DNA of 64,000 nucleotides from a bacterium (GCA_024223715.1 JAAEOA010000015.1:5500-69499), one strand, 5' to 3'; positions 1 through 64,000 are shown, counted from the stretch's first letter. Made by a program: numbers and translations. The notes: generated by a model from the letters alone, not told the origin.

Positions 1-778
<778 letters not shown>

Positions 779-825
779 TTATATAGAGAGAGCTTTTAGT
801 CAAATACTATAGCTGGATGGATAAC

Positions 826-855
826 AAAAAGCCCCCGCCAATGGCAGGGGCTTTT
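826..855 (-). terminator. Rho-independent terminator downstream of the cytochrome gene (possibly bidirectional)
   Basis: GC-rich hairpin GCCCCCGCC-AAT-GGCAGGGGC (831-851, one mismatch) flanked by A5 (826-830) and T4 (852-855). On the minus strand it lies ~20 nt after the stop at 875 and is followed by a T-run. Confidence 0.7.
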
Positions 856-874
856 GAAAAAGGGTTCTGGTTCA

Positions 875-2356
875 TTAATCATTATCATCATAATGAGAAA
901 TAGCCGCGTTCAACAAGTCGGTGGCATAGTCGGGGTTGTGAACACCCAGGCTACCGTCACCAATGATGAAGAACATGGCGTAGGCTGCTTCCCGTTCCCA
1001 GACAGTTACTGCCTCGTCGGTGCTGTCCCAGTTTTCTTCCATATCATGATAGTCAGTGAAACCGAAACGTGTGGCAAGAGAATCCATCAGATCTTCGATG
1101 GTGCCCTGGAATGCATCCACGTCTGTGTCGGAGAAGCCTTCTTCGTGGCAGCCGGTGCAATTGGTGCCGATTTCCGGGCGGAAATTATGGAAAGCAACTT
1201 CCTGGACGGAACCATGAAGTTCGGTTTCCCGTACCATGTGACAGTTAACACAGGCGTGCTCGGCATTCTGGTGCGTGTGACTTCGGTCGTAGGTCTGGCC
1301 ATCGATTTCATAGCTTCCGTAACCAATATACATATCGGTCTGAGAGCTGTGGTGTGGGCCGAAGTACGCATATCCATTGGCTATTTGACCGGCCACATTG
1401 GCATTGTCTCGACGGCCTTTGTGACAATTGGCACACAGCTGGCCACTGCCATATCCGGACATGGTTGGAGCTTCAGGGTCATCTGGTTCATAAGGGAATG
1501 TGTAACTGAGAACCACATTGCCAACGGTACGCAGCTGAGCGGGGTTGCCCTCGCCGCCATCTCCCATATGAGGATCGTGGCAGGTCACACAGCCAATAAA
1601 ATTGACGTTATTGCTGAAGTTGTAATCGGTGAAGGCTGGGTCATTGGCTGCAATGAAACCTTCACTGGTGTGACAACCCTGGCAGGACCCAATGTGAGCG
1701 TAGTGTTCCTGGTTGAAGGCATCGACGTCACCGCCGGCAACACTGGCGTGGGCACTGGTGGCGTATCCTCCGGTGAAATCACCGGAAGGTCCTTCAAATT
1801 GAGTTTTGTGGCAAGGGTAGCAATCTGAGATAATGTCATCGGCCACAATATTTTCTGGATCGTGGGTGCCCATGGTTGCGAAGTTCAGGTCGGGACGGTG
1901 ATTGTTGAAATCGGGTCCCATGGGGCCGTGGCAGGATTCACATTGAACACCTTCAAGAGCCGCCCGACGTTCAGCTGCTTCATCGCCTTCAACTCCGAAG
2001 TAATCGTCGAACCCGTTTACATCGGGGTTTGTTGCGGTCATCCAGTCATCGCTGCCGTAAGATACCGGACGATCCCAACCGGTAGTGTGGCATTGCACAC
2101 AATAGGGGTTTTCCAGGTCTTCAGGGTCAATGTCGTAGGCCTGGCTGTGACCCGTCAGGGCAACCTGCTCAACAGTGGAAGCATGGCAATGACTGCAGGC
2201 CTCGCCCTTGTCGCCCACGTAGGTGTATTCGGAAATGCTGGAGCCATCATCCCCGGCAGGACCAGCGGGTCCCTGATCACCCTCGCAACCAATGAGGGCT
2301 ACGATCGATATCAGGATCATGGTCACAATGAATTTGTAAAGTTTGTTGGGTTTCAT
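875..2356 (-). CDS. Nine-heme c-type cytochrome lipoprotein
   Basis: 507-aa ORF. Likely start is Met15 (ATG 2356, AAGGAG 5 nt upstream), giving MKPNKLYKFIVTMILISIVALIGC (lipoprotein signal, lipobox LIGC). Nine CXXCH motifs: CSHCH, CVQCH, CESCH, CYPCH, CQGCH, CVTCH, CANCH, CVNCH, CTGCH. Confidence 0.85.
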   Translation of the reverse strand: MKPNKLYKFIVTMILISIVALIGCEGDQGPAGPAGDDGSSISEYTYVGDKGEACSHCHASTVEQVALTGHSQAYDIDPEDLENPYCVQCHTTGWDRPVSYGSDDWMTATNPDVNGFDDYFGVEGDEAAERRAALEGVQCESCHGPMGPDFNNHRPDLNFATMGTHDPENIVADDIISDCYPCHKTQFEGPSGDFTGGYATSAHASVAGGDVDAFNQEHYAHIGSCQGCHTSEGFIAANDPAFTDYNFSNNVNFIGCVTCHDPHMGDGGEGNPAQLRTVGNVVLSYTFPYEPDDPEAPTMSGYGSGQLCANCHKGRRDNANVAGQIANGYAYFGPHHSSQTDMYIGYGSYEIDGQTYDRSHTHQNAEHACVNCHMVRETELHGSVQEVAFHNFRPEIGTNCTGCHEEGFSDTDVDAFQGTIEDLMDSLATRFGFTDYHDMEENWDSTDEAVTVWEREAAYAMFFIIGDGSLGVHNPDYATDLLNAAISHYDDND

Positions 2357-2758
2357 GACATCTCCTTCATCTTGTTGGCCTTCAATCGAAAGCCACATTG
2401 GGGTTCGATACTCTGGGCCATTGAATTTTCAATCTTCCCCACCCGAAGATCATATACCTTCTGTTAAATGATTATCAACCAGAAAGCTCATCACAACGTG
2501 TTGTTATTAAATTGATTAGGGTTGTCAAAATTTATTTGAATGAAATTTCCAAGGAAAAAAACATGACTGGGAATGATGCGAGTTCATTAAGTTATTTATT
2601 TAGTATGTCATACGATTGTCATGGAATTTTCTCGTGTTTGCTGGACAAATAGTAAAACAGGACTCCAGTGGCATTCGGCAGGGATGAATTTGATTTTGTG
2701 GAATTGAATGCACATTTGCAATGAGCCCGTTCCCGGAAGGTTTCAACTTAAAACTCTT

Positions 2759-3721
2759 TTAATACTTCGGCGTAGCCCCCGTACTTCCATCAATTTGGTC
2801 ACTGGGCAAAGGCGGGTGCCTCTCCTGCCGAAAATTTGCCCACACCGGAAAATGGTCTGAAGGATATCGGCCATTCATTTGCAGTCGTTCAATACCTGCA
2901 TCAACAGCCCGAAAACCACCGGTGGTTAATATCCAATCAATGCGCCCCCGACTGGCCTTACCGGTGAACCCGTGCCAGGTGCCAGGATTCAGTTTTTTCT
3001 CCGCCCCGGAAGCAAAAAGGTATGAATCTCGCAGAGACAAACCTTGCAGATATCCTTCTTCCACAAGAATTTTATAGGGCGCATCTTTACCGGAAGCATC
3101 GGCATTAAAATCACCCAGCAAAATCATCTCATGTCCGGCAGCGATTTCTTTCATGCGGGTTTGAAGCAGGCGGGATCCTTCTTCCCGAGCGCGGGGACCG
3201 GCATGGTCCAAATGGGTGTTGAACACGTATAGTGTATCAGGATTGCACCGACGGTCCCGCAACTTAACCCAGGTAACAATTCGTGGGCAGGCAGCATCCC
3301 AGCCTTTGCTGCCGGGTTCTTCAGGTTGTTCACTCAACCAGAAATTTCCCTGATCCAACAAATGATATCGGTCGTAACGTGTGAAAATGAGACACATTTC
3401 ACCAGCTTGAACACCGTCATCACGGCCCACCCCTGTAATGCGATATCCGTAAAACGCCTCGTTCAATTCCAGTCCCTGATCCCACAAACATTCCTGAATT
3501 CCAAATATGGCTGGCTTATGGTCGCGAATGGCCCGACGAACCAGATAGCGGCGCTTGTCCCAGCCGTTCTCACCGTCGTTGGCGCCGGCGTAACGGATGT
3601 TGAAACTCATGATCTTTGTATCGACGGTATTTTTGTTGGCCCCCGGAGTGGCGAAACTGTAGCCACCAAGCAAAGCGAGGCAAAGCAATATCAAAAGGTA
3701 TGAGTAATGTTTGACCGGCAT
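2759..3721 (-). CDS. Secreted endonuclease/exonuclease/phosphatase (EEP) family protein
   Basis: 358-aa ORF. Probable start is Met39 (ATG 3721), giving signal peptide MPVKHYSYLLILLCLALLGGYSFA. EEP-fold motifs are present: SFNIRY...GIQE, NTHLDH, LGDFNA, and C-terminal SDHFPV. Confidence 0.8.
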   Translation of the reverse strand: MPVKHYSYLLILLCLALLGGYSFATPGANKNTVDTKIMSFNIRYAGANDGENGWDKRRYLVRRAIRDHKPAIFGIQECLWDQGLELNEAFYGYRITGVGRDDGVQAGEMCLIFTRYDRYHLLDQGNFWLSEQPEEPGSKGWDAACPRIVTWVKLRDRRCNPDTLYVFNTHLDHAGPRAREEGSRLLQTRMKEIAAGHEMILLGDFNADASGKDAPYKILVEEGYLQGLSLRDSYLFASGAEKKLNPGTWHGFTGKASRGRIDWILTTGGFRAVDAGIERLQMNGRYPSDHFPVWANFRQERHPPLPSDQIDGSTGATPKY

Positions 3722-3771
3722 GGTGCATCCTGTAAATTGGGGAAGTTGATTCTCAGCAAAGTATATCATTT

Positions 3772-4749
3772 TTGGGGAGATGGCCATTGAAGGAAACATC
3801 TGCAGAGCCCGGTTCCTATTCTGATTGGGCCGCACAGCTACTGGAAAAACTGGAGCCTGTACTTGATGACAGGCAATCTCAGCGTTTGTTTCATGGTCGG
3901 GGTCACGCTCACTTCGGGTTGGAGCAGGTGACGGTGGATTGGTTGCCGCCGGTGGCTCTAATCACTTTGTTTAAATCTCAAGAAGGTCCACAAGTGGAAG
4001 CGGTGGCCAATCATCTGCATAAAACTCTACCTGGCTGCACCAGTGTGCAGTTGCAGAAACGCTACCTGAAGTCGGGACCAGTGGAAGTCTTAAAGGGTGA
4101 TTCGATTTCCAGTTTCAGTGTTTGGGAAGGATCTCTAAAATATAAAATTTCTCTGGGCCAAAACCGGAACACAGGGCTTTTCCTGGACATGAAAAACGGT
4201 CGCCAATGGGTTGTTGAAAATTGCCGGAATAAGCGGGTGCTAAACCTGTTTTCCTATACATGCGGATTCTCTGTGGCGGCCGTTAACGGTGAGGCCAAAT
4301 CGGTTTATAATATCGATTTGAGCCGTCCGGCCTTGAATGTGGGCAGGGAAAATCACCGTTTGAATGAACAGTCATTAAATAATGTAGCTTTCGATAAGTT
4401 GGATGTTTTTAAATCTTTTGGCCGTTTTGCCAAACGCGGTCCTTTTGATTTACTAATTTGCGACCCTCCCACTTTTCAAAAAGACAGTGTCGACATTGCA
4501 AAAGATTATCCAAAAATTCTACGCCGATTATCACAGTTTATGGCCCCGGAAGCGACATTGTTGCTTTGCCTGAATGCACCGAATCTGGGTGGCGATTTTT
4601 TGATGCGAATTGTTGAAGAAAATGCGCCTGATTATTCACTGAAAACAGAATTGAAACGGCCCGGGGTTTTTGCTGATGATCAAGGCAAAGGTTTGAAGTT
4701 GATGATATTTGAAAAGGAACCCGTTGAAGGCAAACATAAAATGGAATAA
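3772..4749 (+). CDS. Class I SAM-dependent methyltransferase (RlmI/YccW-like catalytic domain)
   Basis: 325-aa ORF with a non-ATG (TTG) start, so the exact start is uncertain. SAM-binding motif I-like VLNLFSYTCGFSVAA and motif IV DLLICDPPTF, as in RlmI-type RNA methyltransferases. Divergent from the EEP gene with a ~50-nt spacer. Confidence 0.7.
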   Translation: MGRWPLKETSAEPGSYSDWAAQLLEKLEPVLDDRQSQRLFHGRGHAHFGLEQVTVDWLPPVALITLFKSQEGPQVEAVANHLHKTLPGCTSVQLQKRYLKSGPVEVLKGDSISSFSVWEGSLKYKISLGQNRNTGLFLDMKNGRQWVVENCRNKRVLNLFSYTCGFSVAAVNGEAKSVYNIDLSRPALNVGRENHRLNEQSLNNVAFDKLDVFKSFGRFAKRGPFDLLICDPPTFQKDSVDIAKDYPKILRRLSQFMAPEATLLLCLNAPNLGGDFLMRIVEENAPDYSLKTELKRPGVFADDQGKGLKLMIFEKEPVEGKHKME

Positions 4750-4851
4750 AATTATTCAGGCCCCAGGCGATCGATGACTGGGATTTGGACCATCTGTGGA
4801 AATATCCGTTCTGATAATGCGAAACTAAATAACCTTCGACCTGGAGCAGGA

Positions 4852-7359
4852 ATGTCTTCCAACTCACAATCCCCAACGTCTCGGCCCTTGCCAGCAAATA
4901 TGGTCATCTTTCTGACCGGTTTCTCTTTCCTGCTCTACGAAGTCAGCTGGAACCGTCTGCTTTCCCTGGTGCTGGGTGCCACTGTTACCGCCTCTACTGT
5001 GGTTCTGGCCTCATTTATGGCAGGATTTGGTGCCGGTGCCTGGTTTTGGGGTCGATTTGCGGATCAGAAAACCGCCCTGGGCTCCATTCTTGCGGGCCTT
5101 CTGGCTGGGATTGGGCTTTTTAGTGGAGTAAACTTCGTTATTCTGAATAAAGTGGTTCCCAATATTTATGCCTCCATGGGGGCGTCTGGCTCAAATGCAA
5201 CCACTGTGGATGTTTTGGTCTTTGCCCTGGTTGCGTTTCTTCTTTTCATACCGGCTTTTCTCATGGGCGGGGTATTCCCACTGGTCAGTAAAGTTGCGAC
5301 GGCCAGCTCCGGAATCATGGCCAAAACAGTGGGTCGCCTTTACGCAATTGAAACCCTGGGCAGTACGGTGGGTGGTTTGCTCACTGGATTTATTCTGTTG
5401 GGGGCCCTGGGCCAGCAGAGTACAATTCTGGCTGCCTCGGGACTAAATCTCTTGCTGGCTGTCTGGATGTTTTCTGATCCCTCTTTCCGCCTGTCTGAAA
5501 TGCCTGAGTCCGAAAAAAGCCAGTCACTTGCTTTTAAGCTTAACATCCAACAACGCTCCGCTCTTCTTGGTGCTTTCATTTGCGGATTGTCCATTTTGGC
5601 TTTGCAAATCCTCTGGATGCGCATGTTCCGCATTTATTTGACCAATACAAGCTATACTTTTGCCTTGGTCTCATCGGTGGCCATTATGGGGTTGTTTGCC
5701 GGCAGTACAGTGTTTTCCAGACGCAAAACAGTTTCATCCGATCCCCAAAAATCAATGCTCAAAATTGTACTCGGTCTTATGGTGACCGTTGCAGGCGGAT
5801 TGGTCCTGCTGCTGAATCTTCCGGAAATGCTGATGTTCCCTTTCACTTCTGTCATGACTTCTCCAACAGCCAGAGCTCTGGTTTTGCCCTTTGTTGCAGC
5901 CCTTCTGGTCATCTTTCCTCCTTCTTTGTTTTCCGGTTACGCCTTTCCTCTGGCTTGCCGCATGTTTGCCCAGGGTGATCGCCATGTGAGTCGAGATGTC
6001 GGTTTGGTCCTGATGGTCAATACCCTGGGTGCAGTGCTGGGACCCTTGGCTGCAGCCTTCCTGTTATTGCCTCTGCTGGGTGCCACCATGTCGGTCATTT
6101 TCTTACTGGCCCTGTTGAATCTGGCTGCGGTTTTTCTTTGGAGATGGAATTCAAAACTTGATTCGACGGCAATTGCCCGCAACTTTCTTTACGCCTCTTT
6201 TGGGGCCTTGATTCTGGTTATGATTATTTCTCCGAATTGGCGCATTCTTCCTCCTTCATTCAGCCGCTTTGACCGCCAGATTCTTTATTATCAGGAATCG
6301 GTTGAGGGCACGCTTTCGGTGGGACAGGACCGCGATACCCGAACCCGAAGCAAATACACCTACGTCAACAACAGTGCGGTTATCGGGTCTACTTACGATG
6401 CCGTAAAGGTTGTAAAAATGGTGGGGCATTTTCCGTTCCTGCTGGGCCTTGAAGGAAAAGATGTTCTGGTTATTGGTTTTGGCATTGGGGTGACCACTTC
6501 TGCTATTGCTTCGCATCCTGAAGTTGAGTCCATAGAGTGTGTGGAATTAGTCCCTGGATTACAGAAGGCGGCCCGTTATTACGAAGATCTTAACAAAGGC
6601 ATTGTTGATGATTCCCGTCTGAAAATCATTGCCGGCGATGGGCGTCATTATTTGCAGACTTCACCCCGGAATTACGACCTTATTTCCTGTGATCCCACCC
6701 ACCCCATTCTTGGATCGGGAAGTCTTTACACTTCCGACTATTTTCAGCAGTGCCGTGACCACCTGAAGCCCGGAGGCATGGTCAGTCAGTACTTGCCCCT
6801 GCATAAATTGCGCACTGAAGAATTTCTGGGTATAATCAAAACTTTTGAATCGGTTTTTCCCAATAGTACTGTTTGGCTGGGACACTATCACGCGGTTTTG
6901 CTTGGTGGATTAAATCCTCTGGAAATTGACTTTGATGAGTGGGAAACCAACGTCAAAAAGCTGGGCAAAGATCAGCATTTTTATGTCAATGCTTACCACT
7001 TGGCGGCCACTTTAATGCTCGATGGTACGGCTATAGAAAAGTTGGGTGCCAATAGCGCCATCAATACCGATGACCTCAGTTATACTGAATTTTTTGACCC
7101 TGACTGTCTGCTGGAAGACAACATTGGCAAGAACCTGAATTTCCTCATGGAAAACCGCTGCAAGGTGGACAGTATTTTTAGGAATATCAACCGCCCGGAG
7201 TTGATGGGGCGTTACCGGGAGGGCAACCGCCTGCTTACCGAAAGCCTGTATTATAAATTGCAGAGAGATGATAACCGCAGCTTGGGCCTCATGAAGAAAG
7301 CCATGTTGGCCAATCCGGAGGATCAGGAATTTCCGTTCCTGATCAAGCTATACTATTAA
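4852..7359 (+). CDS. Polytopic membrane protein fused to a spermidine-synthase-like domain and a C-terminal helical-repeat region
   Basis: 861-aa ORF. Likely start is Met27 (ATG 4852, GGAG upstream). The N-terminal ~480 aa consist of many hydrophobic spans. These are followed by a spermidine-synthase-type fold ([32 protein letters not shown]) and a helical tail. Confidence 0.75.
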
Positions 7360-9238
7360 CCGAATCTGAAGAGGTGGATTTTTTGCCCACCCATTTGGCG
7401 ATGGTCTTGATGAGAGTTTTTTGGTCAATGGGTTTGGTCACATAGTCGTTCATACCGGCGGCCAGACAAATATCCCGGTCCTCGGCCATGGCAAATGCAG
7501 TAAGGGCTATGATCGGTAAGTCCAAATAAGAGTCGCCCAATTTTCGAATCTGACGGGTGGCTTCATAACCGTCCATTGTGGGCATTTGGCAATCCATCAA
7601 AACCAGATCGAATGAATTATCCTTCACAAAGTTTAAAGCCTCCTGGCCGTTATTGGCGACCGAGACTTTGGCTCCCAAACGATCAAGGACTTTCCGGGCA
7701 TAAACCTGATTAATGGGATTGTCCTCAGCCAGGAGTACCTTTAATTCCTGTTGAATGATTTTTTCAGGCTCAGAAAAGGCAAGGTCCTGGGGCAAAGGTT
7801 TCACAGTTTCAGTTTCTTGAGTCCCCGCTTTCATTGGAACTATGAAATAGAATCGCGATCCGGAGCCCAATTCGCTTTCCAGGGCAATGTGACCTCCCAT
7901 GAGTTCAACAAGTTGCTTACAAATTGCCAGTCCCAAGCCTGTTCCACCGTAGCTGCGGGTGGTCGAAGAATCTGCCTGAGTGAAGTGGCCGAATACATGA
8001 TCTTTCTTGTCTTCGGAAATACCCACACCGGTATCGCGAACCGAGAACATAATCTGCAAATCTTTACCCTGATGGGAGACCTGGCTAATAGAGAGTTCAA
8101 TCTCACCTTTCTTAGTGAACTTCACTGCATTGCCCACCAGATTGATCAATACCTGACGCACGCGAACCACATCACCAAGCACATTTTCGGGCAGGTTTTT
8201 ATCGACATTCAATATTAGTTCGAGGCCTTTTTCTTCAACCCGGCCTCCAATGATGCTGCTTATTTCCTTGACCGTGCGGCGCAACCCGAAGGGGACTTTT
8301 TCGATGACCATCATGCCGGCTTCGATTTTGGAAAAATCGAGTATGTCGTTAATAACAGACAAGAGATGATCGGCCGATGTTTTTATGTGAGACAACAGCG
8401 CCTGCTGTTCCTCTGGCAGCTCACTGTCCCCAAGCAATTCGGTCATGCCGATGACACCGTTCATAGGTGTGCGCAGTTCGTGACTCATGTTGGCCAGAAA
8501 ATCGCTTTTGGCCCGACTCGCCTGAATTAGTGCCTGCTCGCGCTTTTCGACTTCATCGAGCATTTCATTGAAGGCACCAACCAGTTGGCCCACTTCGTCC
8601 TTGCCTTCTCCTTGAACTCTTACATTGTAAATCTGTTTATTACTGACCGCTTTGGCAGCCTCAGCAAGGTTGGTTACCGGGCCCGATATCAATGCCTGGA
8701 GCTTCTCGCTGAAGAGCATGCTGACAAACATGGCCAGCAAACTCAGTCCGCCAAAAAACAATAGCATGGTTCGGGCATGGTTGGCTTCGTCTGCCAGATC
8801 ATAGGCCAGCAGGAGGGATCCCACTTTTTCCCCATTCCATAAAATAGGGTGTGAAATCATTACGCTGTTGTTTTGGAATATTGGCTTTTCAAAGTTATGG
8901 TGAACTTTCAGATCCTCTGCCGTTTGCTCTGATTCACCATAATAGGCAAACAGGGAGCCGTCTTGTTTATAAATGACCGCGTTGCGCAACATGGGCAAAA
9001 ATTCAAGATTGGCCAAGGTTTCACTGGTGAATTCCTGGTCCTCAAAAATTAGTGATGAAGCGCAATTGCTAGCCACAATTCGGCTAATGACATCCAGTTC
9101 CCAGGTTAACCGATCACGAAACGTATTTCGATCATGGCGGACCATGGCGCTGCCCATCAGTACGACCACAAGGACGTTACTGATGGCCAGTATCCACCGT
9201 AGTTTAGTTCTTATCGGAAAATCTTTGAACATGCCCAA
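7343..9238 (-). CDS. Hybrid sensor histidine kinase (CHASE8-like periplasmic domain-HAMP-HisKA-HATPase-receiver)
   Basis: 631-aa ORF (TTG 9238 or ATG 9232). Order: TM, periplasmic segment [38 protein letters not shown] resembling CHASE8 (from memory), TM, HAMP. Then H-box [12 protein letters not shown]-box [11 protein letters not shown]-boxes DTGVGI and [10 protein letters not shown]-terminal receiver: [20 protein letters not shown]. Confidence 0.85.
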
Positions 9239-9240
9239 AA

Positions 9241-9840
9241 TTAGTTTCCTTCGACAATTCGGGCCATTTTCAACAACTGTGAACTCATGGTCAGGCCTGC
9301 CTCATTGGCAGCGTCACGGTTGATGAAAAAACGCATTTTTCCACGCCGGGGTACCATCTGGATGATGCCACCCTGAGTGCAGAAGTCTTCCGTTTCGCTG
9401 ATGGTCAGTATGCTTTCATTGCGTGAGGTGGCAAAGGCATCAAGCATTCTTTGCTGCGGCACATCGGCAATAAAAACAAGGTTGCATTGAGCCAGATCCG
9501 ATTCTGAATTGACGACTTTTACCAGTACGGGTAAATCACGGACCGTTTTCCCGTTGATACTTGAAAAATCAGGCTGGGCAATGTGACTACCCATAACACC
9601 GAGAACAAGTTCATTTGGCTGGTTGTCGCGGGGCCAATCCACAAATTTGCAGAAATTAAAGACCATGGCGGCGCGGATCAAATCTCTTGTTTCACTTTCA
9701 TCTTCCGAGGCCAGAGAAGGAGCCTGGATCAGGATCAACATCACAAGGATGAAGACCTGCAAACTTTTACCAGCAAATTCGGCTGATTGCTTTCTTGTGG
9801 TTTGGCTGATTTTTGTATTTTTGTTTGTCATTGTCTTCAC
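9241..9840 (-). CDS. YfiR/DUF4154-like periplasmic protein
   Basis: 199-aa ORF (GTG start) with an N-terminal signal-like hydrophobic segment. Motif [16 protein letters not shown] and the size are typical of YfiR-family proteins. There is a 2-nt gap to the kinase gene and a 4-nt gap after the receptor gene. Confidence 0.7.
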
Positions 9841-9844
9841 CTCC

Positions 9845-11875
9845 TTAATTTGAAATGGTCAGGTACAGACGGTAAGACCGGCCATCCTGCCAAATGCGTT
9901 CCTGGTATTCACCCATGGTCCCGGGATGGGAGATGGGTTCGTTTAACAGATTGTAAATGCTTCCCTTCAACTCAACATTTTCGATTAGGGAATTGTTCAG
10001 CACACTGAGGTTCATCAAATAATGATACTCAGCGTATTCCCTCATAATGGTCAAACGTTTGCTGTTGTATTGAATTTCCAAACCAGCCCGGGTTCCCTTG
10101 TCATAAAAAGGCATCGACAGGTTCAGTTTTGCCATGTGCGGACTGGCTTTCGATTCGCCAATCAGAGGATTGAAAAGGCGCTCTTTCGCATCATTGTAGC
10201 TGTAACTGAGGCGTCCGGTAACCCCTTGGCGGGCTTGCTTAACAACCTCAACTTCAAATCCTGTGGACTCGATTTCATCATTCACCCACTCTTCAGGAAG
10301 CAGGTCTGACTGATCGTATTGATCATCTTTTAGCAGGCGGTAATCATAAAGGTAACCGGTGACCGAAGTACTGTACCCGTTGCCAAATGATTGTTCCCAG
10401 ATCAACTCATAAGTGGTGATGTCTTCCGGAGTGTATTCCAGTTGCCCCTGTGATTCTTCCTGGGCAATTTCATAACCATTGGGAGCCCGGAACGCAGTAC
10501 CATACAAGATCTTGAAAACGGTACCGTCGATGGGCTCAGTGACCAGAGCCAGACGGGGATTGGTGGACCCACCGAAAGTAGTGTATTCGTCGTGACGAAC
10601 ACCCAGATTCAGAAGTGTCCTTGTTGTCAAATGAATCTCAGTGAGCAGATAAACACCCCAGTTTTCTGGGGCCTGTTTGAAGTCATACCATTTATAATAT
10701 GGGTTCAGGTCACGGGCACTCATGTCCATTTGGAAATTGTTTACGTATTCCGCACCCAGGGCGATGGCATGATCTCCGGGCAATCGTTTGGTCATGTCAA
10801 CCATTCCAGTGAGTTTTTCCCCACGGAAGTCATCCACATATGGGATGGAATAATCGACAATGTTGCCTTCATAATCGAAATCATATGGCCATTCACCATC
10901 CCACTTGAAGTGCTGGTAAAATACCTGGGCCGAAAAGTCGATATCCCAGTTGAGTTTCTTTTTGTATTTGGTACTTAAACTCCAGGAAGTGTCCTGAGTA
11001 TGAGCTGAATTGTCGTTAAAAACCACGCCAACCGGAGCCATGGGGTTTTGCTTGAATCGCCATCCGTATATGGCTTCAAAAGTGAAACCTTTATAAATGG
11101 CCTTGGTCATCATGTTATACCACTCTTCAGAATCACCATCTTCGAACAGGCCATGATTGTATGACGGATAATTGAATTCTTCGATGTAGTGATCCTGACC
11201 GTCGACTTGACCATATGATCCGCTGAAGAGAAGGTCCAATCCGGATTCGGTTTCATAACCACCAGTGGCCCGCAGGTAGGTGTTGCCGTAGCTACCATGT
11301 CCCACCTGAACTTCAACACCGTTGTATTGATAGCCTTCGCGGGTAACTACATTAATGATACCCAGCATGGCGTTGGTTCCATAAAGGGAAGAAGCAGGGC
11401 CGCGAATCACCTCAATGCGTTCGATCAATTCGAGATCCACAGGGAAACCATTTCCGGTCATGACACCACCAACGGAACCTTCGTTGGTGCGAATTCCATC
11501 GACTAAGACCAGAATTCGGCTGCTTAAGTCTCCGGGTGTTCCAAGACCACGAACTCCAATGTAGTAGTAGTTGCGGTCATAAGTGACATAAAAGCCACGC
11601 AAACTGGCCAGAACTTCGGCCATGGTGCGGTAGCCATAGGTCTTGATTTCCTCACGGGAAATGATGGTGATGGAGCTGGGGGCCTCTTTGGCCTTCTGCT
11701 TAATTTTTGATGCACCATAAACCACATTCATTTCCATGAGGTCTTCAAGAGAAAATTCAGTGTAATCAGGTGAATCGTTGGCCAGGGTTGCCGGAGGGCA
11801 GAAGACCCCAATCAGGAACCCTAAAGCCAGAAGTACCATCCTGGAAAGTGAAATAGTAAATAGTCGTAACTTCAT
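9845..11875 (-). CDS. TonB-dependent receptor-type outer-membrane protein
   Basis: 676-aa ORF with a signal peptide. Plug-domain motifs: APSSITIISREEIKTYGYRTMAEVLASLRGF and IERIEVIRGPASSLYGTNAMLGIINVVT. A long beta-barrel-like alternating sequence follows. Confidence 0.8.
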   Translation of the reverse strand: MKLRLFTISLSRMVLLALGFLIGVFCPPATLANDSPDYTEFSLEDLMEMNVVYGASKIKQKAKEAPSSITIISREEIKTYGYRTMAEVLASLRGFYVTYDRNYYYIGVRGLGTPGDLSSRILVLVDGIRTNEGSVGGVMTGNGFPVDLELIERIEVIRGPASSLYGTNAMLGIINVVTREGYQYNGVEVQVGHGSYGNTYLRATGGYETESGLDLLFSGSYGQVDGQDHYIEEFNYPSYNHGLFEDGDSEEWYNMMTKAIYKGFTFEAIYGWRFKQNPMAPVGVVFNDNSAHTQDTSWSLSTKYKKKLNWDIDFSAQVFYQHFKWDGEWPYDFDYEGNIVDYSIPYVDDFRGEKLTGMVDMTKRLPGDHAIALGAEYVNNFQMDMSARDLNPYYKWYDFKQAPENWGVYLLTEIHLTTRTLLNLGVRHDEYTTFGGSTNPRLALVTEPIDGTVFKILYGTAFRAPNGYEIAQEESQGQLEYTPEDITTYELIWEQSFGNGYSTSVTGYLYDYRLLKDDQYDQSDLLPEEWVNDEIESTGFEVEVVKQARQGVTGRLSYSYNDAKERLFNPLIGESKASPHMAKLNLSMPFYDKGTRAGLEIQYNSKRLTIMREYAEYHYLMNLSVLNNSLIENVELKGSIYNLLNEPISHPGTMGEYQERIWQDGRSYRLYLTISN

Positions 11876-12123
11876 TGTTACCTGCTTGTTTGGCCCAGTG
11901 GGCCTTTGGCGTGATTGTTTTCAATAACTGGTTGTCTATAAAGTCACTTATCGTCAAAAACATACGGTACTTAAATTATTGTTGGTCAAAGAATGAAAAA
12001 TCCTACCCTCTTCAGGTTGGTGTCTCAAATCAGCGGTGTGACAATTTTCGTGAAAAAAGAGCAAAGTTGTTTTATTCTATTCGGCAGGCTCTCTTCTCCA
12101 ATAACAAAATCTGAGGTAAATAA

Positions 12124-12834
12124 ATGAAATTCAGTACTTTTGTACTTCTGATGATAGCGTTGATGTTAGTTGTTTCGGCTTGTGGATCCGGCGGGGATTC
12201 AATGGCCGATAAATCCTCAAATGGGCAGCAGGAAGAATCTTCGGTTTCAGGGAAAATAGAAGATGGTCTTCGGGTTCTGACCTTCAATACCCAACAGACC
12301 ACTCAAAATTTCCGCATTTATCGTGGTGATTATGTGCGTCCGGAAATTGAAGGTTCGGCCAGTGTTCACTTGGTTATTGAAAGCCTGGAAGTTGATGGCC
12401 AATATCCTGTAGCTGAAGGCTCCAAGCCATATTTTAAAGTGCCGGTTGTTGGAGTTTTTCCTTACACTGCAGGTAGCTTGTCCGGGGTTATTGAGGCCGT
12501 TGATTTAACTGCTGCAACATATAGTGAAGTTTCGGCCAGCGAGGCCAGCAGGCTCATTGCCACCCTTGATCCGGTTATTCTGGATGTGCGTACGGATCGG
12601 GAATTCAAAGATGGGCATATAGCTAATTCACTTTTGATACCGGTTCAGGTTTTAAAACTTCGTGCAGCTGAATTGGATGAATACAAAGACCGGCCTGTTT
12701 TTATATATTGTCGTTCCGGAAACCGCAGCACGGTGGCTTCAAGAATGCTTATTGAAAAAGGCTTCACGCAAGTCATTAACTTGCGTGATGGTGTGAATGA
12801 CTGGAAACGGTCCGGGTATGAGCTTGTGAAATAA
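12124..12834 (+). CDS. Lipoprotein with C-terminal rhodanese domain
   Basis: 236-aa ORF with a lipoprotein signal (MLVVSAC). The C-terminal rhodanese has active-site loop FIYCRSGNRS and DGVNDW. Confidence 0.75.
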   Translation: MKFSTFVLLMIALMLVVSACGSGGDSMADKSSNGQQEESSVSGKIEDGLRVLTFNTQQTTQNFRIYRGDYVRPEIEGSASVHLVIESLEVDGQYPVAEGSKPYFKVPVVGVFPYTAGSLSGVIEAVDLTAATYSEVSASEASRLIATLDPVILDVRTDREFKDGHIANSLLIPVQVLKLRAAELDEYKDRPVFIYCRSGNRSTVASRMLIEKGFTQVINLRDGVNDWKRSGYELVK

Positions 12835-12853
12835 GGAAAACATATTTGATCAT

Positions 12854-12890
12854 AAAAAAATGGCCCGGCATTTTGCCAGGCCATTTTTTT
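12854..12890. terminator. Bidirectional Rho-independent terminator between convergent genes
   Basis: Hairpin ATGGCCCGGC-ATTTT-GCCAGGCCAT (about 12860-12884, one mismatch) flanked by A7 on the left and T7 on the right. It sits between stops at 12834 (+) and 12920 (-). Confidence 0.75.
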
Positions 12891-12919
12891 GGTTTTGGCA
12901 ATTATTCCTAAAAAACCAC

Positions 12920-13891
12920 CTAAGGCTGAACACCATCCTGGAAAACAATTTTCCAGTCTTTGCTCATGTCCATACGCCAGGCATTGTCGTTATTCTTAAC
13001 CAGATCAGCCATGTCTTCGGTTCCCCCATCGTATTTATATTCCCTTTTGGGGTCGTCATGGTGAATCCAGAGGGCAAAACCACGACGCTTACCAGTGACG
13101 GCATAGCGGCACATGGGCTGATCGTTATCACTGTTGCCCACAACAAAAAGAGGCCGACGTCCGATGCGGGTCTCAATGTTACCGGGTTTGGCTTCGTGGC
13201 CGTTATACACCTGATCTGTACCACGGACGATGATGATTTCATCGCCCTCCTGAGTGGAGACAGCGGGAGTCCAGCTGCCAATAATTTTCTCTGGTGGAAC
13301 GCCAGTGGCATCTTCCAGATAACTGCGCATGAAATCCTGTTCGCTGCCGGTAACAACCCAGAGTTGGAATTCATGGGATTTTAAAAGTAATGCCAGCTCC
13401 TGCATGGGGACATAATACAGTTTAATAAGGGGAACTTCGTATTTTTCATGTAGAGTGTGGTTCATGAAAACACGGGCAGAGTCTTTAAATGCTTCTACCG
13501 GCATGCCGGCAAAAGTATTATTCATGATCTTCCACGATTTTTTCCAACCAAATTTATCCAGGGCTTTTCGGTCATAATCAATCCAGGCTTTGAAGGGCAT
13601 TTCCTTTCCGTCAACAAGGCCCTCCGCAGCCAGGCTTTTAAGCAAACTGATTTGGAAAAGAGAAGAGGGATAGCGAGGGCGTTCACAAATAAAGGTGCCA
13701 TCGTTATCAAATACAGCGACCCGCTCATTGGTGGGCACAAAATCTTCACTGTCGGGATTTACCACAGCAGCCAAGTATTCCAGAATGGCGTCCTTAACTG
13801 GAGAGTTGTTCCAGGAAGGGAGTTCATCGGCCAGTGCGGAACTGGTGGTTGCCAAAACCACCAAAACAGAGAGAGAAATAAACCGGAGCAT
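12920..13891 (-). CDS. Secreted HAD-superfamily (subfamily IB-like) hydrolase
   Basis: 323-aa ORF with signal peptide MLRFISLSVLVVLATTSSALA. HAD motif I is FDNDGT, motif II VVTGS, motif III Lys in KPGNI, and motif IV GNSDND. Confidence 0.65.
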   Translation of the reverse strand: MLRFISLSVLVVLATTSSALADELPSWNNSPVKDAILEYLAAVVNPDSEDFVPTNERVAVFDNDGTFICERPRYPSSLFQISLLKSLAAEGLVDGKEMPFKAWIDYDRKALDKFGWKKSWKIMNNTFAGMPVEAFKDSARVFMNHTLHEKYEVPLIKLYYVPMQELALLLKSHEFQLWVVTGSEQDFMRSYLEDATGVPPEKIIGSWTPAVSTQEGDEIIIVRGTDQVYNGHEAKPGNIETRIGRRPLFVVGNSDNDQPMCRYAVTGKRRGFALWIHHDDPKREYKYDGGTEDMADLVKNNDNAWRMDMSKDWKIVFQDGVQP

Positions 13892-13915
13892 TTTCAGCCT
13901 TTCAAACAGGGAGAA

Positions 13916-16900
13916 TTATTGGACTCGTACCTGATGCAAAACTTGTTCAAGTTCAAGCAGGGTCACTGGTTTTGCAAGTGCGGCTTTGAAACCGAATTGT
14001 TTGTACTGAGACAAAACCTGGTCGTGAGAATAACCGCTGATAACAATAACCCGGGAATTGGGATCAAACTCCAAAAGAGGAGAGATGATTTCTTTGCCGC
14101 CTCTGCCACCGGGTACTGTCAAATCCAGGAACACAATATTGTAAGGCTTATTTTTTTTGAATTCGCTTTTGTAAGCCTCAAGGGCCTGGTCTCCGTCGGA
14201 AACGGAATCGACGTCCAAGCCAAGGTGGCTGAGCATTTGGGAAAGAGATTCCCGAACTTCTTCTTCATCGTCCATAATGAGCACACGGCTGGCGAGATTC
14301 AAAGTCTGGCCTGTTTTCTCACTTATTGCCTCTGTTGTTTTTTCCCCTGAGGCCGGTACCACTAAAGTCATGGTTGTGCCGTTTCCCGGCTCTGATTGGG
14401 CAATAAGTTCCCCGTTGTGTCTGTGGACGATGGATCGAGCAGTCGCCAAGCCCAAACCAGAACCGGTTTCTTTGGTTGTGAAGTAGGGATCAAAAATCTT
14501 CTCTAAAAACGAATTTTCCATACCGGATCCATGATCCTGAATGGAAAGCATGACATACTTACCCGGGTTTAACTCATAATAAACAGGGGAGTCCTGTGTA
14601 TTATCTCCTGAATCTTTTGTGAAATTCTCTCCGCGAATAATGACCAATCCACCTTCGGGCATTGCCTCACGGCAATTTATCAGCAAGTTGTTAAGAACTT
14701 GATTCATTTGACCCTGATCCAGATATGCAGACCACAAATCATCTGACAGATCGAATTGGCATTTTATGTTCGATCCACGCAAGACAAAATCAACACTTTG
14801 GCGAACCAGTTCCGACAGGGAACCAACGGAGATCACCGGGGCTCCGCCTTTGGAAAAAGTAAGCAACTGATTGGACAATTCTCGAGCTCGTTCCACTGCT
14901 CCAGCTGCGGTTTGGCATTGCTGTTTTTCTTTGCTGTCGGCGGAAAAGTAGTGATCGATTAGGGACAAATTTGCCAAAATAATTGTCAGTAAATTGTTGA
15001 AGTCGTGAGCAATGCCACCTGCAAGAATACCCAGAGACTTCAGGTTTCTGGATTTTTCCAGTTCTGCTTCAATGGCCATGTTGGCTGCAACCTGTTGTTG
15101 GACCTCCTGCTTTAGACGTGAGTTGTATCTCCTCTGGGTGATAATAATGAGTGGAAAAACCAGTGAAACCAGGAAGAGAAAACCGGCAAATGCTTTGAAC
15201 AGGGGACGTTTCCAAATAGGGCGAGGAATGCGAATCAACACTGATGTTTGCACATCACTCCAGGGCTGACCGCTGCCTCGGGCCTGAAGGGAAAAACGGA
15301 AATTTCCAGGGGGAAGGTTATTATATCTGATTATTTGGTCCCGAGAGGCATTTTCTTCTCGCCAATTAGGATCGAAGCCTTGCAATTTGTACCGAATTTC
15401 TATTTGCTCGGGCTCCCGGGTAGTAAAAACCCTGAACAAAAATGCCAGAGATTGATTACCGTTTGGTAAAATGATATCGTTTTTGGCGAAAAACAGGGAA
15501 TAAGCCTCTTCGTTGACCTGGAGGCTGGTCAGGTACACAAAAGGAACTTGAATTTCTTTGTCCTCAAATTCAGGATTAAAATAGTTCAGTCCCCGTTCTG
15601 TGCCCATCCACATTCCACCATTGGATTCAAGGAGGCTCGCACTCCGGTTGGTCTCTCTTCCCAGCAACCCCGTTTCAACAGTGAAGGATTCCCTTTTGTC
15701 CGGGGAAATTCTAATGACGCCATTGTTGGTGCCGGCCCAGAGCCGCCCTTTTTTATCCATTGTCAGAGAATATACGGGCCTTTGAATACTGTAGTTTTGG
15801 TCCTTTGCAGGAACCAGGCGATTGTTGATTACTTGGTATAGCCCTTTTCGGGTGCCAACCCACAAGGAACCGTTTGGTGTCTCCAGAACATCGTAAACTG
15901 AATTTCCTTTGTCTCGAAGCCCGGTGGTCCATTGTTCAATTTGGCCCTCTTTGTAGGCAATAACACCAGAGGATCCAGTGGCCAGATAAACGGTGCCATT
16001 CTCTCCAAGAATTATTCGTCGTATGAAAAACTTTCCGGCTATTTTGTTTGCAATTGGCAATTCGTGAACTGTATCGTTAACCCGAACCAAAAGTCTGTCA
16101 CCCAAAGCTATCCATACACGGTCCTGAGGGTCAACGGCCACAGAAACGTAATAGCCTGATACGGGTTTTTCGTAAGTCCACCAGGATAGTTTCCCTTCTG
16201 GTGTCAGAGTTCCAATACCATGTTGGCGACCAGCTATCCAGACATTACCTTTGGAATCTTCGGCAAGATCCAGCACACGACTGTGGACCCCTCTTTCAGG
16301 AGTGGAAATTGTGGTGAAATTATCTCCCCACAAGGTGATCCCGTTATTGTGTCCCAAAACCAATGTCCCGTCCTGGCGGCGCAGAAGGGCAGTGACTTCA
16401 TCAGACAAAAGGCCATTCTGGGCGTTATAGCCGGCAATGAAGCGGCTCACTATTTTGCTGATCCCCCGGCGTGTTCCCAGCCACATGACTTTTTCCCGGT
16501 CAATGAACAGGGCCGTGCAATCTTCCTCCACCAGGCCATTGTCAGTACCAAGTTGTTCCATTCCCAGACTGGGATGGAAATATGTTGTCCCGTTATTTCC
16601 ACTTAAATACAGGCCACCTTTGCCGTCGGCAGTACAGAGAGGAGTCAGAGATTCCCGGAAACAATCGAAAATTTGGCCCTGAGGTTGAACCAGGTATTGA
16701 AAAACACCATGATTCAGGGAGCCGATCCAGTCTTCGCCCACCAACCAGAGTGACTGAGATGTGGGATCAACACAGGCCCCCAATACTGAGGCGGATCCAG
16801 TCTGGATCTTCAGGGGGGTTACGTCCGATGGGTCAGATGCCGGTATTGAGAAAATGCCTTTGGTGGTTCCAACGATAAAAGAATTGTCATAGGTCGTCAT

Positions 16901-17443
16901 GGTGAGAATTTGACAGGTAGTATTCAGGCCAAGAGAAATTTCCTTCCAAATTCCCTGTGAACCGATGAGAAGCTTATTTTTTTGCCTTACAATGGCGGCT
17001 ACCACCTGGTCATTGTTTTCTGCCAGGGAAAAATGCGTGAATACTGTCTTGGTGTCTTCCAGTGTTGCTGGCAAAGGAATTTGTTCATAATGGCGCCCAT
17101 ATTTATGCAGAAGTATTGGGCCGTATCCCGAGGCCAGAATCCACATTTGACCCTTGTGGTCAGATTGGAGCAATGCCTGAGTTAAGTCTCCGGTCAGGCT
17201 GTCGGGCTCTTCCGGTTCCCAGGAAACCCCATCATAGACTGATACGCCAGCCCTTGAAGAAATCCACATTCTTCCCCATTGATCCTGGGCAATGCTTTTG
17301 ATGGATGGGCTGGGCAGGCCATCAGATTCTTCGATGGTTTCCACATGGTAAATCTGGGCTGAAACAGGGCCCGCAAGCAGGAAGAATAGTCCTGCCAACA
17401 GGCAGGACCGTAAAATTGTTTTAAGCAAAGCAACAGGACTCAT
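13916..17443 (-). CDS. Hybrid sensor histidine kinase with large periplasmic beta-propeller/Y_Y_Y-type sensor region
   Basis: 1181-aa ORF. Likely start is Met7 (ATG 17443), with a signal peptide. The ~700-aa periplasmic region has repeated propeller-blade-like units (W(I/V)GT..G(L/I)) and a Y_Y_Y-like segment (IRYKLQGFDPNWRE). This is followed by a TM, H-box HDFNNLL, HATPase GSGLGLA, and a receiver (VLIMDDEEEV, FLDLTVPG). Confidence 0.85.
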   Translation of the reverse strand: MSPVALLKTILRSCLLAGLFFLLAGPVSAQIYHVETIEESDGLPSPSIKSIAQDQWGRMWISSRAGVSVYDGVSWEPEEPDSLTGDLTQALLQSDHKGQMWILASGYGPILLHKYGRHYEQIPLPATLEDTKTVFTHFSLAENNDQVVAAIVRQKNKLLIGSQGIWKEISLGLNTTCQILTMTTYDNSFIVGTTKGIFSIPASDPSDVTPLKIQTGSASVLGACVDPTSQSLWLVGEDWIGSLNHGVFQYLVQPQGQIFDCFRESLTPLCTADGKGGLYLSGNNGTTYFHPSLGMEQLGTDNGLVEEDCTALFIDREKVMWLGTRRGISKIVSRFIAGYNAQNGLLSDEVTALLRRQDGTLVLGHNNGITLWGDNFTTISTPERGVHSRVLDLAEDSKGNVWIAGRQHGIGTLTPEGKLSWWTYEKPVSGYYVSVAVDPQDRVWIALGDRLLVRVNDTVHELPIANKIAGKFFIRRIILGENGTVYLATGSSGVIAYKEGQIEQWTTGLRDKGNSVYDVLETPNGSLWVGTRKGLYQVINNRLVPAKDQNYSIQRPVYSLTMDKKGRLWAGTNNGVIRISPDKRESFTVETGLLGRETNRSASLLESNGGMWMGTERGLNYFNPEFEDKEIQVPFVYLTSLQVNEEAYSLFFAKNDIILPNGNQSLAFLFRVFTTREPEQIEIRYKLQGFDPNWREENASRDQIIRYNNLPPGNFRFSLQARGSGQPWSDVQTSVLIRIPRPIWKRPLFKAFAGFLFLVSLVFPLIIITQRRYNSRLKQEVQQQVAANMAIEAELEKSRNLKSLGILAGGIAHDFNNLLTIILANLSLIDHYFSADSKEKQQCQTAAGAVERARELSNQLLTFSKGGAPVISVGSLSELVRQSVDFVLRGSNIKCQFDLSDDLWSAYLDQGQMNQVLNNLLINCREAMPEGGLVIIRGENFTKDSGDNTQDSPVYYELNPGKYVMLSIQDHGSGMENSFLEKIFDPYFTTKETGSGLGLATARSIVHRHNGELIAQSEPGNGTTMTLVVPASGEKTTEAISEKTGQTLNLASRVLIMDDEEEVRESLSQMLSHLGLDVDSVSDGDQALEAYKSEFKKNKPYNIVFLDLTVPGGRGGKEIISPLLEFDPNSRVIVISGYSHDQVLSQYKQFGFKAALAKPVTLLELEQVLHQVRVQ

Positions 17444-17457
17444 GGGGGCTCCAAAAA

Positions 17458-17913
17458 TCAATTTTCTTTGAGAACATTTTCATCGTATTCGATTTCAAAA
17501 CGAAGCTTGTGGTTGGCTTCCTCCTGAGCCAAGGAACGGAACATATCTTTGATATCTTCATTTTCCGCACGTTGGGCAAGATCGGAATAAAGTCGGAAAG
17601 CTTGCTTTTCCTGTTTCATGGCAAAAATAAGAATATCCTGATAGCTGGCGGGATCGGTCAGTTCAACATCGTTGGCATAGTCGGCTATTTTCAGATCCGC
17701 AATGTCTTCCAGGTTCCCGATTTCAGTTTTTCCGGATTTGACATTTTCCAGTTTGATTTTGTGCCCCCGTTCTTCCTGGGCAAATGAGAGGAAAAGCTCC
17801 TTGTCGTGCCGGGATGTTGCCTTTTCGGCAATCATGGTGTAAAGCTCCACCGCTTTTTGTTCCATGGCAATAGCATAGTCCAGAATGTATTCAAGGTTGT
17901 TCATGTTGGTCAT
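17458..17913 (-). CDS. Ferritin-like / rubrerythrin-type diiron-carboxylate domain protein
   Basis: 182-aa ORF. Probable start is Met32 (ATG 17913), giving MTNMNNLEYILDYAIAMEQKAVELY. Two E-x-x-H motifs (QEERGHK, QEEANHK) occur in a four-helix-type repeat. The stop lies 14 nt upstream of the kinase start. Confidence 0.7.
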   Translation of the reverse strand: MTNMNNLEYILDYAIAMEQKAVELYTMIAEKATSRHDKELFLSFAQEERGHKIKLENVKSGKTEIGNLEDIADLKIADYANDVELTDPASYQDILIFAMKQEKQAFRLYSDLAQRAENEDIKDMFRSLAQEEANHKLRFEIEYDENVLKEN

Positions 17914-18134
17914 GGCCTTGCCTTTGTTCAGGGTTGCGACCTGTTGATAGGTTGCAATGGGAAAGAAACAATATTTGAGCCGGTGAGTGGATAAACAGCC
18001 GGTCACTTATAATAGGCCCGAAGATTTTAATCAAAAAGTGTCAAGGATTCAATGGTAAAGTCTTGGCAAATTTAATGGTGATTTTCGAATTGGGTGATGT
18101 CTGGCAAGGCGGTAAACTGTTGATCAGACGGTGA

Positions 18135-19547
18135 TCAACGCGGGGAGCTCCGGTCTGTATCGGGGAGTTCAGAAATGTCTCCCTGATCACCAATAACCGG
18201 TTTCTTCCACTCTCCTTTCATAAACCAGATGAAGGCCACGGTTCCGGCCACAATATTCGAAATATTCATAGCCCACCACAATCCCACCGGACCTTTATCC
18301 ATCACAACGGCCAACAACCAGGATGCGGGAATTCGCACCGCCCAAAGGCGTCCCATGTTCACAACCATCACCGGCAGAGTATGTCCGGAGCCGGAAAAAG
18401 CCCCAAAAATGACCAGAATCAGACTGAAGGCAAAAACGGAAAAGGAAGTGATGCGAAACAGGTCTCGTCCATAGGCAATCACTTCGGGGTCGGCAATGAA
18501 CCAGTGGGTAATGTGTTCTCCAAAAAAGAAAGTGGCCGTGGTCAATGGCAGCAGAATTAGTGTCACCAAAAAGGCAGAATTGCGCACGGACTTAACTGCC
18601 CGATCCACAAATCCGGCTCCAAGATTTTGCCCCACAGCGGTGGCATTGGCTTGGCTCAGGGCAATGGCTGGAACCGAAACCATCATTATGATCCGATGCC
18701 CCACCCCAAATGCTGCCGTCACTGATGAGCCGAAGCTGTTCACAATTCCAATCAGAAGTGTGAAGCCAAGGGAAGTGCCAGCCTGGCCCAGCGATAAAGG
18801 AATTCCGATTTTAAAAAGCCGTGAAATCATTTTCTGATCCCAGCGCAAGTCGCTGGGGTGAATGCGGAATCCAGATCCGCCCAAAATGGCGTGGATGGCC
18901 AACAACGAGGCCACTGCCCGGGCAATGACCGTGGCGATGGCGGCCCCGCCTACTCCCATGGCGGGCACGGGGCCCCACCCAAAAATAAAAAGTGGATCAA
19001 GCAAAAGGTTCAAAATTACGGTGGCAATATTGATACGCATTGGGCCCTTGGTATCGCCCAGCCCAGTATATATTCCCTGATAGACATGGAAGATAAACAT
19101 GAGCGGCACACCGGCGAGAATCCATCGCATGTAAAGAAGGGTGCCTTCGAAGGCATCGGCAGGAGTTTGCAGAAAGTGCAGCAGTTGCGGAGCAAACAAA
19201 AGGCCCAGTCCGGCAATAAGGCAGCCAACCCCAATTTGCAGAATAAACGACTGGCCGGCAGCCCTTCCCATGCTCTCCGGTCGATTGGCCCCTTTGTATT
19301 GACTGATCAGCGTAGTGCCGGCCTGTCCGAGACCCATGGCCAGAGCAATTCCGATAAAAACAATGTTCATGGTCACTGTGGGAGCTACCAGAGCGCTTTT
19401 GCCCAGCTTGCCCAGCCAGAAAGCATCGACCAGATTATAGAAAGTCTGCAGCAGGAAAGAAACTGAAACCGGCCAGGCTACTGCCAAAAGGTGACGCACA
19501 AGGGGGCCTTGAGTCATGTCTCGACCGTGCATTGGTTTCAGGGTCAT
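18135..19547 (-). CDS. MATE family efflux transporter
   Basis: 470-aa, ~12-TM ORF with the MATE-type N-terminus LQTFYNLVDAFWLGKLGKSALVAP. Confidence 0.85.
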   Translation of the reverse strand: MTLKPMHGRDMTQGPLVRHLLAVAWPVSVSFLLQTFYNLVDAFWLGKLGKSALVAPTVTMNIVFIGIALAMGLGQAGTTLISQYKGANRPESMGRAAGQSFILQIGVGCLIAGLGLLFAPQLLHFLQTPADAFEGTLLYMRWILAGVPLMFIFHVYQGIYTGLGDTKGPMRINIATVILNLLLDPLFIFGWGPVPAMGVGGAAIATVIARAVASLLAIHAILGGSGFRIHPSDLRWDQKMISRLFKIGIPLSLGQAGTSLGFTLLIGIVNSFGSSVTAAFGVGHRIIMMVSVPAIALSQANATAVGQNLGAGFVDRAVKSVRNSAFLVTLILLPLTTATFFFGEHITHWFIADPEVIAYGRDLFRITSFSVFAFSLILVIFGAFSGSGHTLPVMVVNMGRLWAVRIPASWLLAVVMDKGPVGLWWAMNISNIVAGTVAFIWFMKGEWKKPVIGDQGDISELPDTDRSSPR

Positions 19548-19655
19548 GAGGACAACCGGTTGTTGAAGGGAGGCAGGGCGTGATAGGATAATCCCAGTGG
19601 AACCAAATATAATTATGAGGGCAGCATTAACAAGAACGATGACAAGGACGACGGA

Positions 19656-21026
19656 ATGATTTTTCGCTTTTGTTTGTATGGATTTCTGAAAAACCAGCGG
19701 TACTTCGAGCCGTTTATTATTCTGGCCTTTCTTGAGAAGGGCCTGACTTTCTGGGATATTGGTCTTTTGGTGGGGTTTCGGGAAGTCTGCACTCTAATTC
19801 TTGAGATACCCAGCGGCGCGGTGGCAGATGTTTTTGGCCGCCGCCGGTCCATGGTTTTGTCGTTTCTGTCTTACATTATTTCTTTTCTGATTTTTGCAAC
19901 GGCCGCTCAATTGATATTTCTGCTGCCGGCCATGTTTTTCTTTGCTCTAGGCGATGCTTTCCGCACCGGAACTCACAAGGCTATGATTTTTGAATGGCTT
20001 CGTCTGGAAAACCGCCTCGATGAACGGGTGAAGGTGTACGGGCTGACTCGCTCCTGGTCAAAAACCGGCTCGGCGTTAAGTTCCTTGATGGCGGCAACGC
20101 TGGTCATTATTAGCGGAAGTTACACCACGATTTTTTGGCTGGCCGTGATTCCTTATGTGCTGAATCTCATCAATTTTATGGGATACCCGGAGTCTCTGGA
20201 TGGCCAAAAAAAACCGGAGGCAAATATTGCTGCTGCAGTAAATTTAACCGGACGGGTATTAAAACAATCAGGCAAAGAGGCTGGTTTGCGGGGTCTTATT
20301 CTTGAGTCCATGCTCCTGGAAGGATCTTTTAAGGCCACAAAAGATTATTTGCAGCCCATTTTGCAAGCCTTGGCACTGGGCCTGCCGCTGCTGGTTGTTT
20401 CAGAATTGTTTCCCGCAAACTTCACCCCCGATCAAAGAAGTGCACTATTGATTGGCCTGGTCTTTTTTGGGTATTTTCTGACCATGGGTGTGGCATCTCG
20501 TCATGCCCATCGCTGGTCCGATGCTTTAGGCGGGGAGGAGGCTTTGACGGGTCTGATGTGGGGGCTCAATTTGGTGGTTTTTGCGGGCATGGGTTGGGCT
20601 TTGTGGTTGAATCAACCGGTGGGAGCCGTTGTTGCTTTTATTCTTCTGGGTATGATTCAAAACACATTCCGTCCGGCCCAGATTAGCCGCTTCGATAAGA
20701 ACAGCACTCCGGAAATGGGGGCCACCTTATTGTCAGTTGAATCCCAGTCAAAAAGCCTGGCTGCTGCCGCAATCGCCCCACTTCTGGGGTGGGCCGTTGA
20801 TACGGGGCTTTCTCAGGAAGTTGCCGCAAACCCGGATCTTATTGGTGATGTAAGAAGCTTTTGGCCAGTGGCGGCCTTTGGAGTGGTGGCCAGTCTTGGC
20901 GGTTTGATTCAGCGATCCAACAGATCGCGCACTTTTTCCAGCAAGGTGATACGGTCGAAGGGCTTAAGCAGCAAATCTGACGGATCGGACCGATCCACCG
21001 GTGAAATGAATGATTCCGAGTCATAA
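19656..21026 (+). CDS. MFS-type transporter
   Basis: 456-aa polytopic ORF with the MFS loop motif GAVADVFGRRRSM. The hydrophilic C-terminal ~40 aa are encoded antisense to the 3' end of the next kinase gene. Confidence 0.7.
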   Translation: MIFRFCLYGFLKNQRYFEPFIILAFLEKGLTFWDIGLLVGFREVCTLILEIPSGAVADVFGRRRSMVLSFLSYIISFLIFATAAQLIFLLPAMFFFALGDAFRTGTHKAMIFEWLRLENRLDERVKVYGLTRSWSKTGSALSSLMAATLVIISGSYTTIFWLAVIPYVLNLINFMGYPESLDGQKKPEANIAAAVNLTGRVLKQSGKEAGLRGLILESMLLEGSFKATKDYLQPILQALALGLPLLVVSELFPANFTPDQRSALLIGLVFFGYFLTMGVASRHAHRWSDALGGEEALTGLMWGLNLVVFAGMGWALWLNQPVGAVVAFILLGMIQNTFRPAQISRFDKNSTPEMGATLLSVESQSKSLAAAAIAPLLGWAVDTGLSQEVAANPDLIGDVRSFWPVAAFGVVASLGGLIQRSNRSRTFSSKVIRSKGLSSKSDGSDRSTGEMNDSES

Positions 21027-23368
21027 CCGCTCATAAAAATAATTCTCATTTCAGGAGAATCCTGTTTTATTTTTTTCGATAGTTCCCGCCCACCCATAAG
21101 AGGCATGACCACGTCCATTAGAACCAGATCAAATTCCTGATTTTTTTCCCTCCAAAGTTTGTAGGCTTGGACTCCATTTTCTGCTACCACGACTTGATAA
21201 CCAGAACTTTCCAGCAATCGGCATGTCAGATTGCGAACCATTTCTTCGTCTTCCACCAGTAGAATTTTTTCAAAACCGACCACCGGTTCATGAAGTGGTT
21301 GACTTCCATTTTCAGAGGCCACCTCGGTGACGGTTCGCAAATAGATCTGGAATTGGGAGCCTTGACCCGGGGAGCTGGTCACATGCAAAAGACCCTCGTG
21401 CTGTTTGATGATACCGTAAACGGTGGCCAGCCCAAGGCCGGTTCCTTTTCCGGTTTCTTTGGTGGTAAAGAAGGGTTCGAAAATCTGGGTTAGAATTTCC
21501 TCTTCCATGCCACAACCGGAATCGGTCAGGCTGAGGCAAATCCATTGCCCGGGTTCGGCCCATGGATTTAGACGGCAGAATTTTTCATCCAAAGTGACTT
21601 GGCTGGTTTCAATGGAGATCTGTCCCGTTTCTTCTGAAATGGAATCACGAGCATTAACACACAGGTTGACCAAAATTTGTTCTATTTGACTCTGGTCGGC
21701 TTTTACTGAAGGAAGTGACGGCTGAGTGGAAAATTTTAGATCAATGGATTCTCCCAGCAAACGGCGCAACATGGGTAACAGATCTCTGGTAATACTATTC
21801 AGGTTCAAGACCACCGGCTGCAACATTTGTCGCCGGCTGAAAGCCAGTAACTGGCGAGTTAAAGATGCGGCCCGTTCGGCAGCCAATTCCGCTTGAGTTA
21901 AATCTTTATAGGAGTCGCTTTCCTGTGGCAAATCAGCTTTTACAAAATCAAGATATCCGAGAATGGCCTGAATGATGTTGTTAAAATCATGGGCCACACC
22001 ACCAGCAAGCTGACCCACGGCTTGAAGCTTTTGCCCTTGGCGCAAACGGCTTTCCAATTCTCGTTCTTCGGTTATGTCGCGACCAACAATAACGAGGCCC
22101 ACGAATTCGCCGGATTCATTGAAAATGTTGGAACCGGCCCAGGAGGTCCACATCCAACTGTCATTGTTTTTCAGGCGTACTACAAGAGCGAGGTGTTCGG
22201 TGGGATTCTCAGTTAGGATTTGCAAATATTTCTTAGCCTTAAGATGGTCTTCCGGATGAATGAATTCTATCGTTTTTTTGCCAAGAATATCTTCTTTTGG
22301 CAGACCAATTTTTTTAATGGCCGAAGGGCTCACAAAAACAAGTTTAAGCTGATCATCAACTTTTACCAGCATATCAACCTGATGGTCCACCATCAGCTTA
22401 TAGTTGCTTTGACTTTCCCTCAATTCCAAAATGCGTAGCAGATAAGCGCGCAATAGCAGTGACAGGGCAGAGGCCAAGGTCAGTCCCGCAATAAACAACC
22501 AGCCTTCTCCTGTCAGCAATAGTGGCCTATTGATCGCGGCCAGGGGCAGCAGGCTTATTTCCCAGTTTTTATCCACAATTCGAATTTTTAGATTACTGAC
22601 AGCCTCGGGAATATTGGACAGGCCCAGTTCAGAAAAGGCACTGGTGTTTGAAATTGGCAATGGAGAAACATCGGGAATATACTGGTAGGCCACATTTCCA
22701 GATAAAGTAACAATTTCCATGGCAAAACGATTCTTCAACGGAATAGGACCCAAACAGCTTTCCACGACTTTTTCCATTACAAAAACACCATTCAGGCATC
22801 CGCCGGAAGAACCATCATGATTCCAAAGAGGCAAATAAGTTGCGAATCCAGGTTTTCCCTGCAAAAGGTGAATCATGGGTGATCGGCAAATGCTCCGATC
22901 TTTGATGGCAGACCTCAGTGCATTGGGTACCGCTGGGTCAGGATGTTTGTTCAGATTGACGTTCTTGGCGGCAAGGTTGGTGGCCTCGGGGGTCACAATA
23001 GTGATGACCATTTCAGGATCAATCCAGTTGATGGCCTGGAATCCGGGATATAGGCCCTGAACCTTGAGGGCTTCTTCAATAAATACGTCAGGATTATTTT
23101 GGGGTGAAATGTGCTCAGAGTTGGCCAGGTACTCCAGAATGGCAATGCGGTTGTCGACCCAGGATTCGAGACGCAGCTTGATTTGCTCTGCGGTGACTTC
23201 AGTTTCCAGCCGCAAATTTTTCTGATGGATTTGTTTGGCATTATTCAGGACAAGCAGGGAAATTACAATCATTGTAAGGAAGAATGTCAAAGGTAGCACT
23301 GTTGGTGACAACAGCTTATTAGATTTTGAGATGGAAAAACCGGAAAAGGCCATTCTTATCCTGTTCAC
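20909..23368 (-). CDS. PAS-containing hybrid sensor histidine kinase
   Basis: 819-aa ORF. Order: TM, ~270-aa extracytoplasmic domain, TM, PAS-like region, H-box HDFNNII, HATPase GKGTGLGLA, and a receiver (ILLVEDEEMV, VLMDVVMP). Confidence 0.85.
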   Translation of the reverse strand: MNRIRMAFSGFSISKSNKLLSPTVLPLTFFLTMIVISLLVLNNAKQIHQKNLRLETEVTAEQIKLRLESWVDNRIAILEYLANSEHISPQNNPDVFIEEALKVQGLYPGFQAINWIDPEMVITIVTPEATNLAAKNVNLNKHPDPAVPNALRSAIKDRSICRSPMIHLLQGKPGFATYLPLWNHDGSSGGCLNGVFVMEKVVESCLGPIPLKNRFAMEIVTLSGNVAYQYIPDVSPLPISNTSAFSELGLSNIPEAVSNLKIRIVDKNWEISLLPLAAINRPLLLTGEGWLFIAGLTLASALSLLLRAYLLRILELRESQSNYKLMVDHQVDMLVKVDDQLKLVFVSPSAIKKIGLPKEDILGKKTIEFIHPEDHLKAKKYLQILTENPTEHLALVVRLKNNDSWMWTSWAGSNIFNESGEFVGLVIVGRDITEERELESRLRQGQKLQAVGQLAGGVAHDFNNIIQAILGYLDFVKADLPQESDSYKDLTQAELAAERAASLTRQLLAFSRRQMLQPVVLNLNSITRDLLPMLRRLLGESIDLKFSTQPSLPSVKADQSQIEQILVNLCVNARDSISEETGQISIETSQVTLDEKFCRLNPWAEPGQWICLSLTDSGCGMEEEILTQIFEPFFTTKETGKGTGLGLATVYGIIKQHEGLLHVTSSPGQGSQFQIYLRTVTEVASENGSQPLHEPVVGFEKILLVEDEEMVRNLTCRLLESSGYQVVVAENGVQAYKLWREKNQEFDLVLMDVVMPLMGGRELSKKIKQDSPEMRIIFMSGYDSESFISPVDRSDPSDLLLKPFDRITLLEKVRDLLDR

Positions 23369-23550
23369 TTAAGTGATAAAAACTGAATCCCATTTTATCG
23401 GGATTGCATTATTTTTCAAGGAAAACCGAAAATGGGTTGTTCCAATTTGAATACAAAATTTTGGTAGACGATAACCAATGTGGAGGATAACATACTGCAG
23501 TCCAGCCTCTGGTGCTTTAATTTACACAAAAAACCTCTTGGAGGAATATC

Positions 23551-23793
23551 ATGAAAAAGTTGATGATTTTGCTGAGCGCTCTGTTTTTGCTGATGTCTCT
23601 GGTTGCGATCACCGGTTGCGATGGCGAAGATGCCACCAAAGACGGCGAAGCTGTAGTCGCAACCCACGATTGTGATGGTGGCTGTGGTATGAAAGATATG
23701 CCTGCAGACAAGACCACTGAAGTTGATGGAAAGTTCTATTGTGCCGGTTGTGTTCCCAAAGACGATGGCGGACATGAAGGCCACAATCACTAA
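23551..23793 (+). CDS. Small Cys/His-rich lipoprotein with YHS/TRASH-like CGM...C-x2-C motif
   Basis: 80-aa ORF with GGAGGA 5 nt upstream of the ATG. Lipoprotein signal MKKLMILLSALFLLMSLVAITGC. Mature part contains HDCDGGCGMKDM-x13-GKFYCAGC and the His-rich tail GGHEGHNH. Confidence 0.6.
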   Translation: MKKLMILLSALFLLMSLVAITGCDGEDATKDGEAVVATHDCDGGCGMKDMPADKTTEVDGKFYCAGCVPKDDGGHEGHNH

Positions 23794-23853
23794 TTATTTG
23801 GTTTGAATTTAGGGGACACCATTGGGTGTTCCCTTTTTTTAACGGGAGTGGTT

Positions 23854-24261
23854 ATGAAAAATCAGAGAATATTATTGATGCTGGCTGTGATGGCTATAGC
23901 TCTGACCACAGTGGGTTGTGGTGGTAAAACCAGTCATTTGGAGACTGGAGGCATCAACGCCACGGATTTGTTGAACAACCTATTGGACAAAACCAACCGG
24001 ATTTTGAGCGACGTGGTCAATACCGAAAGTGCGGAACGGGCTTTACCCGAGCTTCAAGCTGTGAATGAAGGGTTTGACCGACTTATCGAAGAAATGGATG
24101 GCCTTTCTCCCGCTGGTCGTAATGAAATTTCGGAAAAGGCGGCTCAAGCCATGCCTGGTTTGAAGGGCAACGCCCGCCGCTTGAATAGCAAACGGGGCAT
24201 TGAAGATATTATTGGGCCTGAGATGAACCTCATGGTCACCAAGTTGTCAAAACTCTTATAG
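23854..24261 (+). CDS. Hypothetical lipoprotein
   Basis: The ORF begins at 23803, but Met18 (23854) gives MKNQRILLMLAVMAIALTTVGC, a lipobox signal. The mature region is helical with no recognised motif. A terminator follows. Confidence 0.55.
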   Translation: MKNQRILLMLAVMAIALTTVGCGGKTSHLETGGINATDLLNNLLDKTNRILSDVVNTESAERALPELQAVNEGFDRLIEEMDGLSPAGRNEISEKAAQAMPGLKGNARRLNSKRGIEDIIGPEMNLMVTKLSKLL

Positions 24262-24265
24262 ATTT

Positions 24266-24294
24266 GGGGGCCGCAATCCGGCTCCTCTTTTTTT
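24266..24294 (+). terminator. Rho-independent terminator
   Basis: 7-bp stem GGGGCCG / CGGCTCC (one G-U) with loop CAATC, followed by TCTTTTTTT, a few nt after the stop at 24261. Confidence 0.7.
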
Positions 24295-24495
24295 GTCCTG
24301 GCCCTAAACTATTGACTCAGTTTATTCAGATACCCTATACTAATTCAGGCAAACCGTTGTTGTATTTGTAAAGATTTTTCAACAGCGATCCTTTTCATTT
24401 CGACCGGATTCTTCAATGATTGGATTTTCCAACAATCTGTTTCGAAATGATAAGGTTGTTACAGGGGCATATAGTTTTTTTAAGGGGGTGGGAGC

Positions 24496-25830
24496 ATGTA
24501 TACTCCCATTATTATTCGTATCCTGGTGATCGGAATGTTGGTTCTCCTGTGGGTTCCATTGGGATCTCAGGCAGCTACTTATATTGTTTCCGAAGGTCAG
24601 AGTATTGCAAGTGCACTGGCAATGGCAGCCGATGGTGATTCGGTTCTTGTCGATGCCGGGCAGTATCATGAAGATGGTCTGGTCATGCCTTCGGGGGTGA
24701 TCTTGGCTGCTTCAAGTACAGATCCGCAGGAGTATCCTGTTCTGTCATCCGAAGAGGGTCTCAGCCTTCTTCTCTGTGAAGATTTATCTTCAGCGACCCG
24801 TATCGAAAACCTGGTTTTTGAGGGACCTGCAATGGCCCCGGAACAACTGGAGCGTCTGGGTGGTGCCATTCGATCTCAAAATTCTGCCGCTGTAATATCA
24901 GGTTGTGTTTTTCGTGATTTGAAGGCCCAGTACGGTGGTGCTGTTTATTGCGGCTCCGGTGTATCATTGCGAATTGAACAGTGCACTTTTTCCGGAAACT
25001 ATGCCCAGGCATCCGGGGGTGCTGTTTCCGTAGTGGGTGGCCAGGGTCTTTTTCTGGACTATTGTCTTTTTACCGGAAATTCGGCCGAGTCCGGTGGCTG
25101 TGTGCTGAACGTAGCCCTGAGTGCAAGTGCCTCTATGAATAATTGCACTTTGTCTGAAAATGGTCTGACTGACGGGGCCGACATCACCGTTTGGGATGGC
25201 CAATTGATTCAAACAACAAGCAGCATTTTGACATCAAGTGCTGGGATGGCTGTTTTGACTGATCATCAAAGCATTCCGGCTTTGAATTGCTGTGATGTGT
25301 ATGGCAATTATGGTGGCGATTGGGTCGGATCCATTCAGGATCAGGCCGAACTGGCTGGAAATATCTCAGAAGATCCTATGTTCTGTGGCTCGGGCAGTGA
25401 AGGGTCACCTTACGACATCAGTGAACTTTCTCCGTGCGCCGATTCTGCTCAACCTGGTTGCGGAATCATCGGAGCAATGCCTGTAGGCTGTGATGCCAGT
25501 ACAGGAACCGATGGCAGCATCGACTCAGAAATAACCGAAACCACCCTGCCTGCGGTCACCCGTTTGCGTGGCAACTATCCCAACCCTTTTAATCCTCGAA
25601 CGACCATTGCTTTCGACATGAGCCGGGCCGGTCATGCGTCTGTTGAAGTGTACGATCTGGCAGGACGCCAAGTCCGCCGTCTGCACTCCGGACATCTGGA
25701 TGCCGGGCCTCATGAAGTTAGCTGGAATGGACGCCAGGCCGATGGCCGCATCTCTGCCGCCGGTGTTTACTTTTTCCGTCTGAAAACGGAATCGGTAATC
25801 GATACCCAACGCATGATGCTGGTCAAGTAA
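24496..25830 (+). CDS. Secreted right-handed beta-helix (pectate-lyase-fold-like) protein with C-terminal FlgD-Ig/T9SS-like sorting domain
   Basis: 444-aa ORF with a signal peptide. N-terminus YIVSEGQSIASALAMAADGDSVLVDAGQYHE plus repeated G-G-A/F-x-G-N turns are typical of PbH1 beta-helix proteins. C-terminal domain: NYPNPFNPRTTIAFDM...VEVYDLAGRQV...VSWNGRQ...GVYFFRL. Confidence 0.7.
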   Translation: MYTPIIIRILVIGMLVLLWVPLGSQAATYIVSEGQSIASALAMAADGDSVLVDAGQYHEDGLVMPSGVILAASSTDPQEYPVLSSEEGLSLLLCEDLSSATRIENLVFEGPAMAPEQLERLGGAIRSQNSAAVISGCVFRDLKAQYGGAVYCGSGVSLRIEQCTFSGNYAQASGGAVSVVGGQGLFLDYCLFTGNSAESGGCVLNVALSASASMNNCTLSENGLTDGADITVWDGQLIQTTSSILTSSAGMAVLTDHQSIPALNCCDVYGNYGGDWVGSIQDQAELAGNISEDPMFCGSGSEGSPYDISELSPCADSAQPGCGIIGAMPVGCDASTGTDGSIDSEITETTLPAVTRLRGNYPNPFNPRTTIAFDMSRAGHASVEVYDLAGRQVRRLHSGHLDAGPHEVSWNGRQADGRISAAGVYFFRLKTESVIDTQRMMLVK

Positions 25831-25876
25831 ATCACGGCTTATGAGGAACATAATCTCCCGTGAAAGGGGTAAGGAT

Positions 25877-27940
25877 ATGCAATATATAAATATTAAAAAA
25901 CTGATCCTGAGTCTGATTATTATTATGATCACTCTCGGGACTTCCATGGCCTGGGCTGACCCAGTGCCCAAAGCTCGTCTGATTTATCCAGGTAGTAACC
26001 ACACATCGGCGACGATGCTGCCCCCGGGGTATTCATTTGAAGTCACTCTACAGGATGACGATGGCCTTATGCAGAAGCCCCGAAAATTCCGTTACCTGGT
26101 TAAGGAGGCTGTTGTTGACGGCGTCGTCATCAATACAAAATACCAATATGATCTGTATGTCGATGAGTTGATTTCTTTCCATGATGAAGCCTGGTCAGAG
26201 TGGATGGATGTTTATTTGGGGTCCGAGGACCCGACTCTGATCACCATGCCGGAACTTGAAATAGACCAATATTATATTTGCGCTGTTCAGGTTCTCGACG
26301 ATAACGGCTGTGCCAGTATGGATTTGGGATACAGCCATTCAGTCGCCAATTTCCGGGTTGTCGATGATTTATTCACCCCAACAATTTCTGCGATGGAGCA
26401 GTATCTTGGAGTTTTTCAGACATCCCAGTGGCAAGTGGATATTGCATCGGGACAGGAACTCAACTTTCAGGCCCAGGCTTCGGCCCAGTATTATGGTGGC
26501 AGCATAACCTCATTGCGTTACGGATGGGATTTGCAGGACCCCGACGATCCCAACGATCCAGGTTGGGGAAATCCAGCGGGCTTTGAAGATGATACACTTG
26601 TTATTCCAGAGCATAGTTTCCATAACGGTCTTCATTCACTGACCATTCAGGCCATTGACTCCTACGGATATGTTTCCACTATGGTTGGTGACTTGTCGGT
26701 TATTCCTTTTGTCTCCCCGGAAAACCAACTGCCTTTACTTTTTGTAGATCAGGTTGTTGATAATCAAACTAATTTATGGCCCAATGAAGATGGTACCATT
26801 ATTTATGATCATGAGGATTACAGAAATGCTTTTTGGTCTTTTTTGAGTCAGGATGACGGAGTGCAGGGGTACGATGAAAACCGTGACCGATATGATCATA
26901 CCGAGTCATTCGGATATGAAAATATTGTTGCCTATAAGTCGGTTCTGATAAATGCCCGAATGCACTCCCAACAGTTATTATTTCAACAATTCCGACCAGA
27001 GAATGATCAGGATAAATATGTGTGGCTGAACCCGTATCAGGCCCAGGGTGGCAACTTGTTCCTGGTGGGTAATCGAAGCATGGACTCGTTCCTGGAAGTT
27101 CTGTCTTACATGGTCCCATTGGTCTTCGATACCGATGAGCAATATTTCTCAAAGTACAACACAAATTTCACTGTGGGCTTTGGAAAAATTGAACGGCCTG
27201 ATGGCTCGACAGTCAACCGTGGTATTACAATGTATCCATATTTGACTGCAGGAATTAGCACCTTGGATTGGTCTGTTCCTATCAATAAGAATATTTATGA
27301 TCGCCCATTTGCAGCTTCCCAGGACCGGAGTACCGAGTGTTCTGGTATCAAAGCCATGGTCCTTTCCGGTGACTTTCGCAATCAGCATCAAATCAACGGC
27401 TTAGCCTTGTCAGATACAATGCACACGAATCTGGATATTGATTGGCGTGATAGCCAAGCGGCGGGAATTGATACTAATTTAAGTATCGGTTTTCACTTCG
27501 TCGGGGACGAGTTTGTTGATGCCAATGTTTCCTCACGCACCACCGACTGGCAACCTCAGGAATGTTCTGATGGTGTTGACGGTCTGTGTGTGGAGCCAAT
27601 GTATCAAGGGGTCACCCGGTTCGATTTCCTGAGAAAAGCAAACTGGGATGCTGGCAACAGTGAATGGCCACAAAATGTTTATACTCCACAAGATCTGAAC
27701 GACATTTGTGGAGAAATGGCCTTGACCACTTTGGAAACTCCGGGCGGTGATATTCCGAACGGAACAGCCCGTGTCAACGACCTGACATACGGCTACCTTT
27801 CATATAAAAATGTAGCCAACAAACCCAGTGGAAAAGCAGATGCTTATTGGGGCTTCGACCCGTACCGTTTTGACCATGGAGAGGCGAAAAAATCAGTTCG
27901 CTGGGTCTTGCAGTATTTTGGTTTGAGCATGAATCGATAG
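25877..27940 (+). CDS. Large secreted hypothetical protein
   Basis: The ORF begins at 25841. Met13 (25877, AAGGA upstream) gives signal peptide MQYINIKKLILSLIIIMITLGTSMAWA. The 687-aa product has no motif I recognise. It lies 46 nt downstream of the beta-helix gene on the same strand. Confidence 0.6.
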   Translation: MQYINIKKLILSLIIIMITLGTSMAWADPVPKARLIYPGSNHTSATMLPPGYSFEVTLQDDDGLMQKPRKFRYLVKEAVVDGVVINTKYQYDLYVDELISFHDEAWSEWMDVYLGSEDPTLITMPELEIDQYYICAVQVLDDNGCASMDLGYSHSVANFRVVDDLFTPTISAMEQYLGVFQTSQWQVDIASGQELNFQAQASAQYYGGSITSLRYGWDLQDPDDPNDPGWGNPAGFEDDTLVIPEHSFHNGLHSLTIQAIDSYGYVSTMVGDLSVIPFVSPENQLPLLFVDQVVDNQTNLWPNEDGTIIYDHEDYRNAFWSFLSQDDGVQGYDENRDRYDHTESFGYENIVAYKSVLINARMHSQQLLFQQFRPENDQDKYVWLNPYQAQGGNLFLVGNRSMDSFLEVLSYMVPLVFDTDEQYFSKYNTNFTVGFGKIERPDGSTVNRGITMYPYLTAGISTLDWSVPINKNIYDRPFAASQDRSTECSGIKAMVLSGDFRNQHQINGLALSDTMHTNLDIDWRDSQAAGIDTNLSIGFHFVGDEFVDANVSSRTTDWQPQECSDGVDGLCVEPMYQGVTRFDFLRKANWDAGNSEWPQNVYTPQDLNDICGEMALTTLETPGGDIPNGTARVNDLTYGYLSYKNVANKPSGKADAYWGFDPYRFDHGEAKKSVRWVLQYFGLSMNR

Positions 27941-27977
27941 ATTCATAAGAGCGACTCAATAGTGCCGGCTCCCCTGA

Positions 27978-29507
27978 TTATGCAGTGGGGGCCGGCTTCT
28001 TTTTACCTTCAGCAAGAGATACCAGAGAGTCAATGGCCTCTTCCATTTCCTTGGCCATGCCTGTGAGCTCCTGGGCGGCACCCGCACTTTCTTCACTGTT
28101 TGCGGCGTTCTGCTGAATAACTGATTCAATACTGGTGACCGAGTTGTTGATTTCAGAAAGGCTGTGGGCCTGGTCACTGGACTGAGTCGCAATGTCGGCA
28201 ATTAGTTTTTCCACTTCGGAAACTCCGGAACTGACCTGGTTCAAACTTTCAGCTAAATGTTTCGCTTGTTCCCCAACTTTACTGGCGGAGGCCCTGCTGA
28301 CGCCAACAATTTCTGCAGTACTGGCTGCAGCATCACTGCTGCGTTTGGCAAGGTTCCGAACCTCTTCGGCGACTACGGCAAAACCTTTTCCTGCATCGCC
28401 CGCACGTGCCGCTTCCACGGCGGAGTTAAGAGCCAGCAAATTTGTCTGGAAGGCAATTTCATCAATGGTTTTTACTACCGAGACAGTTTCAGCGGTTGAT
28501 TTTTCAATGCCCTCAATGGCGTCCATCAATTGTTTCATGGCCAGGGAACATCCGGAGGTTACATGCCCCACTTCACCAGTTGTTTGATTGGCATTTTGGG
28601 CCGATTCGCTGTTCTGATTGGTTTGAACAGATATCTGGGCCAGAGACTGGGAGGTCTTTTCAATATTCGAAGCCTGCTGGGTCGAGCCTTGGGCCAGACT
28701 GTCGCTGGATCGACTGATTTGATTGGAGGCAGAAGTGACCAAGGCCGAACTGTCAGTCAAAGTGGAAATAATGCGTTCAATGGGGCTGGTAATGGACTGT
28801 GCGAAGAAGAATGAACCAATCATAATACTCAACATCATGATGGCGACAACTCCGGAAAAAACATTTCGCGTCAAATTGATGTCATCGGCAAAACGGCTTG
28901 ATTGGGTTTGGATGCTTTGGCTGGCAGCACTGACTTCAGAGGACAGCTCGCGGCTGGTTGACAATTCTCCAGACAGTTCTTTAACAGAGACAACCTGTTC
29001 ACCCAGAACCTCGGTGAATCGATCCATTTCTTTAACTGTGCTGGCCAAACCAATAAGGGCTTCGCGGCGAATGGTTTCCCTGATGTCGCCAATTTCATCG
29101 ACAATATCTTCCATTGCCCAGCGGGCTTCACCATCGGGCAACTCGGAGGCGCTTTCTTCTGTCGACTCAATAAGATCGGCTAAAGTTTCAGTAATAGCCC
29201 GAATTTTACGTTCATTAATTTTTACCGCGTTGTTCGCTGTGCCAATGTCAGAAGACAATACAGAAATGGCGTTTGATATTGAGGTCAGCGAGTCATCCGC
29301 GGCAGCGACTTGAAGTTCGGTCTGACCGGAGTTTGTTACTCCGGTTCCCGCTCCAGCAATAATGTTCTGAAAACCACTTTCCAGCTTGTGGTAACTGAAT
29401 AAGGCCATAATTAACAAAGAAGCAAGTAGAAGGCTGGACATGACGCCAGCAACTATGAGTTTTGTACGAAATGACATTACTTTCCTCCGGGTAGTTTTTC
29501 TACTCAA
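27978..29507 (-). CDS. Methyl-accepting chemotaxis protein
   Basis: 509-aa ORF with an N-terminal TM and a helical sensor region. It carries the conserved signalling hairpin [41 protein letters not shown]. Confidence 0.85.
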
Positions 29508-29563
29508 CTACCGGATATATCGGAAGGGTAATGAAAAACCTTAGTGTTTGATGGATTAGAGTC

Positions 29564-29594
29564 AAAAAAAGCCGACTCCAGGAAGGAGTCGGCT
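29564..29594 (-). terminator. Rho-independent terminator of the DUF1015-serA-serC operon
   Basis: Hairpin GCCGACTCC-(loop)-GGAGTCGGC (29571-29594) preceded on the plus strand by A7 (29564-29570), which is a T7 tail on the minus strand. It lies ~50 nt after the serC stop. Confidence 0.8.
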
Positions 29595-29644
29595 CCGATC
29601 AATTTTCTGTCAATTGAATAATCAGAATCCCGTTCCGATCAGAC

Positions 29645-30730
29645 TCAACCGTTTTTTGCAGCAAACTCACCCATGAAGTCAGCCAAAGCTTTGGCTCCGG
29701 CAACAGGCATGGAGTTATAAACCGAAGCGCGACAACCGCCTACGCTGCGATGGCCTTTCAGGCCGCTCATGCCGTTTTCAAGGGCTTCCGCTACAAATTT
29801 CTTCTCCAAATCTTCATTGGGAAGACGGAAAACAATATTCATCAGTGAGCGGCAGCTTTCATTGACCGGACAGCTGTAGAAGCCGCTGTCTTTGGCCATG
29901 GCACCATAAATAAGGCTGCTGCGCTCTTCGGCCATTTTTTCGGCAGCATCGAGCCCACCCTGATCTTCGAGCCACTTCAGGGTCTTCATGACCATGTAAA
30001 TGGGGAAAACCGGAGGAGTGTTGTACATGCTGTCTTTGGGAGCATGTGTGGCGTAGCTGAGGTATGCGGTCAGGTTGTCGCTGCTACGCTCGAGCAAATC
30101 TTCACGAATGATGACAATGCTGGTGCCTGCAGGACCGGCGTTTTTCTGAGCGCCGGCGTAAATGAGGCCAAACTGGCTGACATCAATTTTTCGGCTGACA
30201 AAGTCACTGCTCATGTCGCAAACCAAAGGCACATCGCCCGTATTGGGGAAGCTTTTCCACTGCACGCCACCAATGGTTTCGTTACTGGTCATGTGGAAAT
30301 AAGCAGCGCCGTCGTTGGCTTTCAGGCTGGAAACTTCGGGCAGGCTCATGAAGTTATCATCGCTGCCGTCGAAAACCACATTCACGGTTCCGATTTTTTT
30401 AGCATCGGCCATGGCTTTTTTCGCCCAGGCACCGGTCAGGGTAAGGTCGCACTGGCCACCAACACCCATCAGGTTCATGGGCACCATGCTGAATTGCATA
30501 GTGGCGCCACCACCAAGGAAGAGAATCTTGTAGTTATCGGGAACACCGTAAAGGCGACGAACCAGATCCATCGCTTCCATGTGCACAGCATCGTATTCTT
30601 TGCTGCGGTGACTCATTTCGATAAGGGACATGCCTTTGCCCTGGTAGTCCAGGAACTCAGCGGCAGCGGATTCAAGAGCGGGTACGGGCAAAGTACAGGG
30701 CCCGGCACTGAAGTTGAATATGCGGTTCAT
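29645..30730 (-). CDS. serC: Phosphoserine aminotransferase
   Basis: 361 aa. N-terminus FNFSAGPCTLP and PLP-lysine context YAGAQKNAGPAG. TAATG stop/start overlap with the upstream dehydrogenase gene. Confidence 0.9.
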   Translation of the reverse strand: MNRIFNFSAGPCTLPVPALESAAAEFLDYQGKGMSLIEMSHRSKEYDAVHMEAMDLVRRLYGVPDNYKILFLGGGATMQFSMVPMNLMGVGGQCDLTLTGAWAKKAMADAKKIGTVNVVFDGSDDNFMSLPEVSSLKANDGAAYFHMTSNETIGGVQWKSFPNTGDVPLVCDMSSDFVSRKIDVSQFGLIYAGAQKNAGPAGTSIVIIREDLLERSSDNLTAYLSYATHAPKDSMYNTPPVFPIYMVMKTLKWLEDQGGLDAAEKMAEERSSLIYGAMAKDSGFYSCPVNESCRSLMNIVFRLPNEDLEKKFVAEALENGMSGLKGHRSVGGCRASVYNSMPVAGAKALADFMGEFAAKNG

Positions 30731-31611
30731 TATTTGCCTCCCAGGAAGTTTTCAATGTGGTCGCAGACTTCTTCACCAATGCGCAGCAGGTTCTCTTTAC
30801 TCGAAGCACCGAGGTGCGGAGTCATGAACACATTGGGCGCGTCGAGCAATGGATAGTCTGCTGGTGGTGGATCTTTGGGCCATACGTCGGTGGCGTAACC
30901 GGCAACCTTGCCACTTTTCAGAGCAGCAACCATGTCATTGGCTTCAACAGTGAGGCCACGACCGGTATTGACGACAATAACGCCATCTTTCATTTTGCTG
31001 ATCACGTCGGCGTTGATCAGGTCACGGGTATCGTCAGTCAAAGGCAGGTGCAGGGAAATGTAATCGGCCTGGGCAACCATTTCGTCCAGGGTGCTAATCA
31101 TTTCCGCAACGCCACTGCTGTCCACATATTTATCGTAAGCGATGACTTTCATGCCGAAGGCTGTTGCACGAGTGGCCACTGCCTGGGCAATGTTACCAAT
31201 GCCCACCAGACCGAGGGTTTTGCCGTTCAGTTCGGTGCGTTTCATTTCCTTTTTTAACCATTCGCCGTTATGCATGCTTTCGTTGGCGCGGGCAATGTGG
31301 TTGGGAACGGAAATCATGAGAGCGAAAGCCAGTTCGGCCACGGCAATAGAGGGTGACTTGGGTGTATTGTGAACGATGATGCCCTTTTCTTTACAGTAAA
31401 TTTTATCGATGTTGTCGGTGCCAACGCCACCACGAATGATCATCTTCAGCTCGGGAGCGTTGTCGATGTATTCACGATCGCAGGTGGTTTTGCTGCGCAC
31501 GAGCACAACAGAGGCTTCGGCCAAACGGCCTTTATCGGTGGTTACAGATCCAAACTTTTCCAGCTTTTGGGCCAGGCCGGGATCGAAGGCATCGGAAATC
31601 AGAATCAACAT
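30730..31611 (-). CDS. serA: D-isomer 2-hydroxyacid dehydrogenase, probable short-form 3-phosphoglycerate dehydrogenase (no ACT domain)
   Basis: 293 aa. NAD-binding GKTLGLVGIGNIAQAV and catalytic-region TPHLGASSKE. Translationally coupled to serC. Confidence 0.75.
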   Translation of the reverse strand: MLILISDAFDPGLAQKLEKFGSVTTDKGRLAEASVVLVRSKTTCDREYIDNAPELKMIIRGGVGTDNIDKIYCKEKGIIVHNTPKSPSIAVAELAFALMISVPNHIARANESMHNGEWLKKEMKRTELNGKTLGLVGIGNIAQAVATRATAFGMKVIAYDKYVDSSGVAEMISTLDEMVAQADYISLHLPLTDDTRDLINADVISKMKDGVIVVNTGRGLTVEANDMVAALKSGKVAGYATDVWPKDPPPADYPLLDAPNVFMTPHLGASSKENLLRIGEEVCDHIENFLGGK

Positions 31612-31669
31612 GTTATTCTCCTTTTCGACTGTTTAGTTATTCGGGTTCAGTCTTTGTTCAATCTATTGT

Positions 31670-32908
31670 TCAGTTTTTCAGGCTGCGAACCAGAAGGCCG
31701 CTGCGCAGTTTTGGTTCAAACCAGGTGGATTTTGGTGGCATTACGGCGTCGGCATCGGCCACGGCCATAATTTGGGAAACGCTGGCTGGGGCAAAAGCAA
31801 AAGCCACGGCCATGTCTTCGTTACAGCGTCGTTCCAGTTCACCAAAACCACGGCTGCCGCCAATAAAGTCGATGCGTGAATCTTTGCGGGGATCGCCAAT
31901 GCCGAGCACGGGTTCGAGCAGCAATTCCTGCAAGATGGCAGCGTCCAGGCCGCGAACCGGATCGTCGGCAGGGAAGGTGCCGGGACGGGCTTTAAGGTTA
32001 TACCACTGACCGTCCAGGAACATGCCCCACTGGCGGTGGCCGTCAGGGCCGGGCTGGTCTGTTTCGGTCACGTCGAACAGATCTTTGACTTTTGCCAGGT
32101 AGTCTTCGCTGGACAAGCCATTCAGATCCTGCACAACACGGTGGTAACCCATGAGCTGCAATTCATCTTCACTGAACAAAACAGCCAGGAAGTGATTGTA
32201 GGCTTCGTCACCGGTGTGGTTCTCGTTGCGGTCGCGGTAAATGTCGCGCACCCGGTGAGCCGAAGCTGTGCGATGATGACCGTCGGCAACATAAAGAGCT
32301 TCAATACCAGCAAAGGCTTTTTGAATGGCGGCAATATCGTCGGCACCATTTACAACCCATACGGCGTGGCCGATTTCATCGTCAGCGGTGAAGTCTACGT
32401 CGGGGGCATTTTGAGTCAGACGTTCGATGATGTTGCGCACGGTGCTCTCGGGACGATAGGTGAACAGAACCGGACCTGCGTTAACACCCAGCAACTCCAT
32501 GTGCCGAGCTCTGTCGTCTTCTTTATCACGTCGGGTGAATTCGTGTTTTTTGATGGCGCCAGTGACGTACTCATCAACACTGCAGCCGACAGCCAACCCG
32601 AACTGGGTGTGATCGCCCATGGTCAGACGATAAATATAGAAGGCAGCCTGGTCGTCCTGAACCAGCACGTTGTCGCTGATCATGTCATTAAGATTTGCGG
32701 CGCTGCAGGCGTAAATTTTTTCGGGATCATTGGTATCGGGTTCAGGCAGATCGATTTCCGCTTTGACCACGTGTAAAAAGCTCAAGGGCTCTTCACCGGC
32801 CATTATGCGGGCTTCATCTGAGTTCAAAACATCGTAAGGGGGACTGGCCACGCGAGCGGCCACTTCAGTCCGGGGGCGGAAGGCGCGGAAGGGACGAATA
32901 TCAGCCAT
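31670..32908 (-). CDS. DUF1015 family protein
   Basis: 412 aa. The N-terminal IRPFRAFRP...ASPPYDVLN signature and the length match DUF1015 as I recall it. It lies 58 nt upstream of serA on the same strand. Confidence 0.8.
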   Translation of the reverse strand: MADIRPFRAFRPRTEVAARVASPPYDVLNSDEARIMAGEEPLSFLHVVKAEIDLPEPDTNDPEKIYACSAANLNDMISDNVLVQDDQAAFYIYRLTMGDHTQFGLAVGCSVDEYVTGAIKKHEFTRRDKEDDRARHMELLGVNAGPVLFTYRPESTVRNIIERLTQNAPDVDFTADDEIGHAVWVVNGADDIAAIQKAFAGIEALYVADGHHRTASAHRVRDIYRDRNENHTGDEAYNHFLAVLFSEDELQLMGYHRVVQDLNGLSSEDYLAKVKDLFDVTETDQPGPDGHRQWGMFLDGQWYNLKARPGTFPADDPVRGLDAAILQELLLEPVLGIGDPRKDSRIDFIGGSRGFGELERRCNEDMAVAFAFAPASVSQIMAVADADAVMPPKSTWFEPKLRSGLLVRSLKN

Positions 32909-33045
32909 GACAGACTCCTGATCATTAAACCGGAAAGTGGGACCTTTGCTGGAAAGAAAACACTTTCCCGCCCCAAAACCAAGAATATGTCAAAAAAATA
33001 TCGGGCTGTGGCAGGTGGCACCTTGTCGTTTTTCGTTCTGTCGGC

Positions 33046-35061
33046 TCAGTGAGCCATTAGGGCGGGCTTGATTTCCTTCAAATTCCATAGGGCATCTTCG
33101 TTTTTTGGATCTCTTTCGAGGATACCTTCCAGGATTTGAACGGCTTCCGGAATAGCCTTTTCCTGGTCGCAGGTTTGCCAGAGAGCGCAGGCCAAATTGT
33201 TAGCAGCCCGGTCAAAACCCGGGCTAAATTCCACAATACGGCGGAATACTCGTTGGGCTTCATCGAGACGGCCTTCATTAAAAAAGGCTTCCCCGCGTTT
33301 ATTCCAGTGATCTTTTTCCCAGTCCCAGAGGGCCAGGGTGGTCAGTCCGGGCAAAGGTTCGAAATGCAGAGCAGGAATGAAACCGAGGCATGCCAGGGCG
33401 TCCGGATTGATTTTCATATTTTGGGAATGCCCCACAGAAAGGTTCCATTTGCGGCGGAAAATTTCGTGGGTCTGGTCCAGCAGAGTGGAGTAATCGACCT
33501 TACCTTCCACAAAACTGCGGCTGCCAAAATGATGCACAAAGCTATCTGCGGCGATGATACTGTAGTAACCGGCCACAAATGCTCGCAGGCAATAGTCCGT
33601 GTCTTCATAATTGCCTTGCCCAAAACTCTCATCCAGTCCGCCAAGACGTTCCAGCAATTCACCTCGAATCAAAACACAGAATCCAACCACCCACATGAGT
33701 TTTTGGCTCTGGCCTTTGAGTTTTTCAGTCAATGTGTGGGCAAAGGAATCCATTCCTTCACAGGTGTTTTGGTCGTAACTCACGGAATCCAGTTTTTGAG
33801 GACCGGTAATGCTGTTGGTTAAAGGCCCCACAAGGCCGGCACTTGGCTGGGTGTGAAGGTGGGTGATCATGTTTTCCAACCAGCCTTCAGTTACCACGGT
33901 GTCGCTGTTGATAAGACAGACATGTTGTCCGCGAGCGGCTGCCATTCCCACGTTATTTCCTGCGGCAAATCCCAGGTTCTTCCCATTTAGAATGACCTTG
34001 ATCTGGCTGTGGGTTTGTTCCATTTCCAGAAGATAGTCGACAGTGTCTGCGTTGGAGCCATTGTCGACAAAGATAATTTCATGACGGCTGTCCGTGTGTT
34101 TCAGCAGGGAGGCGGCACACAGCTGTGTGTATTCCAGTGCATTCCAGGTAAGGACAATAACGGAGACGGTATCGCCATTCTTGTCGGTATTGTCTGGACG
34201 GCAGAGGCGTCTTTCGGGATAAAACTGCATTTGACTGTCGCTGGTGAGTTTGTATTCCTTTGCCTCATTCAAAATACAGTCGGCTTTTACCCGGCCTTTC
34301 CAGGTGTTGTTAAATAATGTCGTATTTTCTTTGACGTGAGACCATCGCTCGGGACCACTTTGGCTTTCAAAATGGTAGATCACACTCTCAGGACGATAAA
34401 CAATTTTAAATCCTTCGGCTCTGACCCGGAGGCAGAGATCAACATCTTCGTTGCCGTTCCAATATTGTGGGTTGAATCCGCCCAGCTTCAGGTGCAACTT
34501 GCGGCGAATAAGGAGGGCGGCTCCGGTTACTGCCTGAAAGTATTTGGGAAGATTGGCTTTGGGAGTGTGGGAAGGCTGTTTGTAATTGAGGTGCATGCCA
34601 AAAAGCTCAGATTCCGGATCGTGGGGTTTGCTCACAAGAGTGACGCCGCTGTGCTGAAGAGTTTCATCAGGAAAAAGTAATTTGGCCCCGACAATTCCAA
34701 CTTCCGGGTCATTTTCAAGGGTGGTTACCATGGGATCCAGCCAATTGGCTTTTACTGCCATATCGTTGTTCAGGAAGAGAATGTATTGGCCATTTGCTGA
34801 AGCCGCCCCGGCATTGCATCCATGGGCAAAACCCTGGTTTTCATGATTCAAAATGGCTTTACAATGCCCCTTGGCAACTTCTTGCCGGAGCCAGTCCGGG
34901 GTTCCATCGGTTGAGCCATTATCAACAACAATAAGTTCAAATGATGCCTGAGCCCCGTGTTCCAGAATGGAAGCGATGCAAACCTGAGTCAGTTCCAATT
35001 TATTGAAAACAGGAATGACGATGGAAACGTCAGGGCAACTGTCGTTATGACTCAAAGGCAT
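33046..35061 (-). CDS. Tandem family-2 glycosyltransferase with C-terminal TPR region
   Basis: The track ORF is 772 aa from ATG 35364. I prefer Met102 (ATG 35061), giving MPLSHNDSCPDVSIVIPVFNK. Two GT2 modules are present (VSIVIPVFNK...VDNGSTDGT; VSVIVLTWN...VDNGSNADT), each with downstream DxD-type regions. The tail is TPR-like (NNLACALWQ..., ALWNL). Confidence 0.8.
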   Translation of the reverse strand: MPLSHNDSCPDVSIVIPVFNKLELTQVCIASILEHGAQASFELIVVDNGSTDGTPDWLRQEVAKGHCKAILNHENQGFAHGCNAGAASANGQYILFLNNDMAVKANWLDPMVTTLENDPEVGIVGAKLLFPDETLQHSGVTLVSKPHDPESELFGMHLNYKQPSHTPKANLPKYFQAVTGAALLIRRKLHLKLGGFNPQYWNGNEDVDLCLRVRAEGFKIVYRPESVIYHFESQSGPERWSHVKENTTLFNNTWKGRVKADCILNEAKEYKLTSDSQMQFYPERRLCRPDNTDKNGDTVSVIVLTWNALEYTQLCAASLLKHTDSRHEIIFVDNGSNADTVDYLLEMEQTHSQIKVILNGKNLGFAAGNNVGMAAARGQHVCLINSDTVVTEGWLENMITHLHTQPSAGLVGPLTNSITGPQKLDSVSYDQNTCEGMDSFAHTLTEKLKGQSQKLMWVVGFCVLIRGELLERLGGLDESFGQGNYEDTDYCLRAFVAGYYSIIAADSFVHHFGSRSFVEGKVDYSTLLDQTHEIFRRKWNLSVGHSQNMKINPDALACLGFIPALHFEPLPGLTTLALWDWEKDHWNKRGEAFFNEGRLDEAQRVFRRIVEFSPGFDRAANNLACALWQTCDQEKAIPEAVQILEGILERDPKNEDALWNLKEIKPALMAH

Positions 35062-35156
35062 GAAAACTACCTCTTCTGGCCGAAATTTGGCCAAGTGAAC
35101 ATAGAAATAGGGCTTAATTGCTTGTCTGGGAGGGTGGTTGCAAGATTTGTGCGTTG

Positions 35157-35176
35157 GGTTGGTTGGTTGGTTGGTT
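35157..35176. repeat. Tetranucleotide microsatellite (GGTT)5
   Basis: Direct reading: ggtt x5 from 35157, followed by ggg. On the minus strand this is (AACC)/(CCAA)n. Confidence 0.9.
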
Positions 35177-35196
35177 GGGTTGTTGTGTGGTGTTGT

Positions 35197-35226
35197 GGTT
35201 GGTTGGTTGGTTGGTTGGTTGGTTGG
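35197..35226. repeat. Tetranucleotide microsatellite (GGTT)7GG
   Basis: Direct reading: seven perfect ggtt units at 35197-35224 plus gg. Confidence 0.9.
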
Positions 35227-35283
35227 AAGGTGGAATGGTGGCAGGTGGCTTGGTGGAATGGGTGGTAGGTGGATCGGTGGCAT

Positions 35284-35324
35284 GGTAGCAGGTAGCAGGT
35301 AGCAGGTGGCAGGTGGCAGGTGGC
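35284..35324. repeat. Heptanucleotide tandem repeat GGTRGCA (3x GGTAGCA, 2x GGTGGCA, 1 partial)
   Basis: Direct reading of ggtagca ggtagca ggtagca ggtggca ggtggca ggtggc. Confidence 0.9.
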
Positions 35325-35497
35325 GCCTAGTGGCCTGGTATTTCATTTCCAAAATTTTTGCCAAGCAAGATTTACGCCAGAGGCAAGGCGCAAGTCTTTG
35401 TTTTATCTATATTTAAGACATTTTCAGCCTTGCGGTTTTTGCTTTTTTTTCGTATAATGTTTTCATCCTCCCAGGCACCAAAATTAAGGACATTCTC

Positions 35498-36679
35498 ATG
35501 AATATTTTACCCCAATACCGCCCGGATCAATCCGCCAAAACAGTCGATCGTCAATTGAAGTCAGCACTCAAAATAAAAGAAGCTGCCCATCAATGTTCTT
35601 TGGATTGGTTTGGAGAAATCTATAATCGAAAACTATTCCAGGATCTTGGTTATGGATCAGTGAATCAGTATGCCCGAGAAGAGCTGGGTTTCAGCAATTC
35701 AAAAATCGGGCATTTTGTTACCCTGACCAAAAAGTTGGAAAAACTGCCGCAGCTGAAAAATTCCCTCAGCAAGGGTGAGTTGGGCTATACACTCGGCCGT
35801 GTCCTGGTCGATGTGGTTGATGCCACCAACGAAAAACAGTGGTTGAATTTTGCGAAGAAAAACTCCCGGCGGAAAATTGAAAATGAAGTAAAAAAAGCCA
35901 AGGTTGAAGCAAAGGAAAAAGCCAAAAGGCAGCCCTCTTTTTTGCCCAAACCGAAAAGGGAACAACTCAAAGCCGTTTTGCCCGTCAAAGTGAATTTAGA
36001 AATGACTCCCACCCAGTTTGCCCGATATGAAAAATTGTGGGAACAGGCGAGGAATCACCGCAGCATTTCATCTGACAAAATTGAGGCTCTTTTAGAAATT
36101 ATGGAAGGGTTTTTGGAGGGGGGAAACGAAGAAAAGATCGCTCCCCGGGGAGCGATTTCCAAGCCCTCGACTCAAATCCACATTCACCATTGCCCGGAGT
36201 GTGAATCTTCAAAAGTCCAGACCAGCAAAGGGGAACTGGAAATCAGCCAGGCAGACTTTGAGCGGGCGCAATGTGATTGCCAAATTGAAGTTTCAAATGA
36301 GGTGGCTGATGGTGAACTTGACCGAAACTTGACTCCGTCAATCAAACGAAACAAAACCTCAATTCCGCCAGCAACCCGTCGCCAGGTCCTGGCCAACGCC
36401 CGCCACAAATGTGAAACGCCAGGCTGCGAAAATACACGTTTTCTGGAAATTCATCACATTATTCCACGTTCAGCAGGCGGAACCAACAACCTTGAAAATC
36501 TGAAGTGTTTATGCTCTGCGTGCCACAGTCTGGCTCATTTCCATGGTGCAGGTTTTAAGGTTGGGGAAAACGCTGCAACTTATCGTTGGGACGAAGGAAA
36601 CCATGGGCCTTGTTACCATTCTTATTTGCTCAGAGTCATGCGCCCGGTTTTGGTTCCGTCAGGAGTATCGAGCCTGTAA
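35498..36679 (+). CDS. HNH endonuclease domain protein
   Basis: 393-aa ORF. C-terminal HNH motif CETPGCENTRFLEIHHIIPRSAGGTNNLENLKCLCSACHSLAH. An upstream Cys cluster HHCPECES...CDC is present. The N-terminal ~200 aa are helical and Lys-rich. Confidence 0.75.
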   Translation: MNILPQYRPDQSAKTVDRQLKSALKIKEAAHQCSLDWFGEIYNRKLFQDLGYGSVNQYAREELGFSNSKIGHFVTLTKKLEKLPQLKNSLSKGELGYTLGRVLVDVVDATNEKQWLNFAKKNSRRKIENEVKKAKVEAKEKAKRQPSFLPKPKREQLKAVLPVKVNLEMTPTQFARYEKLWEQARNHRSISSDKIEALLEIMEGFLEGGNEEKIAPRGAISKPSTQIHIHHCPECESSKVQTSKGELEISQADFERAQCDCQIEVSNEVADGELDRNLTPSIKRNKTSIPPATRRQVLANARHKCETPGCENTRFLEIHHIIPRSAGGTNNLENLKCLCSACHSLAHFHGAGFKVGENAATYRWDEGNHGPCYHSYLLRVMRPVLVPSGVSSL

Positions 36680-39018
36680 AGGTAGACTCCACTGGAAACG
36701 TTTGATCCGAAACTGTTGGTTCCGTTCCAGGAAACGGTTTGACGGCCGGAGCCCAAAACTCCATCGAAAAGTTGAATCACAAGGTGGCCGCGTATGTCGT
36801 ACACACCAAGGCGTACTGGCATTTCCCGGGGCAACTCAAAAGCAATGTTGGTTTGCGGATTGAATGGATTGGGGAAATTGCCTTGCAGGCGTACTTCGGC
36901 AGATACACTCGAATCCGGGGTTTCCTCATCAGGGTGTGGAGTTATCGAAACGTCGCTGCCATCGAGGGTCAATGAGCTAATGTCAGGCACCATATTAAAA
37001 CCAGAAACGGTCAATTGAATCTGGGTTGAACCTTCCAAAGTTTCTGTCCAATTGATTTGCGTGACACCGTCTTGTCCCACAAAACCAAGGCCCCAAAGTT
37101 GACCATTGACTGTTAAGGCGGCAACCGAACCGGCGGGACCAGAAATATTACCCGTCCACGATGTGGCAGTGGAAGCTAAATCCACAGGGCCGTTTACTGC
37201 GAATACACCTGGTGGCTGGGTGCGAACCATCAAGGAACAATCGCCAAAAACAATGTTCTGATCGATGACTTGTTCAGAAACTGCAATGCCGGAATATTCA
37301 TCGAGCATTTTCATAAGGCCGGAATAATACAGCGAGCCGAGGGTGAATGCTTCATTGCCGGTTAACAGGTCAACAACCTCTGCCTGCATAACCGTAGGAG
37401 GAACCCAGGGTGCCAGAGAAGATGCTGAAATAATACCAATGGCACCTTGCGGAGCTTCGGGTGTGCCGGAACGCATCCAGGCTTCGGCCAGGCATTCGTT
37501 CTGGCTGAAGTCACCATTGTAACAGGAAACATCCACAATCCAGGGCCACTGGGGACCGTTGTGCAAAGCATTAACTTGTGATGTGCTGAAGTACACACTT
37601 CCCCAACTGGTGCCACTGCCATGACCAAGATAATTAACAAGACTGGCTCCATAATTGACAGCATTAGTGATGTGGAGGGACGAGGAGCCCTGTCCCTGAT
37701 AAATCTGATCCACCGTGTTGAAACCATTGTTGAGCATTTGAGTGCGCAAAAGTTCAGCGCGTTCATAATCGGGGGGTGAACCTTCATCGCTGGCGATGCC
37801 AATTCCGTGTTGATACCAATGAGCCGCGGGGCCGGTCGAGGGCGATTTTTCGTATTCAATAAATTTATTTAACTGAGTTAATAATTCTGTGGAATTTGTG
37901 GCTGAAATTCGTGAGACATAAAGGTCCGGATAAATATCATCTCCATCGACCATGGCGTAGCGACTGTCCGAGTCCGAGCCATCGTAACTTCCGACGTTGG
38001 TGGGCATTTGAGCCTTGTCCCCAACAAGGATTACCCAGGTTAATCCGTCATCTTCTTTGTACATGCTGGAAATGAAAGCACCTATGGCGGCGCTGGTGCC
38101 TCCTACCTGATCGGTGGTGCGAATGGTCACATCAATACCTAGCATTTGTTTCCAGGAAACAAAGCCGCTCAGGACATTCACAAAGGCAGGGTGGCTGATA
38201 ATCAGCATGCGACCCCGATGGGGAAGAGGTTGATATTTGTCAGTGCGGGGTGAGGGCTCATAACTTCCAAAAATTCTTTGGTAAACAGGAGTGAATTCTT
38301 GTTCGTCGGGTTCCCATGAAGCGGTAATAGTTTTAGCCTGACCATCCGAGTTCTCGGTAATGATATCCACAACAAGTTGTTCGGTGATAAGGAGCAGTCC
38401 TTTGCCTGCATCGTAACGCAAAGGATTGACTCGAATATTTACACCAGACAATTCACGCAAAGTGAATGGCTTGCTCATTTCAATGACATTTTTGGGCCAT
38501 ACCTTTTTCTGTTGATAAAAGTCATCGAACTCAGGAATTAGGCCCAGCGGATTGACGTCACGAGTCAGGTGCCCGAGGGAAGGTTCAACCGGATCGACTT
38601 TCATTTCACGCGTCACATGTTTGACAATTTTCAAAGTTGTTTTGCTGCCTGACGGAACTTGAAAGCTGCGGGACAAAACGGGTACTTCTGGCAAACCAAC
38701 TGTTTGTAATAAAATATGCTCTGGCATGCGCAAGCGGCTGCAAGGGGTGGAGCCGACTAAAACAGGTTCAAGAAAAAATCCAGGCATTTTGAATTTCATG
38801 TTCTGGTCATTGCCGGAAAAATCAAGAACGGCAATATCCTGTTGCTGGCCGGAAATGCTCACCCACTTGGCGGCAGATTTTTGGTGGCCCAAAGTTCCCA
38901 GTAACATACGGCTTTCATCGGGTGGGGTCGACTGTTGCTGCAACAAACGAGGACCAAACAGGGAAGTAGCCGCAAAGAGGGCAATAGCCACCATCATTTT
39001 AATTTTGGGGTTCTTCAT
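36622..39018 (-). CDS. Peptidase C25 (gingipain-like) cysteine protease with C-terminal FlgD-Ig/T9SS-like sorting domain
   Basis: 798 aa with a signal peptide. Catalytic-type His (NYLGHGSGTSW) and Cys (VDVSCYNGDF) have gingipain-like spacing, preceded by LIISHPAF...WVILVGD. C-terminal domain: NFPNPFNPQTNIAFELP...VSWNG...GVYLYRL. Confidence 0.8.
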   Translation of the reverse strand: MKNPKIKMMVAIALFAATSLFGPRLLQQQSTPPDESRMLLGTLGHQKSAAKWVSISGQQQDIAVLDFSGNDQNMKFKMPGFFLEPVLVGSTPCSRLRMPEHILLQTVGLPEVPVLSRSFQVPSGSKTTLKIVKHVTREMKVDPVEPSLGHLTRDVNPLGLIPEFDDFYQQKKVWPKNVIEMSKPFTLRELSGVNIRVNPLRYDAGKGLLLITEQLVVDIITENSDGQAKTITASWEPDEQEFTPVYQRIFGSYEPSPRTDKYQPLPHRGRMLIISHPAFVNVLSGFVSWKQMLGIDVTIRTTDQVGGTSAAIGAFISSMYKEDDGLTWVILVGDKAQMPTNVGSYDGSDSDSRYAMVDGDDIYPDLYVSRISATNSTELLTQLNKFIEYEKSPSTGPAAHWYQHGIGIASDEGSPPDYERAELLRTQMLNNGFNTVDQIYQGQGSSSLHITNAVNYGASLVNYLGHGSGTSWGSVYFSTSQVNALHNGPQWPWIVDVSCYNGDFSQNECLAEAWMRSGTPEAPQGAIGIISASSLAPWVPPTVMQAEVVDLLTGNEAFTLGSLYYSGLMKMLDEYSGIAVSEQVIDQNIVFGDCSLMVRTQPPGVFAVNGPVDLASTATSWTGNISGPAGSVAALTVNGQLWGLGFVGQDGVTQINWTETLEGSTQIQLTVSGFNMVPDISSLTLDGSDVSITPHPDEETPDSSVSAEVRLQGNFPNPFNPQTNIAFELPREMPVRLGVYDIRGHLVIQLFDGVLGSGRQTVSWNGTNSFGSNVSSGVYLYRLDTPDGTKTGRMTLSK

Positions 39019-39197
39019 GAAGCCAACTTTGAATCGGGGGACAGGAATAGTTCTCTGACCTGATAATCGGCAGGACAGCGGTATTTTTGAGAGAATAATG
39101 ACATTCCTTATGATGACTGGATATTTGCTGTAACTTCAGGCATAGTGAACCGTACTAGCTAAAAAATTTGAAAAGTATTCCCGAAAGGATTTACTCA

Positions 39198-40100
39198 ATG
39201 GCCAAAGCCCGTGGTTGTTTTAAAAATAGTTGTTTAGGATGTTTGAGCCTTTTTGTTCTGATTCTGCTTTTTGTTGGGGTTGTTTCTTTGCTGGCGTTAA
39301 AGGATGCAAAAAACATCAGCCCGGTTGACGTAGTTCATGCTCCATTATCTGAAGATCCTGCAGGGCAAGGGGCGCTGTTCGCCGGAAAAGGTGGAACGGT
39401 GATTTTGAACTTGAATCAGGGTGATTTTGTCGTGGAACCAGCCAAGCCTGGACAGGGTTTGGTTGTTGAAGCCATCTACGATGATGAGCGATACAATCTG
39501 GATCAGACTTTCACAACCCTGGCTGATTCTACCTGGCAATACGAACTGAATTTCCTGCGTTCCGACGGTGGTTTTCGCTCTTTCATGAGTTCTGTGTTTT
39601 CCAAGGGGCCTTCGACCAAGGTGAAAATTTTTCTGCCGCCGGAGGTCCCTTTGGAACTGAAAAGTAAAGTTTCCAAAGGTGGCCTGGAGGTCGATTTGGG
39701 TGGGTTATGGTTGAAAAACATAGATTTGAACGTGAGTAAAGGTGGGTTTGCCCTGGAAGTCAGCGAGCCCTTAAAAGAGCCAGTGAATAATTTCATTGTT
39801 AATAGCAATATGGGTGGATTTGCCGCTGCAAATTTGGGAAATGCAAGTCCAAAAGTTCTGGATGTGAGCTGTAATAAAGGCGGAGCCGATATTGACTTAA
39901 GTGGCAACTGGAGAAACAGTTGTGACATTGGGTTGGATGTTCGAATGGGTGGATTGAGTGCGAGGACACCCCGGGGAATAAAAGTCATCAGGGGTTCGCA
40001 AGAAATAGCAGCCATGGCTGAGGCCAATCCTGAAATTGATGAAATAGTGATGAAAATCAGATCCCGTGTGTTTTGGGGGGAGATTGAAATCATTGAATAA
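39198..40100 (+). CDS. Membrane-anchored protein with repeated beta-strand (toast-rack/DUF4097/LiaF-C-like) region
   Basis: The ORF begins at TTG 39168, with an ATG at 39198. One N-terminal TM. Repeated KGG(L/F/A)x(V/L)(D/E) units: SKGGLEVDLGG, SKGGFALEV, NMGGFAAANLG, NKGGADIDLSG, RMGGLSART. The family call is tentative. Confidence 0.5.
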   Translation: MAKARGCFKNSCLGCLSLFVLILLFVGVVSLLALKDAKNISPVDVVHAPLSEDPAGQGALFAGKGGTVILNLNQGDFVVEPAKPGQGLVVEAIYDDERYNLDQTFTTLADSTWQYELNFLRSDGGFRSFMSSVFSKGPSTKVKIFLPPEVPLELKSKVSKGGLEVDLGGLWLKNIDLNVSKGGFALEVSEPLKEPVNNFIVNSNMGGFAAANLGNASPKVLDVSCNKGGADIDLSGNWRNSCDIGLDVRMGGLSARTPRGIKVIRGSQEIAAMAEANPEIDEIVMKIRSRVFWGEIEIIE

Positions 40101-40400
40101 CCCCATGATATAAGGGCAATCTCAAGGAGACTCCATTTTTTGGGTGGACTAAATAAATAATTAGCAAAAGCCATCTCCATGGGTTAGCGTTTAACACTGA
40201 ATTGGAGGATTATGTTCAATTGCGTCAGCTTCCTGAAATACAGAAGTCCTTGCATTGAGCATTAAGGAATTCCCTCGATACCCGGGGGATTTTGTTCGGC
40301 AACAGGCCGGACAGGTTCTATGACCAGCGGATTCTCGGAGATAGCCGGGGTTCAAAGGTCTAGTTTAAGCCGGAAATCCGGCATTTGGAGAAGATTGAAA

Positions 40401-40709
40401 ATGAAGAAGATTTACATGGGCAACCTGCCTTTCACCGCCACCGAAGATGAAGTCCGCGACCTGGTTGGTCAACACGGAACGGTGCACAGTGTTGCTCTTA
40501 TCAACGATCGCGAAACTGGTCGCCCCCGTGGCTTCGGTTTTGTTGAAGTTGACGACGAGACCCTGAATAATGTTATCCAGGCCCTCGATGGCTTTGAACT
40601 GAATGGCCGCGCTCTGCGCGTAAACGAAGCCCAGGAACGTCCTCGCCGTACCGGCGGTGGCGGCGGCGGTGGTGGCTTCGGTGGCGGTGGCGGCGGTGGC
40701 CGCTGGTAA
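40401..40709 (+). CDS. Glycine-rich RRM-type RNA-binding protein
   Basis: Start chosen at ATG 40401 (GGAG at 40387-40390), giving MKKIYMGNLPF (RNP-2). RNP-1 is RGFGFVEV. C-terminal poly-Gly tail. Confidence 0.9.
   Translation: MKKIYMGNLPFTATEDEVRDLVGQHGTVHSVALINDRETGRPRGFGFVEVDDETLNNVIQALDGFELNGRALRVNEAQERPRRTGGGGGGGGFGGGGGGGRW
40653..40700 (+). repeat. (GGY)8-TTC-(GGY)7 trinucleotide low-complexity tract encoding the poly-Gly tail
   Basis: Direct reading of ggc/ggt codon runs inside the RRM gene. Confidence 0.9.
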
Positions 40710-40740
40710 GCCCAGCCTTTTCCCTATTTTGGGGAATCCA

Positions 40741-40775
40741 ACCCCGTACCCTATTTGGGTGCGGGGTTTTTTTTT
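40741..40775 (+). terminator. Rho-independent terminator
   Basis: 11-bp stem ACCCCGTACCC / GGGTGCGGGGT (one G-U), loop TATT, followed by T9. It lies 32 nt after the RRM stop. Confidence 0.9.
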
Positions 40776-40822
40776 GAGCTTATCATGGTTCTTAATCCTT
40801 TTTCCCGTTCCATAGGCAGGCC

Positions 40823-41248
40823 ATGTTTTCGTCCCGATTCATACTTATTCTTGCCCGGGTGCTTTTACTCCTGGGCTCTTTGTCACTCATCTCGGCGTCC
40901 ATCAGGTTGTTTCATCGTGCACTTGAAGCGGGGCTGCCTGTCTGGCACCTGTATTACATCATTCCTGTAAGTATATTGGCCGGTGCTTTTAAAGCCCGGG
41001 TGGTCATGCGCAAGCGCATGATTCAGAATATTCAGCGTCTGAAAACCAGCCAGGGAAAACTATGGCTCTGGGATATTTACCCGCGCCCACTTTTGCTTTT
41101 CATTTTTTCAATGATTACCAGCATGATTGTTCTCAAACAATTACTGGCGGGAAATGCCGTAGGATTGGTTGCTCTAGGAGGTGTGGATGCGGCTGTTGCT
41201 GTGGCTTTGTTCATGGCTTCGCTGGAGTATCGGCGAAAAAATCTTTAG
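40823..41248 (+). CDS. Small hypothetical membrane protein (about 4 TM)
   Basis: 141-aa ORF with four hydrophobic spans and no recognised motif. Confidence 0.5.
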   Translation: MFSSRFILILARVLLLLGSLSLISASIRLFHRALEAGLPVWHLYYIIPVSILAGAFKARVVMRKRMIQNIQRLKTSQGKLWLWDIYPRPLLLFIFSMITSMIVLKQLLAGNAVGLVALGGVDAAVAVALFMASLEYRRKNL

Positions 41249-41249
41249 G

Positions 41250-42227
41250 CTATAACCAACCTTCGCGGCGTAGCAAATCCAAAAACACAGGATTGAAAGC
41301 AGCCACACCTTCTCCATTCAAATGATGATAGTCATAGAACAAAGATTCATCGTGAAGGTCTATTCCATTCCTTGGCTCAATCAATCCATTAAAATCATAA
41401 AAGGGAACGTTGTGCCGGGCTGCAAGTTCAGCCACTTGTTTTTGAACCTGATGGAAATCATCAATGGCCTTCAAGGTTGCCCTTGGAAGGGGTTGGCTGA
41501 CGAGGATAATCGGACGTTTCTGTTCATGCATTATTTGGATCAGTTTTTCCATATGCTTAAGTTGATTCGGATTCACGGGGCCGGGTCTTTCGTCATACTT
41601 GGCAATACCACCGGATTTTGATTCCCGACGCACAAATCCTCCGTTTACATAGTGACCGTTATTGGGGGAGAAGTCTGGCTCCCTTGTGAATGTGCTTTCA
41701 TCTGTAAAATTAAGCAGATGTATCAGCCACCCATTCCAGGCTTTTACACCGCCCACGGCAGCAGTCATTTCTAAAAGATTAAAATCGGTAGGGCGATTGC
41801 TGAGCTGGTCCAGTAGAGATTCCGCTCCACTTGAGCGCAGGGTTTCACAGTACACTTCCAGGACAACCAGATCAGGGTCCAGCACCGGGAAGTATTTTTT
41901 TGCAATATGCAACGAGATAACGGGGCCTTGGGCTGAGGAACCCAAATTGAAAGCCCGCACATCATGACTACGATAATACTGGGTATCAAAAGTCCGATAG
42001 CAGTGAGACGAACCCAAAAAAACAACATCTACTTTTCCAAAATTTTCAGCTTCTCGAAAGCGGAGAACCGATAGGCCTCCATTGGGCCGATTCAACGGCA
42101 AATTGGAGTATGTTTTTCCATTAAAAATGAGAGGGTCTGAGACATTGGACAGCAGTGCAACAAAAGCAATATACATAAATGTTGCAACGGCAAGGAAACT
42201 GAAAAATTTTGCTGTAAATCCACGCAT
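41250..42227 (-). CDS. SGNH-fold, DltD-like partner of the MBOAT acyltransferase
   Basis: 325 aa with an N-terminal TM/signal anchor. Block I-like VVFLGSSH and block V-like YDYHHLNGEG. It lies 9 nt downstream of the MBOAT gene. The family call is tentative. Confidence 0.55.
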   Translation of the reverse strand: MRGFTAKFFSFLAVATFMYIAFVALLSNVSDPLIFNGKTYSNLPLNRPNGGLSVLRFREAENFGKVDVVFLGSSHCYRTFDTQYYRSHDVRAFNLGSSAQGPVISLHIAKKYFPVLDPDLVVLEVYCETLRSSGAESLLDQLSNRPTDFNLLEMTAAVGGVKAWNGWLIHLLNFTDESTFTREPDFSPNNGHYVNGGFVRRESKSGGIAKYDERPGPVNPNQLKHMEKLIQIMHEQKRPIILVSQPLPRATLKAIDDFHQVQKQVAELAARHNVPFYDFNGLIEPRNGIDLHDESLFYDYHHLNGEGVAAFNPVFLDLLRREGWL

Positions 42228-42236
42228 CAGATCACC

Positions 42237-43673
42237 TCAGAACTGGAAATAAATGAAAGTGGTTTCACCCCAGAAGCCAAAGACAAACAAGACCACCAGC
42301 AGTGTGCTGTATAAGAGCCACCGTACGGGGCGGGGTAAGTGAGTTATTTGCAGGGCGTGTTGTTTGGTTCTTTGGGGCCATTCGCACATTAACAGGATCA
42401 AACCGTACGCAACATGCAGTGGCACCAAACCGGAATTGAGCGGCCCCATCCAGGAGGTGGTGAATAAACGCTCAATAATAAAAAGAGCGTGACTCACATC
42501 GGTCGCCCGAAAAAACACCCAGGCCAACAAGGTGAAAGAAAAAGTTCCGCCCATTTTTATGATTTCATTCACCGAAGGAAAGATGCGATTTTCAGCCACC
42601 GTTCCCTGGGAGTCTTTATTCTTGTCCAGGAGCATTAATGGTACATAGGCCAAACCATTGAGCAATCCCCAGATAACAAAAGTCCAGTTGGCGCCATGCC
42701 AAAGCCCACTGACAGTGAAGGTGATGACAATGTTGCGAATGGAGAGCCATTTGCCGCCGCGGCTGCCACCGAGGGGAATGAACACATAGTCGCGGAACCA
42801 CGATGAAAGAGAGATGTGCCAACGCCGCCAGAATTCAGCAATGTCCCTGGAGAAATAGGGGAAGGCGAAATTCTGCATCAGGGAAAATCCGAAAAGCCGG
42901 CTGGTCCCGATGGCAATATCCGAGTAGCCCGAAAAATCACCATAAATTTGCAGGGCAAAAAGGAATACTCCAGCCAATAGCATGGGCGGCGAATATGACC
43001 CGGGATCGCCAAAAATGAGGTCTACTGAGCGGGCGGCATTGTCGGCGACAACAACTTTTTTCACCAGACCCCAAAGGATTTGACGCAGGCCGTCTTCAGC
43101 TTTGCAGACATCAAAGTTGCGCTTGGTTTCAAACTGAGGCAGTAAATGAGAGGCTCGTTCAATGGGTCCGGCAACCAGCTGAGGGAAGAAAGATACAAAA
43201 GCAAAGAATGCGATCGGGTCGTGGGTGGGCTCCAGCTTTTTTCGGTATATGTCGAGGGAATAGCTGAGGGTTTGGAATGTATAAAAACTAATTCCCACCG
43301 GAAGAATAATTCCAAGAGTATGGACATTGGGTTGCAGACCTGCGGAAGTGAGCAAGTTGACCATGGAGGTTACGAAGAAATCGTAATACTTAAAAACACC
43401 CAGAAAACCCAAATTAACTGCAAGCGAAAAGGTGAGAAGCAGTCGCCGGTGACTCGATTTTTCAGCATTGTACAAACGGATGCCAGCCCAGTAGTCGACA
43501 ATTGAGCTTATGACAATAAGGGAGAGAAAACGCCAATCCCACCAGCCATAAAACACATAACTGGCCACCAGCAGAAGAGTGTTCTGCAGCCGCAAACGGT
43601 TGCGTCCGGCGGCCCAGTAAAGGGCAAAAACCAGAGGCAGGAATATTGCAAATGCCAGTGAATTGAAAAGCAT
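42237..43673 (-). CDS. MBOAT family O-acyltransferase (AlgI/DltB-like)
   Basis: 478-aa polytopic ORF. Motifs: FYTFQTLSYSLDIYRKKLEP, FFPQLVAGPIERA, FWRRWHISLSSWFRDYVFIPLGGSR. Confidence 0.9.
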   Translation of the reverse strand: MLFNSLAFAIFLPLVFALYWAAGRNRLRLQNTLLLVASYVFYGWWDWRFLSLIVISSIVDYWAGIRLYNAEKSSHRRLLLTFSLAVNLGFLGVFKYYDFFVTSMVNLLTSAGLQPNVHTLGIILPVGISFYTFQTLSYSLDIYRKKLEPTHDPIAFFAFVSFFPQLVAGPIERASHLLPQFETKRNFDVCKAEDGLRQILWGLVKKVVVADNAARSVDLIFGDPGSYSPPMLLAGVFLFALQIYGDFSGYSDIAIGTSRLFGFSLMQNFAFPYFSRDIAEFWRRWHISLSSWFRDYVFIPLGGSRGGKWLSIRNIVITFTVSGLWHGANWTFVIWGLLNGLAYVPLMLLDKNKDSQGTVAENRIFPSVNEIIKMGGTFSFTLLAWVFFRATDVSHALFIIERLFTTSWMGPLNSGLVPLHVAYGLILLMCEWPQRTKQHALQITHLPRPVRWLLYSTLLVVLFVFGFWGETTFIYFQF

Positions 43674-43744
43674 TAGGGGATTATCGGCTTACAGAGCAAA
43701 GGGTTTAGGGTATACTGTTGCTGAATCACTGTTGGAGGTAAATA

Positions 43745-44947
43745 TTGAGAAAATTATGGTTTTGCGTCCTTCGTATTGTGCACATTCCACCTGTGTTCAA
43801 AGTTTCTTTAAGTCTGGTCCTGTTGGTTGCGGTTTTGGGTTGTGGCGACCCTATTCCGGGCCAAAAGAATCGATCTGATGAACCGGTGAAACCACATAAG
43901 GCTTACCAGCACCCGGCCTCATTCACCGCAAATCAAGCCGCCCCTTTTGTCCGTCTGGCTCTGGATTGCGCGGTCCAGGAATACCCAAACAAAATTGGCC
44001 ACACCATGCTTTCGGATGCGGACCAGGGAACACCTCGCCTTTTGCACCCCTCATTTTTTGGATGCTTCGACTGGCATTCGTCTGTTCACGGGCACTGGTT
44101 GCTGACACGCTTTGCACGCCTTTATCCTGAACATGAGTTGGCAGAAAAGGCGCGCCTAATTCTGGATTCACATTTGACCCCTGAAAATATTGCCGCAGAA
44201 GTGGAATATCTTATGGCTGAAGGTCGAGCTTCCTGGGAGCGTCCTTACGGATTGGCCTGGCTGTTGCAGCTTTCTGCTGAGTTGCACCAGTGGGCTGATG
44301 GTGGCAGCTCGGAAGCTGGTCGTTGGAACCAGGCTCTGGAACCGCTGGAAAAAGCCTCTGTGAGGCGCCTTTCACAATGGCTACCCAAGTTGGCATATCC
44401 CATTCGTACCGGTGAGCACAGCCAGACAGCTTTTGCTTTTGGCCTGATGCTGGACTACGCTCGCATTGCAGAGGATTCTGAATTTGGCCAGTTAATTGTC
44501 GAAACATCTCGGCGCCTGTATCTGAATGATGTCTCGGCTGACTTGCGTTTTGAACCCTCAGGTCAGGACTTCCTTTCGCCTGTTTTGGCCGAAGGGGATT
44601 TGATGCGACGGTTGTTGAAACCTGAAGAATTTGCTGATTGGCTGAAAAAGTTTTTACCCGACCTGCCAGTAAATGGTGAGTCTCGCTGGTTGGCCATCGC
44701 ATCTGTAACCGATCGGTCGGACGGCAAGTTGGCTCATCTGGATGGATTGAACCTGAGCCGGGCCTGGATGCTTGAAGGAATGGCCGAGGGTTTGCCTGCG
44801 TTCGATGCCAGACGACAGGCGCTTTTAGTTGCCGCCCATGAACATCGCCAGGTCGGGCTTGGGGCCATCACTGCGGATCATTATGAAGGCGGGCATTGGT
44901 TGGGGACTTATGCCATTTATTTGGGTAGTGGACGGGGGTTGAAATGA
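43745..44947 (+). CDS. DUF2891-like protein, probably a lipoprotein
   Basis: 400-aa ORF from TTG 43745. An internal GTG at 43793 would give MFKVSLSLVLLVAVLGC (lipobox). Motif HPSFFGCFDWHSSVHGHWLL matches my memory of DUF2891. The family call is moderate. Confidence 0.55.
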   Translation: MRKLWFCVLRIVHIPPVFKVSLSLVLLVAVLGCGDPIPGQKNRSDEPVKPHKAYQHPASFTANQAAPFVRLALDCAVQEYPNKIGHTMLSDADQGTPRLLHPSFFGCFDWHSSVHGHWLLTRFARLYPEHELAEKARLILDSHLTPENIAAEVEYLMAEGRASWERPYGLAWLLQLSAELHQWADGGSSEAGRWNQALEPLEKASVRRLSQWLPKLAYPIRTGEHSQTAFAFGLMLDYARIAEDSEFGQLIVETSRRLYLNDVSADLRFEPSGQDFLSPVLAEGDLMRRLLKPEEFADWLKKFLPDLPVNGESRWLAIASVTDRSDGKLAHLDGLNLSRAWMLEGMAEGLPAFDARRQALLVAAHEHRQVGLGAITADHYEGGHWLGTYAIYLGSGRGLK

Positions 44948-45801
44948 AAAGAATATCTACATTTCTTCTTATGGCTTATATAACGCTATTCGGTTCGGCC
45001 AAAGCCAATACCAACCTGTTAACACAGGGGCGAATTGATACCGATGTGGTCGCGGGTAAACCGATAGTCGTTCATGTTGTAGTGGCTCTCTGTGACAATG
45101 CCAATCAGGGAATTGTTCCCGTGCCAGCAACTTTGGGCAATGGCCAGGATCCAAAAAACAACCTCTACTGGGGGGCTTTGTACGGTGTAAAAACACACTT
45201 GTCCCGCACTTCTCATTGGAGTCTTCAAGATGTTGAAAACTCTACCGATTCACGAATCCTGGACCGTGCGATTTTTGTTTCCGACACAAAACGCAAAGGC
45301 AAAGTGGTTCCTGTTTACCTTGTAGCCGAGGCCTGGGATGGTGCGTATATAAAGGAATCGATAGAGAGTTATTTGGACATGCTGGCTGGCAATGCACCAG
45401 TCACCATGGTGATCAATCAGCGGGATGATTCTTCCATCAAACTTGAAGCGGGCAGTTCAGCTCATCTTTTGGCCTATGTGGGCCATAACGGATTGATGGA
45501 GTTTTCTGCGGAAACGCCGGCCCTCATACAGGATTCAGTGAACGAGCCCAGAAGTGCCGTGGTTCTTGCTTGTGCCAGCAAAGGGTATTTTCTGGACCAC
45601 TTTCAGAGCCTGAATGTGCATTCTTTATTACTGACCCGTGGGTTAATGGCTCCGGAGGCTTATACCCTGGACGCAACCATTCGCGCCTGGGCTGCTGGAG
45701 GAGAAACTTCGTCGGTTGTTGAAGAGGCAGCCAAGGCCTATCACAAATATCAGCAATGTGGAATGCGTGGAGCGCGGGGGTTGTTTTGGGGAGCGCCGTA
45801 A
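44944..45801 (+). CDS. Secreted hypothetical protein with a possible His/Cys dyad
   Basis: 285-aa ORF with an ATGA overlap to the upstream gene and a signal peptide. Hydrophobic strand plus GHNG (LLAYVGHNG) is followed 31 residues later by hydrophobic strand plus AC (AVVLACAS). Confidence 0.55.
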   Translation: MKRISTFLLMAYITLFGSAKANTNLLTQGRIDTDVVAGKPIVVHVVVALCDNANQGIVPVPATLGNGQDPKNNLYWGALYGVKTHLSRTSHWSLQDVENSTDSRILDRAIFVSDTKRKGKVVPVYLVAEAWDGAYIKESIESYLDMLAGNAPVTMVINQRDDSSIKLEAGSSAHLLAYVGHNGLMEFSAETPALIQDSVNEPRSAVVLACASKGYFLDHFQSLNVHSLLLTRGLMAPEAYTLDATIRAWAAGGETSSVVEEAAKAYHKYQQCGMRGARGLFWGAP

Positions 45802-45925
45802 TTTCCGTTATTTTTTCCTGCCTCGGATTTGTGGCAACTCCCTGAGCCATTACATTCTCACTTTCTGAGCTGATTGGCGACCAGGAAGTGGGTTTCCGGA
45901 AGGGATAAATTTCTGATCATTGTTC

Positions 45926-47761
45926 TCAGGAATTCTCCCGAATCCGAGCCAAAAACCGTTCCCCATATTTCTGTAACTTTGATTGACCCACACCGCTAAT
46001 CATCAAAAACTCATTTTCACTTCCAGGGCGATGCAGCGCCATGGCCGCCAAAGCTTTGTCGTGGAAAATGACATAAGGCGGTACACTCTGCTCCTCGGCA
46101 ATGGCCTTCCTTAAATCTCTCAGCTCTTCAAACAAACCCTGATTGGCAGCGATTTCCGCCTCGGTCCCTACTTCCAACAAGGCTGCAGTGGCCTTTTTCT
46201 TTTTGGGTTTGGGCTTGGGCCGAGCCAGGGAAGCTGCTTCCTCCTGCCGCAACAGGACTTCGGTTTCTCCATTCAAAATTCCCCGGGCTTCAGGAGTAAG
46301 CCGCAGCCCACCATAACCTTCGAGATCAACGGCCAAAAATCTTTTAGTCACCAACTGCCGAATAATGGATCGCCATTGCCAATTATCAAACTCACTGCCA
46401 ATGCCGTAGGTGCTTAATTCCCGATGTCCGAATTTATCGATGCGTTCGCTTTCGCTGCCTCTCAGAACATCAATAATGTAGAGGGCGCCAAAACGCTGGC
46501 CGGTACGAACCACACAGGAAAGTAATTTCTGGGCGGCTTCAGTGCCGTCAAAAATGGGGACCGGCTCCAGACAGGTGTCGCAGTTGCCGCACGGTTCGGA
46601 CAAATCTTCTCCAAAATAATTCAACAGGAGTTGCCGACGACAGGAAACGGTTTCGCAGTAACCGAGCATGGTATCCAGTTTTTGCCGTTCGCTGCGTTTA
46701 AAAACTTCATCGCCATCGCTCATATCCACAAAACGGGATTGCATGATCACATCCTGCATTCCGTAAACCATCCAGGCGTTGGAAGGCAGGCCATCACGTC
46801 CGGCACGTCCGGTTTCCTGATAATAGGCCTCAATGCTCTTGGGTAAATCCAAATGGGCCACAAACCGAACATCGGGTTTGTCAATGCCCATGCCAAAAGC
46901 GATGGTGGCCACCACAATGAGGCCGTCTTCATTCAGGAAACGAGCCTGATTGTGCTGGCGCAGGGTGCCAGACAAGCCGGCATGATATGGCAAGGCCGGA
47001 AGACCATTTTCATTCAGGAAGGCCGCAATTTTTTCAGTTCGTTTGCGTGACAGGCAATAAACAATTCCTGCCTCGCCAAAATGATGGGTGTTGATGAAGT
47101 CGAGCAGCTGATTTTTCTCGTTGGTTTTACCTGTGACCCGATATTTGATATTGGGCCGATCAAACCCTGAAATAAAAATCTGGCCGGTTTCGAGCCGAAG
47201 TTTGGAAAGAATTTCTTTCCGGGTTCGCTGGTCTGCAGTGGCGGTGCATGCCAGGACTGGTAAATCGGGCCAACGGTCGCGCAAAGTGTCAAGCTGCAGA
47301 TACTCAGGACGGAAGTCGTGTCCCCAGCGGGAGATACAGTGCGCCTCGTCGATGGCCAGCAAAGACAGTTCACATCGGTCAAGAAGGTTCAGGGTCTCTT
47401 CCTGGAGAAGTCTTTCAGGAGCTAAATAAACCAGGTCCAGTTCACCACGGACGAGGGCTCTTTCCACTTCAATAATTTCTTCCATGGGCAGGCTGGAGTT
47501 CAGGCAGGCTGCTTTGACACCCAGCTGTCGAAGGGCGCTGACCTGATCCTGCATTAGTGCAATCAGGGGTGAAACAACCAATCCGGTACCCGGGAGGACC
47601 AAAGAAGGAATCTGGTAACAGATACTTTTTCCCCCGCCGGTAGGCATCAGAACCAGGGCGTGCTGGCCGCTAAGGATCTGTTCAACAATTTCCTGTTGCT
47701 GGTCGCGAAAAGAATCGTAGCCAAAAATTTCATTCAGAACAGCGAGTGCTTGGCGGGTCAT
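45926..47761 (-). CDS. recQ: ATP-dependent DNA helicase RecQ
   Basis: 611 aa. Motif I MPTGGGKS and motif [19 protein letters not shown]. Zn-binding CRRQ...CGNCDTC. RQC and C-terminal HRDC ([15 protein letters not shown]). Confidence 0.92.
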
Positions 47762-48040
47762 GCAGGTCCGTTTCTTCAGGATGTTGAATGGGAGATGACA
47801 GTACTATTCTAATGATCTGCTGTCTTGAACGCAACATGCATGCCCGGAAATGGAAGAGATGTTGGAATGGCAGACCTCGAAAGGGTTCTCTGGAACCATC
47901 TTGCACATAATCTTGTGCAATTGAAGGCCCCGCAGGTTATTATTTACCCGAAGGCAACCCTTGTGAAATAGGGTTAATTTGAATTGCCGCGGGTGGTATC
48001 TGATCCTTCACCGCATTGACTTATCATTTCGGAGGACCCC

Positions 48041-48463
48041 TTGAAACCTCAGTTTTTTGCTCTACTGACCGCCGCTGCCTGGGGCATTGGTGGCTATTTT
48101 GAGAAAAAAGGTCTGCATCTGGGCAACCTGCCCCCTCAAATGGGAATCACTATTCGCACGGCCGTGGCGTTGGTCATTCTTGGAGCGGTCAGTGCTCCTC
48201 ACTGGAAAACCGTCACCCAGGCTTCTCCCAAGGCGTTGGCCTATATGATTATTGGCGGTGGCGTGGTGGCCGGTTCTGTGGGGATGTTGTGTTTTTATAC
48301 AGCTCTAAAAGGTGCCCCGCTTTCGAAAATAATGCCCATTGCTTTCACGTCGCCGCTCTTTGGTGCTGTGTTGGCCATGACCCTCGGTGGAGAACCCATG
48401 ACCATAAAAACCGTCATTGGGATGCTGATGACCGTCGGTGGCATTATACTCTTAACAGTGTAA
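48041..48463 (+). CDS. Small EamA/DMT-type membrane protein (single EamA-like domain)
   Basis: 140-aa ORF (TTG start) with 4-5 TM. N-terminus FFALLTAAAWGIGGYFEKKG is typical of EamA-domain proteins. Confidence 0.65.
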   Translation: MKPQFFALLTAAAWGIGGYFEKKGLHLGNLPPQMGITIRTAVALVILGAVSAPHWKTVTQASPKALAYMIIGGGVVAGSVGMLCFYTALKGAPLSKIMPIAFTSPLFGAVLAMTLGGEPMTIKTVIGMLMTVGGIILLTV

Positions 48464-48483
48464 ATTCAAATTTTCCGAACAGG

Positions 48484-49254
48484 ATGACCATGTCTGATGC
48501 GCTCTCAGAAAAAAAAGACAGGCAATTTTTCCAAGGTTTTGCCTGGGCATTACCCGGGGTTTTTGCCGATCCTTTAAATGCCTGTCGATTCGAGTTGGGC
48601 GATACCCTGTACGAAAACAAAGAAGCCTATCACAGTGCTATTGGCGTGAAACCCGGCGGAAGGGCCATTCAGATTCTTGAGCCCGGACGAGGAATGGTGG
48701 GCAAAGCCAGCGATTCCGGTTTTGTCGATGCCTGGACTCAGGAAGTGGTTTTTGATCTGTACGACCTGAAAAATAATTCTTCTGAAAGGCAGACCTCCAC
48801 CCAAGGGCGCTTGTATTCATTTTTGTGGCATGGCGACGAAAAAATCCTTGGTCTGGATTCTTCTCCGCCCAAACTACCGCTCCAGGCCAACGGTTTGAAA
48901 AAGGTCCTTTCCGAAGTTGTTCCCTTCTTTAAAACCGATCTTTTTGATGACTCTTCTTTGGTGCGTTTTTTGACTCCTTCCGACGCAGCTTCCGGTGTTT
49001 ATCGCGATAAGTTCCTGAAAATAAAAGTCCGCCTGGAAGAGGATTTTGAAACCACCGTGCAGGTGGTCCCGGCCAATGATTTAGGGTTGCAGGAACAATT
49101 TCTCCCCACAGTTCAAGCTGCTTGTTTTGAAATGAAAAACACCACTGAAGAAAAGGTGGAAAAAGCCCTGCGCAAGGTGCTTTACAAACCTTCTTCAAAC
49201 CGAAAAACCCAGGCTGATCGTTTCAGTCTGACACGCCACGGTCTACTTATTTAA
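48484..49254 (+). CDS. Hypothetical cytoplasmic protein
   Basis: The track ORF starts at 48289 inside the EamA gene. ATG 48484 (or 48490), just after the EamA stop, is the plausible start (256 aa). No recognised motifs. Confidence 0.5.
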   Translation: MTMSDALSEKKDRQFFQGFAWALPGVFADPLNACRFELGDTLYENKEAYHSAIGVKPGGRAIQILEPGRGMVGKASDSGFVDAWTQEVVFDLYDLKNNSSERQTSTQGRLYSFLWHGDEKILGLDSSPPKLPLQANGLKKVLSEVVPFFKTDLFDDSSLVRFLTPSDAASGVYRDKFLKIKVRLEEDFETTVQVVPANDLGLQEQFLPTVQAACFEMKNTTEEKVEKALRKVLYKPSSNRKTQADRFSLTRHGLLI

Positions 49255-49539
49255 GACTCATTTTTCTGAGAAAACCGACCACCTCTCCGGATGGGACAGT
49301 TTTTTTGTATCTGTGCCCAATGGGGAACAACCCTTGCAGTTCCTGTCCCCGATGGTGAAATAGTGGCCATTTTTTACGACTTGATGAAGGCTTTTTGATT
49401 TGCAAGGGGCTGAAATGGAGTCTAAAAAAACCACTCAAGGATTCAATTCCGGTTTCCTGAATAAGATGTTTTCTTCAGGATTCAGATCCAGTTTTTTATG
49501 GTCCCGGATTAAATAACGCCTTGCTATAAAGGAAGTTAA

Positions 49540-50625
49540 ATGCTCGTTCAACAACATCGGCGACTACCTCTGGGGTGGGTCATCATGTTGGTCCTTCTGG
49601 CCTTGGGTTTAGGGTTAACCCCTGCCAAAGCTGCAGAACGGGTGCATCGATTTATCAAATTCACTATTCAGGACCCGGACGGCAATTTCTTTCCCATCGG
49701 TGAAGTAGAATTTTGCACCCCGGAGGGAAAATGCATTTATGCAGACATTGAAAAAGACTTTCCCGGTCATTTTGTTGTGCCCAGTGAAGAACTGGAGCGA
49801 GGCACCGCTTACAGTGTCCTCATTTACGACAAACAAGTGGCTGTGCACTACGAAATGAACAATTGGGTTTACCAACCCAAAGACTACGATCCAGGTTTCG
49901 ACCGCATGGTTGAGCTGGATAAATTTATGATTTACCCACGGTTTCATGGGACAGAAAACGGAGACATGGTTTTCCGCATCGATACAACGCTGAACCCTGA
50001 ATGGGCCTTGCGGAAAAATGTGTCTCAGTATGCGGGCCCAGACTCCACCAATGGATTCCCTGAACTTGTGGCCGGATTTAGTGTTCCGGTTATGCTCGGT
50101 GGGAATTTTACAACCAACCAGGATGCTCTGGGTGGTATCGATGACGTCAGGCCAGGCATTGGTCTTTCCGGCAGTTATCGCTTTGGTTACCCCCGGTATA
50201 TGCCGGAAATGGACAACTGGATTTTCTTCCATGAACTGACTGTTGCTTACCAGCAAAATCGATACGAAACCTGGGAAATCATGACTCCCGGTCGTCGCAG
50301 CGATGTGACTTTCCATCGACTGAAAGTTTCTTACGGTGTGGGGCAAATGAGCCAGTCTTTTGCCTCTCATTGGAGTGTGGGAGTGACTGCTGCCTTTGGC
50401 GGGGTTTATGACGGAACCACCATGCTCAAGTATTTGGACCGATCCTACAAACGACGGGGATTTGGTATCAAAGCCAGCTGGTTACAGCGAATGTTCCAGG
50501 TGGGCAGGGTCGATGTCGGCGCCAGTGGGCAATTGGAATTGATGTACTACTCCGGCGATACATCGGCCGATGATTACTGGTTCGGAATGGCCCCTTCAGT
50601 CTCCATCGGATTGGTGGTGTTCTGA
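49540..50625 (+). CDS. Putative outer-membrane beta-barrel protein with N-terminal Ig/carboxypeptidase-regulatory-like domain
   Basis: 361 aa with signal peptide ...LGLTPAKAAE. The C-terminal half has alternating hydrophobic beta-strand patterns and ends ...SIGLVVF (terminal Phe). TGATG overlap with the next gene. Confidence 0.45.
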   Translation: MLVQQHRRLPLGWVIMLVLLALGLGLTPAKAAERVHRFIKFTIQDPDGNFFPIGEVEFCTPEGKCIYADIEKDFPGHFVVPSEELERGTAYSVLIYDKQVAVHYEMNNWVYQPKDYDPGFDRMVELDKFMIYPRFHGTENGDMVFRIDTTLNPEWALRKNVSQYAGPDSTNGFPELVAGFSVPVMLGGNFTTNQDALGGIDDVRPGIGLSGSYRFGYPRYMPEMDNWIFFHELTVAYQQNRYETWEIMTPGRRSDVTFHRLKVSYGVGQMSQSFASHWSVGVTAAFGGVYDGTTMLKYLDRSYKRRGFGIKASWLQRMFQVGRVDVGASGQLELMYYSGDTSADDYWFGMAPSVSIGLVVF

Positions 50626-53600
50626 TGGGTAAGAGCAATCACCTTATTCAATTATACCTGTTGGCATTGCTCATGTTGGTCCTGGTGTCCAGTTCTGGTT
50701 GCGACCGTCGCGACAACGACTGGGATTCATTCAATCCGAACCTGAAGCAAATCAGCGTGGTTATTGACACCTTGCAAGTAAGCGAAGAGGGGCAGTCCCA
50801 AACTTTTGAAGTGAGTCTGGGCATGGTTCCGGCCGATACGGTTTGGGTCTATGCTTTTGAAACCAACAGTCAAGTCATTCTGGATCCTGATACCCTGATC
50901 TTTGTTCCGGTGGACGACAGTTGGGCCGCTCCCCAGGCTGTAACCGTTCAGGCCATCGATGATGCTATTTCTGAGGGTTTGCACGAAGATATAGTCACGG
51001 TGGTCAGCTATTCCAGAGACAGTGAATATGGAAATCAGTCGGGTGAAGGCCCGGTGGTTGTTGCCATTGCGGATAATGATTCAGTGGCGGTACTCATTTC
51101 CGAAACCAGCCTGACCCTGGTTGAGTCTGAGGCGGGAGTGGTTCGCGAAACTTACCGAATTCGCTTGAATAGTGAACCTGTGGCCAACGTGACGGTCAAT
51201 GTTGCTGAAACTCCGGAAGAAGCCAGTTTGCATATTGAACCATCTACGGTGATTTTTGACTCTACAAATTGGAATGTTTGGCAGGATGTAGTTCTTTGGA
51301 TCGAGCTGGATGAAATTGACAACGATGATCTGACTTTAACTCTGGAACATAGCGCCACTTCGTTGGATGAAAATTACGACGCCACTCTGGAAATTCCCTC
51401 TTTGATTGTCACCACATTCGACTTCACATTGCCACCAATTGCCCGGTTGCATTTCCTGGCCGGAAGTGTGCTGTACGAAAATGACATTTTGGCCCAGGTC
51501 CCGGTACAAATCAGTTTGGACCGTCCCAGCATGGATCCGGTGGTTGTTCATTTGTTTAGCGTTGACGGCACGGCTACCGGTAATGCCGATTTTGTGACCG
51601 TTGACCAAACCGTAACTTTTGTCCCGGGTGATCCCTTGCTTCAACAGTTATCCGTCAGCGTGATCGACGATGTTGAAATCGAGCCCATGGAAAGTTTCGA
51701 GCTTTTTATTGAGCCCGTGGATCATGTCATAATTGGAGAAGACGACCGATTGGCTATAGATGTTGTGGACAACGATTTAACACCACTGACTTTGTCTGTC
51801 ACCAACGCCAGTGAAGACTCCGGGTCGGCAGAATTTATTGTCAGTATTCCTTTCGCCGAAACCGTGCCTATTAGTTTTACTTTCTCCACCAGCGATGGCA
51901 CTGCCCTTGCCGGTGAAGACTACGAAACCCATAACCAGACTTATGTTCTGGAAGCCGGGGTAACTCAACGCAGCATTTCCGTAGTTCTGGAAGCCGATGC
52001 TTACCATGAACCGGATGAAACCTTCAGTGCCAGCCTGAGTGCCATAAGTAACAACGCAGGATGGGCCGACGCGCCCACAGTTTGCACCATTTTAAATGAC
52101 GACCCACAGACCGTTACCATGAACGATATTCAGTTCAATGAAGATGCCGGCAATGCCACTTTTACTCTTGAATTGCTGGCCCCATACAACATGGACGTCA
52201 ACCTGCAGGCCACCACTCACAATGGTGATGGAATTATCCCTGCGGCGGGCCAACTGGATGCCCTTGGCGGATCAGATTTTACCAGTTTCACAGACGAACC
52301 CTGGGTCATTCCCGCCGGCTCCACCAGCGCCACTTTCGATGTGCCCATTAACGATGAAACCGATGCCGAATCGTTGCAGGAATATTTCCGCCTCGAAATA
52401 ACCAGTTCCGACCAACCCTTATTTCTCGGGACCCTTGCCACATGCACACTTGTGGACAACGACCAGCCATGCCTGATGGTCTCCGATGTCTTCGGTATTG
52501 AATCGGACCCGGATATTACTTTCACCGTCAAACTGCTGGATGAAAACCTCGACCCCATTACCAGCAGCGCCGATATTTCATTTCTGGTGGAAACCGCCGA
52601 CCAAACAGCTGAAGCAACCATCGATTATTCGCCCGTTTCCCAAACCGTGACTATTGCTGCGGGGCAAGACAGCATCGATATTCCGGTAGTCTTATTGGAC
52701 GACATTCATGATGACGATAACGAGACGTTTGTTCTTACGTTGTCTGAAATGATTAACGCAGAAGGTAGCTGTGGAACCGACGATGCGTTCTGTACTCTGG
52801 CCGATGACGAATTCCCCAGCTTGAATTTGCAGTCAGCGATTGTACGTCTGAATGAGGGTTCGGTTTGGGAGTTCACGGTTCTTCTTACCACCCCAAGGCA
52901 GGACTCAACAACTTACGACCTGGATTTGCTGGCAGGAACCTCTCAAGGCGAAGGCCTGGATTACAGCTTTGCAGACATTGGCACCCACACTATTAATGCC
53001 ATGGAAACTGAAGTTACTTTCACCGTGCCGTTCCTGGATGACCAGTTGGCCGATGAAGATGACGAAGTCATATGGGCCAACATTTCCAATGCCAATGTGG
53101 CCCTCGGAGTTGTTGATCTGGAAAGCACCATTGTTGATGCTCCTGAATTGTCCATTGGCTCGGCTGCTGGCGATGAAGGCGAAACTGTATTATTCGATGT
53201 TTTCCTCGATGCGCCAAGCACCGCTGACATTCAATTCAATCTGCAGTTTGCCAACGACACAGCCACCATGGGTGCTGACTTTGACAATACTGCCACCGGT
53301 CCTTATACCTTCCTTGCAGGCGAGACGGCCACCACTGTTCCTGTTGAATTATACAGCGGCGATGGGGGCGACGCTGCCACGGAAGTCTTTGTTATCACCA
53401 TTGTCTCGGCCACAAATGCCACCGTCAGTGCCAATAACAGTGGCCTGGGAACTATTACCGACATGGACCCACCTGAATTAAGTTGGGCCGCCGATGCCAT
53501 CGGCCTCGAAGGCGAAGATGTCGAGTTCACTGTGAACCTGAGCTGGTCCAGCGAAGTGGAAGTTGAGTTTAACGTCAATTATTTTGATGGCACCGCCGCT

Positions 53601-54143
53601 CGCGCTGGAATTGATTACGATGATTCTTTTGCCGGTCCTTTTGTCGTCCCAGCGGGCGCAACCACCTTCATGGTCTCAGTTCCTGCAGTTGCTGATGGCG
53701 GACCAGAACTGACTTATGAGGACTTCACTATCATGTTGCACACTCCGGTAAATGCGGTATTGGGTATGCCAATAAGCGCTACCGGCTATGTGCAGGATGC
53801 CGACCAACCAGAGCTGACAATTCCTTTGGGCGCAACAGCTTTTGAAGGAAATTCTCTTGTCTTTACTGTTCACCTGAGTGAGCAAACCATTGTACCGGTA
53901 TTCTTCCAGCTGGAATACGATATCGGCTCAACCCAGGGAATCGCCGACTTCTTCCCACCGGGCACTTCGGTATTATCCATGATGCCAGGTACGGTCGATA
54001 CAACCATCACCATCATTACTGTGGAAGATGCTGTGCATGAGAATCAGGAAGCATTCATTCTCAGGCTGGCAGCCGATCCGGTGAACTGTGTGCTTGGCTC
54101 TCCGTTTGAAAATGTCGGAGTTATTAATGACGATGATCCTTGA
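50625..54143 (+). CDS. Large lipoprotein with ~10 Calx-beta-like repeats
   Basis: 1172 aa with a lipobox (LVSSSGC). ~105-aa repeats recur with Calx-beta-type acidic motifs: AIDDAISEG, VIDDVEIEPMESFELF, LLDDIHDDDNETFVLTL, PFLDDQLADEDDE. Each ends in (I/V)xDND/NDD-type motifs: IADNDS, VVDNDL, ILNDDP, LVDNDQ, VINDDDP. Confidence 0.7.
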   Translation: MGKSNHLIQLYLLALLMLVLVSSSGCDRRDNDWDSFNPNLKQISVVIDTLQVSEEGQSQTFEVSLGMVPADTVWVYAFETNSQVILDPDTLIFVPVDDSWAAPQAVTVQAIDDAISEGLHEDIVTVVSYSRDSEYGNQSGEGPVVVAIADNDSVAVLISETSLTLVESEAGVVRETYRIRLNSEPVANVTVNVAETPEEASLHIEPSTVIFDSTNWNVWQDVVLWIELDEIDNDDLTLTLEHSATSLDENYDATLEIPSLIVTTFDFTLPPIARLHFLAGSVLYENDILAQVPVQISLDRPSMDPVVVHLFSVDGTATGNADFVTVDQTVTFVPGDPLLQQLSVSVIDDVEIEPMESFELFIEPVDHVIIGEDDRLAIDVVDNDLTPLTLSVTNASEDSGSAEFIVSIPFAETVPISFTFSTSDGTALAGEDYETHNQTYVLEAGVTQRSISVVLEADAYHEPDETFSASLSAISNNAGWADAPTVCTILNDDPQTVTMNDIQFNEDAGNATFTLELLAPYNMDVNLQATTHNGDGIIPAAGQLDALGGSDFTSFTDEPWVIPAGSTSATFDVPINDETDAESLQEYFRLEITSSDQPLFLGTLATCTLVDNDQPCLMVSDVFGIESDPDITFTVKLLDENLDPITSSADISFLVETADQTAEATIDYSPVSQTVTIAAGQDSIDIPVVLLDDIHDDDNETFVLTLSEMINAEGSCGTDDAFCTLADDEFPSLNLQSAIVRLNEGSVWEFTVLLTTPRQDSTTYDLDLLAGTSQGEGLDYSFADIGTHTINAMETEVTFTVPFLDDQLADEDDEVIWANISNANVALGVVDLESTIVDAPELSIGSAAGDEGETVLFDVFLDAPSTADIQFNLQFANDTATMGADFDNTATGPYTFLAGETATTVPVELYSGDGGDAATEVFVITIVSATNATVSANNSGLGTITDMDPPELSWAADAIGLEGEDVEFTVNLSWSSEVEVEFNVNYFDGTAARAGIDYDDSFAGPFVVPAGATTFMVSVPAVADGGPELTYEDFTIMLHTPVNAVLGMPISATGYVQDADQPELTIPLGATAFEGNSLVFTVHLSEQTIVPVFFQLEYDIGSTQGIADFFPPGTSVLSMMPGTVDTTITIITVEDAVHENQEAFILRLAADPVNCVLGSPFENVGVINDDDP

Positions 54144-54156
54144 TCGACCGAAAAAC

Positions 54157-54696
54157 TCAGGTTAGAAAATCCAGATCGTACCGCTCCCGCAATACCTTTA
54201 AATGATGCAGTTCATGAGCAGCCATAATCCAGGGTAAGGAATTGAGGGAAAACAGTGTTGGGGTCTCTGGGTTGTCTTGTTTTCCAACTTTATAATCGAA
54301 ACTATCAAAAAGTTGAATATGACTGAGTCTGGCCCCGGCGTATTCTTGGCGGATGTCCGGAAGAGGGCGCTGATGGGCGTTGCTGTTCATGGCCCAGTGA
54401 TTTTCATCGATGGATGGTTGCGGGGAGGGGTCACAACGGGCCACCCAGAGAGCCCGAAAGGCAAACAGTCGGTCCATGTCAATAATGTGGCCCAGGAGTT
54501 CTTTTATCGACCACTTGTCAGAAGCATATCGATAGGCTGCCTGATCTTCATTCATGGTGGCAAGGCGCTCGTCAACTTTGTGGCCTTGTTTTTTTAGAAT
54601 GTCCAACACATCCCGGGAATCATCTTTAAGCAGTTGCAAATATCCGTCGAAATAATCCGGATACTCATTTTGGGCAGGTTTTGTGAAGTGGGCCAA
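54157..54696 (-). CDS. DinB-superfamily protein
   Basis: 179 aa. Four-helix DinB_2-like pattern with His residues in LLGHIIDMDRLF and AAHELHHLKVL. Confidence 0.7.
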   Translation of the reverse strand: MAHFTKPAQNEYPDYFDGYLQLLKDDSRDVLDILKKQGHKVDERLATMNEDQAAYRYASDKWSIKELLGHIIDMDRLFAFRALWVARCDPSPQPSIDENHWAMNSNAHQRPLPDIRQEYAGARLSHIQLFDSFDYKVGKQDNPETPTLFSLNSLPWIMAAHELHHLKVLRERYDLDFLT

Positions 54697-54779
54697 AGAA
54701 ATACCTCTATCAGTTTTCGAGCGAGAGGAATACCAAGCTGAGTTTGTTTAGGCAGGATATCTCTTTGGCCCAATCTTGA

Positions 54780-55355
54780 CTACCGGTAAAGGACTTTAAG
54801 CTGAGACCAGCTGGTTTGCTGCACAGCAACCGGCGGTGAATCGTTAAACCCTATTTCACGGATTTCCAGACGCTGGCTAGGGTTCAGAGTGAGCACTACC
54901 AAGTCCACTCTTTTGACATTCAGAACTTGATCAAATTCATAAATACCAGGTGCCATGGATCCCAAAGGTCCGGTCAGAACTTCAGTACTGCCCAGCGAAA
55001 CATTGTCAGCATCAAAGAAATCAAGACGGAAGTCGCGAATACCCTCAGCCAGGACATTAATATCGTTCCACAATACAAAGTCGTCCAGATCTGAGGCTGT
55101 GGTCAAGTCCAGTCTGATGGTTCCGACCATGCCAGGCACGGCAGCAAAACCATTAAACCATACAGCCGGATCGATGATGCCATCACAAATCTGGTCAATA
55201 GTGAAGCCAGCTCCGGAGTTGGGAATGGTGGTGGAGGCGGTAATTTGGGCCGGGCCAAATATTTCAGCAGCTGATGCTGGTTGTATTAAGAAAAGCAGGG
55301 CAGAGGTTAAAATGATGAGCGTTTGGATTTTGGTTGAAAAACTGTTGGGTAGCAT
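54780..55355 (-). CDS. Secreted hypothetical protein (jelly-roll/discoidin-like?) with a short C-terminal SWSQLKVLYR motif
   Basis: 191 aa with signal peptide ...IQPASAAE. The body is rich in beta-strand pattern, and the terminal motif is QQTSWSQLKVLYR. Confidence 0.55.
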   Translation of the reverse strand: MLPNSFSTKIQTLIILTSALLFLIQPASAAEIFGPAQITASTTIPNSGAGFTIDQICDGIIDPAVWFNGFAAVPGMVGTIRLDLTTASDLDDFVLWNDINVLAEGIRDFRLDFFDADNVSLGSTEVLTGPLGSMAPGIYEFDQVLNVKRVDLVVLTLNPSQRLEIREIGFNDSPPVAVQQTSWSQLKVLYR

Positions 55356-55519
55356 GATGTGGCTCCTTGGTACTGTGTTTTGGGTCGTGATTCAAATTAA
55401 GTATATGATAAATTCATAGAAGAATGGGTTTAATATGTTCAAAACAAACAAAATACGCCATATGACGTATTTTGGGTTACGTCAGGGTTTTGGCTAATTC
55501 AATTGAGAAACCGTTGAAG

Positions 55520-56023
55520 TCACTTTCCCAGAAGTTCTTTTTTAATATAGGGGTTGGTCAGGTTTTCCCCGCGAAGCATTTTTCGATACATCTCATCAAA
55601 AACGATGCGATCTTCCGCTTGGGAATAATAAGCACCAAAGCCATAATTCATGGGGGTTCTATCTGTTTTTGAATACCAGGCATTTCGAGCATCGATCCAT
55701 TCATTGGTATCCCGGGAATAAACCCACAGCACCATCTCGTCCCGGTTTTTATTGTCTTCCAGCCAAAGGGCCAGGCATCCAACGTCGTCAAAAAACCAGG
55801 TTTTTCCATCTGTTGCAACAGCTTGGGCAGAGTCTTTGAGTCGATCCAGCAACATTCCACATTGAGTATCCTGATAGTGGTCAATAATAATTTCAACGGG
55901 TTCGCGAGTTTCATTGCCTATATAAACCGTTAGGTACTTTACCTGTTGAGCCCGGCTGATAACCAGAAGGGCAATGGTTGCAACGAGCAAAACGGTGACA
56001 AAAACCGGGACAAGTTTTTTCAT
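55520..56023 (-). CDS. Membrane-anchored NosL-like protein
   Basis: The track ORF starts at 56251. Met77 (ATG 56023) forms an ATGA overlap with the upstream gene and gives MKKLVPVFVTVLLVATIALLVI (anchor). NosL-like motifs: DTQCGMLL...WFFDDVGCLALW, and a later PMNYGFGAY region. Confidence 0.6.
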   Translation of the reverse strand: MKKLVPVFVTVLLVATIALLVISRAQQVKYLTVYIGNETREPVEIIIDHYQDTQCGMLLDRLKDSAQAVATDGKTWFFDDVGCLALWLEDNKNRDEMVLWVYSRDTNEWIDARNAWYSKTDRTPMNYGFGAYYSQAEDRIVFDEMYRKMLRGENLTNPYIKKELLGK

Positions 56024-56985
56024 TGCAACAGGACTCCGTTTCGGAGGAAAAAGATGCCAACGAAAAGACTGCAGGTCAGAAAAAACAGAGTGTGAAAAAT
56101 TACAGCCCATTTTTGTGTGAAACTGACATCGTGGCCCAGCAACAGTCGTAAAACAAACCCGGCCACTCCAAAAAAGGTTCCAGCCAAAAGAGAGCCCCAA
56201 ATCAGGTAGCCCACATAATAGTACTCTTTCTGAAGCATACAGAAAGGACATTTATGAGTGGGTAGCTGGTAAACATAAGTTCCGAAGAAATAGACTACAG
56301 CAAAATATCCGAAGTACAAGAAGGCAGAACTGGCTAGCAAATGAAGCAAGTTATAGCGCTTCAATCCCAAAACCACCACCAGTGAATACAACAGGAAAAA
56401 GAGCATCAACAAAGTATTGATGTTTAACCCGAGGGGTAGGGGATTGCCCTCGCCCACGGCTCCGTAAATTCCGGAACAACACTGCACTGGTGTTAGGGTG
56501 CTAATGTTCACGAAAAACAACCAGTCCAGGACCGTTTCCAGAACCACTGCAACAAAAATCAAGAGAAAGAATTTCAATTTGGCTCGAAAATAAGGATGGT
56601 CTTCAGCCCCAAGATCTTCACGGTTGGCAAAAAGCCAGATTCCTGAAAGATACAGAACCACAATTTTCAAGACCATCAAGGCGGGACCAAACCCGTTGGA
56701 TTCAATGACACCCGCACCACACATTGCACCAGGAATAATTGTCGCTAAACCATCAATGGTATGACTGAAGAAAGGCAAAAGGAGGATTTTAAAAATCAGG
56801 GTTCCCAGGATAACCAAAACCACTAGATAGGCCCGCTTTTCCAGGGCGAACTGTGTTGTTGTGGTGGCAAAAAAATCCCAGCTTTTCAGGATAGTCAGGG
56901 TATTGACCAAAGCGACGGTTAGCAGAACCAGCAAAACGGCTTCCAGGAAAAGAAAAACAACCACTTCATTGGCCAGCAGGATCAT
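56020..56985 (-). CDS. Cys-rich polytopic (about 8 TM) membrane protein of unknown family
   Basis: 321 aa with about eight hydrophobic spans. Cys-containing loops: PGAMCGAGV, PVQCCSGIYG, HKCPFCML. ATGA overlaps at both ends. Confidence 0.6.
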   Translation of the reverse strand: MILLANEVVVFLFLEAVLLVLLTVALVNTLTILKSWDFFATTTTQFALEKRAYLVVLVILGTLIFKILLLPFFSHTIDGLATIIPGAMCGAGVIESNGFGPALMVLKIVVLYLSGIWLFANREDLGAEDHPYFRAKLKFFLLIFVAVVLETVLDWLFFVNISTLTPVQCCSGIYGAVGEGNPLPLGLNINTLLMLFFLLYSLVVVLGLKRYNLLHLLASSAFLYFGYFAVVYFFGTYVYQLPTHKCPFCMLQKEYYYVGYLIWGSLLAGTFFGVAGFVLRLLLGHDVSFTQKWAVIFHTLFFLTCSLFVGIFFLRNGVLLQ

Positions 56986-57656
56986 GAAAGGGTGATCCTT
57001 CCTGCTTCCAGGCTGATTACCCGATCCACCAGATTCAATCCTTCAAAAATAGGATCATGAGTGGCAATAATTACGGTCTTGCCCAGAAACTTCAGATTGC
57101 CGAGGATTTCAATAAAGGCATCGGAGTTGGCCCGATCCAAGTTGGCCGTTGGTTCATCGCATAGAATGATTTTGGCGTCGTTCACCAGAGCCCGGGCAAT
57201 GGCAGCCCTTTGTTTTTCCCCACCACTGAGGTCGCGCACACTTTGGGTGGCTTTGTGTTGAATGTTGGCCAATTTCATAGCCCGGTCCACATGGGTGTAA
57301 ATTTCCTTTTGAGGTAGGCCAGTGGGAATGAGAGGCAGGGCTACATTTTCGGCAACATTAAATTCTTCAAATAAATTGAAGGCCTGAAAAATGAAACCAA
57401 TAGTTTGAGCACGAAAAGCCGAGGCATGCATGTCGGGAAGTTTGGCAATGGGGCGGCCGTCCACTTTTATCTGCCCACTGGAAGGTTTTTGCAAAGCACC
57501 AATAATGGAAAGTAAAGTGCTTTTGCCACTGCCGCTGACACCCTTGAGAATAGCCAACTCACCAGCCCGGACTTCAAAGCCAATATCATACAGGGATTGA
57601 AATTCAGCAGGGGTGCCTGGACGATGGATTTTTTGGATTCCCTTGAGCACAATCAT
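56982..57656 (-). CDS. ABC transporter ATP-binding protein (MacB/LolD-type)
   Basis: Start chosen at Met14 (ATG 57656, ATGA overlap with the permease stop). Walker A GVSGSGKST, signature LSGGEKQR, Walker B IILCDEPT, H-loop ATHD. Confidence 0.9.
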   Translation of the reverse strand: MIVLKGIQKIHRPGTPAEFQSLYDIGFEVRAGELAILKGVSGSGKSTLLSIIGALQKPSSGQIKVDGRPIAKLPDMHASAFRAQTIGFIFQAFNLFEEFNVAENVALPLIPTGLPQKEIYTHVDRAMKLANIQHKATQSVRDLSGGEKQRAAIARALVNDAKIILCDEPTANLDRANSDAFIEILGNLKFLGKTVIIATHDPIFEGLNLVDRVISLEAGRITLS

Positions 57657-58837
57657 TTCATGGCCTCCACCGGTTCGGTAATGGCCACGCGCCAAACAGG
57701 AATCAGTACCGAAGCAATAAAGGGCACCATGTAAAAAAGAAATAACAGGCTGATCAATCCAAAATCGATACCCCTGCTTAAGGTGAAATTAACGGGCAAG
57801 TTCCCATTACCCAAAAATACGGCAATTAAACCGGGCGCCCCGAGGAAGAATACGTAGAAATAACTGAGCAGAATTCCCACCACAAAAGCGGTGCCGGCCA
57901 CAACTGCATTTTCCCAGACTTTCAGCGAAATGACGTCGCCAATGCCCCACCCCACGGCTCGTAAAATTCCGATTTGACGCCGATCAGGGCCAGTAATCAT
58001 AGAGTGCCGCTGATACAGAATAAGTACAAAAGTACTCAGGACTATCAAATACAGGAGCAGGAAAACTCCGCCTTTGTAGTTGAATAAATTGTCGAATGCA
58101 GTGGCTATTTCCTTTTTCTGAATCACCCGGATATCGAAATGCTGTTGAATCAGCTTGACCATAATGCTGTCGCCTTCAAGTTCGTTGGGAACATGAAGAA
58201 CAATGTCCGTGGCCTGGTCTTCGGCAATACCGAGAACCTGCCTGGCCAGGTCGATATCCATAACCACCATGTCATTGGTAAACAAATAACTGTCGGTGGG
58301 GAAGGTATCGAAAACTGTTAATTCAAGCCGCTGCTGATCAGGAGAAATGAAATCATATTTTCCATTGTAGTGATGGTTTTCCAGGAACTCCTGAACTCCA
58401 CGCCCGACAATCATGTTATTGCCGGCCAGAAATTTTTTGAGGTCAAGACCGTCCATCAAAGTTTGCAGATTCTCTGAAGCCTGGTTGTCGAAGGGATCGA
58501 TGCCCACAACTGTGAAGTATTGAGCGTTCTGAGTATGAAAATACCGCCCGAATACTCTGGGAACAGCCGAGTTGACACCCGCGATGGTACCGAAATCCTG
58601 AGCCCAGTCCACGGGCAGATCAACGGCTTTGCCGCCTCGGACTTTCTGTACGATAATATCGGCCTGCTGGTTTAATGTATGGCTCACATCTCGCCGAATT
58701 GCCGATGCCAGGAACATGACTGAACACAGCAAAGTGACAATAACCACGGCCATTAACATGACAGCCACATGCCGCGTGCGATGGCGATGCAGGGAAAGAA
58801 AAAGGAAATTCCAAGCGGCACTACTGAGCATAAACAA
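57653..58837 (-). CDS. FtsX/MacB-type ABC transporter permease
   Basis: 394 aa. TM1 (VAVMLMAVVIVTLLCSVMFLA), a ~220-aa periplasmic domain, then three C-terminal TMs with the FtsX-type loop QIGILRAVGW. Confidence 0.8.
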   Translation of the reverse strand: MFMLSSAAWNFLFLSLHRHRTRHVAVMLMAVVIVTLLCSVMFLASAIRRDVSHTLNQQADIIVQKVRGGKAVDLPVDWAQDFGTIAGVNSAVPRVFGRYFHTQNAQYFTVVGIDPFDNQASENLQTLMDGLDLKKFLAGNNMIVGRGVQEFLENHHYNGKYDFISPDQQRLELTVFDTFPTDSYLFTNDMVVMDIDLARQVLGIAEDQATDIVLHVPNELEGDSIMVKLIQQHFDIRVIQKKEIATAFDNLFNYKGGVFLLLYLIVLSTFVLILYQRHSMITGPDRRQIGILRAVGWGIGDVISLKVWENAVVAGTAFVVGILLSYFYVFFLGAPGLIAVFLGNGNLPVNFTLSRGIDFGLISLLFLFYMVPFIASVLIPVWRVAITEPVEAMK

Positions 58838-59075
58838 AATCCATAGTACTGAGTGACCTCATTCCAGGATACAGAATGCAGGCGTTTTCGTTCAGCAATC
58901 GCCAGCGTGATTCAAAGTAGGGGACAGCCAAAGCCGGGCCTGGTAAATCGCAGAATGTTAGACGATCGATTTCACTGGTTTTGGCTCTTTGCCGGGAACC
59001 ATCCACAAGAACGGCCCCCAGGCTAAGAGCAATAATAACCAAAACGGCCAAATAGGATTTAGTCAATCCGGTCAT
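58821..59075 (-). CDS. Small single-TM protein (hypothetical)
   Basis: 84-aa ORF with N-terminal TM YLAVLVIIALSLGAVLV. It starts 5 nt after the upstream stop and overlaps the permease start by 11-17 nt. This tight coupling is the main support. Confidence 0.4.
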   Translation of the reverse strand: MTGLTKSYLAVLVIIALSLGAVLVDGSRQRAKTSEIDRLTFCDLPGPALAVPYFESRWRLLNENACILYPGMRSLSTMDFVYAQ

Positions 59076-59080
59076 GACAA

Positions 59081-60178
59081 TTATTTGTCCAATCCGTGAA
59101 CCAGATCCTTGGTGATTTCACTGAAAATCACAATGGAGTTTCCTGAGTGATCCTGACTGAAAGTTTCTGCTTCGGCTTTCGACCGGAAAGGAATTAATTC
59201 GTTACCCATTGGGCCATAAACATTGGAGCCAAGCACGTACCAGGCTTCACTCGCGTTCATGGCTTCCAAACTGTAATAATCTGATACGTTAATATTGGCC
59301 ATTTGGTCTTTTTTCAGTTCCACATGGTAACGTTTGGGCTCGAAATAGAACTTCATCATATCCTTGACGCCATCGAAATAATAATGGGTGCCTTCGGTGC
59401 TGATGATTTCCGCTGTCCAGTCCGGATAAAGAGCTGAGTACATGCCACATACTGGACACTTGGCTTTTTCGGGAACCACGATTTTAGCCTTATTGCCGTT
59501 GGTGGAGTTATTCTGGCTTACCAGGAAAATAGCCACAGCCTGGTATTGGCCATCTTTGAGTGTTCCGCAAGTTTGATGAGTGCTCAAGTGAGTTTTGGCT
59601 TCGGCAATGGTTTGAAACATGGGCAGGTCTGAACCGTTACACAGGGTCTCGAATATTTTCCGACCTTTTTCGGCCATAGACTGGCGTTTTTTGGCGATCA
59701 TCTGGTTCTCTTTGGCCAAGGCCTTGCGCGCAATGGTCTGAGCCTCGTCAAAGGATAAAATCTTCCCTCCATTTTTTTCCTGGAAAGCTCCTGCTTGGGT
59801 TTTATCGGCAAAAGCATATTTACTCGTCATGGTCATGGTGCCTTTGACATTACTGCCAACTACATAAAAAGCACTGTGGGCGGGAATGAATTTTAAAGAG
59901 GTGAAATCCACTACCCGAGCCTGATTTTTGACTACCTCAGATTCCGGGTTCGCATCGCAGAAACAATGCATGGAGCAATATTGATGTTCAGTATTGGCAT
60001 GAGATGTTTTGTAGAATTTGACGAGGTTCATGCCACAGTTGGGACAATAGAGTTTTCCCGGGCCGGATTGCAACAGCTGAGCTTGGTCCGCAGGAACAGT
60101 CTGAGGCATTTGGGCCAAACATACAGAGGTCCAGATCAATGTTAGCAACAAGGCTTTAAAAAAGGTCGTGGTTTTCAT
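59081..60178 (-). CDS. Periplasmic TRASH-motif plus double NosL-like domain protein
   Basis: 365 aa with signal peptide ...SVCLAQ. C45-x2-C48-x19-C68-x3-C72 (CPNCGM...YCSMHC) fits the TRASH pattern. First NosL-like module: YVVGSNVKGTMTM...GGKILSFDE. Second CxxCGM (AKCPVCGMYS) has a NosL-like module: YYFDGVKDMM...YVLGSNVYGPMGNELIPF...FSEI. Confidence 0.65.
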   Translation of the reverse strand: MKTTTFFKALLLTLIWTSVCLAQMPQTVPADQAQLLQSGPGKLYCPNCGMNLVKFYKTSHANTEHQYCSMHCFCDANPESEVVKNQARVVDFTSLKFIPAHSAFYVVGSNVKGTMTMTSKYAFADKTQAGAFQEKNGGKILSFDEAQTIARKALAKENQMIAKKRQSMAEKGRKIFETLCNGSDLPMFQTIAEAKTHLSTHQTCGTLKDGQYQAVAIFLVSQNNSTNGNKAKIVVPEKAKCPVCGMYSALYPDWTAEIISTEGTHYYFDGVKDMMKFYFEPKRYHVELKKDQMANINVSDYYSLEAMNASEAWYVLGSNVYGPMGNELIPFRSKAEAETFSQDHSGNSIVIFSEITKDLVHGLDK

Positions 60179-60377
60179 GGAAATCCCCTTGGTTTGGTAG
60201 CCTTTTGTTCTTGTAACCTATTTTGTCGTCACGTGTTAGGCAACTTAATCCCAAAATTGGACAAAGACAACCACATAGTGGAAATTTTTTTGGTCACTTG
60301 CGGCTCATCCAAAATAATTCTATGTTAAAACTCTTGGAAAAGACCGCTCATGGAGGAGCAAACCTCAAATTCCCGAG

Positions 60378-61670
60378 ATGGAATTTAAGAGGGCGGTTGG
60401 AATGGATGAATTGTTGCATGACCCTGAAATTGGGCAATTGCGGCGGTTTTCCCTTGAGTTAAAGCAGCAGGTGGTCGGACAGCCGGAAGCCATCGACAAA
60501 CTCACAGACAGCCTGAGCCGGCTTATTGCTGGAATCCATGACCCACACCGCCCCCTGTTGGCCATGTTGTTCATGGGGCCAACGGGAGTTGGCAAGACTG
60601 AAACTGTCCGGGCCCTGGCCCGGATTCTTTTTGGCCATCAGCGTGCCTTCACCCGCATCAACTGCCAGGAATTCACCTCCCATTTTAATCTCTCCAAACT
60701 GTTGGGATCGCCACCCGGATACGTTGGAGGCGATATCAAACCCCTTGTCAGTCAGGAGAATCTGGACCGTCATTTCATAACGGCTTTGGCAGAAGGAAGC
60801 GGTCTAGTCTGTCAAACAGATACTCTTATGGGGGAAGTTTTAGGAGGAGGTGGTCAGTCGCCATTGTCTCTGGTCCTCTTTGATGAAGTGGAAAAAGCTC
60901 ATCCCAAACTTTGGGATTTGTTATTGGGGGTACTGGAAGATGGAACCCTGGTTTTGGGCAATAATGAAGAAAGCGATTTCCGGAATTCCATTATTATTCT
61001 GACTTCCAACGTGGGCAGTTCGGCCATGCGAACTCTGTTAAGTCATGAAGGAATTGGCTTCGATTCTGGCAGCGAAGTAACTTTGATAGATATGCAAAAG
61101 TCGGCAATCCATGCCGCGCGAAAGATTTTCCCTGTCGAATTTTTAAACCGTTTTGATCAGCTGGTGACCTTTGCTCCATTAAAGGACCATCATCTGTTAC
61201 GAATTCTGGACTTGCAGTTGTCGCGATTTCACCAGCGGACTCTGCAGGCCCGATGCCCGTTTTTGGTGCATCTGACTCCCAATGCAAAATTCAAATTGAT
61301 CAGACATGAGGCTGACCCGGCACTTGGGGCACGTCCTTTGAACCGGGCTCTGGATCAACTTGTGGTTACACCATTATCTCACTTTGTGGTGCAGGGAAAA
61401 GTAAATCCTGGAGACCTGATTGTTGTTGATTGCAATAAATTGGGAATGCGGTATTACCGCCGTCGGGGGGGTGTCGCAGATTCCGATGAAAGCGCTGGAG
61501 GAGATCTGCCCCGGGTCAAATGGGCCGTGGCGGAAATTAGCACTGTTGACGACGGAGGGGAGAAGGAGGACATAACCGAAGAAGTGAAAAGGGTCGCTGC
61601 ACAGGCTGCTGCAGGTACCAGCGCAACAGAGGGTCGGCAGCCCCGGCATGACGGCGAGGAAGGAGGCTGA
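60378..61670 (+). CDS. Stand-alone Clp/Hsp100 D2-type AAA+ ATPase (single AAA module)
   Basis: 430 aa. VVGQPEAIDKL, Walker A GPTGVGKTE, pore loop PPGYVGG, Walker B LVLFDEVEKAHP, sensor-1 IILTSNVG, EFLNRFDQLVTFAPL (D2-small), sensor-2 GARPLNRAL. No N-domain, D1 or M-domain. Acidic low-complexity tail. Confidence 0.85.
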   Translation: MEFKRAVGMDELLHDPEIGQLRRFSLELKQQVVGQPEAIDKLTDSLSRLIAGIHDPHRPLLAMLFMGPTGVGKTETVRALARILFGHQRAFTRINCQEFTSHFNLSKLLGSPPGYVGGDIKPLVSQENLDRHFITALAEGSGLVCQTDTLMGEVLGGGGQSPLSLVLFDEVEKAHPKLWDLLLGVLEDGTLVLGNNEESDFRNSIIILTSNVGSSAMRTLLSHEGIGFDSGSEVTLIDMQKSAIHAARKIFPVEFLNRFDQLVTFAPLKDHHLLRILDLQLSRFHQRTLQARCPFLVHLTPNAKFKLIRHEADPALGARPLNRALDQLVVTPLSHFVVQGKVNPGDLIVVDCNKLGMRYYRRRGGVADSDESAGGDLPRVKWAVAEISTVDDGGEKEDITEEVKRVAAQAAAGTSATEGRQPRHDGEEGG

Positions 61671-61761
61671 TGACAAAACTTTTGGTGGAGGGTGGCACGG
61701 TCGCGGGGACCGGCAAAAAGCGGAAACCCATATTCAAAGGCTAAGTTAGGGAGGCAGGAAA

Positions 61762-63864
61762 ATGAAGGAAATTATAATACAGAAAATTGGAGCCAGGGTT
61801 AGTGGATTGTACCGGGGGCAAGGGTTTCCCGGCATAATCAATGACCTGCCGGGCGATGCCAGCCTGGCAAAGTTCAAAGAGGAAATTCGGCTGGATGTGG
61901 ATGGCAGTTCTCCACAAATGATGGCCAGCGGGGTCATACGAAGTGGTCTGCGCCACAAGGTTCAGTGGATTGCAAGGCTCGAGCCCGAAGAGTTTAATCG
62001 GTGGAAAGGGACCATTTGGAACATGACCGGTGATCAGGACTACATGCCATGGCGCAGTATCAACATGACTGTGAACAACGTAACCGAAGACCGTGACCGA
62101 TGCCTGACTGTACAGTATCTGGGGCATGGAATTCCAAGCAGAACCAGAGACTATAATTTGACTCAAAAACACTTCAATCGCCTGGATGTGGTGGTTGACA
62201 GTACCGGGAATATTAATCCGGTTACGGTGCTGGATCTTGAGAACTTCAACAATCAGTCGGAAATTCTGGCCAGTAACTTCCAAAGCATCAGCACGGTCAT
62301 GGAAAGAGCAGGGCTTCGCTCGCGACTGACCATCAATCGCGATGCACAATTGGAGGGCCCTGATGATGGAACCTGGTCAACGGTTGAAATTGTTGATGCC
62401 TTCCGAACCTGGGCTACTCAGCAGAAAAATGAAAACACTCCCCGGGCCTGGGTGCTGAATATTGGTCGGCATGAAGAAGGTCCTGAAATCAGTTCATTGG
62501 TGATGAACAACATTGGCGGCCGCAAACTCAGTGGCATATCTGTGATGTACGATTCATTTTTGACTAAACCAACAGTAGGGAAAACCGAGTTCATTGATTC
62601 GAGCAACCGCAGACTTTTCATGTCCACCATTCATGGTCTGGGCGATGCTCTGGGCCTTGGCCACTCCTGGCAAAAGCGGGGTCTGGGAATTGACGGAATT
62701 CCTGGAATTCCCCTGGAAAATGAAAGAGAAGCACGCAGCTTCATGAACGACCCAATTCGTGTCGCCGGTGGTGAAAACCAGTTCTTCAGCGATTTCAATT
62801 TCAACTTCAGCGATGCTGAATTGATGATAATGAGGCACGGCACCGCTTTCCCTGGCCCCGTACACAGTCTGGAATGGTACCAACGAAACGGGAACATTGA
62901 TGTCTCCCATGACACATCAGAAAATCTGGATCTGCAGTTCCGTTTGAATAGGCAGCAATCGGTGGTTCAGTTCATGGAACCGGTGATCATGGAAATGAAA
63001 CTGACCAATCGTGGCCAGACACCCATCTTGATTGACAATGACATTCTGGAGAACCAAAACCAGATGACGATTATCATTAACCGCAACGGAACCATGGTGC
63101 GTCAAATGAAGCCCATGTTCCACATGCACCGTCAATTCCAGAAACAAGTGCTCATGCCAGGGGAAGTTATCTTCAATGAAATGATGATTTCCGTGGGCCA
63201 GGACGGTTGGCTGATTGACGAAGCAGGCCTCTATACCATTGAAGGTGTGCTGCATCTGGACGATGGCGATCTGGTGGCCACACCCTTGATCATGAGAGTA
63301 GAACCAGCGCGCAGTTATGAGGAAGAGGTTTTTGCTCAGGACTTCCTGACTGTGGAAATGGCTTCCCTTATTTCCGCCGGAGGAAGTCTGCTGCTTTCCA
63401 ACTGCAATAATATTCTGAAAGAAATCACTGACAAATTCAGCAACCGACAGGTGGCAAAGCATGCTCATCGTTTGCTTGGGTTGACTATGGTTCGAGATTA
63501 CAAATTGTTGCTGGTGGACAAGAAACCAGCGGACAACAAAACGATCTCACAAATTGGCGGGCACCTTGAAGTGGTGGCAGCCGATATGAACAATGGTCTG
63601 GAGCACCTGTTGCTGGCGGCTGAAAACGACAACGACCGGGCGGTCAATACTTTCGGTCATATTGGTTACGTGAAACTGGTGAACCAAATCTGTGATCTAT
63701 TGATTGAGCAGGATCGGGTGAATGTTGCTTTGAATCTGCAGAAGAATTTGAAAGATACAATGGTTAACCGGAAGATAAAGACAACTGCGATTGATGAAAT
63801 CACAACCAACATTTCCCGCATCAAGGCGCGCACATCAAAGAAGGAGAAAAAGGCCAAAAATTAG
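61762..63864 (+). CDS. Large cytoplasmic hypothetical protein with degenerate metzincin-like motif
   Basis: 700-aa ORF with GGAGG upstream and no signal peptide. It contains HGLGDALGLGH (aa 291-301), which matches HExxHxxGxxH at H1, G8 and H11 with E2->G and H5->D. SFMNDP lies 27 aa later (Met-turn-like). Lys-rich C-terminal tail. Confidence 0.6.
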   Translation: MKEIIIQKIGARVSGLYRGQGFPGIINDLPGDASLAKFKEEIRLDVDGSSPQMMASGVIRSGLRHKVQWIARLEPEEFNRWKGTIWNMTGDQDYMPWRSINMTVNNVTEDRDRCLTVQYLGHGIPSRTRDYNLTQKHFNRLDVVVDSTGNINPVTVLDLENFNNQSEILASNFQSISTVMERAGLRSRLTINRDAQLEGPDDGTWSTVEIVDAFRTWATQQKNENTPRAWVLNIGRHEEGPEISSLVMNNIGGRKLSGISVMYDSFLTKPTVGKTEFIDSSNRRLFMSTIHGLGDALGLGHSWQKRGLGIDGIPGIPLENEREARSFMNDPIRVAGGENQFFSDFNFNFSDAELMIMRHGTAFPGPVHSLEWYQRNGNIDVSHDTSENLDLQFRLNRQQSVVQFMEPVIMEMKLTNRGQTPILIDNDILENQNQMTIIINRNGTMVRQMKPMFHMHRQFQKQVLMPGEVIFNEMMISVGQDGWLIDEAGLYTIEGVLHLDDGDLVATPLIMRVEPARSYEEEVFAQDFLTVEMASLISAGGSLLLSNCNNILKEITDKFSNRQVAKHAHRLLGLTMVRDYKLLLVDKKPADNKTISQIGGHLEVVAADMNNGLEHLLLAAENDNDRAVNTFGHIGYVKLVNQICDLLIEQDRVNVALNLQKNLKDTMVNRKIKTTAIDEITTNISRIKARTSKKEKKAKN

Positions 63865-63943
63865 TTGGTTTGGGCTCGTACATAGCTATACCCCCAAGGC
63901 GGGCCTGAAATGTGGCGATACGGTTGGATGTTGTCACTGAAAG

Positions 63944-63966
63944 GGCCCCGTGTTTGGCACGGGGCC
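63944..63966 (+). terminator. Possible terminator hairpin
   Basis: 9-bp stem GGCCCCGTG / CACGGGGCC with loop TTTGG, ~80 nt after the stop at 63864. The downstream T-tract is weak (TTGTCT). Confidence 0.45.
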
Positions 63967-64000
63967 TTGTCTAAAATCAATAGTGTCCGAATTTCATTTT

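Follow-up and report, generated by a model that had tools for sequence, protein, structure and literature searches.

We propose, with about even confidence, that the six tightly packed minus-strand genes (g1 to g6) at positions 55520-60178 of the window, i.e. the whole 64,000-nucleotide stretch of bacterial DNA analysed, encode an ATP-driven machine that traffics Cu(I) in the periplasm or envelope and supplies cuproenzymes; we infer the metal, the direction of its transfer and the client. The obligatory unit of the module consists of g3 and g4, which form a LolCDE/MacB-type (type VII) ABC, and of their translationally coupled partner g5, a cysteine-rich 8-TM protein here called C8. The NosL genes, g6 and the small protein g2 are frequent but variable accessories of this FtsX-ABC-C8 core. 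No functional characterisation of the module was found in the searchable literature, in agreement with an earlier note on this DNA, which did not recognise it as a characterised operon.

Reading of the sequence confirmed the tight coupling and the ATGA overlaps that had been described, and all six ORFs were found where they had been placed, with corrected starts for g4 (56982-57656, 224 aa) and g6 (55520-56023, 167 aa) that are the same in the public gene calls for the identical contig. The stop of g1 (59081) and the ATG of g2 (59075) are separated by a 5-nt gap. The stop of g2 (58821) lies within g3, with an overlap of 11 nt if g3 starts at the ATG at 58831 and of 17 nt if it starts at the TTG at 58837; the public gene call of 392 aa corresponds to the ATG. 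ATGA overlaps join g3 to g4 (57653-57656), g4 to g5 (56982-56985) and g5 to g6 (56020-56023). A terminator-like hairpin on the minus strand (55449-55474; 11-bp stem and T-run), located 46 nt past the g6 stop, marks the end of the operon, and the next minus-strand ORF beyond it (54780-55355) has no Pfam match and is not kept in related loci. Upstream of g1 is a divergent intergenic region of 199 nt (60179-60377) in which the promoter is presumed; no convincing operator was detected there, and promoter-like matches were no commoner than in shuffled sequence. The six-gene arrangement is far beyond chance: dozens of genomes from two phyla retain this gene order, with 45-85% identity.

About 170 loci were fetched, from Krumholzibacteriota, Campylobacterota, Desulfobacterota and Geobacteraceae, and the core is fixed in them; its genes abut each other in all 57 genome loci and in 26-28 of 29 metagenome loci. 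The proposed six-gene order thus recurs in other genomes, but only FtsX-ABC-C8 is constant in it: NosL is present within the module in 38/57, 23/29 and 7/7 loci, and g2 occupies the same position in at least 44 of the 57 genome loci. A thiol-redox partner, either DsbD_2 or AhpC/Redoxin, was found in 24/57 and 20/29 loci and is a common seventh member; the DsbD_2 protein is assigned by Pfam (E 1e-52) and has conserved HCxxMC and PC motifs. The operon of the window has no such gene and no thioredoxin gene, and no DsbD_2 gene follows g6. Nineteen loci of the Aliarcobacter/Poseidonibacter type consist of g2-FtsX-ABC-C8 only and have no NosL nearby, so that NosL may not be needed for the core to function. 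The g2 protein itself (58821-59075, minus strand; 84 aa) has a single TM helix at the N-terminus and, towards the C-terminus, the conserved motif E..R...YP.M.....MDFVY. It matches no Pfam or NCBIfam family, and is only doubtfully related (hhalign 48%) to the 101-aa protein encoded in its place in Desulfobacterota-type loci.

C8 (56020-56985, minus strand; 321 aa) represents an unannotated family of 988 clusters at 50% identity. The eight TM segments and the three Cys motifs reported for it (MCGAG, QCCSG, HKCPFCM) are present: the AF2 model has eight TM helices (pLDDT 87.5, pTM 0.85), and the motifs PGAMC89GAG, C169C170S and PTH244xC246PFC249M are found in three loops. Neither Pfam nor NCBIfam gave a match to C8 even at E 10, a Pfam scan of 13 diverse relatives at E 10 likewise gave none, CopD included, and the PDB contains no sequence match and no fold match (best E 1.1). 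Across branches that share 25-30% identity, M88, C89, C169, C170 and C246 never change and H244 hardly ever does; at position 249 some members, several of them distant, have Asp in place of Cys. Charged residues in or near the TM helices (K107, D/E150, E49, D124 and K136) are also conserved. Because of the positive-inside bias of Lys and Arg, and in line with the AF2 model, the three Cys loops are probably located on the periplasmic face; S171 and H244 are the only beta-bridge residues of the model and would bring the CC loop beside the HxC loop. The C249-to-Asp substitution and the invariant vicinal cysteines favour metal ligation over a CxxC redox pair.

This choice has a bearing on an alternative function. 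FetABCDEF is an accessory module of the FetMP (Ftr1/P19) iron-uptake systems of C. jejuni and UPEC, the mechanism of which is likewise unknown. It comprises an 8-TM, Cys-rich FetA with a YHS domain, the FtsX-type permeases FetBC, the ATPase FetD and the thioredoxins FetEF (PMC10783030). The likeness to our module is one of architecture only: both combine an FtsX-type ABC and an 8-TM protein having Cys motifs on the periplasmic side with a metal-binding element of the YHS/TRASH kind and with thiol-redox partners. C8, unlike FetA, is devoid of DUF2318 and of a fused YHS domain. A single permease gene stands where FetABCDEF has two, NosL proteins take the place of P19/Ftr1 (neither Ftr1 nor P19 was seen in the inspected loci), and the redox partner, missing from this window, is DsbD_2 or Redoxin. 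A thiol or electron relay has been proposed for the C. jejuni system. A corresponding relay, in which C8, DsbD_2/Redoxin and the ABC would bring reducing power to the periplasm with the NosL proteins as substrates, either keeping Cys residues of chaperones or enzymes reduced or converting Cu(II) to Cu(I), would account for the architectural parallel (PMC10783030), for the frequent DsbD_2 or Redoxin partner and for the CPFC motif of C8. We nevertheless consider it unlikely: in several distant members Asp stands in place of the last Cys of CPFC, whereas C89, C169, C170 and C246 never vary, C8 has no DUF2318 or other redox-family signature, the operon of the window has no thioredoxin or DsbD gene, and type VII ABCs have no known means of moving electrons.

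The assignment of the ABC motor to the MacB/LolC type, and not to ABC-2, was upheld by both sequence and structure comparison. The permease g3 (57653-58831, minus strand; Pfam FtsX E 1e-8) is a four-helix membrane protein in which TM1 and TM2 flank a periplasmic domain of about 180 residues; in its AF2 model (pLDDT 76.8) the TM1 helix is followed by a domain of mixed alpha/beta structure (residues 59-238) and then by the other three TM helices. Full-length Foldseek matches were obtained to LolE, LolC and MacB (E 8e-15 to 1e-9, probability 1.00) and also to HrtB, BceB and YbbP. The periplasmic domain has no conserved Cys or His and only M140 as a conserved Met. The ATPase g4 (minus strand) resembles FtsE, LolD and the MacB NBD (Pfam ABC_tran E 5e-33); its best NCBIfam matches are FtsE, LolD and DevA, all under the equivalog cut-offs, and Walker A (GVSGSGKST), signature (LSGGEKQR), Walker B (IILCDEPT) and H-loop (ATHD) are intact. 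With the type VII ABCs LolCDE, MacAB-TolC, FtsEX-EnvC, HrtBA, YbbAP-TesA and YtrEF the module shares the permease fold, the periplasmic domain and the NBD type, and by analogy g3/g4 would be expected to follow the same extraction or mechanotransmission logic. It differs from them in its very low sequence similarity to solved members (the nearest is YtrF, at E 0.003 only), and in that it has metallochaperone domains and a new membrane protein but no MacA-, TolC-, LolA- or EnvC-type partner. A MacAB-TolC efflux pump was considered and rejected; neither the operon nor the flanks of the inspected loci contain an HlyD/MFP or OEP gene, except for a CusB at locus L088, which sits in a separate, divergent RND operon. 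To our knowledge, all characterised type VII ABCs perform mechanical work on the periplasmic side and move no substrate across the membrane, and we know of none linked to metal trafficking so far except the uncharacterised FetBCD.

The NosL-like nature of g1 was fully supported by profile scans, that of g6 only in part. The g1 protein (59081-60178, minus strand; 365 aa) is secreted, with a signal peptide that ends ...TSVCLA/QM and no lipobox, and contains two NosL modules (approximately residues 40-150 and 236-360) separated by a linker domain of about 80 residues with two conserved Cys (C180, C204). Pfam NosL (PF05573) matches it in two stretches (E 2.4e-44; 151 bits against a cut-off of 24), BLASTP detects the internal repeat (E 4e-8), and the protein matches the solved NosL structures 7og7 and 7osf. 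Conserved among 20 homologues are C45, C48, M50, C68, H71, C72 and M115 in the first and C241, C244, M246 and M324 in the second module. The minus-strand gene g6 codes for a membrane-anchored, divergent NosL-type domain with an uncleaved-looking N-terminal TM anchor and the motifs QC55GM57, FFDDxGC83 and TPM125xYGF. Its Pfam NosL match is sub-threshold (E 1.4e-3; 19.4 bits against a cut-off of 24); it is related to g1 module 2 by BLASTP (E 1e-4) and to NosL of nos clusters by hhalign (91% probability, E 1e-6), and in 62 homologues C55, M57 and M125 are conserved to 100% and C83 to 90%. The lipobox Cys, a trait of NosL lipoproteins, is absent from both g1 and g6. A distinct TRASH motif, which the earlier note had assigned to g1, could not be substantiated: the sole YHS match (E 0.014; 15.9 bits against a cut-off of 30.3) falls on NosL module 2, and the N-terminal CPNCGM...CSMHC belongs to NosL module 1, as its metal-binding head.

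In SdNosL, Cu(I) is ligated by the strictly conserved residues Cys62, Met64 and Met145 (PMC8457098). The corresponding positions are C48/M50/M115 in g1 module 1, C244/M246/M324 in g1 module 2 and C55/M57/M125 in g6, and the Cys-Met-Met triad residues of all three modules are 95-100% conserved among homologues. SdNosL also binds a structural Zn, with a ligand set of Cys59, Cys88 and Asp92 (PMC8457098). At the Zn-ligand positions g1 module 1 has C45, C68 and H71/C72, and g1 module 2 has C241 and Asp/Asp at the positions of C88/D92; in g6 the first Cys is absent and the order is a swapped Asp...Cys, an arrangement reported for clade II NosL (PMC8457098).

A cargo other than periplasmic Cu(I), such as Zn(II), sulfide or persulfide for the [4Cu:2S] CuZ site or a soft metal (Hg, Cd), would be consistent with the structural Zn of SdNosL (PMC8457098), with the extra Cys and His of g1 module 1 (C68, H71, C72), with the sulfur chemistry of the hosts and with modules inside nos clusters, which must supply sulfide too. 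However, the strictly conserved residues are those of the Cu(I) triad and not the Zn ligands. Alternatively, C8 could import copper into the cytoplasm in the manner of CopC/CopD (YcnJ), energised by the ABC; it has charged residues in or near its TM helices and eight TM helices as in CopD, and in both systems a periplasmic Cu chaperone is paired with an 8-TM inner-membrane protein. C8 has no sequence relation to CopD (Pfam), though, it offers Cys and not His ligands, an ABC motor is present, and no type VII ABC is known to energise import across the membrane. We regard these alternatives, taken together, as quite unlikely.

The genomic context was examined with regard to the claim that nos genes are absent. 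Within the 64-kb window this holds: tblastn and a Pfam scan of 33 further ORFs revealed no homologues of NosD, NosY, NosG or NosH, and the window contains no cuproenzyme gene. It does not hold for the module as such: of 93 informative loci, 11 (L012, L015, L050, L053, L056, L059, L060, L082, L085, L087 and L089) have it inside a clade II nos cluster or directly beside one, in at least five different arrangements. The module is therefore not independent of nos, and its description as an accessory arm of a nos locus is borne out in part, although about 88% of the loci, this window included, have no nos genes within 10 kb. In Sulfurospirillum cavolei the module was seen in the nos cluster in 2016 and left unexplained as a "five-gene insertion" (PMC4794192). 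Apart from these embedded homologues in several lineages, the operon resembles NosL-NosDFY of P. stutzeri and S. denitrificans in its NosL-fold modules with the Cys-Met-Met Cu(I) triad and in an ABC ATPase that is probably a periplasm-directed mechanotransducer and not a transporter. The operon differs by the lack of the NosD beta-helix protein, by a 4-TM FtsX/LolC permease where NosY is a 6-TM ABC-2 protein, by the additional, obligatory Cys-rich 8-TM subunit and by NosL proteins that are not lipoproteins, one of them having two modules; most loci, moreover, have no nos genes nearby.

Other neighbours in related loci are connected with copper. In Geobacteraceae the module adjoins CusA, CusB with YHS/HMBD domains, a Cu-oxidase_2 protein and Redoxin. 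Six loci have an outer-membrane-like neighbour without a Pfam TonB-receptor match, in which one CPNRM is followed by one HxM 165-210 residues further on; this CxxxM...HxM pattern resembles that of OprC, with C143/M147 and H323/M325 (PMC8610252), and no such protein is present in this window. OprC and NosA are components of copper uptake. Together with the Cys-Met-Met triad of the three NosL modules these neighbours support the earlier suggestion that a thiophilic metal is the likely cargo. They could also be read as signs of copper or silver detoxification, with NosL and C8 sequestering toxic periplasmic Cu(I)/Ag(I) and the ABC expelling it toward an efflux route as in HrtBA or MacB. The CusA/CusB and Redoxin neighbours in Geobacteraceae, the extrusion function of the structural relatives MacB and HrtBA, and the anaerobic hosts, for which toxic Cu(I)/Ag(I) is abundant under anoxia, are in favour of this. 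Yet none of the loci examined has a MacA-type adaptor or a TolC-type duct within the module or close to it, no Cu-sensing regulator is encoded near the operon in the window, and the repeated insertion into nos maturation clusters and the OprC-like importer neighbour point to supply, not removal; we therefore judge detoxification fairly unlikely.

For a Cu(I)-supplying machine the following sequence of events can be envisaged. The Cys, His and Met residues of C8 would bind Cu(I) with high affinity in a thiolate site at the periplasmic side, and ATP-driven movements of the FtsX periplasmic domain would force the transfer of Cu(I) between this site and the NosL modules, most likely by unloading C8 onto NosL. 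The NosL proteins could then pass Cu(I) on to cuproenzymes of the periplasm or to the factors that assemble them, presumably NosDFY/NosZ where these are present and another client in this genome. In related loci, DsbD_2 or Redoxin/TlpA-like partners would keep the thiols reduced and the OprC-like outer-membrane protein would bring in copper. The phyletic pattern of the module, which covers sulfur-oxidising Campylobacterota, Desulfobacterota, Geobacteraceae and Krumholzibacteriota, suggests that it is an adaptation to anoxic, sulfidic habitats in which copper is scarce and present as Cu(I).

The six minus-strand open reading frames of the operon (g1 to g6, 55520-60178) were confirmed in the window sequence, with all junctions read directly. 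A gap of 5 nt separates g1 (stop at 59081) from g2 (ATG at 59075), g2 (stop at 58821) overlaps g3 (ATG at 58831) by 11 nt, and the three remaining minus-strand junctions are ATGA overlaps at 57653-57656 (g3 to g4), 56982-56985 (g4 to g5) and 56020-56023 (g5 to g6). The longest reading frames were trimmed, to 56982-57656 for g4 (224 aa) and to 55520-56023 for g6 (167 aa), and these shorter forms are the ones annotated publicly on a 5.9-kb contig of identical sequence. Located 46 nt 3' of g6 is a hairpin whose 11-bp stem is accompanied by a T-run, and a divergent intergenic region of 199 nt lies 5' of g1. Because the junctions are this tight and are bordered by the hairpin and the divergent region, g1 to g6 look like a single transcription unit. 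Promoter and operator scans of the intergenic region 5' of g1 scored no better than shuffled sequence, and short inverted repeats present there were unconvincing as an operator.

The secreted g1 protein contains two NosL modules (Pfam E 2.4e-44) that form an internal repeat (E 4e-8), the second of which aligns with 7og7 and 7osf, NosL proteins of known structure. The membrane-anchored g6 protein is a divergent NosL (Pfam E 1.4e-3; BLASTP against g1 module 2, E 1e-4) that matches nos-cluster NosL in profile-profile comparison with 91% probability (E 1e-6). Both are thus members of the NosL family, yet they differ from typical NosL in being non-lipoproteins, in the two-module form of g1 and in the divergence of g6. 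The earlier note had recognised a TRASH motif in g1; its residues belong to NosL module 1, whose CxxCGM...C head they form, and a separate TRASH/YHS domain was dismissed, the sole YHS match being sub-threshold and located on module 2. The Cu(I) triad of SdNosL (Cys62, Met64 and Met145; PMC8457098) has its equivalents in C48, M50 and M115 of g1 module 1, in C244, M246 and M324 of g1 module 2 and in C55, M57 and M125 of g6, all of which are 95-100% conserved within the respective families. The structural zinc ligands of NosL (Cys59, Cys88 and Asp92) are variable and are swapped in some clade II NosL proteins (PMC8457098), and g6 carries the swapped FFDDxGC arrangement. Since the triad is kept in all three NosL modules and g6 shows this swap, there is good evidence from sequence that the cargo of the operon is Cu(I) or the chemically similar Ag(I). 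Another thiophilic cargo, or a true import through the membrane protein encoded by g5, is a rival explanation that appears quite improbable to us.

This membrane protein, C8, gave a confident AlphaFold model (pLDDT 87.5, pTM 0.85) with eight transmembrane helices. C8 belongs to no described family, its fold having been compared with solved structures only: C8 and 13 diverse relatives matched no Pfam family up to E 10, C8 had no match in NCBIfam at E 0.1 and no relative in the PDB by sequence-profile search, and a Foldseek comparison of the model with 350,000 PDB chains, which does not reach unsolved families such as CopD and DUF2318, returned only generic helical bundles (GPCRs, cytochrome oxidase subunit III; best E 1.1). 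In an exhaustive profile search, 988 clusters (at 50% identity) reached E <= 1e-3, and 708 of them E <= 1e-10. Across branches that are 25-31% identical, the invariant residues include M88 and C89 (GAMC), C169 and C170 (SCCG) and C246 (CPF); the conservation of H244 is 90% or higher. In the model topology all three cysteine loops are on the same side as both termini, and they are predicted to be periplasmic because this side has fewer lysine and arginine residues (3.7-3.9) than the other (6.4-9.1), whose loops are much shorter. S171 and H244 are the only two beta-bridge residues of the model, which implies that the CC loop would touch the HxC loop. The last cysteine of the CPFC motif is replaced by aspartate in several members, and this favours a metal ligand over a CxxC redox pair. 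It also bears on a rival explanation, a thiol or electron relay comparable to FetABCDEF, whose architecture is strikingly parallel and whose function is itself unsettled (PMC10783030); we consider such a relay unlikely.

The g3 permease contains an FtsX domain. Fold matches of its AlphaFold model (pLDDT 76.8) to LolE, LolC and MacB span the full length and take in the periplasmic domain (Foldseek E 8e-15 to 1e-9); in sequence no solved protein is close to the permease, the best match being YtrF (E 0.003). The g4 product is an FtsE/LolD-like ATPase with intact motifs and, like the permease, falls into the type VII ABC class. No family could be assigned to the g2 protein (84 aa, one transmembrane helix). 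Homologous loci of the Desulfobacterota type (fetched loci L090-L169) possess a different small gene between NosL and FtsX (for example at 4017-4322 of L108), whose 101-aa product is strongly conserved (motif LGLTDL..TEARYTRHP...PFMDHPG..EHFP), belongs to no family and shows a doubtful similarity to g2 (hhalign 48%). The metagenomic loci L097, L106, L109, L133 and L137 have a further FtsX gene, encoded on the opposite strand, together with an additional gene for an ABC ATPase, just upstream of NosL-FtsX-ABC-C8 and about 3-7 kb upstream of C8.

Close relatives of C8 occur in 460 species of a GTDB-based genome set, in one branch alone, and the best 80 of these 460 are Krumholzibacteriota and, mostly, Campylobacterota (Sulfurimonas, Sulfurovum, Sulfurospirillum and Arcobacter relatives). 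The window itself is 80-85% identical to Krumholzibacteriia MAGs. Among the 57 loci of the genome set that had enough upstream sequence to be counted, FtsX, ABC and C8 genes abut in every case (57/57), g2 is present in 44/57 and NosL-family genes lie inside the module in 38/57. A DsbD_2 gene (PF13386, E 1e-52) with conserved HCxxMC and PC motifs follows 3' of g6 in 23/57 and is absent from the window operon; 19 loci of the Aliarcobacter/Poseidonibacter type carry g2-FtsX-ABC-C8 only. A distant branch (Desulfobacterota, Geobacteraceae, SAR324) shows the order Redoxin - NosL - 101-aa protein - FtsX - ABC - C8, with NosL in 23/29 loci and an AhpC/Redoxin-type protein in 19/29. The architecture and the general idea of the earlier note, a metal-trafficking cluster of NosL-like, FtsX-type ABC and Cys-rich membrane proteins, hold, and the cluster is real, conserved and uncharacterised. 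Between MAGs of Krumholzibacteriota (the window and the Krumholzibacteriia loci L004 and L005) and Sulfurimonadaceae (L006) the module is 51-62% identical with a shared gene order, which, in two phyla, suggests that the whole cassette may have moved between them by horizontal transfer.

The 64-kb window contains no nos homologue and no cuproenzyme gene, and the earlier note had described the cluster as independent of nos. Elsewhere, the module has genes of the nos system (NosD, G, H, F, Y, L) as its immediate neighbours in L012, L015, L050, L053 (from the complete genome of Sulfurovum sp. CS9), L056, L059, L060, L082 and L085. In two loci of the distant branch the module even lies inside nos, in the order NosD-F-Y-L - 111 aa - FtsX-ABC-C8-NosL - 163 aa - NosG-H (L087) or NosF-Y ... 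NosG-H - cytochrome c - NosL-NosL-FtsX-ABC-C8-NosL (L089). Independence from nos thus fails as a general statement: of 93 informative loci, 11 are linked to nos and display no fewer than five arrangements, a minority that is far above the ~0.3% given by our own rough estimate for random placement. The same module was mentioned in passing for Sulfurospirillum cavolei and left uninterpreted (PMC4794192). The Geobacteraceae module is adjoined by CusA, by a CusB with YHS/HMBD domains, by a Redoxin and by a Cu-oxidase_2 protein. A function in the detoxification of copper or silver is another rival explanation, which we regard as not very likely.

Six loci encode near the module an outer-membrane-like protein of ~650 aa with a plug-like N-terminus, a single CPNRM motif and an HxM motif 165-210 residues later (L001 15308-17209; L002 12845-14806; L056 12308-13906; L069 4219-6258; L072 4419-6413; L077 821-2833). 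It is absent from the window. Its motifs recall the CxxxM-HxM copper site of OprC/NosA (C143/M147 and H323/M325; PMC8610252), and because it has no Pfam match we treat this likeness as a lead and not as a classification.

Several neighbours were rejected as parts of the system. Beside the module in other loci there is no equivalent of five products encoded in the window, namely the ClpB-like ATPase, a 700-aa protein, a secreted protein of 191 aa, DinB and the Calx-beta giant. A conserved upstream pair in Aliarcobacter (a TPR_21-like protein and a lipoprotein whose sole match, of WD40 type, is weak) is separated from the module by a conserved opposite-strand gene and looks like inherited local synteny of one lineage. 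For the truncated ClpB-like AAA_2 ATPase (430 aa; 60378-61670, plus strand), two of the candidate-defence models of PADLOC gave matches, PDC-M37B at E 1e-27 and DolB at E 7e-18. This ATPase is followed by the 700-aa protein (61762-63864, plus strand; no Pfam or PADLOC match), with which it may form a two-gene defence pair divergently upstream of the metal operon. The Calx-beta giant is a secreted protein of 1172 aa composed of Calx-beta repeats (50625-54143, plus strand), preceded by two reading frames without Pfam match (48289-49254 and 49540-50625). A multihaem cytochrome c (875-2398, minus strand) with a C-terminal cytochrome c552 (NrfA-like) match may be a nitrite or other respiratory reductase. 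A 393-aa protein (35498-36679, plus strand) has a C-terminal HNH nuclease domain, and its weak PADLOC matches (DpdF, type IV REase, ZorE) span the HNH motif only.

The module combines NosL-type Cu(I) modules, a type VII ABC and an obligatory Cys-rich membrane partner, with frequent thiol-redox partners and a recurrent nos or copper context. We class it as a system in which a chaperone and an ABC mechanotransducer would together handle periplasmic copper, one membrane component of it being uncharacterised. Closest in working is NosL-NosDFY, from which the module differs by having neither NosD nor an ABC-2 permease. The openly searchable literature contained no functional study of the module and no paper connecting NosL with FtsX, MacB, LolC or a type VII ABC. 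In the explanation that we favour, with moderate confidence, C8 would hold Cu(I) on a periplasmic thiolate site, and the ABC would spend ATP on moving the metal from C8 to the NosL modules or the reverse, by analogy with extraction by LolCDE and HrtBA and with the conformational gating of chaperone docking by NosDFY. NosL would then supply cuproenzyme assembly, and DsbD_2 or Redoxin would keep the thiols reduced. A more far-reaching proposal, possible but less likely, is that FtsX-ABC-C8 forms a functional class of its own among type VII ABC machines, a 'copper loading station' driven by ATP. In it C8, with a fold not seen in the PDB, would hold Cu(I) on a periplasmic Cys4(His/Met) site, and the ABC would mechanically pass the metal to NosL-type chaperones.

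To our knowledge, it is an open question how NosL and the assembly line of N2O reductase are supplied with Cu(I), and we know of no clear general picture of copper acquisition and routing in anaerobes living with sulfide. Clade II organisms matter for climate through their reduction of N2O, a process known to be copper-limited. If the proposal is true, the loading station would be the missing step in Cu(I) supply to NosL in anoxic, sulfidic environments and, via NosL, would serve periplasmic cuproenzymes, clade II N2O reductase among them. The module is abundant (~1000 C8 clusters at 50% identity; 460 species in the one branch scanned in the GTDB-based set), has repeatedly been recruited into nos clusters and contains a conserved membrane protein that has neither annotation nor structural relative in the PDB. 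Its hosts include cultured, genetically tractable organisms (Sulfurospirillum, Sulfurimonas, and Arcobacter and Geobacter relatives), which makes the question directly testable. Once characterised, the module would give the LolCDE/MacB class of ABC machines a role in metal trafficking, and it could explain the differing N2O-reducing capacity among Campylobacterota and Desulfobacterota.
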